Of a stretch of 64,000 bases of DNA, positions 1-64,000 are shown one piece after another. The number at the start of each line of letters is the position of its first letter. Position 1 is the first letter of the stretch. Position numbers and translations under genes: made by a program. Source of the DNA: Gracilinanus agilis (Eukaryota); assembly GCF_016433145.1 (NCBI RefSeq), contig NC_058133.1, positions 190,905,882 through 190,969,881 on the forward strand. Reading direction: 5' to 3'. Below the pieces are notes generated by a model. The model searched no databases. It was given only the letters and a program-made list of their open reading frames with translations, and had not been told where the DNA came from.

Positions 1-1029
1 TTAGATCAATCTAGAACTGACCAAGAATTATCTCTATGGTAAACCTGATGAGTGATTATCTAACTCCTCCTAAAAGATATCAAGTTAGGGAGAACCTATT
101 ACCTCTCAGGGTAACTCATTACTCTTTTGGATAGCTCTCAGTATTAGGAAGTTCTTCCTAAATTTGTGTCATTGCATCTTCCACCCCATTCTCTCTAATT
201 CTGTCCTTTTGGGCCAAGAAGAATGAATCAGATTCTCTCCTCTCCTCTCTTCTTCTCCCCTCCTATCTTATCCTCTCTTGTTTTCTCCTTTTCTATTCTG
301 TACTATTCTCCCATTCCATCTTCTTGTTGCTTGAATCAACCTTTGTTTCTAATATTGTTGGAATAACTTTAAAGCTTCTCTAGCTGATTTCTTCAGTGAT
401 AACTCCTCTTCCCAGATATCTTCTCCACCTAAAAGGTGCCTGAAATTCTACCCTCAGAAATGTAGTCCTTTTTTAGTAGTTTGTCTCACCTTGGATATCA
501 TTTGATTCATAGACTCTGGAATGCTTGTAAAAAAAAATTAGCATCACGCTCTTGACTCTCAACTCCTTTATACCAAAGTATGAGAAGTTAATGGTATTAC
601 ATAATTTCTTTAGCCACAAAAATTCATCTTTCCTTTTGTCATTAGGTAGGCATATAACCTCAGGATAAAGACTGAAAGCTCATTAGTTGTTACCTTTTTG
701 CTGCTCATTGCTATTCCAGTTTAGGAGTCTAACTAATTCCATTTGTGATGATGATCATGGATTATAGCTGCCCTTCATGGACACCTTATTTCCCTCACTC
801 AAGTCATGGCTCTGGTAATGGCTTTAAGAAGTAGAATTTCCAGGATCATCATGAGTCTCATTTTTGAAGGGAATGTGCTAGTGGAGAAATTGGGATACAT
901 GAGAGTAGTAATGAGTCTGTAATATCTGTTAGGGTGTTTCTTAAGAGAATTTCTTTCTGATAAAGGTGAGAAAGGAACATCAGAGATTAGACTCTTTTAT
1001 AACTCTTTAATTCAATTACAAGGTTTTAT

Positions 1030-1180
1030 TTCCTTCCTCCCTCTCTCATTTCCTTCCTTCCTTCCTTCCTTCCTTCCTTCCTTCCTTCCTTCCTTCCTTC
1101 TTTCCTTCCTTCCTTCTTTCCTTCCTCCCTCCCCTTTCCTCCTTCTTTTCTTCTTCTCTCTTCCTTCCTTTCCTTTTCCT
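1030..1180 (+). repeat. (TTCC)n / pyrimidine-rich simple repeat at the tail of a minus-strand SINE
   Basis: Long run of ttcc units degenerating into a CT-rich tract. Confidence 0.9.
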
Positions 1181-2338
1181 TTCTGTCTTAGTGATATCTC
1201 TAAGACAGAGGGGCAAGGGCTAGGAAATTAGATTAAGTAACTTGCCCAGGTCACACAGCTAGAAAGTATCTGAGGTCATATTGAGCCCAGTCTTCCCAAC
1301 TCTAGGCTTAGCTCTCTCTATCCAGTGTGCTATCTAGCTGCGCCACTCCCCTACCTTTCTTCAAAGCTCATATACCACTTCTTAAAATGAATCACCTCCA
1401 CTAGCTATTTCCTCTTCCCAAATGATCACGCCTTTATTTTGCATATGTTTTGGATAAGAGAGAAAGCATGGTGCAGTGCATGAAGACCTAGCCTCCCAGT
1501 TAGGGAGAACTGGTTTCAAATCCTGCCTCTGACATAAATGATCAGTGTGATGTTGGACAAATCACTGAACTCAGAGCTTTGGGTAACAGACTACAGCTAG
1601 GTCTTGATTAGAGGAAACAGTGTATCCTGTGAAGTAGACTCATGTATTCAAATTTACACTATTCAAAGTTGTAATTATGTAAAATATGGCAACTGGTTGC
1701 AGTCCACTGGAAATATAAAATGAGAATTTGAATGTGACCACTTCAGAGGATGCATTATTCAAACTAATGGGGACCTGGCTGAGTAAGGTACAGAGCAGGA
1801 GATAACTTGAGGTAGAGGAAGTTTTCTCCTAAGAAGGTACCCATACCAATGAAATCACTGCCATGATATTTCAAACTTATAAATCTATATAGTATATACA
1901 GTGTGTCCTCTGTTAGGAATGGTCATTTAACAACCAAGTCTCAAAAGAATGTGTGGCACACTTTTGAGATTAATCTGCATTATATATGCACACACAGTAT
2001 TCTCTTCAATGCCATTTCTGATGGTATACAATATGACAATACGAGCTCTTTTTGATCACTCCTCAAATAATCATTTATATACTTATCTGCTTACATGTTA
2101 TATTTCCATCTTCCCTGCCCCAGGTACAATGTAAACTTCTCGGGGGGGGGGGATTTTTATTTTTTTCATCTTCCTCTCCTCAGTACCTATCACAGGGCCT
2201 TGTACAAGTACATGTTTAATTAATACTTGAATTGAGTTGGACCAATTGAGACATTTCCCCCCAGGCTTCTATTGATATTTTTGACCCTCTCTGCTACTCA
2301 GCCAGACATTCATTCATTGATTAATGATACATTATCTA

Positions 2339-2541
2339 GGGGCAGGTAGGTGGCTCAGTGGATTGAGAGCCAGGCCTAGAAATAGGGGGCCCTGGGTTCA
2401 AATTTGGCCTCAGACAAATACTGAGTATATGACTATGGGCAAGTCACTCCCCTCCTCCCCATTACCTAGCTCTTAGGGCTCTCCTATCTTGGATCCAATA
2501 CATACTACTGATTCAAAGATGGAAGGTAAAGGTTAAAAAAA
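2339..2541 (+). mobile_element. Marsupial tRNA-derived SINE (MAR1/SINE-1 type)
   Basis: ggggcaggtaggtggctcagtgg (A box), gggttcaaat (B box), aagggttaaaaaa-type tail. Confidence 0.85.
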
Positions 2542-3203
2542 CATATACTATCTGAACTCAGCGGGGTTCTTGGCTTCCTTGGTGCTCCCACTGGGTGCAT
2601 GCAAAGATTAAAGGAGGGCCTAGGACACATGTCCTAGGGCAAAGGGCATACACCCTATTGCACCCATTAGGATATAGCCTTTGTTTTTCTAATGACAGGT
2701 GTCTTAGAGCCCTAGTGATATTTAATTAGCACATTGCAACAATGGTCTTTGTTTGGCTTCTTTTGTAACTTTATAAAGAATCTTTTAATATCTATTTTTT
2801 CTATGCTGAATGTGGCCCAAGCAATGAGCCAATGAGTGGGACCAATCCTCTTGGTCTGATCAGTTGAAATATATCAATTGCACAAAATAACAGAAGTCAT
2901 GAAGAAAACAAAGAGAATGTGGAAGCATCTTAAGAAGCAGTTTATTCTCCAAAACATAGATTCTATCTATGGGTTTTTAAGCTTGTTCTTCCATTTTTTT
3001 TTCCTGGCTTCACCCCTTTGTAGTATAATTCAGATATAGGGCTGGAAATAACTTTAGAGGTCATCTAGTCCAACCCTCTCATTTTCTAGATGAGAAAACT
3101 GAGGCCCAGAAAAGTTGTGACTTGCCTCTGGTCACACAACTAGCAAGTGTCTGAGACAGTATTTGAATGTAGGCACTCCATGTCCAGTGCTTTTCCACTA
3201 TGC

Positions 3204-3430
3204 CTGTGGTGTTAAACTCACCCCGAAACTGAGGCTGCTAAACTGGGGCCCCCTAAACATAAGGATCCCTATGGAATACATATCGATTCAGAGAACCACT
3301 TATTATCTATGTTTTTATTACATTTTTATTTATTTTGTTCACTATTTTCTAATTACATTTTAATGTTTTGGGTTGTACTAGAGTGTGTTGTGGGCCACAT
3401 GCGATCTGTAGGCTGTGTGTTTGACACTTT
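3204..3430 (-). mobile_element. Non-autonomous hAT-like DNA element (same family as 27556-27915)
   Basis: Ends c(t)gtggtgttaaactc / gtttgacac; internal sequence is the reverse complement of 27556-27915. Confidence 0.6.
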
Positions 3431-3483
3431 TGTATGACACTAATCTGCCAAGGTAAACTGAAACATTATTCACTCTCTCCTTC

Positions 3484-4113
3484 TCTCCTTTCTGATCATT
3501 ACTGCAGCCCCTGGGGTGTATGGTGCTCAAGGAGGTAGAGCTCTTCTGGTATGAGGGCTTTTCAGGCTTTACTTACCCACCTTTGGTATTGACCAGGCAC
3601 TCATCTCTCTTCTTACCTGTCTCCAAGAAGCTATAGCAAGAGCAGGGGACCCGGCTGTGTAAGGCACAGAGGAGGAGATAACTTGTGGTAGAGGAAGTTT
3701 TCTCCTCAGAAACCACCTCTGCAGACGGGTTAAGCCAAGTCAAGTGTAACTAATGGGCCATAAATCTGTCTACGATTTAGGGAAATGTCTATCCCCAAGC
3801 AAGTAAAACCTTTACCCAGGGGAATGGGTGCATGAGAACGATTTGTTCCCACGTCCATGAAGGCAGATGAAGTAGGTTCTGTGGAGCTCTTGGAGCTTGG
3901 TCAGACATCGAACATGTCAAGGTCATTCATTGCATCCCAGGTCATCGCTAGTCATCTTGACTTTTGCCTTGATGTTGGGCTTAGCTGACTCTGGAATAGA
4001 AAGTGAGGCTGGTGACTGTGTCACTCTACTTCATTTAAATCCAATTCTTGCACAAGTCAAGACATCACCATATGATGTCATTGAACCTTTTCAAAATGAA
4101 TGACAAACAATAA
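3484..4113 (+). mobile_element. RTE-related retroposon remnant (RTE/RTESINE type)
   Basis: Characteristic 3' end ...cacaagtcaagacatcaccatatgatgtcattgaacctttt...gacaaacaataa. Confidence 0.6.
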
Positions 4114-5559
4114 TTCTAGCCACTGGTACCTACATCAGTGATAGAAAGGGTAAGGAAAGAAGCACAGATTTTGAAAGTAGGAAGGGACCTCAAAGGTCAT
4201 CCAGCCCAAGATCCTAGAAACTTAGACAAAACATTATCCGGTTTCTACTTTGAAGCCTCTAAGGGCCTGCTACCTCTGCCAGTGAGCAAGTCCCTTTCAC
4301 ATTAGGATAGTTCTAGTCGTTCAGAACTTATTTTTAAAAACCAAGCTGAAATCTGCCTCTCTGGAACTTCTACTCATAGACCCTAGATTGATTCTCTGGA
4401 TCTAAGCAGAATAAGTATGCTCCCTTTTCCAAATATTTAAAGGCAGCCATCATGTCTCTTCATGTCTTCTCTGAGCCAAAAATCCTCACTTTAAAAATCA
4501 CTTCATTAATTCATTCACCTACTATTATTCATTTATCTTTGATTTATTTGTTTACTTAATTTCCCCCCACCCCCTCTCTGTCTCCATCTATCTTTGCATT
4601 TTCTCTAGTATTCTCACCATTTTTCTCAGTTTCATAAGAATGTGCTCTAATTTGTTTATATCCTTCCCAAAATGGGTCATCCAGAACTGAATAATGTCTT
4701 TTTAATGTTTCCTAGCCTAATCTTGGGCAGCTAGGTGGCACAGTGAATAAAGCACTGGGTTTGGAATCAGGAAGACTCATCTTCACGAGTTCAAATTTGG
4801 CCTCAGACACTAGTTGTGTGATCCTAGACAAGTCATTTAACTCTATTTGTTTCAGTTTCCTCATCTGTAAAATGGGCTAGAGAAGGAAATAGCAATCTAC
4901 TCCATTATTTTTTCATAGAAAACCCCAAAAGGGATCATAAAGAGTCAGACACAACTAAAATGCCTGAACTACATACAGCAGACTTATCAATTGATGTGAC
5001 TACCAAAGAAAGAAGCCATATTCAGATTTATCCAGTCACTAGTGCTTTTAGAGTCTTTTTAAGGCTGGATTGAGATGCAGCTTTAGGAATTACATTGGTT
5101 ATCACTCCTCTTTGCTCTGTTTTACTTCCATTAAAACAGGCAGTAAAGAGCTTCTCACCTGTCATGGATGTTTTCTTCTGATCATTGCTGTGCTATGGAA
5201 ACATGTTGTATTTCCCCAGTAGAATATAAGCTTCTTGTGATCAGGGATTGTCTCACTTTTGCCCTTGTATCTCCATAGTGCTGGATATGTTAGGTACTTA
5301 GTTTTTCTTGCTAATTGATGAAGAAATAGTTTCTAACTTCTTTATGCCTAGTCCTAGATTCTTTTCCTTCTGGCTTTGTCTTTGTCATAATCAAAGAATT
5401 ATTACTGCTTTTAATAGATCTCATCTATAAACATCTATATTTATAAAATGAATGAATGAAAGTGTGTTAGTTTTTAAAGTCTGACCATACTTATTTTAAA
5501 TAATGAGCTCCCTTCATCCGTCTAAAAGGATTACATTAATAAAAATTCAATTTAGACAC

Positions 5560-6950
5560 ATTTTCCCCTCAATCTTACCTGTGCAGCTTTCAATGATCTC
5601 TCCCTTCTAAACCCCCATCACCAAAGTCAGTGGTCTTTTCTACATTCTCACTCTCCTTGTTTTCTCTGAAGCATTTGATATTGGTGCACAATCTTTCCCT
5701 TCTCAGATTTTCTTTTTCCTTCCTTTTCATGATACTATATTAAGATGTCTTTTCCTACTCTTCCTTCACTTCTCAGACACATCTCTTCTCCCTTTAATGT
5801 GAATGTTTCCCAAGGTTTGGTTTTTATTTACTCTTCTTTTATTTACTCTTTTATTTGCTACTTCTGCTGCTTCCTTTTTTACATTGATGTTTAAGTCCTA
5901 ACTATTTCTCCTAAGCTCTAAATCCTACATCTCCAACTGCTGGTAGGACATTTTCATTATATGTGATATTGTTACCTTAAACTCAATATGTCTAAAATTC
6001 AACTCATTCTTTTCCCTCCCAATCTGACTCTTGCTTATCTTTTATTTGTTTATGTCATTCTTCTGGTCAATTTTAAAATTTAAATGAATAAGCATTTATT
6101 ATGTGAAGCAAGATAGATACAAAGAAGAAAATTAAAATGAACCCTGGTCTTAAAGTACTTTTTGTGGGGGCAGAGGAGAGAAGGATACAACAGGTATAAA
6201 AGTAGAGTAAAAATCAAATATGTATAAAATAAATACAAAATAATTGGTGGAGGTGATAGAGTAGGGAAAAACAGGCAACAGGATAACATTGACTGGCTGG
6301 TGTGTGTATGAGGAATCAAGGAAAGGCCATATGGAAGGTGGCACTTGAGTTGAACTTTTTAAGAAGAAAAAGATGCCAAAGAGGCAGAGATTAGGAAGGA
6401 GTACATTCCTGGCATAGGACACAGCCCATGCAAAGGCAATGAAATGAGAGGTAGAATTTCATTTTACTGGAATGTGAAATGCACGTCTGGCTCAAATTTT
6501 AGAGCTCTCTTGATTTTTCCCTCTCTACCACTCCAAAATCCAAGTAGTCACTGAGCTTTGTTGATTCTTCAAAATGTTTGAATCTCATCATTTTTTTCCT
6601 TGTTTAATGTAATTCTCCCAATCCAAGTCTTTTATCTCCTCATCACTGTGCTTCTGTAAAAGCCTCCTGATTGGTTTTCATGATTCTAGTCTGCACTCTC
6701 CAACCCAATCTAAACAATGCAGCCAGATTAACCTTTCAAAAATTTGTCATATTACTATTCTGCTTAAGAACCAATAAGAACTACCCATGATTTCTTAGTT
6801 AAATTTCAAAACTCAAGCCTTACATTTGAGATCCTTTACAGTGTGGCTCCAGTGTACCTTGCTATGTAACCCTTCCAATTCTAAATAAACTACATTGAAT
6901 TTCTGAACATATACTTTGAATTTCTTCCTTTCTTCTGTGAAAAGCACTAG
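5560..6950. mobile_element. Degenerate L2 LINE fragments in both orientations
   Basis: L2-like segments such as ctcaaactcaatatgtctaaa and the reverse 3' end tgaataagcatttattatgtg. Confidence 0.55.
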
Positions 6951-8698
6951 TTATGGAGTTCAAGTATCATTTCTATCTGTGTGACCTTGGAAAAAATAAC
7001 TTAACTTCCCTGGTCTCATTTTCTTCATCTGTAAAATGAGGACATTGGACTAGATGACCTATGATGTTTCTTTCAGCTTTAGATCTTGTATCCTGTGGAA
7101 TATTCTCTTTCTCCCTTTTACTGTTGTTCAATTGTTTTCAGTCATGTCCCACTCTTCTTGACCTCATTTTGAGTTTTCTAGGCAAAGATACTGGAATGGT
7201 TTGCCATTTCCTTCTCTAGTTTGTTTTATAATGAGGAAACAGAGGCAAACAGAGTTAAGTGACTTGCCCAGGACCACATAGCTAGTGTTTTAGGCCAGAT
7301 TTGAACTCAAGAAAATGAGTCTTCCAGAATCCAGGCCCAGCACTGAGCCACCTAGTTGCACACGTTCTGTCTCTCTTCCTATATAAATTATTGCTGTAGG
7401 AAAATACAATGTCAGCTAGAAGGAATGTTAGAGGCCAGATAATTCTATTACTGCATCCTGTCCATCATTTAAGAATCAAACCAAAACTCATCTTCTCAAT
7501 GACCATGCCAGTTGATGATGACTTTTCCCTTCTTGCCTGTACTATTCACATTTAGTATCTATTGCTAACAAACTATCTAATGATCAGAGACTTTGCAAAC
7601 CATAAAATGCTAAAGAAATGTAATAGGCCACCATTAATGTTATTCTTTCTGACTTGTGGAAGAAAAAAAAACCCAATTCATTTTTTCTTAAACCCTTACT
7701 TTCTGACTTGGAATTAATACTATTGCTTCAAAGGCAGAAGAGTGGTAAGTGTTAGACAATTGAGGCTAAATGATTTGCTCAGTCACACAAATAGGAAAAG
7801 GCTGAGGCTAGATTTGGACTCAGGACCTCTAGTCTCTAAGTCTGGCTTTCTCTAACCTAGCTACCCCAAAACCTGATTCATTTTTTTTATCTTTGTAGTC
7901 AAGTACCTGCCACATAGGGATAGGGATAGGGACTAGGTCTGTGCTTTCCTTGGTATAGGAAGCTCTCCAAAGAGGAACCTACCTCTACCAATGCACACTA
8001 GTACCTTCTCTGCGACTTACAGTCTTGAATTTGGGGTAGGTGGTAGGTTAAGTCAGTTGTCTGCATTCATACAATCATTAGATGTAAGGGATAGAACTTG
8101 AACTTAGCTCTTTCTGATTCTAAGGCCAGCTCTCTTTCCTCAATATCTCACTTCTTCAGCTGGTACACAATTGTTGTTGGTGCTCATTCAATAATATCTA
8201 AGATTTCATGACCTCTTGGACCAGAGTATCCCAATACTGTCCATGGAATTATCATGACAAAACTGCTGGAGTGGTGTACAATTTCCTTCTCCATTGGCAC
8301 ACAGTAGGTACTTAATAAATGTTCTATTTAATTATGTTAGAAATGATCTTTTCAAGACTCAAGTCTTATGTTCCCGCAGGCTAAAAGCTCTCTGAGGGTA
8401 GGAATAACTCCTATACTTTCTAGTATCTCCTGTGCCTACCACAATCTGAGATGTTCAACAAATATTTGTTGCCTACTTGATAGATGTATTGAAGCTGCTC
8501 AGTTTGAAATAGAAGACATGTAAGAAAGGGGAATAAAAAGATCTATGGCTTTTTGCCACCTGTAAAAGGATTCAGATGTAGAGTGAAGCTACTACCCAGG
8601 AGTCAGGACACCAGAACTAGGTGGCAAAGCAATACTGTCACCTTACCCACCAAGCCAAATTAACAATAGCTGGTGTGATGGCTTTAATGATTCTACCT

Positions 8699-8706
8699 CT
8701 TTGAAG
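8699..8706 (+). promoter_or_regulatory. LEF1/TCF site (hair-keratin CTTTGAAG motif)
   Basis: CTTTGAAG ~200 bp upstream of the keratin TATA box, the position known for this motif in hair keratin promoters. Confidence 0.7.
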
Positions 8707-8785
8707 CTAGACACATGAAGCTCTTACTTCACTGACAAAAAGCTCTGGAGAGAGTCCTGACTTAGCAGGAAGCCTAAGTAAAGTC

Positions 8786-8794
8786 TTTTATGAG
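8786..8794 (+). promoter_or_regulatory. Candidate HOXC13-type site TTTTATGAG
   Basis: Matches TT(A/T)ATNRR, ~115 bp upstream of the keratin TATA box. Confidence 0.45.
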
Positions 8795-8907
8795 GTGAGG
8801 GACTTTTTTTGAGGGATGTAAATAACAGGTTGAGGGGAAGGTTGTTTGAAAATTCTGTAGAGTAAAAATAAAGGTGTGGTATCTGTCCACACCCATTTCT
8901 GAGGGGC

Positions 8908-8913
8908 TATAAA
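8908..8913 (+). promoter_or_regulatory. Keratin TATA box
   Basis: TATAAA 99 nt upstream of ATG 9007. Confidence 0.85.
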
Positions 8914-8922
8914 GGCTACTAG

Positions 8923-15194
<6,272 letters not shown>

Positions 15195-15696
15195 GTTCCC
15201 CAGGGTGGCAAGGAGGAGAAAGAAAGAAAGGGCTAAGTACTACCTGACTCTGGTCCAGCCCTATTTAATCTGAAGACTTCAATAATCTAAACCAATTGCT
15301 TCCAGGCAAATGAACACCAGTATGAAAACTTCCCGCCAGTCAAAAAGCACATCTTCAGGAAAATGTGGATTTGATCTCTTTGTCTCTTGTCTCTTACTTG
15401 TCTCCTGCTTTCACCTGTTTGCTCCTTCAGCATCTGCTCTTGGGGCATCTCTTGAACTGGGGCTGGAGGGGGGCCCCACTTATAGTGTGTTAGATGCTTT
15501 CCTGAAAAACACAAAGCAGGTTGGATAAGACAAAATGATATAATTGTCATTTATATTTTATGTCTGAAACATTTATTTTATAAAATAATTCTATTTAGTG
15601 GAATGAGATGAGATGATCATATCATGAAGAGAATATATGTTTCTGGATACCCTTTCTGTCTTTGGAGATTCAGTGAAGATCCTTTGTTATCCTCCT

Positions 15697-15702
15697 AATA
15701 AA
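15697..15702 (+). terminator. Probable keratin polyadenylation signal
   Basis: First AATAAA I found after the stop codon, ~500 nt downstream. Confidence 0.55.
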
Positions 15703-16513
15703 AACTTAATTATTCTAGTGCAATGGTAATAATAGCTGTCTTCCCTATTTATTTTGATGTAGTTAGATTCCATGACTAGGTGTTCTTCATATAGATCATG
15801 ATTTTCCACAACATAAAAATATCCCTATTCATCTCATTTCTAGAGCTAATTTGGGTGTTTGGGAGGAGGAAGGAGGAAAGGAATAGTCAAAGTGAAGATA
15901 TATATATATATATGTATATATATATATTCATTACTACTCTTCAGGAAATGTGAATTATGAGGTTATAGCCACTAAAAGCCAAATGCTAAATAATGAGAAT
16001 ATGTGGAATGTTAAAAGTCCCTAAGCTCTGATGAGCAATTATGGGACAAATTGAACAAATGCTCTATTTGAGATTTTAGAACCTTTGTTCAAATTCTAGC
16101 TTTGCCAGATTTGTCTTTTGCCTTGGAGAAGCTGCCTTAACTTCTGTGGCCTTCAGTTTTCTTCAGAATGAAGGAGTTGGAGTAGATATGGTCTCCTTCA
16201 GCTAAAAATCTATGATCCTATGAGTGTATATTGGCTTTTCATGGCAAATTATTAAACTTATCTGGCAAGCAAATAGCCTATTTACTGTTGCTTGAATTTT
16301 ATTTCATTCACATTTGCTTATCTATATTTGGCTTTATCCACAAACAATGCAAACTATCAACATAAGTATGAAGTCAATGTATTTTGGGAAAGATAGAGAT
16401 GACAAAATAAAGATTATTTGACTATGAGAGATACTAGTTGATCAAGGAATACAGACTGAGTACTTACCTTCCAAATCATGGTGCAGTGGTAATGGCAGAT
16501 TGGAAGTCAGAAA

Positions 16514-17244
16514 TGTGGGGGAACTTGAGGTGTACCCCAGGTTCGGGACAGCATGCAAGACTCTAAAACTTCGATTAAAAAAGAGAAATTTATTAATTTG
16601 GTATTTATGTTGAATTACCTGGGAAAACAGTACAGGTAGAGAACTGCCTCCTAGAGGAGATGTGTTCTGGGCTTTATATGCCCTTTTGACAACAAGGTCT
16701 ATGTGACTAGAGAAAGGATGATGATGACATGGTACTGGGTCCCTGGAACCTGAGATGGGGCATGTGATTATGTCCTATGCCTCTAAGCCAAAAGGGGGTG
16801 AACTGTCCAGTTTAGAGAACAATCAGTTATCTGAGACATAAAGTAGATGATTATTAGGAGCCAGCTGGGTTATGCCTATCTATGCTCATCAAGAATGAAG
16901 GGAGAGGGGGCAGCTGGGTAGCTCAGTGGATTGAGAACCAGGCCTAGAGACAGGAGGTCCTAGGTTCAAAGCCGGCCTCAGACACTTCCCAGCTCTGTGA
17001 TCCTGGGCAAGTCACTTGACCCCATTGCCCACCCTTACCACTCTTCTACCTAGGAGCCAATACACAGACGTTAAGGGTTTTAAAAAAAATTAAAAAAAAA
17101 TAAAAATAAAAATAAAAAAAGAATGAAGGGAGAAGCCCTGAAAGCCTCAAACTCACCTTCATAAATGTAAGGAAAAATTTAGTCTTTTAAGTACTCTACA
17201 CAATCTGGGGGCTTAGGGTGCCTGGGGAAGCCTGTACCCCCATA
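16514..17244 (-). mobile_element. Solo LTR-like element carrying a SINE insertion
   Basis: Termini tgtggggg / cccccata; minus-strand TATA-like (16672-16679) and AATAAA (16589-16594); no TSD recognised. Confidence 0.5.
16906..17118 (+). mobile_element. Young SINE-1_MD-type SINE with 15-bp TSD
   Basis: TSD aagaatgaagggaga at 16891-16905 and 17119-17133; A-rich tail; ggggcagctgggtagctcagtgg head. Confidence 0.9.
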
Positions 17245-17397
17245 TCAAGAGGATCTAGATTTAAACCTATGGACTAAGTGGAAGCCAATATTTCCTCCTT
17301 GAGGCATACATTACTATCGATATTATAAAGAGGTTAATTAGCTAACCTTTAACTTTCTAACTCTGAAAGACTATATATGAACATCAAGTTAGGTTTT

Positions 17398-17580
17398 TTT
17401 TTTTTAAACCCTTGTACTTCGGTGTATTGTCTCATAGGTGGAAGATTGGTAAGGGTGGGCAATGGGGATCAAGTGACTTGCCCAGGGTCACACAGCTGGG
17501 AAGTGGCTGAGGCCAGGTTTGAACCTAGAACCTCCTGTCTCTAGGCCTGACTCTCACTCCACTGAGCTACCCAGCTGCCC
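17398..17580 (-). mobile_element. Young SINE-1_MD-type SINE with 16-bp TSD
   Basis: TSD catcaagttaggtttt at 17382-17397 and 17581-17596. Confidence 0.9.
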
Positions 17581-20427
17581 CATCAAGTTAGGTTTTGTAT
17601 TGCTATAAAGACAAAAGGAATTCAAAAAATAATGGGTAATGGAGATCTAGGGCTGTTCCTGGATATTGCTCCAGTGAAGCTAAAGGAAGACAATGGATAT
17701 GCACTGGATTTTAGTGTTCTCATTTACCTTTTTTATTGGTTCATCCAATTACTTCTCTATGATCTTCAATGCCATGAGGTCTCAGTACTGCTTGCTTTCC
17801 CCACTTTCTATAACAGTGATATAACCCAATATTCCAATTCCTTGCTGATTTGGAAGGAAACACATGGGGGGACCCACTGTGGCTCAGAGTTGTATCCTTC
17901 ATATCTTCCATTTCTTCATATGGCTTCTCCTCAATTGAGGGGCTGCTCAACTGAGGGAGAAAAATGGGAAGAAATTTCTTCATAAGTCCCAAGTCCTCAG
18001 AAACATGGAAATTTTTAAGAAAAGCCTATTTACCAATATTCCTACCCCATCTATCCTTCAAAACAATTCCTCTGGGTAAGGAGTCATAACCAAAATTTAA
18101 TTATCTTCCTTCTGAGTCTACCTGTCTATTTCTGCCAAAAGTATCATCATCTTATTAACTCAAAACCTTGACACCTTCTTTAGATTTGTCCTTTTTTACT
18201 TTCTCTATATACAACCATAGAATTTTGTGAATTCTTATGTAATTTCTTATATTTGTTTCCTTCCTCTCCATTTTTCTGGTTACCACCAAGATCTCTTCAT
18301 CCATTGTCTAGATTATTACAACAATCACCTAATTTATTCTTCTCAGATCACAGACACTATTCTTCTTAGGAAGAGGACTAAATACTTCTCTGAAAACACC
18401 TGATCTTTACTTTATATTTCCTTTTTTCTCTAATTCTCTATTCCAAATCTCAATATTATTCCCTATTCGTTTTTCCTTTGCTGTTGTTGTAGATGAAAAG
18501 GGGAACATTCTTCTTGCAAATTTCAATATCTCTACTTGTATCCAATACCTCTTATCTCATATAGAAGTTTGTATTTGATTTTCTATTTACATTTTTTCCC
18601 TCCAGTATAATATGGGATCCTTACTGGCAGGTATATTCTTGTTCTTGTATCTCCAATGTCTCATATCCACAATGCCTAGAACACTTGAGGTGCTAAAATG
18701 TTGCAAATGATTGTTGACTGAAAAGGAATTTCCTCACTTAAACTCAAAAACCAAACAATCATGAGGGAATTCCTATGAGAAAGAAAGAGAATGGTAAAAA
18801 CAAACAATCCCCTCACCAAACAATCTGAGAAAATCTTTCCTCTGCCAATTAGGAATAGTTTTTAGTCTATCTTCCAGGAAGAATAGAAAATAACCCTGAG
18901 GCTATGGGCTGACACACAAGAGTCATGAAAGCTCACTGTGTGGTAGAAGCAATATAGCTGTTGCAATTCAATGGAGAAGCAACAGAAGGCACTAGCAGCT
19001 CAATGGAGAAGCAGCAAATGGCAACTTGGTGGAGGAAATAGCCCAGCAGATGACATCAGCAGTTGTCTGGGAAAGTAGTAAGTGGAAACTTTGAATGCAG
19101 TAGTTTTTCAGCTAGGATGCAAGCCTAGGAGTTTAAGTTTTTAAGGGAAAGAAACCCATTTGTTTTCCTATCTATTGGTGACATAGAAACCTGTATGGGA
19201 ATGTATATCTTGTGTAGAGGGGGAGGTGATGAATTTTGCTTTTTTAAACTTTCCAATTCTGTTTAATTGGCTTGATTTTGAGCTTTTGGTTTGAATTAAG
19301 TTGATATGATAAAATGGAACATTAATTGAGATGTATTAACTGTACCTTTGAATAGATGTTGACCTAAGGAGTATCTTGAACCTAGGAATGTCATTTATAA
19401 AGCCACAATGAGGAAGGCCTGGGCTAATTTTGGAAGATGAATCTGGTAGTGCCATGCAGGAGAGAATAGATGGTAAGAAACTGGAGAAGGAAAACTAAAT
19501 GGGAAGTTATTTCAATAATCTTGGAGAAAGATGACCAAGGCCTACACTAGAGTTACTATACAGTTCATCTTCAAAGAACCAAGATGGGGAGAGCTCAACA
19601 TCCTACTGAAGGCAACAATGTAAGAAAATGTGAAACAAAAAAATGAGATCTTAGAAAGAAATTTGTTACCATTAAACCTAGACCCATGTTGGTAAGGCCA
19701 TGGAACAAAATGCCAGGGAGGCATAGGCTCTGTTCCCCCTCTCCACAGCACCTTAGGACATTTTTTGCATGCCCTGCCCCATTGTCCAGCCACCCAATGT
19801 GAGCACTTCTTTCCTCCTCTGTCTGGGGTGATGCAGGGGGCTCACAAACATCTTGAAGTTGCACTTTGGTCACTTGATCTCAAAAACGTTCACCAGTGCT
19901 GAATTAGACTATTGCAATAGCTACCAAGCAGTGCTTTTTTTGTTTTCATGCTTTTCCTTATACTCATCCTTGCCAGACTAATCTTCTTTGTACATAGTAT
20001 CTGATTATGACTCCTCAAAAATTTTGAGTGGTTCCTTATTGACTTCTTAAGTTTGTGGTTGCTTGACATTCAAATTCCTCTATATTTCTGATTCTATTTT
20101 ACCATTCTAATCATAACTAATTTTACTTGCCTCCAGTTTATCATTATACTCCTAAATTACATTTATCTTTGAAAGAGACTTTATTCATTTCTACTTTTGT
20201 GTCTTATTTCCTATACTTGGAATGCCCTCCTTCCCATCCTTTAAGGCCCAACTTCAATTCTGCTTCTCAAAGTTTTTCCTGATGTTCTGGTTGGCAAAGA
20301 CTTTATGCATTGGTGCTCACTCAGATCTTTATTTGTACCTCTCTAATATACATGTAGCATCTGGTAACACCTTTCCCCTTGACTCAAAGATCAGGTTCCC
20401 CTAAGGATGGCTACTTCATATTCATGA

Positions 20428-20610
20428 GGGGCAACTAGGTAGGACAGTGGAGAGCACACTAAGAGTCTGGAGGAATTGAGTTCAAATTTGGCCTCAGACA
20501 CTGCTTAGCTGTGTGAACCTGGGCAAGTCACTTAACACTGATTGTCTAACTGCTGACTCTTTGGTTTTAGAATTGATGCTAAGTCAGAAGGCAAAATTAA
20601 AAAAAACCCA
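20428..20610 (+). mobile_element. Marsupial tRNA SINE
   Basis: ggggcaactaggtagg...gagttcaaatttggcctcagacac...gggcaagtcacttaac. Confidence 0.8.
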
Positions 20611-21432
20611 AACAAAGTACTCTGTGGTTTGTCCTTATAAAATATATAGCTCATGAATACTCACAAACATGCTTACCTTCAATTAGTAAGACAGAGAACA
20701 CACTTATTTCCAAACAGAAGTATCTATCAAAATGGTTTGGTAAGAAAAGTAACAGTTAAATATTTTGTCCATAAACCTGGGGAATGATCTCCTATAAATC
20801 CATTCAGAAGTAGGGAGAGTGAACACACAAAGGAGTCATGAACTGAGAGTCATACACATGAGGAATTGAGAGTCATACACACGAGGGAGACATATGACCA
20901 GGATACATCAGAGGAGAATGACATCATTATCCCTGATGATTCAGGGCTATAATTCCCTTAATATCCTTGCATTACTCCACTGACTTTGGTCTTCCAGTCT
21001 TCCTGATACTCGACTCCATTGATTGCTGGGGAACACAGCTTTTCTGTAGCTTGTGTTGCTCTCTGTTTCTAGCATGGTTGGAAGCTTTGTACTCCAAAGA
21101 AGATACGTCAGGAACCATATGAACTAAAATCTTTTTACTTCTTTGAGGAAGAGAAAACTTTGGAAAATCTCTCTGGAATACTAGTTTTCTACTTTGAAAC
21201 CACTGACCCCATGGAATCTGTAGACAGATTTCAGTGGGAGGCATTTTATGAACTTGGAGGGGAAAATACATCTTTTATTTTATTTTCTACTATAATTGGT
21301 TTCCTCTGTAATTTATGAAGTTTTAAAGAAAATAAAGAAAATAGTAAACAATTAGTATTGTTGAAGTGGCAACTTTATTGAGGTAGAAAGTTTCAAAATA
21401 AACTCATAAAAATCAATACTATTTCTATAGAG

Positions 21433-21640
21433 CAGGGTTTGGCAACGTATGGCTCTCGAACCATTTCTGGCTCTTTTGAGGGCCAGATATGGCTCCTTCT
21501 GCAGGAGCCATAAAGTCAATTTTTTTTTCAGGCGCTGTTACAGGAGTGTGCACTGTGAGCACTGTACGGCTCTCAAGAAATTACATTTTTTAAAATGTGG
21601 CATTTATGGCTCTCATGGCCAAAAAGGTTGCCGACCCCTG
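21433..21640. mobile_element. hAT MITE, 208 bp, perfect 8-bp TSD
   Basis: TIRs CAGGGTTTGGCAAC / GTTGCCGACCCCTG; TSD CTATAGAG on both sides (21425-21432, 21641-21648). Confidence 0.92.
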
Positions 21641-21774
21641 CTATAGAGCAACAGAAAATCTAGGAGCAAATAACTGAAAAGGAAGCTATATATATATGTA
21701 TAATGCATATATGATGTAAATATATAAAATTTCTCAGAGTTAACCTACCAGGATGCACTCGGGACTTGTAGAGG

Positions 21775-21979
21775 CAGGAGTGTGCTGATAAATGTCTAAC
21801 AATGTATTTGGAAAAAATGTATGTAAGACATACTTTTAAGTTTAATCTTCATCATGAATACTTTCTTAAATGTAGACAATCAACTTGAGCCCTGATTTAT
21901 AATTTTTGCTAATTTCTGAGGTGTAAACGTTCACATAGAAAATTTAACAATCAACTCTTTTGACTGCAGCACATCCCTG
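21775..21979. mobile_element. Older hAT (Tip100/Arthur-like) MITE
   Basis: TIRs caggagtgtgctg / cagcacatccctg. Confidence 0.6.
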
Positions 21980-22431
21980 TAGTAGGTAAAATTATGGTAT
22001 ATTCCTTAAATCAAGAACATTTTGGATTAACAAAAGGGGCATTCTGAATAATAAAAAATAGTAATATTAGTTGAAAAATACTTACAGATTTGTTGTTATT
22101 CCAATTAAATTATCATAGGGAAGGGAGTTTACAGGGCTAGATAAGATAATGAAGATAATTTGCAAAGAGGGAAAAAGATCTTAACTCTTGAGAAATGTTG
22201 AGAAAAGCAGATAAGAGAAAGACATAGTACTTTCAAAGCTCAAATTATACTATGAAATAGTAATCATTAAAACTGTTTGGGACAAGTTAAAAGAAAAAAC
22301 TACAAAGATCATTGGGGCAGATTGCTGAAGAATAAAACAGAATGAATCGCAAACAACTCAACCTCACAGGGTTTTTTAGACTCAAGAAAATAAATTACTT
22401 GTGGAAGAACTCTATCAAAAATCATGGGGAA

Positions 22432-22783
22432 TCGAATGTAATGGACTTCTGTACTAGCAGCAATGCAATGACCCAGGACAGCTCTGAGGGATTTATGGTA
22501 AAGATGCTACCCACATTCAGAGGAAGGACTGCAGGAGAGGAAACATATAAGAAAAACAGCTGCTTGAATGCATGGGTTGGGGTGGACATGATTGGGGATG
22601 TAGACTCGAAACTACCACACCAATGCAACTATCAACAATTTGGAAATAGGTCTCGATCAAGGACACATGATAAAACCAGCGGAAATGGGCATCAGCATGG
22701 GTGAGGGGGTGCGGGGGGTGAAGGGGAAAGTAGGAGCATGAATCATGTAACCATGTTAAAAACGAATATTAATAAATGTTTAA
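22432..22783 (+). mobile_element. 5'-truncated young L1 (3' UTR) inserted into an older L1 ORF2 remnant
   Basis: 15-bp TSD aaaaatcatggggaa at 22417-22431 and 22784-22798; aataaa plus A-tail; near-identical to the minus-strand L1 3' UTR at ~28061-28420. Confidence 0.88.
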
Positions 22784-23024
22784 AAAAATCATGGGGAAAC
22801 GGAAAACTGGTTGGTAGAATTTAAGTTTAGACAAACAGAACAGGCCATATAAATATGCTAAACATACATGATCTAAATAATAAAGTTATACCATAAAAAT
22901 TCTAACCGAGCCTGATACTTTTCATAGTTATGGAGATGGGTGGGATTATTTATTAAACAAAGGATGATGATAAATCACAAATGATAAAACATACAATTCC
23001 TCAAGACTCAGATAATGGGATAAT

Positions 23025-23226
23025 GGGGACAGCTAGGTGGCTCAGTGGATTGAGAGCTAGGCATAGAGATGGGAGGTCCTAAGTTCAAATCTGGCCTGAC
23101 ACTTCCTAGCTGTGTGACCCTGGGCAAGTCACTTAACCCTTATTGCCTTGCCCTTACTGCTCTTCTGCCTTAGAACCAATACACAGTATTGATTCCAAGA
23201 GGGAAGGTAAGGGCTAAAAAAAAAAA
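23025..23226 (+). mobile_element. Marsupial tRNA SINE with 16-bp TSD
   Basis: TSD aagactcagataatgg at 23003-23018 and 23227-23242; an extra gataat at the 5' junction. Confidence 0.88.
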
Positions 23227-23269
23227 AAGACTCAGATAATGGTTAGTATTTTTAGTAATAAAGTATTTT

Positions 23270-23450
23270 AAAATTAAGGTATGCACATTTTTTAGAAATA
23301 ATAATATTGTATAATTAAGAGACTACAGTATAGCATAAACATAATTTTTATATGCACCTTGGAAACAAAAAAATGCATGTGACTTGCTTTATGGCAATAT
23401 TTGCTTTATTGCAGTGAGTTAGGAATTGAACCTGCAATGTACTATTAATA
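23270..23450 (+). mobile_element. Tigger (TcMar) DNA transposon 3' fragment
   Basis: gactacagtatagcataaacataatttttatatgcac...gtgacttgcttta...tgctttattgcag resembles the Tigger1 3' end. Confidence 0.65.
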
Positions 23451-23854
23451 GCCATATGTAGGATTGCCCCGAATCAATGAGATATATAAATAATAATCAA
23501 AGTAATATTTAACGTTTAACCTTTTATGCAGAAAATTAGTAAAGATAACAAAAGATGGTAGAAGTTAACATTGGGGAAGTGGTTGAAAAGATACGTAGGA
23601 TAATACACTGTTGGAGCTGTGAATTGGCCCAACCATTCTGTAAAGCAATTTGGAATTATTACTAAGAAAATAGCTAAAATATCCATATACTTTGACCTAG
23701 AGATCTCATTGCTAGGCATATAACTTGAGAACAAAGATAGAAAAGGTATATGTATACTGAACAATTAATACTTTACATTTTTTTTTTTTTTGCATTAGCA
23801 AAGGACTAGAAACAAATTGAGTGATAGGTCAGAGGTGTAAGTCAGAGTATAGAG

Positions 23855-24341
23855 CAGTGGTGGTGAACCTTTTAGAGATGGAATGCCGTGCCTGTCCCTG
23901 CCTCTGCCCCTCCAGACCTTGTGCTGTGCCCATCTCTGCCACTGAGTGTCGGGAACACTGCCCTCTTATCCCACATGGGGAGGGAGAAAGTATTCCCATT
24001 GGGCTGCTGGGTGTAAGGGAAGGTGAAGTGAGCAATGTCCAGAACAAATATATAGAGGAGTGCTCTACTCCCCTCCAGCTTTGCTGCCTGTGAGCTGCCC
24101 ATGTTATGCCCCTTCCCAGGCTCCCCCTTCCAATGTGTTCCCATTGGTCTGCTGGACAGAGGGGTGGGTAATGTGAAAAAATGTCCTCAGGCTAGTGGAG
24201 AGGAAGGAAGGGAGCTGCTCTGAGTCCCTCTGCCTTTTTAGTAATGAACTCTAGGTGGATAGAGGGGAGGGTGGCCACATGCCCACAGAGAGTACTCTGT
24301 GTGCCATCTCTGGCACCTGTGCCATAGGTTCACCACTACTT
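23855..24341. mobile_element. hAT (Charlie/OposCharlie-like) non-autonomous element, 487 bp
   Basis: TIRs CAGTGGTGGTGAACCT / AGGTTCACCACTACTT; 8-bp TSD gtatagag / atatagat. Confidence 0.82.
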
Positions 24342-25499
24342 ATATAGATCATGAGTACAGAGTCTGGAAGACTTGAGTTCAAATTTGCTTCAGATACTTA
24401 TTAGCTGTTTGACCCTGGACAAATCACTTGCTCCTCACCTCAGTGTCCTTATCTATAAAATGAGTTAGAGAAGGAAATGGCAAACCACTCCAGTATCTTT
24501 GCCAAGAAAACCCCAAAAGGATTCACAAAGAGTTGGAAATTATTGAAATGACTGAACAATGACAAAAGAAACAAATTCGATGTTCATTGGTTTGAGAATG
24601 GTCACACGAATTGTGGATGTAATAGAATATTACTGTGCTATAAGACATGGTGAGCATGAAGAATACAGAGAAGCTTGGAAAAGCTTATATGAACTAACAT
24701 GTACAATGGCTACATTAATATAAGGAATAAAAATGACAAATGAACCTGAGTAGTATAAAATTATGATCATAATATTTGGTTCCAGAGGACATATGAAATG
24801 CACTTTCTTTACTTCTTTAATACAGTGAAGGAAGGCAGAGAAAAGAGGAATTAATGGTTATGGAACTCTGCATACATTGTTGGGCTTGATGTTCTTGTAT
24901 GATAGTTTTGTTAAGCAATTTTTTCCTCTCTTGGATACTTGAGTATGACATACTGATATATTTGGAAATATAGGTGATAAACAAAATATCAATAAAATAA
25001 TGTGTCATGTTTTTGTAGCTTTTTATAATTTATAAAGCACTATACTCGCAACATTGCTTTATGGCTGATAAACTGCATTCTCATCTCATTTTTTGTGGAA
25101 AAAATTTTAAAAGTATAACTCAATATGACAAATTAATCTCTTTACTTTAGTTAACCATACCTATGAGAAAACTTGGTGCTGAGATTCTGAAGTCATTTTG
25201 ACATTACTCTCTCTCTGGTGGCACTTTAACCTGTCCATAGGAAAAGTAAGTGGAAAGAAATTTTAAAAATTCTTTCAAGGTGGGCCATGGCAAACTAACC
25301 ATAGAAAGTATTGACAACATGACCATCTATAAACTCTGTAACAAGTTAAAGGTGTTGGTCTCTGGTACTTATAATAAAGAGGAAGATTCATAATGAAAAA
25401 CATCATCATTGTTTTCTTAATGATAATTCAGCTTAAGATGGGGATGATGGAAAGAATCCATAGAGGCAAACTCTGATGGACTTTAAGGGTATATTACTG

Positions 25500-26260
25500 A
25501 ATGGCACTGAGAAATTGCTTTTAACCAGTCCCCCTTTACCCCACCCTTATTTTATTCTCCTTTCCACTCCCTTCTTTCTTATTCCCCTCCTATTTCTCTT
25601 TAGGGTCTTTTAATCTCCCCCCCCCCACTTTTCTCTTCCTTTTAGTACTCCTCTCCCCATACTTCCCTTCCTTATTTCCTTCTGCTTCTCTATAGGGTAA
25701 CATAGAATTCTATACTCCAATAAAGCTGGCTGTTCTTCCCTCTCAGAACCAAATCCACTGAGAGTAAGGTTTAAGTATTACCTATCACCACTCTCTTTCT
25801 CCCCTTCTTATAGTAGTACTCCCCTTCCCGCACCCCATGTGCCTCTTTATGTGGCATAATTTACCTCATTTTATCTCTTTCTTCATGTTTCTCTTAGTAC
25901 AATCCTCTTTTTACCCATATTTTTAACATATCTTCTTAAACAGCTTAATACCATAACCTCTGCCTATGTGTAGTTCTTCTGTTTACAGTGATAATGAAAA
26001 CATTTTTAAGAGTTATAGATATCATTTTTCCATGTAGGAATATAATCAATTTGACCTTATTGCAGTCCTTAAAATTTCCCCCCTCTTTCTTGCTTACCTT
26101 TTTATGGTTCTCTTGAATTTTATATTTAGACATCAGATTTTCCATTTATTTCTGGTCTTTTCTTTAGGAATACCTAGAAATTTTATGTTTTATTAAATGC
26201 CCATACTTTCCCCTAAAAGTATATAGTCAGTTTTGATGGGCAGGTGACCCTTTGTTGTAG
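25500..26260 (-). mobile_element. Old L1 remnant
   Basis: Pyrimidine/T-rich plus strand with degenerate L1 ORF1/ORF2-boundary-like sequence. Confidence 0.5.
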
Positions 26261-26679
26261 TCTCAGTTGGCACTGAGAAATATTGATGAGAAATTCAAGA
26301 TTAGGGAAATATTCACCCACTCACATTGAATTAGGCAAATCTGCAACACATGGTTGCTCCTGGTCATGTTCTCATTTTTAGTTAAAGGAGAGGTTATTTC
26401 AGGATTCTTTTGATGCTGTTCAATTAATGGATAAGCAATTATTAAGTACCTCCTATGTTCCAGATATTGTTCCTAGGAAGAAGACTGAGGTAGTGTATTT
26501 CTACTGAGGGTCATTTCTCTGCCGTCATCAGATGGTATCTTGTCCCTTATCTTCTGAACTGTTCTATTAAATTATAAAATACTAACAATTGAAAAGAATG
26601 TAGAGACCATGTAGTTCAACTGTCACTTGTGGATAAGGAAATCTGAAATGTACAAAAACAAGTGATTTGCACAGAATCA

Positions 26680-27540
26680 TAGAATATGAGATTTGGAAAG
26701 ATACTCAGTGGTCATCTAGTCTGATCCATATCTGAAAGGAATCCCCTCCTTAACATCCTTGACTAGTGGCTATCCAGTCTCTACTTGGTGAGTTTCTTCA
26801 TGGGCACCTCTTGAGATAGTTCATTCCAACTTTAGACAGTTTCAGTTATTATGAAGATCATTTATGGGCATTAAGCCTAAATTTGCCTTTATACAAATCT
26901 AGCTATTTCTCTGAGTTCTATTCTCAATATATTAGTCTAATCCCTCTTCCATATTGCAACATTTCAAATTCCTGAAGACTTGTTTTCTATCTTCCCTGAG
27001 CCTTCTCTTTTCCAGATTGAGCATACCCAGTTCTTTCAGCCTATCCTCATATGTATGATGGATACAAGTTCCTTCACCATCCTGGTTTGTCCTCCTCTGT
27101 ACGTGCTATAGTTTATCATTGTCCTTTTCAAACTGTGGTGTTCAGAACTGAACATAGTAAACCAGGTGAGGTCTGACCAAAGCAGCAAACAGTAGGATTG
27201 TCATCTTTCTATTCCTGGAAGCTCTGACTCTTCTAATGTATCCCAAATCACATTGNNNNNNNNNNNNNNNNNNNNNNNNNNNNNNNNNNNNNNNNNNNNN
27301 NNNNNNNNNNNNNNNNNNNNNNNNNNNNNNNNNNNNNNNNNNNNNNNNNNNNNNNNNNNNNNNNNNNNNNNNNNNNNNNNNNNNNNNNNNNNNNNNNNNN
27401 NNNNNNNNNNNNNNNNNNNNAAACTCACAGATCTTTTTTCAGGCTATTGTCTGATATTTGGAACTCATGTATGATTTTAATTTATTCCTATTAAATTTAA
27501 TTATTAGATTCAACTCAATGAATTAGCTTGGAGTTTCTAA
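26680..27540 (-). mobile_element. CR1/L3 LINE fragment, continuing at ~29042-30350 after nested insertions
   Basis: tggtcatctagtc..., ccagattgagcatacccagttctttcagc, and later tctgcaaatttgataag are CR1/L3 RT-region segments. Confidence 0.65.
27256..27420. other. Assembly gap (165 N)
   Basis: Run of N. Confidence 1.
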
Positions 27541-27555
27541 AAGTGTGATCTAGAG

Positions 27556-27915
27556 TAGATATGTCAAAGAAATACAGGAACCAGATTCAAATGTAATTAG
27601 AAAATATTTTAAAAAACAAAAATACACTGGGCAAACTATTTCCCAAGGGCCAGTTCCAGGCCATAGTTTGCCCATCACTGCCCTAAGTAATTCTCTAATC
27701 ACTATGCCCCCACATCCAGATGTAGTTTAGGGAATTGTTTAAGGCAGTGATGGGCAAACTACGGCCTGGATTTGGCTCGTGGGGAATAGTTTGCCCATCA
27801 CTGCAATTGATCATAGATAATGCTGTTATGTGATTTCTAAGGTAATATGCTGCCCATAGGGATCTTTATTTATAGTTTAGTGGTCCACCATTTCTGTTTG
27901 AGTTTGACAGCATTA
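27556..27915 (+). mobile_element. hAT-like host element interrupted by a hairpin mini-element pair (27625-27803)
   Basis: Ends tagatatgtcaaa / gtttgacagc; halves match the uninterrupted copy at 3204-3430. Confidence 0.6.
27625..27803. repeat. 179-bp nested inverted repeat of two ~56-59 bp hAT mini-elements
   Basis: Each arm is bounded by CAGTGATGGGCAAACT / AGTTTGCCCATCACTG-type TIRs (left outer TIR partly deleted); the arms are reverse complements of each other. Confidence 0.85.
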
Positions 27916-28060
27916 GTTTGGGGCTCCAAACTAAGATATTTTAATCTCTAATATGATAATATCAATATATATAATCTATATAGACAAAAACTCTTGGGAG
28001 GGAATCCTCAATTTTTAGGGGCGCAAATGGGTGCCGAGTTGGAAAAGTTTGGGATGAATC

Positions 28061-28766
28061 TTTTTTTAACCATTTATTAATATTCATTTTTAACATGGTT
28101 ACATGATTCATGCTCCTACTTTCCCCTTCACCCCCCACACTCCTCCCACCCATGGCTGATGCACATTTCCACTGGTTTTAACATGTGTCATTGATCAAGA
28201 CCTATTTCCAAATTGTTGATAGTTGCATTGGTGTGGTAGTTTCGAGTCTACATACCCAATCATGTCCACCTCAACCCATGTGTTCAAGCAGTTGTTTTTC
28301 TTTTATGTTTCCTCTCCTGCAGTTCTTCTTCTGAATGTGGGTAGCGTTCTTTTCCATAAATCCCTCAGAACTGTCCTGTGTCATTGCATTGCTGCTAGTA
28401 CAGAAGTCCATTACATTTGATTTTACCACAGTATATCAGTCTCTGTGTACAATGTTCTTCTGGCTCTGCTCCTTTCACTCTGCATCAATTCCTGGAGGTC
28501 TTTCCAGTTCACATGGAATTCCTCCAGTTTATTATTCCTTTGAGCACAATAGTATCCCATCACCGGCATATACCACAATTTGTTCAGCCATTCCTCAATT
28601 GAAGGACATGCCCTCCTTTTCCAGTTTTTTGCCACCACAAAAAGCACAGCTATAAATATTTTTGTACAAGTCTGTTTATCTATGATCTCTTTGGGGTACA
28701 AACCCAACAATGGTATGGCTGGATCAAAGGGTAGGCATTCTTTTATAGTGCTTTGAGCATAGTTCC
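28061..28766 (-). mobile_element. Young L1 3' end (ORF2 C-terminus plus 3' UTR)
   Basis: ORF 28423-28710(-) GLYPKEII...CTKIFIAVLFVVAKNWK...CPSIEEWLNKLWY is the L1 ORF2 C-terminal region; polyA seen as a T-run at ~28061. Confidence 0.9.
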
Positions 28767-29041
28767 AAAATCGAAAGTAAAAGAACTATTGAATTAATAA
28801 ATAAGACTAGAAGCTGGTATTTTGAAAAAAAAAAACAGATAAAATAGACAAAGTACTGGTCAATCTAATAAAAAAAAGGAAAGAAGAAAACCAAATTGAC
28901 AGTATCAAAGATGAAAAGGGAGACCTCACCTCTAATGAAGGGGAAATTAAGGCAAACATTAAAAACTATTTTGCCCAATTATATGGCAATAAATATAACA
29001 ATCTAGGAGATATGGATGAATAATTACAAAAATATAAATTG
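28767..29041 (+). mobile_element. L1 ORF2 post-endonuclease fragment, inverted relative to the adjacent L1 3' end
   Basis: Translates with a frameshift and stop to INKTRSWYFEK...KIDKVLVNLIKKRKEENQIDSIKDEKGDLT...YFAQLYGNKYNNL. Confidence 0.85.
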
Positions 29042-31129
29042 CTGTTCTATCTTGAGAACTTTATGCAACTTGATTCTTATTATGCAGTATTTTAGCCATA
29101 CTTCCCAGTCTTGTGTTATCTGCAAATTTGATAAGTATGCTATTCTTGCCTTTGCCCAAGTCATTGATAAAAGTGTTATACAACAGGAGGTCCAGCATAA
29201 ATTTTTGGAGGACTCTGCTGGAGACTTTCCATCATGCTTACAACTGAACAACTACTCTTTGAGCTTAGTCAACTTTCAGCCAATCCTGAATCCATCTTAA
29301 TGTAGTGCTGACTAGTCTCCATCTTCTAGCTAGGTAGGTAGTTAGATGGCACAGTAAATAGAATGCTGGGCCTGGAGTCAGGAACACCTAAGTTTAAATC
29401 CAAGCCTATATGTATTGTATTTTATAGTGACCTCTACAAGGTTAGTAACACTGTCAAATAAATAAATAAAGGAAGGAAGAAGAAAGAAAGAAAGGAAGAA
29501 AGAAAGAAAATGACCATGTAATGACCTGTTCTCTATAGAACCATGCTGTTTCTTTGAAATCATTTCCCTTTCTAAATGTTTACTGACCATCTCTTTAGTA
29601 GCTTATTCTAGAGATTTTCTAGGAATAGAAATAAAACTTACTAGTACATATTCTGTAGACTGGTTTTTCTCCTTTATTGAAAATTGGGATAATTGATCTA
29701 TATTATCTTGTGTTATCTTTCCACATCTTCCAAATGCTATTGACAATTGTTCAGTAAACAAATCCACTAGCTCTTCAGCACCTCAGGATGAGGTTCATGT
29801 GGATCAGGTGACTTGAATTCATCAAGGGTAAATAAAGTACTCTCTTACTACCTTTTTACTTAGTTATTTTTATTTTATTTTCCCTCTTTTTTCTCTTCCA
29901 CTGCAAAGGTTATTCTCCTTGGCAGAGAAAACAATAGCAAAGTGACTCAAACAATTGTGCCTTCTCTCTTGTTAGTTATTGTTTTCCTTTTGTCTACTCT
30001 AGGAAAAAGTCTTATCCTTTCTTTGATCTTCCTACTCGATATAATTTTACAAAAATGCCTTCTCATTGTCCTTAATGGTCCTTGCCAGTTTCAGCTCAAT
30101 TCATTCTTTAACTGTCATGCCCCTCATTCAATATTCATTTTTACAGGATTATATCATGATTTTATATTCATATTTGTGTTTTCTTTGCCTTTATTTTTGG
30201 TCATCTGTTTCTTTAAAAATGTAAATTGGTTGGTGAACTCCCTATGCATTCACATCTATCTTTTCATAGAATAAACAACTCTGATTTTTTTCTTCTCACT
30301 GGAATTATTTCTCTTTTTAACTTCACAATTTAAATTTTGGATGCCTCTTATTTCGACTTTGATGACTTTCTTTGCAGCTGATAGCATATTTCCTTTGAAA
30401 TCTACTTTCCCAAAATCTACAGTACATTGTAGACAGGCCTCTAATTTTCTTTTTCTTTACCATAAACTCTGGATGGGAGTGATCACAAGTTATGGTCTCT
30501 TAATTGCCAAATATAATGACTTCTCAATCTTCATCCTTTTTTTTACCCCCCCCCCCCCTTAAACCTTTTACACTGTTGATCTTAATTGCTCCAGAAAGCC
30601 TGTTTCAGTCAACTTTGTGGCCATAGGAACAAATTGTTCTCATCTGCCTGTTCCACTGGGATTTGTCTTCACATGCCTGTGATACAGTCTTCTAGCTAAC
30701 TGATGATTTTAAGGCCTATCAGTGACTCTTAACCTAGTTTAGCCCTTCTATGAGATAGTTTTGCTGGAATGTGACTATTGCACCAGTTATAACTTCTTGA
30801 AGCCACAAGTGAGAGCTGGGTGAAACGTGGACAATAAAGGTAGATAAACAGTCCTAAAAGAGTCTAAGCAAACCTTCGTATTAATGGTGCTAGTCTTTCC
30901 CTGAACATTATTGACGGGTTTTTCTTGGAGTTTCCATTTTGGTAAGGGACTGGATGAGTCAGCTTCCATTTTTTATTTCTCCTCTTTCATCTATGTTTCT
31001 GATTTTCCATACTTTTAACACCATGCTCCCATTTGAGTCCTTTTGTCCTACTAGGTACACATAGTTTATAGTCTAATGACAAAATCACACTTGTTTCTTC
31101 TTCCATTTATCTTCACTCAACTGCCCTCC

Positions 31130-31790
31130 ATTATGCTTTTCTATACTCTTAAATTTCCTTACATGATCATGCCTTCTTCATTAGTTCCTTTGATAGTCTT
31201 GGTCTTTTGTTCTTCTAGATGAACTTTGTTATATTTTTTTATAATTCTATAAAAAAGTTTTTTGGTAAAAGGTGAAAGATTTACATGATCTAAAGAGAAA
31301 CTAGTATCTCAGTGGATTGAAAGCCGAGGTCCTAGGTTCAAATCTGGCCTCAGATACTTCCTAGTTGTGTGACCCTGGGCAAGTCACTTATCCTCCATTG
31401 CCTTTCTTCTGCTTACCCTTCTGCTTTAGAACCAATACACAGTATTGATTCTAAAATGGAAGTTAACAGTTTTTAAAAAGTTTCTTGGTAGTTTGATAGG
31501 TATGGCACTGAATAAGTAAATTAGTTTGGGTAGGATTGTCACCTTTATTAGCTTGTCCTACCCATGAATAATTAATGTTATTTTCCAATTGTTTAGATCT
31601 AGTTCTATTTATGTGGAGAGTGTTTTTTTTTATAATTATGTTCATATAACTCCTATGTTTGTCTGAAAAGATAGATTCCAAAATATTTTATATTGTCTGG
31701 AGTGGTTTTAAATGGAGTTTCTCTTTCTAACTCTTGCTGCCAATTTTTGTTGGAAATACATAGAAATGCTGTTTCTTATATAATCAAACT
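31130..31790 (-). mobile_element. Old L1 ORF2 remnant with a plus-strand SINE inserted at ~31301-31477
   Basis: ggtagtttgataggtatggcactgaataagtaaattagtttgggtaggattgtc is a typical antisense L1 ORF2 segment. Confidence 0.7.
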
Positions 31791-33018
31791 TGTCTACTTT
31801 CTTTTAAATTATGGTCTTGTTTGATCAAAACCTCTTCTTCTAGCCATATTTGTTATCTATTTTCCTGCACTTCTAATTTGTTCATGGAATGACCTAGTTT
31901 ATACATACACAGATATATATGTATCTATATACATCGATACATAGGTAAACACACAAATATGTTCTATTTCCATTTACCACCTATTGTGGTATATGGTGTG
32001 AATTGCTAGTCTAAAGTTTTTCAGTTTCTGTCAAACTGCTTTCCACTTTTCTCAGAAGTTTTTTTAAGTCATTATGCTAGTAGTTGGAATTCTTGGACTT
32101 ATTGAACAATAAGCTACTATGTTCTTTGCTTTGGGGTCTTGTGTACCTAACTTCTGTGACCTTTCTATTTTTTTTTTAAACTAGTATCAATTAGTTGCAA
32201 TGATTATTGCTTTGTAATACAAAAAGTATAGTGAACATTTGCACAGAACTTTCAGGTTTACAAAATGCTTTAGAAATATTTAATTTTACAATATGGAAAT
32301 GTGTTTTGTGTGGTAATCCATGTGTAACACAGATTGAATTGCTTGTCCTCCCAACTTTAGAGACCAGAAGTTCTTTTTTCCCTTTATGTAGTTTCCCTTA
32401 GGTGTAACTCTCTGCTGGGCTCTATGAATAAGTGTCCAGAGCCAGAATTTCTCTTCAATACTAGAGGTTGCATTCCCCAAAGTTGAAGTCATCTTTGGGG
32501 TACTATCCTTCCATCTTCACTCTAATATAGGCACTTCTTCCATTGTAATCCAAACCTTTCTGGCAGACTGTGCTACCAGTGGTTGTCAGCCAACACAAAT
32601 TTCCCTATTTCCCATTTTTGAAAGAAGACATATCACATATATAAGAAAAAACTCATAGAAAACAAGGGAAGAAATGGCATGGTTCAATGTATTCATACTC
32701 AAGACCTTTTGAAGCTGTCTTGGGTCCTTGCATTGCTAATAATAGTTTAGTCCTTTCATAGTTGACAATTGTGTAATATTTCTGTTACTGTATATACAAT
32801 GTTCTCCTGATTCTGCTCACTTCACTTTGCATCAGTTCACACAAATCTTTCTAAGTTTTTCTGAAATCATCCCATTTGTCAATTTTTATTTCCCTTCTGA
32901 AGGGCACCTAATTTTCACTAATTTTCTATAGGAAGTTGCCAATCTATGATTACTGATACTAATTAATGTATGCTGGGGGGTAATGAATAATTTCATCCCA
33001 CACAAGACCATCCTATTA

Positions 33019-33678
33019 TGGGGAGTATAATTTTGGGTGTGCTCGCACCCTCAGAAATCACTCTAATGAGTAGACAAGAGACTTGATAAGATGCTGGCAG
33101 AGAAAAAAGTGACTTTATTCGGAGAAAACAGCAGACAGTGGGGGAAAAGGGGGAAGGGAGAGGGAAAGGGAAGGAAAAGGGATTTTGCCCACACAAACTG
33201 CTTGCTCGGGACAAAAATGTCCTCTCTCCTAGGTACAATCACAGACTTTTACAATAATCCTGATGCAAGATTCTCCTCCTCTCCTCTATCCAATCTGACA
33301 GAAGGTAGGGGGAGAGAGTTGTGATATTTCAAGTCTAGAGTGCATGATTTTCAACATTAGGTACCCCTAAGAGCCCTGTGATAAAAAAAAAAAAACCATG
33401 ACTATCATGGAGTTTTCATCTTGGGACAGTAAAGATACAATTGAAACAGCCTGTTCCTTCTTATCTTGACTCTTTTCCTAGAGTTGGCAAATTTCCCAAG
33501 CTATAGATAAATTCTTCTCAAAGTTATTTTGAAATTGTTCAAGCAAACTAAAAGTTGTATGGGATTAGGATGGGGGCATAGCGCTAGTCTAAGGAATTAG
33601 TAATACTAAAGAGTCTTGTAAATTGGGGTTACAAGCCAAAAACTATTTTGAGAATTACACACTGAATCTCATCCCACA
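33019..33678 (-). mobile_element. LTR-like element, left arm of the inverted pair
   Basis: Minus strand runs TGTGGGATGAG...TACTCCCCA (TG...CA), with AATAAA ~95 nt from its 3' end. Confidence 0.6.
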
Positions 33679-33711
33679 CTAAGGGATTACTTTTTCCTTA
33701 GCTAGGAATAG

Positions 33712-34288
33712 GTACTACTATTCCTTAGACTAGAGCTGTCCCCCATTCCCCAATAAAATTTTAGTTTTCCTGACCTATTTAAAAAAAAAGCCTTGAGAAG
33801 AGTTTATCTGTAGTCTGGGAAACTTGCCAACTCTAGGAAGAGGGTTAAGATGAGAAGGAACAGGCTATTTCAATTGTATCTTCACTGTTCCAAGTTGAAA
33901 ATTCCATGATAGTCATGTTTTTTTTTATCATGGGGGTCTTTAGGGGTACCTAATGTTGAAAATCACCTGCTCAAGACTTGAAACATCACAACACTCTCCC
34001 CCCACCTTCTGTTGGATTGGACAGAGGGGAGGAGGAGAATCTTGCATCAGGATTATAATAAAAGTCTGAGATGTACCTAGAAGGAGAGAGGGCATTTGTA
34101 CCCTGAGCAAACAGCTTGTGTGGGCAAAACCCCCTTTCCTTCCCTTTCCCTCTCCCTTTCCCCTCTTCCCTGCTGTCCTCTGTTTTCTCTAAATAAAGTC
34201 GCCTTTTCTCTGCCAGCATCTTAGCAAGACTCCTGTCTTCTCAGAGTGATTTCTGGGGGTGTGAGCCCCCCAAATTCCACTCCACACA
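33712..34288 (+). mobile_element. LTR-like element, right arm of the inverted pair
   Basis: Reverse-complement homologue of 33019-33606; TATAATAAAA-like box at ~34054, AATAAA at 34192, ends ...CTCCACA(CA). Confidence 0.6.
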
Positions 34289-34289
34289 C

Positions 34290-35236
34290 TATGATGTCTT
34301 TTTCTCTCTATCTCCTCATCTCATGCCCTTTACATGTAGTTCCTCATTATCTCTTTTATTCTTTGTAAGAGACTTCTTGTGAAGAACAAGCAGGGTTTAT
34401 GTACTCTAAATGTACCTATATTCATGTTCTCCTCTCCAGATTTCTCCACTGTCGTCTCTACATTCTCCTTAAACATCACTGTCTCCTTATCTAATGTCTT
34501 TTTTCTTGATGCCTACAAATACATCCATTAAAAAAACCCAAACTCCCTCATATGATCTTATCATCTCTGTTAGCTATTGTCCTAGAACTCTCCTTCTCTT
34601 TTGGACTAAATGTTTTTAATAAAGCTAGCTATAGAAGGTGCCTTGGATTCCTCTCCTCTCATTCTCATTTAAACCCTCAGAAATCTGGCTTCCTATATCA
34701 TCCAACTGACAGTGCACTTGCCCAAGGTTCCAATCTCCCTTAACTGCCATATCTAACAGCCTTTTCTCAAATCTCAGCCTTCTAGACCTCTGAGTCACAG
34801 CATTTGACGCTGCTGATCATTTTTTCTCCTCCTGAATACTCTTTCTTCTCTCGGTTTTGGGGATGCCACTATTTTTTGGTTCTCCCACTTGTCTGATTGC
34901 TTCCTCTACTTTCCTGGATCTTCATATAGGTCATACTCATTAACTCTGGGAGTGCCTGAAGGCTTTCTCTGTTCTGGGCTCTTTCTTTTTTTTCTCAGTA
35001 TATTATTTCATTTAGTGATCTCATCAGCACCTGCAGGTTCACTTATAATATCGAGAAGTGGTCCTTGGATCTCTATATTCATTCCTAGCCTTTATCCTGA
35101 GCTCTTGTCCTACAGCATCAACTGCCTTTTAACTAGTTCAAATTGGACAGGCACCTCAAATTCAACTTGCCTGAAACAGAACTTGTATTTCTCCCCAAGA
35201 CTTATCCCTTTCCAACATCTCTATTAGTGTTGAGGC
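34290..35236 (+). mobile_element. L2 LINE fragment, resuming at 36349-36560 after an LTR-like insertion
   Basis: cagcatttgacgctgctgatca, ctcttgtcctacagcatcaactgcc, ggcacctcaaattcaac are L2 RT/3' segments. Confidence 0.7.
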
Positions 35237-36348
35237 TGTGTGGGATAAAATCTAGCACAAATACCCCACTTACTAAACTAAACAAACCGGAGTCAGAAGG
35301 ATAATAGTAAAGAGGCAGTTGTTTATTCTTTTTGTGTGGGATGGGAGGTCATGAACGATGGACCCCCTTTCAACGATAACACAATTCTGCAGTCAGGAAA
35401 CCAAAGTGCAAGTCAGACTTTATTGGTACCTTTGGCAAAAGGGGGACACCTCTGGTTTTGGGGATGCAGAGATGCCAATGCATAGAATTCAAAGAAGCAA
35501 TTTATAGGATTTTATAGGATTTTCTAATCACAAAAAACCTTCTCCCATTCCCCTCCCTTCCCTCTGTCAGATCCTCATTATTGGACTCGTGACCAGTTTT
35601 GGGATAGTGAGATGTGTTCAGAGAAGAGACCTACATGTTATTCTCTAAAGATAAGAAAGCTACTGAGTCCTTGCATGGAGACCTCCTTGTTCTTATTGGA
35701 TCTATCCCTTCCTGGAGCTTGCCCCTGGACTAGATAAGCCATCCAAGACCTTGAAATGTAGGAGCAAAGGGGGGGGGGAGGGGACAATTTTATTCTAAAG
35801 GGAAGTCTAATTCTATCCAAAGTACTGAAACTACTGGGGTGCAAGTCAGAAGCCTAAAGATGCTTTATTTGGGAAAGACACACTAGCACCTCACTCACTT
35901 TCATGAAAGGAGACACTCCAGCTTTGGCCTTGAAGTGCAAATTGATTAGGCACGGACAGGCAATATGTAGAGTCCCTAATGGCAAGACCCTTCCACCTCT
36001 CCCCATTTGGGGCTGTGACTTACAATCTAAAACTTGTGGTTCAAAGTACAGTGGTGGTGAAGTACACAAAGTACACAAAGGAAGGACTACATTTAACATT
36101 CCTTTAACATCCTTAAGAGATAAAGAAGTAACTGTGTTGTTTATTGCCCTTGAATTGGGGTCTCTGTGTTATTGGTTCTTTTTCCCAGACCTGTTCTGGA
36201 GCCTTTTTGATAGCCAACAAAGGCAACAAATTAGCCTTCTACATCCCTTTCCCAAGTCGTGGTATTAACTGGGTGTTTTTGCCTTGAGAATTTGGGGTTG
36301 GAGGTGTAAGCTGAATGCTCATTCTGAGAATAACACACTTATCTCACT
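35237..36348. mobile_element. LTR-like insertion (1.1 kb) inside L2
   Basis: Termini tgtgtgggataa / ttatctcact; flanking direct repeat tgaggc (35231-35236) / tgaggt (36349-36354); several minus-strand AATAAA. Confidence 0.55.
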
Positions 36349-36567
36349 TGAGGTCAGTACCATACTCCCAAGTCACCTCCACTTGAAATCTTGGCATCCT
36401 TTGACTTCATTTGCTCTCATCCCACAAAACCATACCCTGGCCAAATCTTGTTTCTACCTTCACAAGATCATTCCTAAATTTCTCCTTCGCTAACCTTCCT
36501 GCCACCTTAGTTGGGGCCCTTCATCACCTCCTTCCTGCATTATTGTAATAGTCTGGTTGTTTCACCA

Positions 36568-37090
36568 GGGGCAGCTACTTGGTACAGTAGATAGAGCATT
36601 GGTCCTGGAGTCACAAAGACCTGAATTCAAATTCATACTCAGATACTTACAAGCTGTGTAGTCAAGGGCAAGTTACCTAGCTTCTCAGACTCAGTTTTCT
36701 CAATTATAAAATAATAACACCTACTTCCCAGGGTTGTTGTGAGGATCAAATGAGATAATATTTGTAAAGTGCCTAAGGGCACAGTACCTGGCACAGAGTA
36801 AGAACTGTATAAGTGCTAGCCTCAGCTTTCTCAACTGTAAAATGGGAATGAAATAATAACACCTACCTCCCAGGTTGTTGTGAGGATCAAATGAGATAAT
36901 ATTTGTAAAGTGCCTAAGGGCACAGTTCTTGGCACAAAGTAAGACTTATATAAGTGCTAGCCTCAGCTTTCTCAACTGTAAAATGGGGATAAAATAACAC
37001 CTACCTCAGAACTGTTGTGAGGATTCAATGAGATATTTGTAAAAGTGATTAGTCCAGTGCCTAGTACCTAGAGTACTTAAAAATGCCTTT
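36568..37090 (+). mobile_element. CORE-SINE (MIR/MAR1-like) with an internal ~141-bp tandem triplication
   Basis: Units begin at 36690, 36821 and 36962. Confidence 0.85.
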
Positions 37091-40000
37091 TGCCCTCCTC
37101 TTCTCTTCCTTGCTTCTAGTCTCTTCCCATACCAGCCTATTCTCTACTCTGCTGCCAAAGTGATTTTCTGGAAATCTAGATTTTAGCAGCACCTCTATTT
37201 GTCATTTAAAGTGGTTCACACAATTTTGCTGCTTCTTTCCAGGCTTAAATCATCAGATTGCTTTTATGCATTCTATGATCCAACTCTTCTGGTTTATATA
37301 TAAAACACTCCACTAATCATCTCTGTGTCTTGGCATTAGCTATGCCCCGTGCCTGTAATGTCCTTCTTCCTTATTTCTGCCTTTTAGTTTCCTGGCTTCC
37401 TTTAAGACTCTCCTTAAAAGCCACCTTTTGCCAGAACCTCCTAGCCAGTGCCCCTTCTGTGCTTTCCTTTTTAAAATAATTTTCGATTTACTCTGCATGT
37501 ACATTGTTTGGACCTAGTTATTTACATGCTGTCCACTTTGGCCTTCTTATGTCATTAGTGTTTAGCAGAATGCCCAACACACAATAAGCTGCTTAAAAAT
37601 GTGTATTGACTGACTGCCCCATTGCATTTTATTCATTCCTCTTTAATGGCATTTATTGAGTTTTTTTCCATGACATGGTAAAAAATGTGTGGTTCCATGG
37701 GTGCTGCCTCCACGAAAACCCTTTATGCTTTTAATAGACAGTTTTTATGAGTTTCTATGCCTGAAGAAGCTAATTACCCACAGGCCAATTCACTGGTGAT
37801 AAGGCACTCTGAGCTTAGCTAGGCGGGCTCTTGGATGCCAGATTCAGTATCTATTGCTTCATCTATACTTGGTGCCTTTCAAGCTTGGTGGATTCTGTAA
37901 GAGTTTGCGCTCTGCAGGCATAGCTTTTGAGAACCAAGTGTCACCTCCAGGCCACAGTGAAGCATGGAAGGTGAACTTCAAGAGGAACATTACCCCCCTC
38001 CTTTTTTTTGTATGTATCTGATCATCCCCTTCTAGACTGTAAGTTCCATGAGGGCAGAGACCATTTCTTATTCTTCTTTGTGTAACTCATGACCCAGGGC
38101 CCCAAGCCCCGAGTTTATATAGTTTGGGGTCATAATTGCAGTGGCAGAAAAAGGGGGGACACTGCATAAACACCTCTGGAATAGGGGAAGAGAGTTCACT
38201 GGGTGATGGTTTACGAGATGTTGTGAGTCCCTGATATGTTCTTTGTCAGTGACACTAATCTTGTTTCTGTACTCTATATGAATTGTTATTTCTGATGATT
38301 GCAAAGTAGTTGCAGATCCTTTTACCCAATAACTGAAGACTCAGATCTAGACACAAATACGCCCGAACTGCATTATGAAGATAGGTATGCAGAGAACATG
38401 GCCTGGACACTCTAATATATTATACAGGGGGAGCATTTCAAGCAAGACTGTGGGCAGAGCAAAATGAACCAAGATGGGATTTTTTTTTTGGGGGTCAGGG
38501 AGAAGGAAGGGTGCACAAAGCTTAGTCTAGTGCTTTTCACAGTTCACTCAATGTTGCTGAATTGAAATGAACTGATTCTTTGTTTCTGCCATTGGGTGGT
38601 TAAATGCTTATACTTTGATCCCCAGGATGGGTTGAAATTCTGAGCTTGGTTACATTGTGATCTCCAAGACAGGTTTAAGTTTTGAACTTGGTTATAGAGT
38701 GATGCCAGGACTAGTTTAAGCCCTAAACTATGTAAACATTTTTCTTGTGTAAAACAAAGGTATTATCAGGCCTTTTCAGGCCACGTAACAGTAACTGTGC
38801 TTTCTGTCTTTGGTGCCTGGGCAGGCATGTACGTAAGAGAGAAGAGGAATCCTTTAAAATCTTGGTTGAAATATCACATAGCCAACACTAGGGGCCACTA
38901 GAAGAGACAACATTCCTTGCTTTTTATAACTCCCTGGGCCAGTGTATCTTGTCATTAATTTTAATTTCCCAGTGCAGAAGCTTCCAAGGGGCCCAAAATA
39001 GCTAAACCAGGATCTTCTTGGAAGGCAAGGTCTGTCTGGTGACAATGAATGTATCAGCGTATTATCTTACCTTACTTAACAAGTGCCTGCCTGTTGGAGG
39101 TCTGACAAGCATATGAACTGTCAGGGATACCGAGGCTGGCTCATTATCACCTCAATATCAGACCGTGGAAAATAAAATGGGGCCTAACTTTCACCTTGAG
39201 CCTTCTCCAGGGAGGCTGGCTGGCACCGTGGCAGGACCCTTGGAATTGGAATCAAGAATCAGAGAAACTGGCTTTGAATTCTGGCTCTGAATAACTGAAA
39301 TTTTGGCTCCCAGTTGGCCACCAATGAACAGTTGGGAGAGGAGTGTGCGATTCCTTACTACGTGATCTTGGTTCAGATGCTTAACCTTTTCAAGCCACAG
39401 TTTCCTCATCTGTAAAATGAGGGATTAGGGCTAGATCATCTCTAAAGACCCTTCCATCTCTACATCTATGAACTTCAAGGGGCTTCTCTGCCTCTCTAAA
39501 AAGGAATTAATTTCTGTCAATATTCAATAAACATTTATCAAGTGCCTAATATCTTCATAGCACTGTGCTGGGGAATAGAAAGATGAAAAAAATTGGTACA
39601 CTTCAGGCCTTCAAAAAGCTTGGGAATGGGCAGTACAATTTGTATACAGGCAACTGTGATAGAAGGGAGAATATCATAAGGGCAAAGGAGAGATACCTCA
39701 ATGAACAACTCAGTAACACTTTGGGAGGGAGAGATCATTTTCAGCTAAGGACTTAAGGGAAAAAAGCAAGTAAAGAAATGTAATAGGGGAGGAGGGAGGG
39801 TGTGTGTCTTTGTTCCTTGATTTAGATCAGGCTGGCTTACCTATAGCAAAGGCTGATACTGGCTGCTTGGGAGCAGGCTGTTTTTTTCATTGCTAGACTT
39901 TGATGAGGGATCAAAGCCTCAAATTGGAAAAATGAATTAATGCCCTGTCTTGAGAAACAGAGTATACTAAATTTTACAGTTAGAAAAGAATCTACTGTAC

Positions 40001-41235
40001 TTTGCCATAGCAGTTCCCAAAGTCTGTTTTCAGGGATGACACCTTACATACTTTCCTTCATTGAGAAGGCTTCTTAACCCTGACTTTTCTCCACTAACGA
40101 AGGCAGTTGAAGTCTAAAAAGTTGTCATGAATAATATCTGATGTTGGAAAACTGAAAAGAAAACACACCTTCCTTCTCTCCAGAAAGAAGGGAGGGCTAT
40201 GAGTATGGAATGTGGTACATGCGGTTAGATATTGCTATGTGGGGTAGCTTTGTGTGAATTTTTTTCTTTGTTAAAAAGAAGGGTTCATTGTTGGGGTGGT
40301 TTAAGGGGAAAATACTAGTGTAAATGTGAAGGGAGGCAATAAATTTTTTCAAAGTTCAATGCTAAGCACAGTTCTTTGGCTTCTGAAGTGTCTTCCCATT
40401 TCCCATTCTCCCTCGGTTTCTTTTTTTTTTAATTATTAATAACTTTTAGTTTTATAATCACCTAAATTACCTCTTATATGTTCATCTCACCCTCTATAGA
40501 GAGCCATCCTTTATTAACAAGTCTTTGTTTCTCCTCTCATCCCTCTTAATCTCTACTCAAGGCATTGCCGGCTTTAAGCAATGCTTGGAAATCTCAAGTT
40601 GAAACCTGGTGTGACTTCTTGGGGGAGGGGGGTGCCATGCAGGCAAGAATGTCTCACCTAGGCCCATAGCATTTTACGATGAGTCTCTCTTCATTTCACA
40701 GGGGGTGTGTCCATTTCTCACTGATGCTCATCAGTTTGCCTGTTATGCACAGGCACCACATACACACATACACACATGAATTTGCCAGGTGAAAATAACC
40801 TTGTGAAGAAGATGACTGTCTTCCCTGGGAGCAACCAAGTGAAAAGTTCTATTGTCTGGTTCTGTCAGTAGTCTTTCATGGACCAGATGGGTCAGACCAC
40901 TCAACTTTTTGGCTTCTTGGCTACTCTCTGATGGACCAACAGCCCAGAATAACTGGGTTATTATTTTGACTCCTACTTGCTCACCAATGAGAAGGTGGGA
41001 GAGGAGTGTGCCACTGCTGGCTTCACAGACCTCTGACCAACACATGGTTAATGATGGCTGAGGTTTACCTGGTGATGATGATAGGCCTCTTACAAGATGT
41101 ATTTTTATTTCCTGGACAAATAACAGTTGGCGTGAGTCCTAATTTAGCAGCAAACAAAGTGTGGCCCCCCTGTGCCTTCCACATTTTTTTTTTTTTACGA
41201 GTTTAGCTACACTAACCTGGAAAATAAACAGCCAG

Positions 41236-41328
41236 CTAATAAGCCCTTCCTCTGGAAATGGGCATAAATAATAACAAAGAAAACATCCTGTGCTTTATGC
41301 CAACACCCTTTGGGGAGGGAATATAAAA
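41236..41328 (+). promoter_or_regulatory. KRTAP17-1 proximal promoter: CTAAT (41236), 22-mer (41266-41287), TATAAAA (41322-41328)
   Basis: TATA 84 nt before ATG; same module and spacing as KRTAP16-1 and KRTAP29-1. Confidence 0.8.
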
Positions 41329-41405
41329 GCCACAGGCAGGAAGGACCTCATCAGTCTTGGGGAACTCTGGCTTCGTTGCCAACTGAGACCTGACCAGCTG
41401 GGACC

Positions 41406-41738
41406 ATGGGTTGCTGTCCCACGGACTGCTTCAACTGCTGTGGCTGCCAACAAGATCAGTCTGGGGAATGCTGTGAGATGTGCTGTTGCCAACCCAGCTG
41501 CTGCGGGTCCAGTTGCTGTGGCTCCAGCTGCTGTGGGTCCGGCTGTGGTGGCTCTGGCTGTGGTGGCTGTGGAGGAGGTTGCGGCGGCTGTGGCGGTGGC
41601 TGTGGAGGCTGCGGAGGAGGTTGTGGAGGCAGCTGCTGTGGCTGTGGGGGTTGTGGATCCGGTTGCTGTGGCGGGTGCTGTGGGTGCTGCTGTGGGCCAG
41701 TTTGCTGCCAGCCAACACCTGTGTGTGACACCAAATGA
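41406..41738 (+). CDS. KRTAP17-1: Keratin-associated protein 17-1 (Gly/Cys ultra-high-sulfur KAP), single exon, 110 aa
   Basis: N-terminus MGCCPTDCFNCC, CCCQP, Gly-Cys repeats and C-terminus GPVCCQPTPVCDTK match human KRTAP17-1 as recalled (MGCCPGDCFTCC...GPVCCQPTPICDTK); ACCATGG Kozak, TATA upstream, AATAAA downstream. Confidence 0.96.
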   Translation: MGCCPTDCFNCCGCQQDQSGECCEMCCCQPSCCGSSCCGSSCCGSGCGGSGCGGCGGGCGGCGGGCGGCGGGCGGSCCGCGGCGSGCCGGCCGCCCGPVCCQPTPVCDTK

Positions 41739-42170
41739 AGACATCTGGAGGGAATCCAGAGACCTCACCTTCATTTGAAGAACCCAGATGGAGAGAGAGC
41801 CCTCCGTATCCCACCTCCTGCCTAGAACTCCCTTCAGTCCAAAGAGACAGTGGCCTCGCTCCCACTTTCATTGTAGATCCTGCCACATGTACAGTCAGAG
41901 AAGGAATGCAACTCAAATAACCCTATCCAATGATTCAAGGCACCTGGGGGGAGGGCAACCCCACTCTGGTGAGAAATTTAAAAAAAATCTCAAAGAAGGG
42001 ATCCAAAGAAAGAAAAGTAAGGGTCCCTTACCAAGACTTGACTCTCATGAACTTGTTCAATGTCTTGTCATTTCAGGACATCCTTCTTTTCAAGATGTCT
42101 TTGGGATGTCCTTCCTGTCTGTCCTTTCTGCTGCTTCTGAGGTGCAAAGAGGCTTCTTTGCTAATCTTTT

Positions 42171-42176
42171 AATAAA
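42171..42176 (+). terminator. Probable KRTAP17-1 polyadenylation signal
   Basis: AATAAA ~430 nt after stop, followed by T-rich sequence. Confidence 0.65.
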
Positions 42177-42379
42177 TTCAAGCATTCTGACATAATTTGA
42201 TTGGTTTTCTTGGCTCTTCCTTCACTGTATGGGATGGATCTAGGCAAGAAGCATGAAAAGGTGGAGAAAGACATGAATATTCTCTCAAGTGCTTGAGGGA
42301 CAGAGAACATTTGGCCTAAATTTTTTGAGGCAGTGCAATTGAGTCAAGACCATTCTGGTAGAGCCAGGAGGGGAGACTT

Positions 42380-42730
42380 AAATTTAAAAATGTTTTCAAG
42401 ATTACTTGCCAATTAATTACATTACAATTTTTAATATTTGTTTTCTGATATTTTGCAATCCATGATCTCTCCCTCTATCTCCCTCTCCTCAAGAAGGCAC
42501 GTGCTATGATATAAGTTCTACATGTATTATCAGATAATACATATTTCCCCGTTCATCATGTTGTAAAACAAGACATATATTCCTTCACTGGAGAAAAATT
42601 CATGGAGGAAATACGGTGAAGAATGATATGTTTCAATTGCATTCAGACTCCATCTACTCCTTCTATGATGATGCTTAGCCTTTTTCTCATGAGTCCCTTG
42701 GTGTTGTCTTGGGTCCTTGCCTGGATGCCT
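42380..42730 (-). mobile_element. Old L1 3' UTR remnant
   Basis: Antisense L1 3' UTR-type sequence (tgcattcagactccatc..., ccttggtgttgtcttgggtcctt). Confidence 0.6.
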
Positions 42731-44544
42731 TTATTTAGGACAAAGCTGGTTTGAGCTGTAGAGGTTCCAGACTCAAGGCTTTGTGGATCAAGACTGTTCT
42801 AAGATGGTCCTTGACACTCTTATCACTTTCTTCGGATACTTCTCTTTGACCCCTTTGATAATTTCCCCTTAAAGCCAATGTTTAGAATGTTTTCTTGTTC
42901 CATGGATCTGTGGTTTATCCCACTGACTAAAAGCCTAGAGGCAGTTAAAATCGATCATATACAAAGACCAGGGGTGGCCTGATCCTGATAGGTGTGGGGA
43001 CTGAGCCAAATGTAAGAGCCAGAATTCCTCTTTTTTTTTCTTCATTTTTCAAACAAGGAACTTTCAAAAAAGAAATTTAAAGTTGCTGAATGGCAGATTA
43101 AGAGTTGTAAGGGACTTTGAGCTCATCTAGTCCAACTCTCCTTCATTTTACAGATAAAGAGATTGAGGCCCAGAAAATTTAGGTGACTTGCCCAGTGTCA
43201 TATGTGTTAGAAACCACAATTGCCATTTAAGAACCCGGGTCTTCCATTTACATTGTACTATGACGACTCTCCTGTGAACATGACAGCGACACAGTATTGA
43301 ACTGAATCGAACTCGACAAAATCAACTCTTCATTTTCCCTGAGTGGATGGAGATGTGTGCAAGGGTGTCACCAAAATGATATTATCCCATCTCATCACAG
43401 ATAGTACCAAGCACTGTCTATACTGGGGATAAGATCTGAGGTTGTCTGTAACCTTTGTTTCTATACTGCTTTCTGATCTCTTTTTTTAGCTTTGGTGGGG
43501 TTGGGATCTGCTCATATGAAAGCCTGATTCCCAAATTCCCAAGAAATAAGTCAAAGCAAGTTAGAGTTTTTGTGGAATAAGCTGATAAAGGTTTCTCTAT
43601 CAAAGAGTAATAGTGCTTCATTCCTTCATCTCTAGTTGATGGTATTCTTGGCCCCCAGGAAAGGGACTCCCTTTGAAGAATGACAACAAAGTAACCTGTT
43701 GTTACACTGCTATGGTTGGGGGAGCTCCCGAATTGCACATATCCTTTGTGATCCTCTACTGTGCTATAGACACACACAGCTATATATTGTCTTATTTAAG
43801 TAGGCAGAATTAAATAAGAATTTGTTCACCATATAACATTATATTTGATTGGACTACAGGTCAGAAAGCTCACCCCTTTTTATCGTCTCATCCTACCCTT
43901 CTACACACATATTTTTCATTGATGAAAGAAGAAAAGAGGAATTCTGACTTCAATACTTGTGTCATTTCCCAGATATTTCCCAGTTTAAGTCAGGCTTCAC
44001 CTAGTAGGTCTGGGCAGCCTTCAGTCAACAAGTATTTATCATGCACCTACTAGGTAGCATGCATTGTGGTAGGCACTGGAGATATGAGCTCAAAGAATGA
44101 AAGGAACTTCATATACCAGGAGCTTATGTTCTAATAAGAGAGACAAGAAGTACATATAAAAGTAGAGCATGAGAATAAAGTTCATAAATACTAATGTATA
44201 CAAAGTAATTGCATTCATGAAATATATACTTAGTGTTCCCAGGATTCTAGTTAGAGGGATAACATGACACACTCTTTTCCAGTGCTCGAGGTTGGGACAA
44301 GGGAGGAAGCCTTGGGGTGGAAAGCAGAAGATTTTTTCCATTTTGAGTATTCTGACTAATTGCTAAAAATGTCTGCTGAAGATATCGTGCGTGACAAGTG
44401 AAGGGGAGGTAGAAGAAAAGGGAAGAGGGCAACAGATATTTCCGAGGCCATAGAAAACCCTGCAGAATTGAACCAAATGACGGACTAGTTTTCACGAGAG
44501 AAAACTTGACTTTTGCCCTGAAATAAAAATGAACACCTGTTATA

Positions 44545-45170
44545 TTGACTAAAATGATACAAAGGTAAAATGAAAAATGTTGGAGGGAATGTGGGAAAAT
44601 GGGGACACTAATACAGTTTTGGTGGAACTATGAACTGATCTAACCATTTTGAAGAGCAATCTGGAATTATGCCCAAAAGAGTTATAAAACTGAGTATATA
44701 CCTTTTGATCCATTGATACTATTAGGTTTGTTTCCTAAAGGTGATCAGGAAAAAAAGAAGAAAGAACCTATATGTTCTAAAATATTTATAGCAGCAGACT
44801 GTGGCAGAGGTGGCAAAGAGCTGGAAATTGAGGATATACCCATCAATTGGGGAATGGCTCAAAAAGTTATGGCATATGATGATGATGGAATACTACTGTA
44901 GCATAGGAAATGATGAGTAGGTCAATTTTATAAAAATATGAAAAAGCCTACATAAAATTATGAAGCGTGAAACAAGCAGAATGAAGAGAACATCATTCAT
45001 AACAACAGAAATATTATGTATGGCCAGCTCTAAAGAAAGAACTGACAAATAGTTTTCTTTATATGCATGTATCTATGAAATGATGACTTCTCTATTGCAG
45101 GTAGAGGAGCGGGGTAAGGAAATACTTTGGGAACTCCTTTAATGTAACAAATACATTAAAAAAAACACAC
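44545..45170 (+). mobile_element. Old L1 3' end (ORF2 C-terminus remnant)
   Basis: ORF 44713-44901 LLGLFPK...PICSKIFIAA...KELEIEDIPINWG resembles the L1 ORF2 C-terminus. Confidence 0.75.
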
Positions 45171-46099
45171 ATACCATAGTTGCTCACCTTCATATAGTGC
45201 TACAAAACTTGGAGAACACTGACTGTACGTTCTCTTGTCCGATCATTTTACAGATGAGGGACCAAGGTTCAAAGAGTTTAAATGATTTTCTTGGGGTCTC
45301 ACAACTTGGAAGTGCTTTGGGAACAATTAGAACCCAGGTCTTCCTGAAGCCAAGTCCAGTGCTCTATCTACTATGCCATATTGATATATAGAAACTGACT
45401 TCTTCACTGAGGCAGAATACCTGACCTTGGTAGTTAAAAAAAAAGAAAAGAAACACAGAGCTTATTTCTCATTTCACTCCAGATCATTATAGCAGCAAGG
45501 TTAAATTCAGATATGTCTTTGAGATACAAATACCAAGAGAGCACATCTGTGACCTTCACGATGTCTTTTAATCCTAGCTTTTTGCTCCTTTTCGGATTCA
45601 GTTAGAAGCCACTCAGTCTCCCAGGTGGACAAGAAGGAGATGGAATATCTGGAAAATGTTTGAATGAATTGGAGGGAGGTCTTGGCAAGTGATGACTATG
45701 AGCAGGTGAAATGCATGTGCTTGGACCAAACCATGGTAGTTTCAGAACTTTAGTTGTCCTTTAGTGGAGTCAGTTCTGATTGACTTTATGGGAGATCTTG
45801 CTGAGAGGTTGGCTCTGAAATCCCATTTGCTCTTTGGGCCTTAGTTTTCCCATCAGTAAAAGGAAGGATGATTGTAGTAGTTGATCTTTAATGACCCTCT
45901 ACTGCAAATTTAGAGGCTTCTCTATTCAAAATATTCGTACTGACTCTTTGTGTCCCCTCTGTGGTAGAGCCTTCTGAGCTCATATTGGTCTGATCAGTTA
46001 TAGTTGGACACACTGTACATTGACCCTAACATAGGGATGTTATTTTGGTCCTCTTCAAGGATGAAGGACAACAAACACCACATCTTTGAACATACTAAA

Positions 46100-47330
46100 C
46101 CATTTTAAAAAAACCTTACCTTCTCTCTTAGAAGTAATACTAAATATTGCTTCCAAGGCAGAAGAATGGTAAGGGCTAGGCAATGAGGGTTGAATGACTT
46201 GCCCAGGGTCACACATCTAGGAAGTGTCTGAGGCCACATTTAAGCCCAAGACCTCTCACCTCCAGGCCTCTATCCATTGAGCCACCTATCTGTCCTCTAA
46301 TCTGTTGTTAATATTGTATTGATAACTGTTTTTATATCATTGTCATTTCCTACCATACCCTGTCTTCTTTCCTACTGAGTAAGTCATTCTTTGTAACAAA
46401 GAATAGAAAATAATGAAAAGTTTGTTAAAGATAGTCAAAATATGGCTCCAACAATAAAGGGGTTGCTCCACATCCATGAACTTCAAGGAAGGATCTTTAT
46501 TTCTGTTCAATTGTATCTGACTCTTCATGATCCTATGGATCCTACTGTCCATTGGCATTAAAAAATAACCCAACAAAACTGTTACCTTTCATCTTGGGAT
46601 CAATACTGTTACATTGTTCAAGGCTGAAGACTGGCAAGGGATAGGCAGTGGAAGTTAAGCAGCCTGCCCAGGGTCACACAGTTAGAAAATACTTGAGACC
46701 TGATTTGAACCCAGGACCTCTCGTCTCTAGGATTGGCTCTCAATCCACTGAACCACCTAGCTTCCCCCTTGAGGTTTTCTTGTCAAAGGTCCTGGAGTAT
46801 TCTGCCATTTCCTTCTCTAGTAGATTAAGGTAAATAGAAGTTAAGTGACTTGCCCAAGGCTACATAGCTACTATATGAGGCTGGATTCAAACATCCTGTT
46901 CTGCTTCTTTAAGGAAGGTTTTTGTTGTTGTTCAGTCATTAAAGGTGTATCTGACTCTTTGTGACCCCGTTTAGGATTTTCTTGGCAGAAATACTTTAAT
47001 GGTTTGCCATTTTCTTCTTCAGCTTATTTTACAGATGAACAACTGAGGCAAACAGGTCTGAATAACTTGCCCAGGATCACATAGCTAGTAAATGTCTGAG
47101 GCTGGATTCAAATTCATGAGCATAAATCTTTTTTTTTGTTTAAACCCTTACTTTCCCATCTTAGAATCAGTACTTGCCCAAGGTGGGAAGTGTCTGAGGT
47201 CAGATTTGAACCTAGGACCTTCCATCTTTAGGCCTGGATCTCTATCCACTGAGCTACCCAGCTGCTGCCAAGGATAAATCTTCTTGATTCCAAGCCTAGC
47301 TCTCTATCAGTGTGCTTCCTAGCTGCCATG
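46100..47330 (-). mobile_element. Cluster of minus-strand SINEs (MAR1/SINE-1 and MIR types) upstream of KRTAP16-1
   Basis: Repeated gtgacttgcccagggtcacac, atttgaacc and ccactgagc...agctg motifs at ~46100-46295, 46585-46760, 46925-47120 and 47128-47268. Confidence 0.8.
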
Positions 47331-47798
47331 AGGAAGGTTAGGGGAGGCAAATTTTTCTCATTTCTTCTTCTGAGCCCAACTTGAGAACTTATTAAAAGTG
47401 CATTTCATTTGACACAGAAGCCAGGGACTGCTTATTGCCAGACAGACTGTAGTACCAAGGAGCTCAGGTCTATCTATTGAGAATCATAGAGTCATAGCTA
47501 GAAGGGGGTACCGAAGCCATCTAGTCCAACTCCTACATGAAAGTAACCCCCACCTCCCCTGCCGTGAATATAATTAGGGAATTTTGGAAACAGAGAATTT
47601 ATAAAAGTGTTGGAATGTATCATGTTTCTGTGTATATATGTGTAGGCTTAGTAACATCCTGGTTAACCAGCACTAGCCCCACAAAACAAAGAGCCCCATG
47701 AGGATCCCCCAAATCTAAGAAAAACATAAATTTAGGAAGAAAATAAACAGAAACGTTTTAATGAGATGACAAGCAACCCCTTGCAAACAAATAACACT

Positions 47799-47891
47799 CT
47801 AATGAGATGTTTCTGTACAAGCTGACCCAAACAACAACAAGGAAAAGATGTCGTGTCTTGGGGAATCGCTCGTGACTTAGGGGATATAAAA
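47799..47891 (+). promoter_or_regulatory. KRTAP16-1 proximal promoter: CTAAT (47799), 22-mer (47829-47850), TATAAAA (47885-47891)
   Basis: TATA 89 nt before ATG; shared module. Confidence 0.8.
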
Positions 47892-47973
47892 ACTCCAGGG
47901 CACAAGGCAATGCTCAGACTCCAGTAGCTCCCTCCCTGCAGCTTACAGATTTATAGAAAGAAGTAGGTCCAAG

Positions 47974-49236
47974 ATGTCTGGCAGCTGCTGTTCCGGGACT
48001 TGCACCACAGTGCCAGCCATCTCTATCTGCCCAACAGATGTGAGCTGTGGTAGTTCCACCATCTGCCTGACTACTTCCTGCCCAAGTCCAACATGGCAAC
48101 TTATTAGCTGTGAAGACCCATGCAGCACATCTCCAAGCTGTGCCCCGAGTTGCTGTGAATCCTCTTGCTGTGAGCCCACTTGCTGCCAGCCAGTATGCTG
48201 TGAGCCCACTCCTTGTGAATCCTCTTGCTGTGAGCCCAGTTGCTGCGAGCCCATCTGCTCTGTGCCTACTTGTTGCCAACCAGTCTGCTCTGTATCAGCT
48301 TGCTGTCAGCCTGTTTGCTGTGAAACCAGTTCTTGTGTGCCATCTTGCACGGTGCCCACTTGCTGCCAACCTGTCTGCTCTGTGCCTGCTTGTTGTCCAC
48401 CCGTTTGCTCTGAGTCCAGTTGCTGCCAGCCAGCTTCCTGTGTGACACTGGTCTGTGAACCTGTCTGCTACCGTACCATCTGCTGCCTACCCAGTCCCTG
48501 TGAACCAGCCTGCCCAGTCCAAGAGCCTTCCTGTTGCATTCCCAGTGTCTGCCCAACAGCCTGCTATCAATCCACCTCTTGCCAACAGAGCGTCTGCCTG
48601 CCCAGTCCATGCCAGCCATCTTGTTACGTAGTAAAACGCTGCCAGTCAGTTGGCTGTGAACCCATTTCCTGCAAACCAGCTTGTGTGTCTTCCTGCTGCC
48701 AACCACTCTGCTGCCGACCAGGATCTTCGGCTTCTGTCGTCTGCCGGCCAGCTTGCTCTCGACCCACTTTCTACGTGCCCAGTTCCTGTAGGCCACCTTG
48801 CATCGCATCCATTTCCTACCGACCAGCTTGTTACCGTCCCATCTGTTCCTCTCCTCTCGGTTGCAAACAACCGTACTTGACTTCTTTTTCTTATCGTCCA
48901 ACTTGCTACCGCTCACCCTACTCGCTACCCTTTCTGCGCAGGCCAACCTGTGTCACCTCCATTGCTTCTCGGCCGGCATGCTGTCAGCCAGTCTGCTCTG
49001 AGCCTAGTTCCCCATGTAAGCCCACTTGTGAAAAGTCTACTTCTAGCCAGCCAGATGGTTCTGAGTCCACTCCCTGCAAGCAATCTGTCTCAGCGGCTAG
49101 TCCTTGTGAGCCGACAAGCTCCGGGACTGCTCCCTGCACACCCAGCAGCCCAACCACCAGCGAAACAACTGCTGTCAAAGTAGAGGATGGAAAATCATCT
49201 GGCTGCTGTTCCAGAAACTGTAGATCCAGGCATTAG
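47974..49236 (+). CDS. KRTAP16-1: Keratin-associated protein 16-1, single exon, 420 aa
   Basis: MSGSC start, TWQL motif, CCQPVC repeats, CQPSCYVVKRC, PGSSAS, SYRPACYRP segments and Ser/Thr/Pro-rich tail as in human KRTAP16-1 (recalled); position between KRTAP17-1 and KRTAP29-1. Confidence 0.95.
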   Translation: MSGSCCSGTCTTVPAISICPTDVSCGSSTICLTTSCPSPTWQLISCEDPCSTSPSCAPSCCESSCCEPTCCQPVCCEPTPCESSCCEPSCCEPICSVPTCCQPVCSVSACCQPVCCETSSCVPSCTVPTCCQPVCSVPACCPPVCSESSCCQPASCVTLVCEPVCYRTICCLPSPCEPACPVQEPSCCIPSVCPTACYQSTSCQQSVCLPSPCQPSCYVVKRCQSVGCEPISCKPACVSSCCQPLCCRPGSSASVVCRPACSRPTFYVPSSCRPPCIASISYRPACYRPICSSPLGCKQPYLTSFSYRPTCYRSPYSLPFLRRPTCVTSIASRPACCQPVCSEPSSPCKPTCEKSTSSQPDGSESTPCKQSVSAASPCEPTSSGTAPCTPSSPTTSETTAVKVEDGKSSGCCSRNCRSRH

Positions 49237-49606
49237 GAATACAAGACATGGCTATGAAGAAGAAAAACCTCCAACCCCACCAGGTTCAGAGGAGTAGTTA
49301 GTACATGTTTGAACCCCTTTCCATCACTCACTCCACGCTGCTTGTACTACAATAGCTCTATCTGAAATAATTCAACCATAATCTAGGACCGTTAAGATAT
49401 AGACCCACTTAGGCACAGAGAAAATGGCACATAGTATCCTTTTCACAGGCCAATATCACACGATGAAGAGGTGAATGATGCTTCTTGTTTCCTGCTCCAT
49501 CCCCTTTCATTTCAGAAGCTTCTTCCAGTTCTCTCTTGAAACCTGTTTCCTTGTCTTTCTCATCCGTGATATACTTTTAGATGTGAGAAATATTTTCTCA
49601 TCTTCA

Positions 49607-49612
49607 AATAAA
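49607..49612 (+). terminator. Probable KRTAP16-1 polyadenylation signal
   Basis: AATAAA ~370 nt after stop. Confidence 0.6.
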
Positions 49613-50074
49613 ATCAGACAGATGTTACTCTCATTTTTTCAGTCCTTTTTTCAGTTGTGTCCAAATCTTTATGACCCTATTTGGGTTCCCCCCCCCCCAT
49701 TTTTTATTGTCATGCAAAACACACTTCCATATTGTTCATAAGAACAAGGTCATACATAAACTCCAAAATAAAACCAAAGAAAGATATAGTGATGTGAAAG
49801 AAGACTCCAACAGTTCTTATGGATAGCATTCCTATTTGAGGTTTTCTTGGCAAAGATACTAGTTTGCCATTTCCCTCTCCAGCTCATTTTACAGATGAGG
49901 AAATTGAGGCAAACAGGGTGAAGTGATTTGCCCAGAGTCATCCAGTTAGTAAATGTCTGAGGCTGGATTTGAACCCATCTCTTCCTGAAACAAGACTTGG
50001 GAACTCTATCCATTGTACCATCTAGTTGCCTTACTCTCATTACTGATCACTCGCTCTGATGCACTTATCGTTAT

Positions 50075-51400
50075 TTTTTTTACCTTGAATGGGCTTATAT
50101 AAGTGGAAAGGGCAAGGGCTTTGGATAGGACTTTGTACAATAAAATGCTAGTAGAGGGAATAAGGAAGTTCCATTAGGCATGGACTGTAGGAGAATAAAG
50201 ATCAAATATTTCCTTTCCTGGGAAACACTTAACCTCCCTCCCCCCAAACTCCCAACCTTATCTTCTGCCTTAGAATCAATCCCAGGCACCAGATCCAAGG
50301 CAGAAAAGTGGTAAGGATTAAGCTATGGGTGCCCAAGCCGCACAGTTAGGAAGCATCTGAAGCTAGATTTGAGGCGAGGATTTCATGTGTACAGGTTTGG
50401 CTCTCTATCCTCTGAGCCTCCTACCTGCCCTGAAAACATTCTTCATAAGAAGTCCATATATTTATTATTAAGATATAATGATGGGGCCAGCTGGGTGGCT
50501 CAGTGGATGGAGAGCCACGCCTAGAGTTAGGAGGTCCTGGGTTCAAATCTGACAGACATTTCCTAGCTGCGTGACCCTGGGCAAGTCACTTAACCCCCAT
50601 TGCCTAGCTCTTAGGGCTCTTCTGCCTTGGAACCAATACATAATATTGATTCTAAGATGGAAGGTAAAGGTTTTTAGATAAAAACAAAACAAAACACGAT
50701 ATACTGACACAGAGGACAAAGTGCTGGATTTTGAGTTAGGAAGTCCTGGATTCAAATCTTGTCTCATATAATATCTGTATGACAATGGTTGGTCGTACCA
50801 TTCTTTGAGGCTTAGTCTCCTATCTGTTGAATGATGGGGTTGGACTAGATGGATTTCCAGTTCTAAAAGTAGCATTTAATAACAGCTGACATCCATATAG
50901 CACATTATTTGTGGACATTATGTAGCCCAAGCCTCATAAAAATTGTTTTGATATGGGCATGATAGATATGATTACCCCAATTTCCATAGCTAGAGAAACT
51001 CCAGGCTAAAGGAATTAAATGACTTGCTCATGGTCACACAGCTAGGCACTGTTAAAGTCAGGATCTGAACCCGAATTCTCCTGACCCTACATCTAGGAAG
51101 CTGCTATACTGTATTGTTTCTAAGAAGAGCTCTCCCTTTGCCCTAAGGCACATATGCATTATCAAAGCTCTTTCTATGTCTTCAATTCAACTCAAGAAAT
51201 TTTATTAAGGGGCAGCTAAGTGGCTCAGTGGATAGAAAGTCAGGCCTGAAGACAAGGAAGTCCTGTGTTCCAATCTGACCTCACACCCTTCTTAGCTATG
51301 TGACCCTGGGCAAATTGCTTAACCCCAATTGCCTAGCCCTTACCACTCTTCTGCCTTGGAATTGATACTATTCTAAGATGGTAATGGTTAAAAAAATTAT
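50075..51400. mobile_element. SINE cluster (minus ~50075-50410; plus 50483-50695; plus 51209-51400)
   Basis: tRNA-like heads ggggc(c)agct..gtggctcagtgg and aagggc...ccttaccactcttctgcc tails. Confidence 0.8.
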
Positions 51401-52157
51401 TGAATATCTGCTATGAGTAAGGGTTGTGCTATATTCTGGGGATTTAAAGACAGTTTTGAAGTTTACCTTCTCTTGAGACATAGAGTACATAGAGAGAGAA
51501 ATAGTCTTAAGATAATATGGGTGGGAAATAAACATTAAGAACTGGGATCAAGTTCGGTGGTACAGTGGAGAGAGGGCTAGATCTGGCCTTGAGAAGATCC
51601 GAGTTCAAATGTGGCTTCAGACATTTAACTAGTTGTGTAATCTTGGGCAAATCACTTAAACTTCTGTCTGCCTCAGTTTCCACACCTGTAAAATGATGAT
51701 AATAATAGCATCTTCTTGCCACAGTTATTGTGAGAACAGATTGAGAGATTTTTATAGTACTTTGCAAACTTGCTGATGCCGCTTCTATCACTACTATTAT
51801 AGCACCTGAGCTGATTCTTGAAAGGAGTTTTGAGGCAGTGATGAGAAAGAAGGAAAATCCAAGTTTGAGGGAAGCTTGTGGAAAGGCAAGAGACAGCTTA
51901 ACAGTCATGCTTGACTGTGATGATGTAGAGTGTATACAGGGGAAGGATGGGGGAAGTAAGGGTTAAAAGATAGGTTGGGAATACAGAAGTATCTTTTGCA
52001 CAATAATAAAAGTATAATCCAGATCAAATTGCTTACAGTCTCTAAGAGGGGATAGGGAAAAGTGGAAGGGGGAGACAATTTGGATCTTATGATTTCAGAA
52101 AACATATGTAGAAAATTATTACACGCAATTTGGAAAATAAATTTTTTTGGAAAAAAA

Positions 52158-52924
52158 TGTAGGTTAGGAGGGGTGCTGGGAGCCCCCCAGAGGAATGAGG
52201 TACCATCAAGTTAGTGCAGAGTGACACTATCCTACACTGATCCTGTGGCCTGAAAATTGGGCCACAGGATGGGTGCAAAACCTGATCAAACCCCTCTGTG
52301 TGACTCCCTTCTGACCAACACTTATTATTGAAATTATTATAATCTCTATATATCTTTAGGAGAGCCCTAAGCCTTATAGAAATTCCCTTATAGAAATCCC
52401 CTAATTACTCTATAATAAACCAGCATTTAATGAGTTAATCGTTCATACATTCAGTAAAATAGCAGAAGCTGCTTTAATCTCTCTCTCAAAAGTCTGAAGA
52501 ACAGAGCATGGTACATCAAAACAAAACACTCTCTCTTTGTTATTTTCCCACATTGAGCTCAACTCCAAAAATTTTAAAATTCTCACCCTTTTGAAATATG
52601 TTGAAGGTCTGTTATCAAAAATAATAATTGGATAAAATAAGGTCTTGGTAACCTTGCATACTGTTTAGACCAAGTATAATCTACATGAGAAAAAAATGTG
52701 TCCTATATGCCAACTCTTATGTAACTCTCCTAGCCTTGAATTCTAGACTGTTTTGATTTCAAATGTACTTTGTTGAAAAAACTGGTCTTGAAGAAAAATA
52801 AACACAAGCTCAGGGGCTGGTAGATCAGATCAGCTTCCATAACTCCACTGTGTCTCTGACTCTTTTTCGGCTAAACTGTCACACCTCTCAGAATATCTGG
52901 AGCTGCCGGGGCAAGTCCCCGGCA
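52158..52924 (+). mobile_element. Solo ERV LTR, 767 bp
   Basis: TG...CA termini; TATAATAAA at 52411; AATAAA at 52797-52802; terminal hairpin TGCCGGGG-caagt-CCCCGGCA. Confidence 0.7.
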
Positions 52925-53335
52925 GGGGGGCAACTAGGTGGCTCAGTGGTTTGAGAACTGGGCCTAGAGATGGGAAGTCTCGGGTTCTAAGTTATTCTTA
53001 AGATACTTAGAAGCTGTTTGACCCTGGGCAAGTAACTTAGCTCCCATTGCCTAGCCCTTACCACTCTTCTGCCTTGGAAACAATTCTCAGTATTGATTCT
53101 AAGCAGAAGATACGAGTTTAAAATAAAAAAAGATAAGGGGGCAGCTAAGTGGTTTAGTGGATTGAGAGCCAGGCCCAGAGATGGGAGGTCCTGGGTTCAA
53201 ATCTCTCCTCAGACATTTCCTAGATGTGTGACCCTGGGCACTTGACCCCCATTGCCTAGTCCTTACCACTCTTCTACCTTGGAACCAGTACACAATATTG
53301 ATTCCAAGAGGGAAGGTAAGGGTTTAAAAACAAAC
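52925..53335 (+). mobile_element. Two tandem marsupial tRNA SINEs (52925-53132, 53137-53335)
   Basis: Two heads (ggggcaactaggtggctcagtgg; ggggcagctaagtggtttagtgg), each with an A-rich tail. Confidence 0.85.
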
Positions 53336-54029
53336 AAAGAACAAATCAATCAATTATTAATTAATAAAGATAGGTTAGTCATTGTAGAAGGCTTTACATG
53401 TTGGAGGGGAGAATTTATATTTTATCCTAGAGGCAATAGAAACAACAGAAAACTATCAATTGCATGAAAATCTAGAAATATATGGGGTACCCTTAGTATT
53501 CTACCCATTTTATAGATGGGGAAACTGTAGCTCAGAAAGATTAAGATAGGAAAAGGGGAATATAAATTGCAAAAGCTATTGCATACTGTTGGTTGGCACA
53601 GGCACCTGAGTTTGTCACCATTTCTTCTCCATGGCAATGTGATTGGCTAATCTTATCTTACTTGGTGTGGAAACTGTGATAAGGATCCAGGTAACTTTCC
53701 TGTGAAGGAGAGGGTTTAAGAGATTAACAAAATTTATTTACTACATTGACACCTAAGAAGAAGGCAAGAAGAATGTTTAAAGGAAATGAGGGTCAGAATA
53801 CCAATAGAAGGAATCCTTGGATAATATGTTGATTGCTCTTAGTCCACAGCAAATCACAGCTTCTCCCTCCTTAAAAATCAGAGAATGTCAGTAAGAAGAA
53901 AGATGAGAATACGGCAATGCTAGGAAATATGGATCTGCATCTGACATCATAGAGGATTGTAGCATTTAAGGGTGAAAGAGCTTTCATTCAATTGCCTTAT
54001 ATGGAGGAAGAAGCCAAAGACCAGATAAG

Positions 54030-54470
54030 GGAAGGTCACAGGGGGAACAATCCAATATTCAAACCCAGATTCTTTCCTCTGCTTCCAGACCTCATGCTTA
54101 CATCTATTACTCCAGGACAGATGCTATAGCTCTTCTCACTATGAATGCCTCTTATTAAAAAATGAAATACCGGGCAGATTAATTTTGGAAAGACCTTTGA
54201 AATTAGGAAGAACAAAACAAGCAGAACTAAGAGAACATTATACACAGGGTCAGAATTACTGTTTTAAGAATGACCTATGTATGTCCACCTCCAGAGAAAG
54301 AATTGATAAGTAGAAATAAATAAGACAATTCATACATAAAAATATTTTTGTCAAATGATGCCTTCTCTAATGGGGGGAGTGAGGGAGTTAGTTAACTAGG
54401 TATTTAAATGTAACAAATAAATATATAAATAAATTTAAAAGAAAAAACAATTTTAAGAAACATAAAAAAT
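54030..54470 (+). mobile_element. Old L1 3' UTR remnant
   Basis: tggaaagacctttgaaattagg...aaacaagcagaactaagagaacattatacaca. Confidence 0.65.
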
Positions 54471-55619
54471 GAAATATTAAATGCCAACTATGTGCCAGGT
54501 ACAGATCTAAGCACTTTACAAACTCATTTGATCCTCACCATAATCTTGGGAGGCAGGTATTATTATTATTATTATGCATTTTACAGATTGTGTAACTGAG
54601 GAAGAAAGTTAAGTGACTTGCCCAGGGTCACCCAGCTCATAAGTATTTGAGGCTGGATTTGAATTCAGATCTTCCTGACTCCAGGCCTATTGCTCTAGCC
54701 ACTGTGCTACTTGGTTGTGTCAAGGGATGAGGTCTTTTTAAACAGGGTATCCTTGAGCAGGAGAGTTAGGCTCTGGAAGGGGGAGTCAATTGGAGGAGAA
54801 TTGAACCATCACACACACACACACACACCAAAATGTTCACTCCTATTTTTCCTGATTAACTTGCTTATTTCTGTTGCCTTTGAGCATGAGTGGGCATTGG
54901 CCAGGTGATTCTAAAACTTCAAAATCCTAACTGAAAGAGTTCATCCAGGTCTAAGGAGGCAGTGGTCCCACTGTGCCCTAGTAAGACCATACCTGGAGTC
55001 CTCCACTCAGCTTTAGTTGTCACATTCTAGGAGGGGCACTGGAAAGTTTAATGGGTGCCCAGAGGAATAAGACCAGATTCATGAAAGATCCTGAGGTTAT
55101 GGCTACTAAATGTGAGTTGAAAGAACTGGGAATGGAGATCCTAAGAAAGGGAAGACTTTGGAGTATGGTAAAAGTCTCCCAAGAATTTGAGTGACCACAG
55201 CTAGATGGTGCCAGGGCTGGAGGTCAGGAAGATCTAAGTTCAAAATAGGACTCAGACATTTGTTATACGTGTGATCCTAGGCAAGTTCCTTAACCCCGTC
55301 TGCCTCAGTTTCATCTTTAAATTGAAATGGAGAAGGAAATGGCAAAGCAGTCTTAAAAATACACCAAATGAGGTCACAAAGAGTCAGGCACAACCAAATG
55401 ACTGAATAACAACTACTAATATGAAATTGAGATTAAATTTGTTCTGTTGGCCTCTAGAGAATAGAATTAGGAGTAGTGGTCAGATTGATAGTGGTATAGA
55501 GATGCAAAATTATTCTCAGGGTAAGGAGGAGTTTTCAAGTGCAGATGCTATACTTGGCAGAGTAGAAATCATATGGTGTGTTCAGGAATAGCAGCTTGTG
55601 TCTGAATTCTGCCTAAACC

Positions 55620-56640
55620 ATTTGGTTTTTTTATGGTCATGTAAAACATACTTCCATATTGTTCATTGTTGTAAAAGCAAAGTCATACAAAACCAAAATC
55701 CCAAAATAAAATCGGGGATACACTGATGTGAAAGATGACTCCAACAGTTCTTTCTGTGGAAATGGATAACATTCCCTGTCATAAGTCTTTCAGGATTGTC
55801 TCAGATCACTGCATTGCTGAGAGGAGCCAAGTTTTCACAGATAATTATTGTCTAACATTGCTATTATTGTGTACATTGTTCTCCTGGTTCTGCTTATTTC
55901 ACTCTGCATCAGTTCTTGCAGATCTTTCCAGCTTTTTCTGAAATTACGTTGCTTATCATTTCTTATAGCACAATATTATTCCATCACCAATATGTACCAT
56001 AATTTGTTCAGCCATTCCCCAATTGATGGACATCCCCTCCATTTCCAATTCTTTGCCACCACAGAAAAGAGCAGCTATAAATATTTTTGTTATTTTTTTT
56101 AACTTTCTTTGGGATACAGACCCATTAGTGTCAACCATTTGTTTGCTCCATATGCGACCCTGGACAAGTCACATAACCTCTCTGTCAGTTTCCTTATCTG
56201 TAGAATGAGGTTATCATAGTACCCATATTACAGTTCTTATGAGAATCAAATCAATGACTTATATACAGGGCTTTGTAAATTTTTTATAAAAAATTAATTT
56301 TATTCAGTCCCTCTTTTTTCTCCCCCTACTACAGAAGGCATTATCCAGCAAAATCTATGGATTATATATCTTATTCCACCTTCTCAGTTTATTCTCTGGA
56401 GGTGAACATCCATAAGTTATTCTCCAAATATGTCTGTAGCTGTATACAATGTTCTAATTCTACTTGTTTCATTCATTATTTCATGTGGTTCTTTCCAAGT
56501 ATTTTAAAAATTAATCTGCTCATCATTTCTTATGGAACAGTAGTATTCCATTTTCATTATATACCAGGTTTAGTCATTCCCCAGTTGATGGATATCCTCT
56601 CAATTTCCAGATCTTTGCCACTATAAAGAGAGCTGCTATG
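55620..56640 (-). mobile_element. Old L1 3' ends (two fragments)
   Basis: ORF 55956-56138(-) KIFIAALFCGGKELEMEGMSINWG resembles the L1 ORF2 C-terminus. Confidence 0.75.
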
Positions 56641-56924
56641 TGCTTTGTAAATCTTTAAGTACAGTGTAAATGCAAAGAGTGCAATTCTGAAGGGCTGGCC
56701 ACATAGTCCAAATGGCAAATACATATTTGCCTATAAAGGCAAACATGCAGAGATCAGAAGAAGTGATACAAGGACACTTTCAAGGTCTCTCTGAAGCATT
56801 TTTAGTATCAGCTGTGAGACATGGAAGATGCTGGCACAGGAACGCTTATGCATAACAAGGAATTTGCTATGCTCTATGAGCAAAGCAGATGCACAGAAGA
56901 AACGTGAGATTCAACAGTCTAGAG

Positions 56925-57128
56925 CAGTGATGGGCAAACTTTTTAAGGAGGGGGCCAAAGGAAAGGAAATGCACATCTGTCAGTCTGTTTCTAAGGCAAC
57001 TCTTTAGAAGTTTCATTGTATTATATCCTACTCTTTGTATTCGTCAGATTAGGAATAATGTTGCACAGCCCGATAGAACATTTCAGGGGGCCACATCTGG
57101 CCCACCAGCCATAGTTTGCCCATAACTG
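56925..57128. mobile_element. hAT MITE, 204 bp, perfect 8-bp TSD
   Basis: TIRs CAGTGATGGGCAAACT / AGTTTGCCCATAACTG; TSD GTCTAGAG on both sides (56917-56924, 57129-57136). Confidence 0.92.
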
Positions 57129-57843
57129 GTCTAGAGACATCTCTATCCCAAATGTCCAAATGTTCTAGTTGTGTCTGATATGTAATAGAGTGTTCCAAGC
57201 TCATATTGGACTGACCAGCCACAGGTGGACATGCTGTATCTTGACCCCAAAATTGGAAAGTCTTTGAAAACAAAGGATGAAAACGACAAGTAATAGCCAT
57301 TGGAGTAATCTTAGAGTGGATATGGAGAGGTGGTTTTCCATTTCACTGAAGGTCTTTGAGCAAAGGATCAATGACCCTTTTACTCTGGGTATGCCACACA
57401 AGAGATTCTCATTTAGGTATTGGTTGGGATAGATGACACCAGAGTGTCATCGAATACTGAAATACTATGACTGTGGGAACTGAAAGGGTCCTGGAAAAAG
57501 AAGAATTTTCATTTCCTTTGGGATCTCATTAGGTCTATCCTGATTTCTTCCTGACTCTGGGCATATGGGCCAGTACTTTGCTTCAACGCAGCATCAGTGG
57601 TTGATGGCAAACATTCCAAGCAGAAGAAGGGAGTGCCACATACTTAGGTATGAGTGGAGGTGCAGCCTGATGAGAGGTTAGCTCAACTTCTCTTCCTTCC
57701 AGGTGGGGCTAAGGAACTCGGCCCCAAGTGGGACAGCTGAGTTTGAGGGCTAGCGTAGTCTGATCCCAATTTAACTGAGAAGGCTCCAAACCCACCTGAC
57801 GAGTTTTAAGTGGGGCCAACACCTCTGAGGCCAATGAAGCCTA

Positions 57844-57937
57844 CTAATCAGATGTTTTTATGTACATGAAACTAAACAATAACAAGGAAAAGATGCTCAA
57901 GCTCGTGCCCATATGAAATGAGGATAAGACTATAAAA
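57844..57937 (+). promoter_or_regulatory. KRTAP29-1 proximal promoter: CTAAT (57844), 22-mer (57874-57895), TATAAAA (57931-57937)
   Basis: TATA 87 nt before ATG; shared module. Confidence 0.8.
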
Positions 57938-58017
57938 GCCACAAGATATAAAGAATTGTAGACACAGCTCAATTCACTTCTTGAATCAATTTAGCCACCA
58001 ACAAAACTCCTAACACC

Positions 58018-59076
58018 ATGCCTGATAGCTGTTGTCTCAGATCCTGCCAGGCCATTCCATCTGCACCTACCATGCCTCTCTATTCCAGTGGTGGGACCTG
58101 TGGAAATGCTATCTGTTTGCCTAGTTCCTGCCAAGGCAAAACATGGCAACTGGTCACCTGCCAAGAAAACTGCCAGTCATCTAGCTGTAATTTGACTTAT
58201 CCTGAACCTACATGTTGTGAGCCTAGTTCCTGCCAACTAACTTGCCTTCCATCAACATCTCGTGTGGGTTTTGTCTGTCGACCTATTTGCAATAGTACTA
58301 TGTGTGGCCCATCAGCTTGCATTGTCAACAGTTGTCCACCGCCTTGCTCTGAATCTCGTTCCTGCCAATCAAATTGTGATACCACTCCTTGTCAACCAGC
58401 TTCTTCTCAGGAAGCAGTGTGTGTGACTGGGTCATGCCAACCAACAGGTTGCGACTCCAATTCCTGCCAGCCAGTCTGCTCCGAATCCAGTTCTTGTCTT
58501 CGGATGTGCTGTCAGCCAACTGTCTGCATGCCCAGTTCATGCCAACCAACTTCTTGTCAGATAAGTTCATGCCCAGCAACTAGCTGTGAAGGCCAGTCCT
58601 GTGGAGCAACTTGCTATCAACCTGTCTGCTTTCTCAGCTCTTGCCAGCCCTTTCCTTGTATGCCCGTTTCCTGTCAGCCATCTTTCTGTATGCCTACTCC
58701 TTACAAACCTACTTTCTATGTACCGATGTCCTTCCAGTCCTTTTATTGCCAGCCACCTTCTTACATGTCTTATGTCTACCAACCTGCCAGCTGCCAACCC
58801 AAATGCTCTGTGCAGAATTCCTGCAAAGCAACCTGTGGAAACCCTGTCTTCTGCCAGCCAACTCGCTGTGTGCCCTCTTCCTACAAAGAGGATGGATGCA
58901 AGTCTACTTCTTTCCAGCCAGCTTGCTGTGTGACTGGTTCTGAAAAACTGTCTGGCTGTGGTACTAGTTACTATCAACCCACTTGCCCAAGTTCCTGCAA
59001 GACGAGTAGCTGCCGGCTCAGGACCTGCCAACCCAAAAGCTACATATCCAACACCCGTAAGGGGACCTATTGCTAA
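58018..59076 (+). CDS. KRTAP29-1: Keratin-associated protein 29-1, single exon, 352 aa
   Basis: CLPSSC...WQLVTCQE, GFVC.P, QE.VC..GSCQ and ACCVTG motifs as in human KRTAP29-1 (recalled); ACCATG; syntenic position after KRTAP16-1. Confidence 0.93.
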   Translation: MPDSCCLRSCQAIPSAPTMPLYSSGGTCGNAICLPSSCQGKTWQLVTCQENCQSSSCNLTYPEPTCCEPSSCQLTCLPSTSRVGFVCRPICNSTMCGPSACIVNSCPPPCSESRSCQSNCDTTPCQPASSQEAVCVTGSCQPTGCDSNSCQPVCSESSSCLRMCCQPTVCMPSSCQPTSCQISSCPATSCEGQSCGATCYQPVCFLSSCQPFPCMPVSCQPSFCMPTPYKPTFYVPMSFQSFYCQPPSYMSYVYQPASCQPKCSVQNSCKATCGNPVFCQPTRCVPSSYKEDGCKSTSFQPACCVTGSEKLSGCGTSYYQPTCPSSCKTSSCRLRTCQPKSYISNTRKGTYC

Positions 59077-59430
59077 TGGAGAAGACTGCCTCATCTGAGT
59101 AGCCAAGTCTGCCTGACAGCTTCTTCCTGCATTGCCTGTGTCCCGTTTCTTGATATATAGGAAATTCTTCCAAGTGTATATTTCTGCTGTTCACCAACTC
59201 TGCCACCTATACTCTCTTTGATTCCAATCCCAAAAGCCACTGCAGGCAGTGACTAGATAATGGAAGCAATTTCTAGGAGATGGTTTTCTTAAAACACTGG
59301 GGAGCAATGGATGAAACTATGTCTTGCATTTCTTGATGCTGTCAATCTCATTTCATTTCAGTAAGTGATCTTTCCTGGGTTCTTCCTAAACTATTCAAAA
59401 GTCAGTTTGTTGTCTTTGTTAGTAATGGCT

Positions 59431-59436
59431 AATAAA
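59431..59436 (+). terminator. Probable KRTAP29-1 polyadenylation signal
   Basis: AATAAA ~355 nt after stop. Confidence 0.6.
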
Positions 59437-60915
59437 TGTAATACATCAAACAGCAAATGTTACTCTTATGGTTCTTTATTGATTATAATATATCCTCTGG
59501 CTATATTTCTTCCATATGTAATTTCAATCTGATAACACTGTAATCATAACATTTTAATGTTAAGATAATAATTTAGCCATCTAAATTTCTCCATAGCTTT
59601 GAGGCTTATTAACCATGTGAAGTTGGAGGGCAGGCAGGTGGAGAGAATGCTGGGCATGAATCAGAAAAACTTGAGTTCAAATCTGGCCTCAGACATTTAC
59701 TGACTATGTGACCCTGGGAAAGTCACTTAACATCTCTGTCTTAATCCACTGGAGAAGGAAATGGCAAACCACTTCAGTATCCTTGCCAAGAAAACCCCAT
59801 GGACAGTATTGGTGTGCTATGGGTCCACAGGGTCATGAAAAGTTGGACATGACTGAATAATAGCCATGTGAGATTGATTGTTAAAACATTTTTATCTCAA
59901 ACTAAGAATTTAAGAAACTAAGACTCATAGAAGTTACAACTTGTCCATAGTTACTTAATAACATACCAGAGGTGAGACTTGAACTTAGATCACTAGGCTA
60001 AAGTCCAATGTTCTTTCTATTATACCATAATAACTCTCTCACCTTAGAGATGTTAAATCCATGGCCACTAAGTGCTTTGGTTGTCTATTTTCTGTCTGTT
60101 CTCCTTTATATTACTGATTTAGTAATCTTAATGATGCATGGAGAACCATGATGCTCCTCTTTTAAAAATCCATCATAGCTCCAACAAGGGCAAAATAGAT
60201 ACTTTTTATCCTGGCATTTAAAAGTCTTTACAATTTGACTTCTTCCTTCCTTTCTCACATTACTCTTTATACATATTCACAAACACTCCAAAATGTATAC
60301 TCCATAGTTTGATAGTAACTTTTCCAATATTAAAAAAAATCTCTAAGCACTTCCTGGATATCTCCATATGATGCCAATACCTCATGCTTAATATGTGAAG
60401 CTGACTTCATTGTTTTCACTGCCTTCCTACCTCCTACCTTCCCCATTTCTGTTGATGCCACCACCATCTTTCCAGGTATCACACAGGTATTAGATTAATT
60501 CCTGAAAGGAGGTTTTTATAGGGGAAAATGAGGGAAGTGTTCATGTGCTATATGCCAGAAAGTAATAACTAGTATTTATGTATTATGATTTTCAAGACAC
60601 TTTGCATATATTATCCTATCCTATCCTCATAACAATCCTGTGAGGTAGGTGCTATTATTACCCCCATTTTACAGATGAGAAACTGAGGCTGAGTGGTCAA
60701 ATGACTTGCCCAGGGTAATATATCTAGTAAATGTCTGAGGCAGGATTTAAACTCAAGAATTGCTGACTCCAAGCCTCCTAAGGTTGGGAGAGAAAGAAAG
60801 ATATGGATAATCCTCAGATAATGCCTCAAAAAGGTACAAAATATCAAAGGGGAGGAAGAAGAAACCAATTCCTGGATCCTAGCTCTACTTTGCCTATGGG
60901 TAAGGGCAAGACAAA

Positions 60916-61129
60916 NNNNNNNNNNNNNNNNNNNNNNNNNNNNNNNNNNNNNNNNNNNNNNNNNNNNNNNNNNNNNNNNNNNNNNNNNNNNNNNNNNNNN
61001 NNNNNNNNNNNNNNNNNNNNNNNNNNNNNNNNNNNNNNNNNNNNNNNNNNNNNNNNNNNNNNNNNNNNNNNNNNNNNNNNNNNNNNNNNNNNNNNNNNNN
61101 NNNNNNNNNNNNNNNNNNNNNNNNNNNNA
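60916..61129. other. Assembly gap (214 N)
   Basis: Run of N. Confidence 1.
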
Positions 61130-61993
61130 AATTCCTCAACCTAGTGGACTAATATCTAACCTGTACTTTGTACCTATATGGTATGTGTTCCTGTAATTTA
61201 TGTCCCAGGATCCCCCACTCTGCAATAAAGTTGTGCCTGGTATGCTAAATAACTGGTTGAATGCAACATAGGAACTGAGTCATTACCAAGGAATGGAATG
61301 GAGGAAAAAGAGGTCTAAAATGCTTCTGGATGCTGGAATTATAGAGCTATAGACAATATGGCATAGTATAGGGAGTAAGGTGATATGGGTTCCTGGCCCT
61401 TCTCTTGTACTTAATAGCTGTGTGATTGGGAGCCTCATTGATCTTTGGGTTCTTGGTCAGTAAAATGAAAATAAAAGGAATTACTCTTCCTATCTCCTAA
61501 GAGAGTTGTGAGGAAAAAAACTCTCTGTGAACTGTAAAATGCAATGAAATTAGAGGGGTTATTATTAGCAATAATTTATAGCTGGATGGAATCCAGTTGA
61601 GCAACCTCATTTTACAGATGAGAGAATTCAGGAAGGGCATTAGCATGAAGAGAGAATTCCCAGCCTTTTGCTTCCTTCACTCAAGTATTGCTGGCAGAAG
61701 TGACTGGTAGAGTGGAATTGCTCATTGGCTATGGGAGAGAGATGGGAGGAGGAGAGGGAAAAAACATGAATCATGTAACCATGGAAAAATATTCTAAATT
61801 AAAAATTTTCAAATAAAAAAAGTGACTGGTAGGAAAAATGGGGCCACCCATTAAGTTATTATCTCTATTGTTTCTATTAATTGTCTTCACCCCAATCAAT
61901 TTCCAAGTCTTCCTTGTCTACTTCCAAAATATCTCTTAACTCTTTTCTATTCCATTGGGCAAGTCATGCCAACATTTAAAAATGATTGACCAA

Positions 61994-62181
61994 GGGGCAG
62001 CTAGGTGGCTCTGTGGACAAAAGAGCCAAACCTGGACATGAAAGGTCCTGTTTTCAAATGTGGCCTCACACTTCCTAGATGTTGACCCTGGGCATGTTAC
62101 TTAACCACTATTGCCTCACCCTTATTGCTCTTCTGTCTTAGAATCAAGAATATTGATTCTAGGATGGAAGATAAGGGTTTG
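61994..62181 (+). mobile_element. Marsupial tRNA SINE with TSD
   Basis: Flanking aaaaatgattga(c/t)caa direct repeat. Confidence 0.8.
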
Positions 62182-63069
62182 AAAAATGATTGATCAACCA
62201 AATGTTTGGCTGATTTAACCCCTTTGAAGTCAGGCTTCTCATCTGTTAACATGGTAAATAGTTTACTATAAAGAGGGAAAAGAAACAGTGTGATACAGAA
62301 AGACTTCTGGACTGATAAACAGGAGAGACCTCAGATCAAGCTATATGACCTTATTATGAGGTATATGACTTTAGGTAGGTCACTTTGTGTATGGAAGCCT
62401 ATGTTTCCTCATCTATGAAATGAGACCATTGGATTAGATGTTCCACAAGTTTATATACGATCCTCTGCGGTACAGAAGGAAGAGCACAGGTTCAGGAGTT
62501 AGAAGGTCTGGGTTCAAATTCTACCTCTGGTGATTACTACCTATATGACCTCAGATAAAGCATAAAATCTACCCAAACCTCAATTTTCTCAGCTGTAAAG
62601 TGAGGGAGCCTCTGGGTTCCATTCCAGATTTATTTTCTATAATCTTATGCCTCTAAATTACTATAATTGACTGTATGGTATCATTGTTGAGAAAAACTAA
62701 TAACCAAGATTTGAAGAGCTTTCTCAAGCTAGGTATTAATTGTATCCTTTTCCAATTTCCTATGTGATTATGTCTGCCTGAAGAATACATTAGGAAGCTA
62801 TGACAATTCAATTAAATAAGCATTTATTAAGTGACAATTATGTGTACTGTGGTAGGTGCTGGGTATAGAGATTAAATAATGCAGAATTTCTGCCTCTAAG
62901 GAATTTACAGTATAATAGGTGGAAATATGACATGCACATCAATGACATAAAAAAGATGAATGTGAAGTACAAGGAGAGGTCAAAAACAAGAGAAAAGATG
63001 TTATCAGAAAATGTGAGGAGAGATCACTTTGCAGGAAATTGGGGATCAGGCAAGACATCCCAGAGGAGA

Positions 63070-63273
63070 GAGAGCTATGTGGCTCAGTGGAGAGAAAGCC
63101 AGACCTAGAGAGGGGAGAACCTAGGCTCAAATCTGATCTCATATACTCCCTAGCCATGTGACCCTGGGCAAGTCATTTAACTCCCATTGCCTAGCCCTTA
63201 ATGTTCTTCTGCTTTGGAAACAATACTTAATATTAGTTCTAAGACAGAAGGTAAGGGTTTCATTTTAAAAAAA
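63070..63273 (+). mobile_element. Marsupial tRNA SINE
   Basis: agctatgtggctcagtgg...ctaggctcaaatctg...gggcaagtcatttaac...aagggttt. Confidence 0.8.
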
Positions 63274-64000
63274 GACTTCATAGGTGAGACACAACCAGAC
63301 TTTCATCATGAAGGAAGAGAGTTTTTTTAATAGGTGGAAATGGAGGGGATAATAGGGAGTTCATGGCAAGTACAGGACCTAAAAGTGAGCCAAAAAACCA
63401 GAGGGGACAGGAAAACAAAGATGTCCTGGGAAATGCAAAACAGTCTAGTTAAGTTAGAATACAAACTGAAAAAAAAATGGGATAGATAATATTAGGTAGG
63501 TAAATAGGGCCAGAAGTGGGGAAAGACCTTGAATAAGGCTAAAACATTTGTTTGGTAGGAAATGGGGAGCCACTGAGAGTATATCTAGGGATGATGTGAT
63601 CTGAGGGTTGCTTTTTGAAGTTTTCTTGGCCAGGTATATGAGATAACAGGCTGAAAAGGAAAGAACTTGATAGTTGGAAAACCTAAATGGAAGTTATTTC
63701 AATTGTCCAGGTAAGTGATTCTGAAGGACTGGACTGAGATGATAGCTACCAATGGGAGTAGGATTTAGAAATAGGTTTAGAAATTGATTAGATGAAGGAG
63801 GGAAAAGGAAAAGAAAGATACAGAGATAATTGTGTTTTCTGTGTAACTGGGAATATGTTAGTGACATGAAAAGAAATAAAGAAGTTAAGGGAAAGACAAG
63901 GTCCTCAGTGGAAGACATGAATTCTTTGACATGCTGAACATGAGTACTCAATGAAGCACTAAGGTGGAGTTTTATCTTGGGAAGCTGGGTAAAAGTCAGA

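What the first reader, a model, noticed from the sequence alone, without database searches (positions are those of the whole stretch)
41236..57937. Rigidly spaced three-part promoter module shared by KRTAP17-1, KRTAP16-1 and KRTAP29-1
Seen in sequence: each KRTAP gene has CTAAT exactly 30 nt before the start of a 22-mer (41236/41266, 47799/47829, 57844/57874). The 22-mers are aaataataacaaagaaaacatc (KRTAP17-1), aaacaacaacaaggaaaagatg (KRTAP16-1) and aaacaataacaaggaaaagatg (KRTAP29-1): 21/22 identical between 16-1 and 29-1, and 18/22 between 17-1 and 29-1. TATAAAA follows after 34, 34 and 35 nt, and the ATG lies 84, 89 and 87 nt from the TATA start. Spacer sequences differ while their lengths are fixed. 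The equivalent position in the keratin promoter (8852-8873) has no such motif. Established: TAAT is a homeodomain core, and AAACAA/AACAAT/ACAAAG resemble forkhead and SOX/HMG cores; KAP17-1 is reported as hair-cuticle expressed. Inference: this is a composite, spacing-constrained element co-regulating a KAP sub-battery (possibly cuticle-specific). It also points to a common promoter ancestry, even though the KRTAP17-1 protein is not alignable to the other two. I am not aware of this module being described.
Basis: partly seen in the sequence, partly recalled or inferred. Interest (0 to 1): 0.75.

Follow-up and report, generated by a model that had tools for sequence, protein, structure and literature searches.

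The report
Conserved hair keratin-associated gene promoter
Three hair-protein genes (KRTAP17-1, 16-1, 29-1) share a real, evolutionarily conserved stretch of promoter with nearly fixed spacing, but it is the common promoter design of high-sulfur hair-protein genes in general, not a private switch for these three.

Summary
CTAAT, a 22-mer 30 nt later and TATAAAA 34-35 nt after that lie upstream of all three KRTAP ORFs and nowhere else in the window.

It is not chance. The same layout stands in the orthologous promoters of bat, porcupine, guinea pig, tenrec, gray whale and an unnamed Logan contig. A profile built only from those eutherian promoters finds exactly the three window promoters (E 1e-18 to 3e-10).

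- The three blocks are part of a longer conserved proximal promoter of about 200-250 bp. It also holds a HOX13-type TTTAYGRG at -128, ATAAACA, and a CAACACCC box at about -20.
- The "spacers" carry gene-specific conserved sequence.
- The first spacer is rigid: 30 nt in 11/11 KRTAP17/29 promoters. The second is not: 42-56 nt.
- KRTAP10-like genes inside TSPEAR in a fruit bat and the dugong carry the same design, so this is not a three-gene or cuticle sub-battery.

Most likely this is the ancestral high-sulfur KRTAP promoter, copied by tandem duplication and kept by selection. The homeodomain sites are HOXC13-type; the factor at the central block is unknown. I found no description of it in the searchable literature. 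Read-based evidence for the transcription start was not obtained.

The parts
41138..41148 (+). KRTAP17-1 far-upstream block CCTAATTTAGC. Its counterpart is TCCAAATTTAGC in eutherian KRTAP16/29 promoters.
41153..41159 (-). AACAAAG, which is CTTTGTT on the minus strand. It matches the LEF1/HK1 consensus and lies 169 bp upstream of TATA.
   Evidence: consensus and usual position from PMC11475705
41194..41201 (+). TTTACGAG, a HOX13-type block at -128 from TATA. TTTAYGRG stands at -126 to -128 in 7/7 KRTAP17 and KRTAP16 promoters.
41224..41230 (+). ATAAACA, a forkhead-type core at -98. It is conserved in the window, whale and porcupine KRTAP17-1 promoters.
41236..41243 (+). The general form is STAATNAG, a 7/8 match to the published HOXC13 site TT(A/T)ATNPuPu.
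   Evidence: consensus from PMC6107959
41266..41287 (+). KRTAP17-1 central 22-mer AAATAATAACAAAGAAAACATC. It contains AACAAAG (LEF/SOX core) at 41273-41279.
41299..41308 (+). GCCAACACCC, a CACCC-type box about 20 nt upstream of TATA. It is shared with whale KRTAP17, eutherian KRTAP29 and, as GACAACAC, with KRTAP10-like promoters.
41322..41328 (+). TATAAAA of KRTAP17-1
41406..41738 (+). KRTAP17-1 ORF (110 aa, 35% Cys). It is 75-83% identical to the whale and porcupine KRTAP17-1 proteins.
47743..47749 (+). ATAAACA, a forkhead-type core at -142 of KRTAP16-1. It stands at -142 to -144 in 4/4 KRTAP16 promoters.
47758..47765 (+). TTAATGAG at -127, an 8/8 match to the HOXC13 consensus TT(A/T)ATNPuPu.
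47799..47806 (+). CTAATGAG, block 1 of KRTAP16-1
47829..47850 (+). KRTAP16-1 central 22-mer AAACAACAACAAGGAAAAGATG. Its first 16 nt are identical to the central block of a dugong KRTAP10-like promoter.
47885..47891 (+). TATAAAA of KRTAP16-1
47974..49236 (+). KRTAP16-1 ORF (420 aa; Pfam Keratin_B2_2)
57765..57775 (+). CCCAATTTAAC, the far-upstream block of KRTAP29-1
57844..57851 (+). CTAATCAG, block 1 of KRTAP29-1. It overlaps an E-box CAGATG at 57849-57854. CTAATCAGRTG is kept in five of the six eutherian KRTAP29 promoters; guinea pig has CTAATCAGAGG and tenrec CTAATCAAATG.
57874..57895 (+). KRTAP29-1 central 22-mer AAACAATAACAAGGAAAAGATG
57931..57937 (+). TATAAAA of KRTAP29-1
58018..59076 (+). 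KRTAP29-1 ORF (352 aa; Pfam Keratin_B2_2 and PMG)

Best explanation
The three blocks are the best-kept parts of one ancestral TATA-containing proximal promoter of high-sulfur keratin-associated protein genes, about 200-250 bp long.

Tandem duplication copied this promoter together with the coding region. The cysteine-rich coding repeats then diverged until they could no longer be aligned. Purifying selection kept a series of factor-binding blocks and their order.

The order, in distances from the TATA start, is:
- TCCAAATTTAGC, about -160 to -185
- ATAAACA
- TTTAYGRG, -128
- STAATNAG, -86
- an A/C-rich block ending in CAA(A/G)G(A/G)AA, -56 to -42
- CAACAC(CC), about -20
- TATAAAAGC

Inferred, not shown: the two homeodomain-type blocks are HOXC13-type sites. 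In KRTAP17-1 the central block is a LEF/TCF or SOX (HMG-box) site. In KRTAP16, 29 and 10 the central block ends in a GGAA core and its factor is unknown. The CACCC-type box is a KLF/Sp site.

The factors would assemble side by side on this short platform next to TFIID and switch the genes on in the differentiating hair shaft. The gene-specific sequence between the shared blocks would tune where and when each gene is on. Examples are the E-box and the octamer ATGCAAAT in KRTAP29, and TTCCTCTG/TGGAA in KRTAP16 and 17.
For: - Exact sites and counts in the window.
- The layout is kept in orthologues whose proteins are only 44-61% (KRTAP29, 16) or 75-83% (KRTAP17) identical to the window's.
- Within 2.5 kb upstream of each gene, only the proximal stretch from about -40 to -400 aligns between the window and eutherians.
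- A profile of 11 eutherian promoters hits the window only at the three promoters (E 1.5e-18, 3.2e-12, 3e-10); the next hit is the hair keratin promoter (E 0.017).
- A profile of 6 KRTAP10-like promoters has the same three promoters as its top three window hits (E 0.0045, 0.019, 2.1).
- [CGA]TAATNAG-N70-82-TATAAA occurs 14 times in 267 kb, always directly upstream of a KRTAP ORF on the coding strand. Dinucleotide shuffles give 0.37 +/- 0.56.
- STAAT to the central block is 30 nt in 11/11 KRTAP17 and KRTAP29 promoters.
- TTTAYGRG stands at -126 to -128 in 7/7 KRTAP17 and KRTAP16 promoters.
- Published consensus sites: HOXC13 TT(A/T)ATNPuPu (PMC6107959); LEF1/HK1 CTTTG(A/T)(A/T) (PMC11475705).
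- HOXC13 is reported to regulate keratin and KAP genes (PMC11919099).
Against: - No binding, chromatin or reporter data were available, so the factor assignments rest on consensus matching only.
- The central block of KRTAP16, 29 and 10 (CCTTGTT on the minus strand) does not fit the LEF1 consensus.
- Eutherian KRTAP16 has lost the AACAAYAAC half and reads GCAATGAGGAAAAGA.
- Some promoters lack a block: the third Pteropus KRTAP10-like gene and a dugong one have no TAAT, and guinea pig KRTAP29 has lost the CACCC region.
- Only four KRTAP families were sampled. Families 1-5, 9 and 12 and the glycine-tyrosine families could not be reached.
Confidence: 0.75

Rival explanations
1. One reading: a private three-part, spacing-constrained element that co-regulates only KRTAP17-1, 16-1 and 29-1, possibly as a cuticle-specific sub-battery.
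For: The three genes are neighbours and share the element. KRTAP16-1 and 29-1 of the window are nearly identical in block 1 and the 22-mer.
Against: KRTAP10-like genes inside TSPEAR in Pteropus and the dugong carry STAATNAG, AAACAACAACAAGGAA, GACAACAC and TATAAAAGCC in the same order, with 87-88 nt between TAAT and TATA. Their profile hits the window's KRTAP16-1 promoter over nearly its whole length. A review reports that KAP16 was not detected in human follicles and that KRTAP17-1 is expressed unlike its domain (PMC4929423).
Confidence: 0.08
2. The similarity is a neutral leftover of recent duplication, or is kept by gene conversion between neighbouring paralogues, with no selection on the blocks.
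For: The 22-mers of the window's KRTAP16-1 and 29-1 differ at one base. Eutherian KRTAP16 has a clearly different central block. A conversion event in the window's lineage is therefore possible for that one block.
Against: - Each gene's own variant is kept across species: AATAATAACAAAG in KRTAP17 of the window, whale and porcupine; CTAATCAGRTG and AACAATAACAAGG in most KRTAP29 promoters; TAATAAGATGTTCCTCTG in eutherian KRTAP16.
- Sequence between the blocks is near random between paralogues (7/34 in spacer 2 for 16-1 vs 29-1).
- DNA farther upstream does not align at all between species.
- The dugong KRTAP10-like block equals the window's KRTAP16 block over 16 nt. This points to an ancestral state, not local conversion.
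Confidence: 0.05
3. The central 22-mer is a Wnt-responsive LEF1/TCF site in all these genes, that is, a proximal copy of the known HK1 motif.
For: KRTAP17-1 has AACAAAG (= CTTTGTT) in the 22-mer in the window, whale and porcupine. LEF1 sites are a known feature of hair keratin and KAP promoters (PMC11475705; PMC10052683).
Against: KRTAP16, 29 and 10 read ACAAGG or GAGG at that place, which breaks the CTTTG core. The position, 42-56 nt from TATA, is far from the 180-250 bp reported for HK1. Separate AACAAAG sites at -169 (KRTAP17-1) and -200 (KRTAP16-1) fit HK1 better.
Confidence: 0.12

Closest known systems
HK1 / LEF1 motif of hair keratin and KAP promoters, CTTTG(A/T)(A/T) (PMC11475705)
   Same: It is a short conserved motif shared by many hair-specific structural genes upstream of a TATA box. 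KRTAP17-1's 22-mer contains a perfect match on the minus strand. The keratin gene in this window has CTTTGAAG 209 bp upstream of its TATA.
   Different: HK1 is a single motif usually 180-250 bp upstream of TATA. Here the element is a multi-block array within 130-190 bp, and its central block in KRTAP16, 29 and 10 does not fit the LEF1 core.
HOXC13 binding sites in hair keratin and Krtap promoters, TT(A/T)ATNPuPu (Jave-Suarez 2002 and Pruett 2004, as cited in PMC6107959 and PMC11919099)
   Same: STAATNAG matches 7 of 8 positions. The -128 block matches 8 of 8 in several promoters (TTAATGAG, TTTATGAG, TTTATGGG). HOXC13 is a reported regulator of KAP genes.
   Different: The published sites are scattered TAAT/TTAT cores. 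A fixed pair about 42 nt apart at set distances from TATA, conserved across KRTAP families, is not mentioned in any paper I could read. Binding was not tested here.
Family-specific conserved promoter motifs of sheep KAP genes (Powell, Nesci and Rogers 1991; Powell and Rogers 1997; Jenkins and Powell 1994). Their content is recalled from memory; the texts were not readable here.
   Same: The idea is the same: KAP gene families carry conserved short motifs in their proximal promoters.
   Different: I could not check whether any of those motifs equals the blocks seen here, so prior description in that older literature cannot be excluded.
Enhanceosome-type composite elements with fixed spacing, such as the interferon-beta enhancer (general knowledge)
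   Same: Several different factor sites are packed on about 100 bp next to a TATA box, with order and part of the spacing conserved over long evolutionary time.
   Different: Only the first spacer is strictly fixed and the second varies by up to about 14 nt. No cooperative binding or spacing sensitivity has been shown.

Membership tests
Conserved proximal promoter inherited by paralogues of a tandem gene family | Lies directly upstream of a TATA box and an ORF, in the same orientation, at every copy | tested here: met
   All 14 regex hits in 267 kb lie upstream of KRTAP ORFs on the coding strand. TATA lies 75-121 nt before the ATG.
Conserved proximal promoter inherited by paralogues of a tandem gene family | Conserved in orthologues while the surrounding non-coding DNA is not | tested here: met
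   blastn of 2.5 kb upstream aligns only about -40 to -400. The eutherian profile hits the window at E 1e-18 to 3e-10.
Conserved proximal promoter inherited by paralogues of a tandem gene family | Promoters of different paralogue families are detectably homologous | tested here: met
   The top three window hits of the KRTAP10-like promoter profile are the three promoters; KRTAP16-1 is matched over profile positions 18-118 at E 0.0045. Shared blocks are seen.
HK1 / LEF1 motif | Core CTTTG(A/T)(A/T) on either strand | tested here: not met
   The 22-mer meets it in KRTAP17-1 only (AACAAAG). KRTAP16-1 and 29-1 read AACAAGG.
HK1 / LEF1 motif | Located about 180-250 bp upstream of TATA | tested here: not met
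   The core in the 22-mer lies 46-49 bp from TATA. Separate upstream AACAAAG sites at -169 (KRTAP17-1) and -200 (KRTAP16-1) fit better.
HOXC13 target site | Sequence TT(A/T)ATNPuPu | tested here: inconclusive
   Block 1 matches 7/8, with C, G or A in place of the first T. The -128 block matches 8/8 in the window's KRTAP16-1, eutherian KRTAP16 and whale KRTAP17. It reads TTTACGAG in the window's and porcupine's KRTAP17.
HOXC13 target site | Bound and regulated by HOXC13 | not testable with these tools
   This needs a gel shift, ChIP or CUT&RUN, and a reporter with HOXC13.
Spacing-constrained composite element (enhanceosome-like) | Invariant distances between blocks across orthologues and paralogues | tested here: inconclusive
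   - STAAT to central block: 30 nt in 11/11 KRTAP17/29, 29 nt in 3 eutherian KRTAP16, shorter in KRTAP10-like promoters.
- Central anchor to TATA: 42-56 nt.
- STAAT to TATA: 81-88 nt in 16/20; outliers 74 and 94.

Spacing-constrained composite element (enhanceosome-like) | Activity lost on half-turn insertions between blocks | not testable with these tools
   This is a reporter experiment.
TATA-box core promoter | Transcription starts about 30 nt downstream of the TATA box | not tested
No listed run is on record as RNA.

The most novel reading that the evidence does not exclude
A single stereospecific promoter grammar governs hair-shaft expression of all high-sulfur KRTAP genes in both chromosomal clusters. 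Its layout is two HOX13-type sites about 42 nt apart, a central HMG/GGAA block 39 nt further on, a CACCC-type box and TATA. It has been kept since before the window's lineage split from eutherians. The homeodomain-site-to-TATA distance (about 86 nt) is itself under selection: where the central block sits 3-7 nt closer to TAAT (porcupine KRTAP17, KRTAP10-like genes), the second spacer is longer by a similar amount.
Probability: 0.25. Interest if true: 0.55.

Novelty: new member of a known kind. Interest (0 to 1): 0.4.

Why it matters
KRTAP genes form one of the largest mammalian structural gene families, yet their transcriptional control is poorly described. The known pieces are scattered LEF1 and HOXC13 sites.

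A compact, deeply conserved promoter design shared by at least four KRTAP families would offer three things:
- a concrete set of blocks to mutate
- a bait for identifying the unknown factor at the central block
- a template for small hair-shaft-specific promoters

It also shows regulatory DNA outliving all detectable protein similarity between duplicated genes. It is not a surprise in kind, because conserved proximal promoters in tandem gene families are common.

Tried and rejected
- **Reads.** I therefore have no expression or start-site evidence. Local scripts did read the whole window file as a search target.
- **KRTAP17-1 relatives.** The word search and the exhaustive HMMER search each found only gray whale KRTAP17-1. 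Other ultra-high-sulfur families could not be reached that way.
- **KRTAP16-1 relatives.** The word search gave 4 hits. Two of them turned out useful only because they lie in the TSPEAR/KRTAP10 region.
- **Missing DNA.** The Rhynchocyon locus came back without DNA.
- **Literature.** The motif strings matched only unrelated primers. The body text of MacKinnon 1990 is not held, and Powell 1983 is not held.
- **Rejected readings.**
  - LEF1 as the common factor at the central block, because the core is broken in KRTAP16, 29 and 10.
  - A three-gene sub-battery.
  - Chance.
  - A repeat or transposon origin, because there are no other copies in the window.
- **Species.** The window's organism was not identified. 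Its KRTAP29-1 is 44-53% identical to every eutherian sampled, while most eutherian pairs are 52-77% identical (lowest 47%, guinea pig vs tenrec). This suggests an outgroup such as a marsupial but does not prove it.
- **Human sequence.** L009 is an unnamed Logan contig whose protein is closest to the bat and whale proteins.

Full report
**Observation.**
- CTAAT is at 41236, 47799 and 57844.
- The 22-mers start 30 nt later, at 41266, 47829 and 57874.
- TATAAAA is at 41322, 47885 and 57931.
- The ATGs of three cysteine-rich ORFs lie 84, 89 and 87 nt after the TATA start.

The composite pattern, and the 22-mer alone with up to three mismatches, match only these three places on both strands of the window. 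Pairwise identity is 17-21/22 in the 22-mer, 11-13/25 in spacer 1 and 7-16/34 in spacer 2. The 420-aa and 352-aa products carry Pfam Keratin_B2_2. The 110-aa product matches no family. Its only detectable relative is gray whale KRTAP17-1.

**Conservation in orthologues.** The window's KRTAP29-1 found eutherian KRTAP29-1 proteins at 38-48% identity. I fetched their loci:
- bat Hipposideros (L001)
- porcupine (L002, L005)
- tenrec (L003)
- guinea pig (L004)
- gray whale (L007)
- an unnamed Logan contig (L009)

Each KRTAP29, KRTAP16 and KRTAP17 gene there has the same layout.
- KRTAP29 reads CTAATCAGRTG, then N, then (A/G)AACAATAACAAGGAAAGATG, with one A fewer than in the window.
- KRTAP17 reads STAATGAG, then N, then AATAATAACAAAG.
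- Eutherian KRTAP16 reads (A/G)TAATAAGATGTTCCTCTG, then N, then GCAATGAGGAAAAGA, so it has lost the AACAAYAAC half.

In 2.5 kb upstream of each gene, only the proximal stretch from about -40 to -400 aligns between the window and eutherians. A profile built from the 11 eutherian promoters (-110 to +12 around TATA) hits the window at 41216-41332 (E 1.5e-18), 57828-57941 (3.2e-12) and 47798-47891 (3e-10). Nothing else scores below E 0.01. The element is therefore real, and it is conserved over a distance at which the KRTAP29 and KRTAP16 proteins are about half identical.

**More than three parts.** The alignments show further shared blocks.
- TTTAYGRG stands at -126 to -128 from TATA in all seven KRTAP17 and KRTAP16 promoters. 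The window has TTTACGAG at 41194 and TTAATGAG at 47758.
- ATAAACA stands at -98 in 3/3 KRTAP17 and at -142 to -144 in 4/4 KRTAP16 promoters.
- TCCAAATTTAGC lies near -160 in KRTAP16 and KRTAP29. The window's KRTAP17-1 has CCTAATTTAGC at 41138.
- (G)CCAACACCC lies about 20 nt before TATA in the window's and whale's KRTAP17 and in most eutherian KRTAP29 promoters. In the window it is at 41299-41308.

The "spacers" are also conserved within each orthologue group. KRTAP29 has an E-box next to TAAT, and in three eutherians (bat, porcupine, L009) an octamer ATGCAAAT. KRTAP16 and 17 share TTCCTCTG and TGGAA. They are gene-specific regulatory sequence, not inert linkers.

**Not a private sub-battery.** Two hits of the KRTAP16-1 search lie in the TSPEAR gene region of Pteropus alecto (L006) and the dugong (L008). 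The genes there encode Keratin_B2_2 proteins. By position inside TSPEAR and by N-terminal sequence they are KRTAP10-like; that naming rests on my recollection of the human locus.

Their promoters read CTAATGAG, GTAATAAG or CTAATTAG, then an A/C-rich block ending in CAAGGAAGGGG, then GGGACAACAC, then TATAAAAGCC. In one dugong gene the block AAACAACAACAAGGAA is identical over 16 nt to the window's KRTAP16-1 22-mer. TAAT to TATA is 87, 87 and 88 nt in three of these promoters and 94 nt in a fourth. Two others lack a TAAT.

A profile of these six promoters has the window's three KRTAP promoters as its three best window hits. KRTAP16-1 is matched nearly end to end at E 0.0045, KRTAP17-1 over the CACCC-TATA part at E 0.019, and KRTAP29-1 not significantly at E 2.1.

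The regex [CGA]TAATNAG-N70-82-TATAAA gives 14 hits in 267 kb of window plus loci. All are KRTAP promoters on the coding strand. Shuffles give 0.37 +/- 0.56.

**Spacing.** STAAT to the start of the central block is 30 nt in all 11 KRTAP17 and KRTAP29 promoters and 29 nt in the three eutherian KRTAP16 promoters. The distance from the central anchor CAA(A/G)G to TATA varies: 42-48 nt in KRTAP16, 17 and 29, and 51-56 nt in KRTAP10-like genes. TAAT to TATA is 81-88 nt in 16 of 20 promoters. Guinea pig KRTAP29 has 74 nt and has lost the CACCC region.

Porcupine KRTAP17 has a 3-nt insertion inside the 22-mer and 3 nt fewer downstream, so its total stays at 86 nt. KRTAP10-like promoters have a shorter first gap and a longer second gap. 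This hints that the total distance is what is held, but the cases are too few to say. "Rigid" is therefore right for the first spacer and too strong for the second.

**Mechanism (inferred).**
- STAATNAG fits 7 of 8 positions of the published HOXC13 site TT(A/T)ATNPuPu. The -128 block fits all 8 in several promoters (PMC6107959). HOXC13 is reported to regulate keratin and KAP genes (PMC11919099).
- The central block of KRTAP17-1 contains AACAAAG, the LEF1/HK1 core (PMC11475705). In KRTAP16, 29 and 10 that core is broken, and the conserved part is CAAGGAA(A/G), a GGAA-type core whose factor I cannot name.
- ATAAACA fits the forkhead core RYAAAYA, and CAACACCC fits a KLF/Sp-type CACCC box. Both assignments rest on general knowledge.

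My reading is a compact platform on which these factors sit next to TFIID in differentiating hair-shaft cells. It was inherited by all high-sulfur KRTAP genes through tandem duplication and kept by selection.

**What is known.** The searchable literature describes:
- the HK1/LEF1 motif 180-250 bp upstream of TATA
- HOXC13 sites
- cooperative LEF1, Sp1, AP2-like and NF1-like binding on a hair keratin promoter (PMC10052683)
- promoter deletion work on sheep KRTAP3-3 and KRTAP11-1 (PMC4839604)

None of the ten searches showed this module, and the motif strings matched only unrelated primers. Older subscription papers from the Adelaide group reported family-specific KAP promoter motifs, but I could not read them. 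Prior description of single blocks cannot be excluded.

A review states that KAP16 was not detected in human follicles and that KRTAP17-1 departs from the expression pattern of its domain (PMC4929423). That argues against simple co-regulation of the three genes.

**Limits.**
No letters of that stretch were sent to any search afterwards; local scripts read the whole window only as a target.
- Only KRTAP families 10, 16, 17 and 29 were sampled.
- The window's organism is unknown.

**Verdict.** The feature is real and conserved, and it is correctly placed as a promoter element. It is best described as the shared proximal promoter design of high-sulfur KRTAP genes, not as a three-gene module. It is a new, useful instance of a familiar kind of thing, of moderate interest.

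Noticed in passing
window 8699-8918: The type I hair keratin gene (ATG at 9007) has CTTTGAAG, the classic HK1/LEF1 motif, at 8699-8706. That is 209 bp upstream of its TATAAAG at 8908. It also has a CACACCC box about 20 nt before TATA. The KRTAP promoter profile hits this CACCC-TATA part (8870-8918, E 0.017).
   Followed up: partly
window 47759-47768 and 47800-47809: TAATGAGATG occurs twice in the KRTAP16-1 promoter, 41 nt apart. The two HOX-type blocks are near-copies of each other in this gene only.
   Followed up: no
window 41184-41196: A run of 13 T stands directly before the TTTACGAG block of KRTAP17-1. Whale and porcupine have only 4-6 T there, so this is a lineage-specific expansion inside a conserved promoter.
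   Followed up: no
window 57947-57953: A second TATA-like TATAAAG lies 16 nt downstream of the conserved TATAAAA of KRTAP29-1. It is absent from the eutherian orthologues.
   Followed up: no
L007 9829-10210 and 18144-19234 (gray whale): A nearly hairless species keeps well-conserved KRTAP17 and KRTAP29 promoters. Its KRTAP17 ORF is only 69 aa, and no intact KRTAP16 ORF lies between the two genes.
   Followed up: partly
L004 about 9830-9910 (guinea pig KRTAP29): This promoter has lost about 10 nt, including the CACCC-type box, so TAAT to TATA is 74 nt. The 30-nt first spacer is intact.
   Followed up: partly
L001 9852-9859, L005 18151-18158, L009 (eutherian KRTAP29 spacer 1): A perfect octamer ATGCAAAT lies between TAAT and the central block in the bat, the porcupine and the Logan contig. 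The window has ATGTACAT at the same place.
   Followed up: no
It lies in the KRTAP17-1 to KRTAP16-1 intergenic DNA, outside the finding, and was left alone.
   Followed up: no
window 27256-27420 and 60916-61128: Two runs of N. They were not touched.
   Followed up: no
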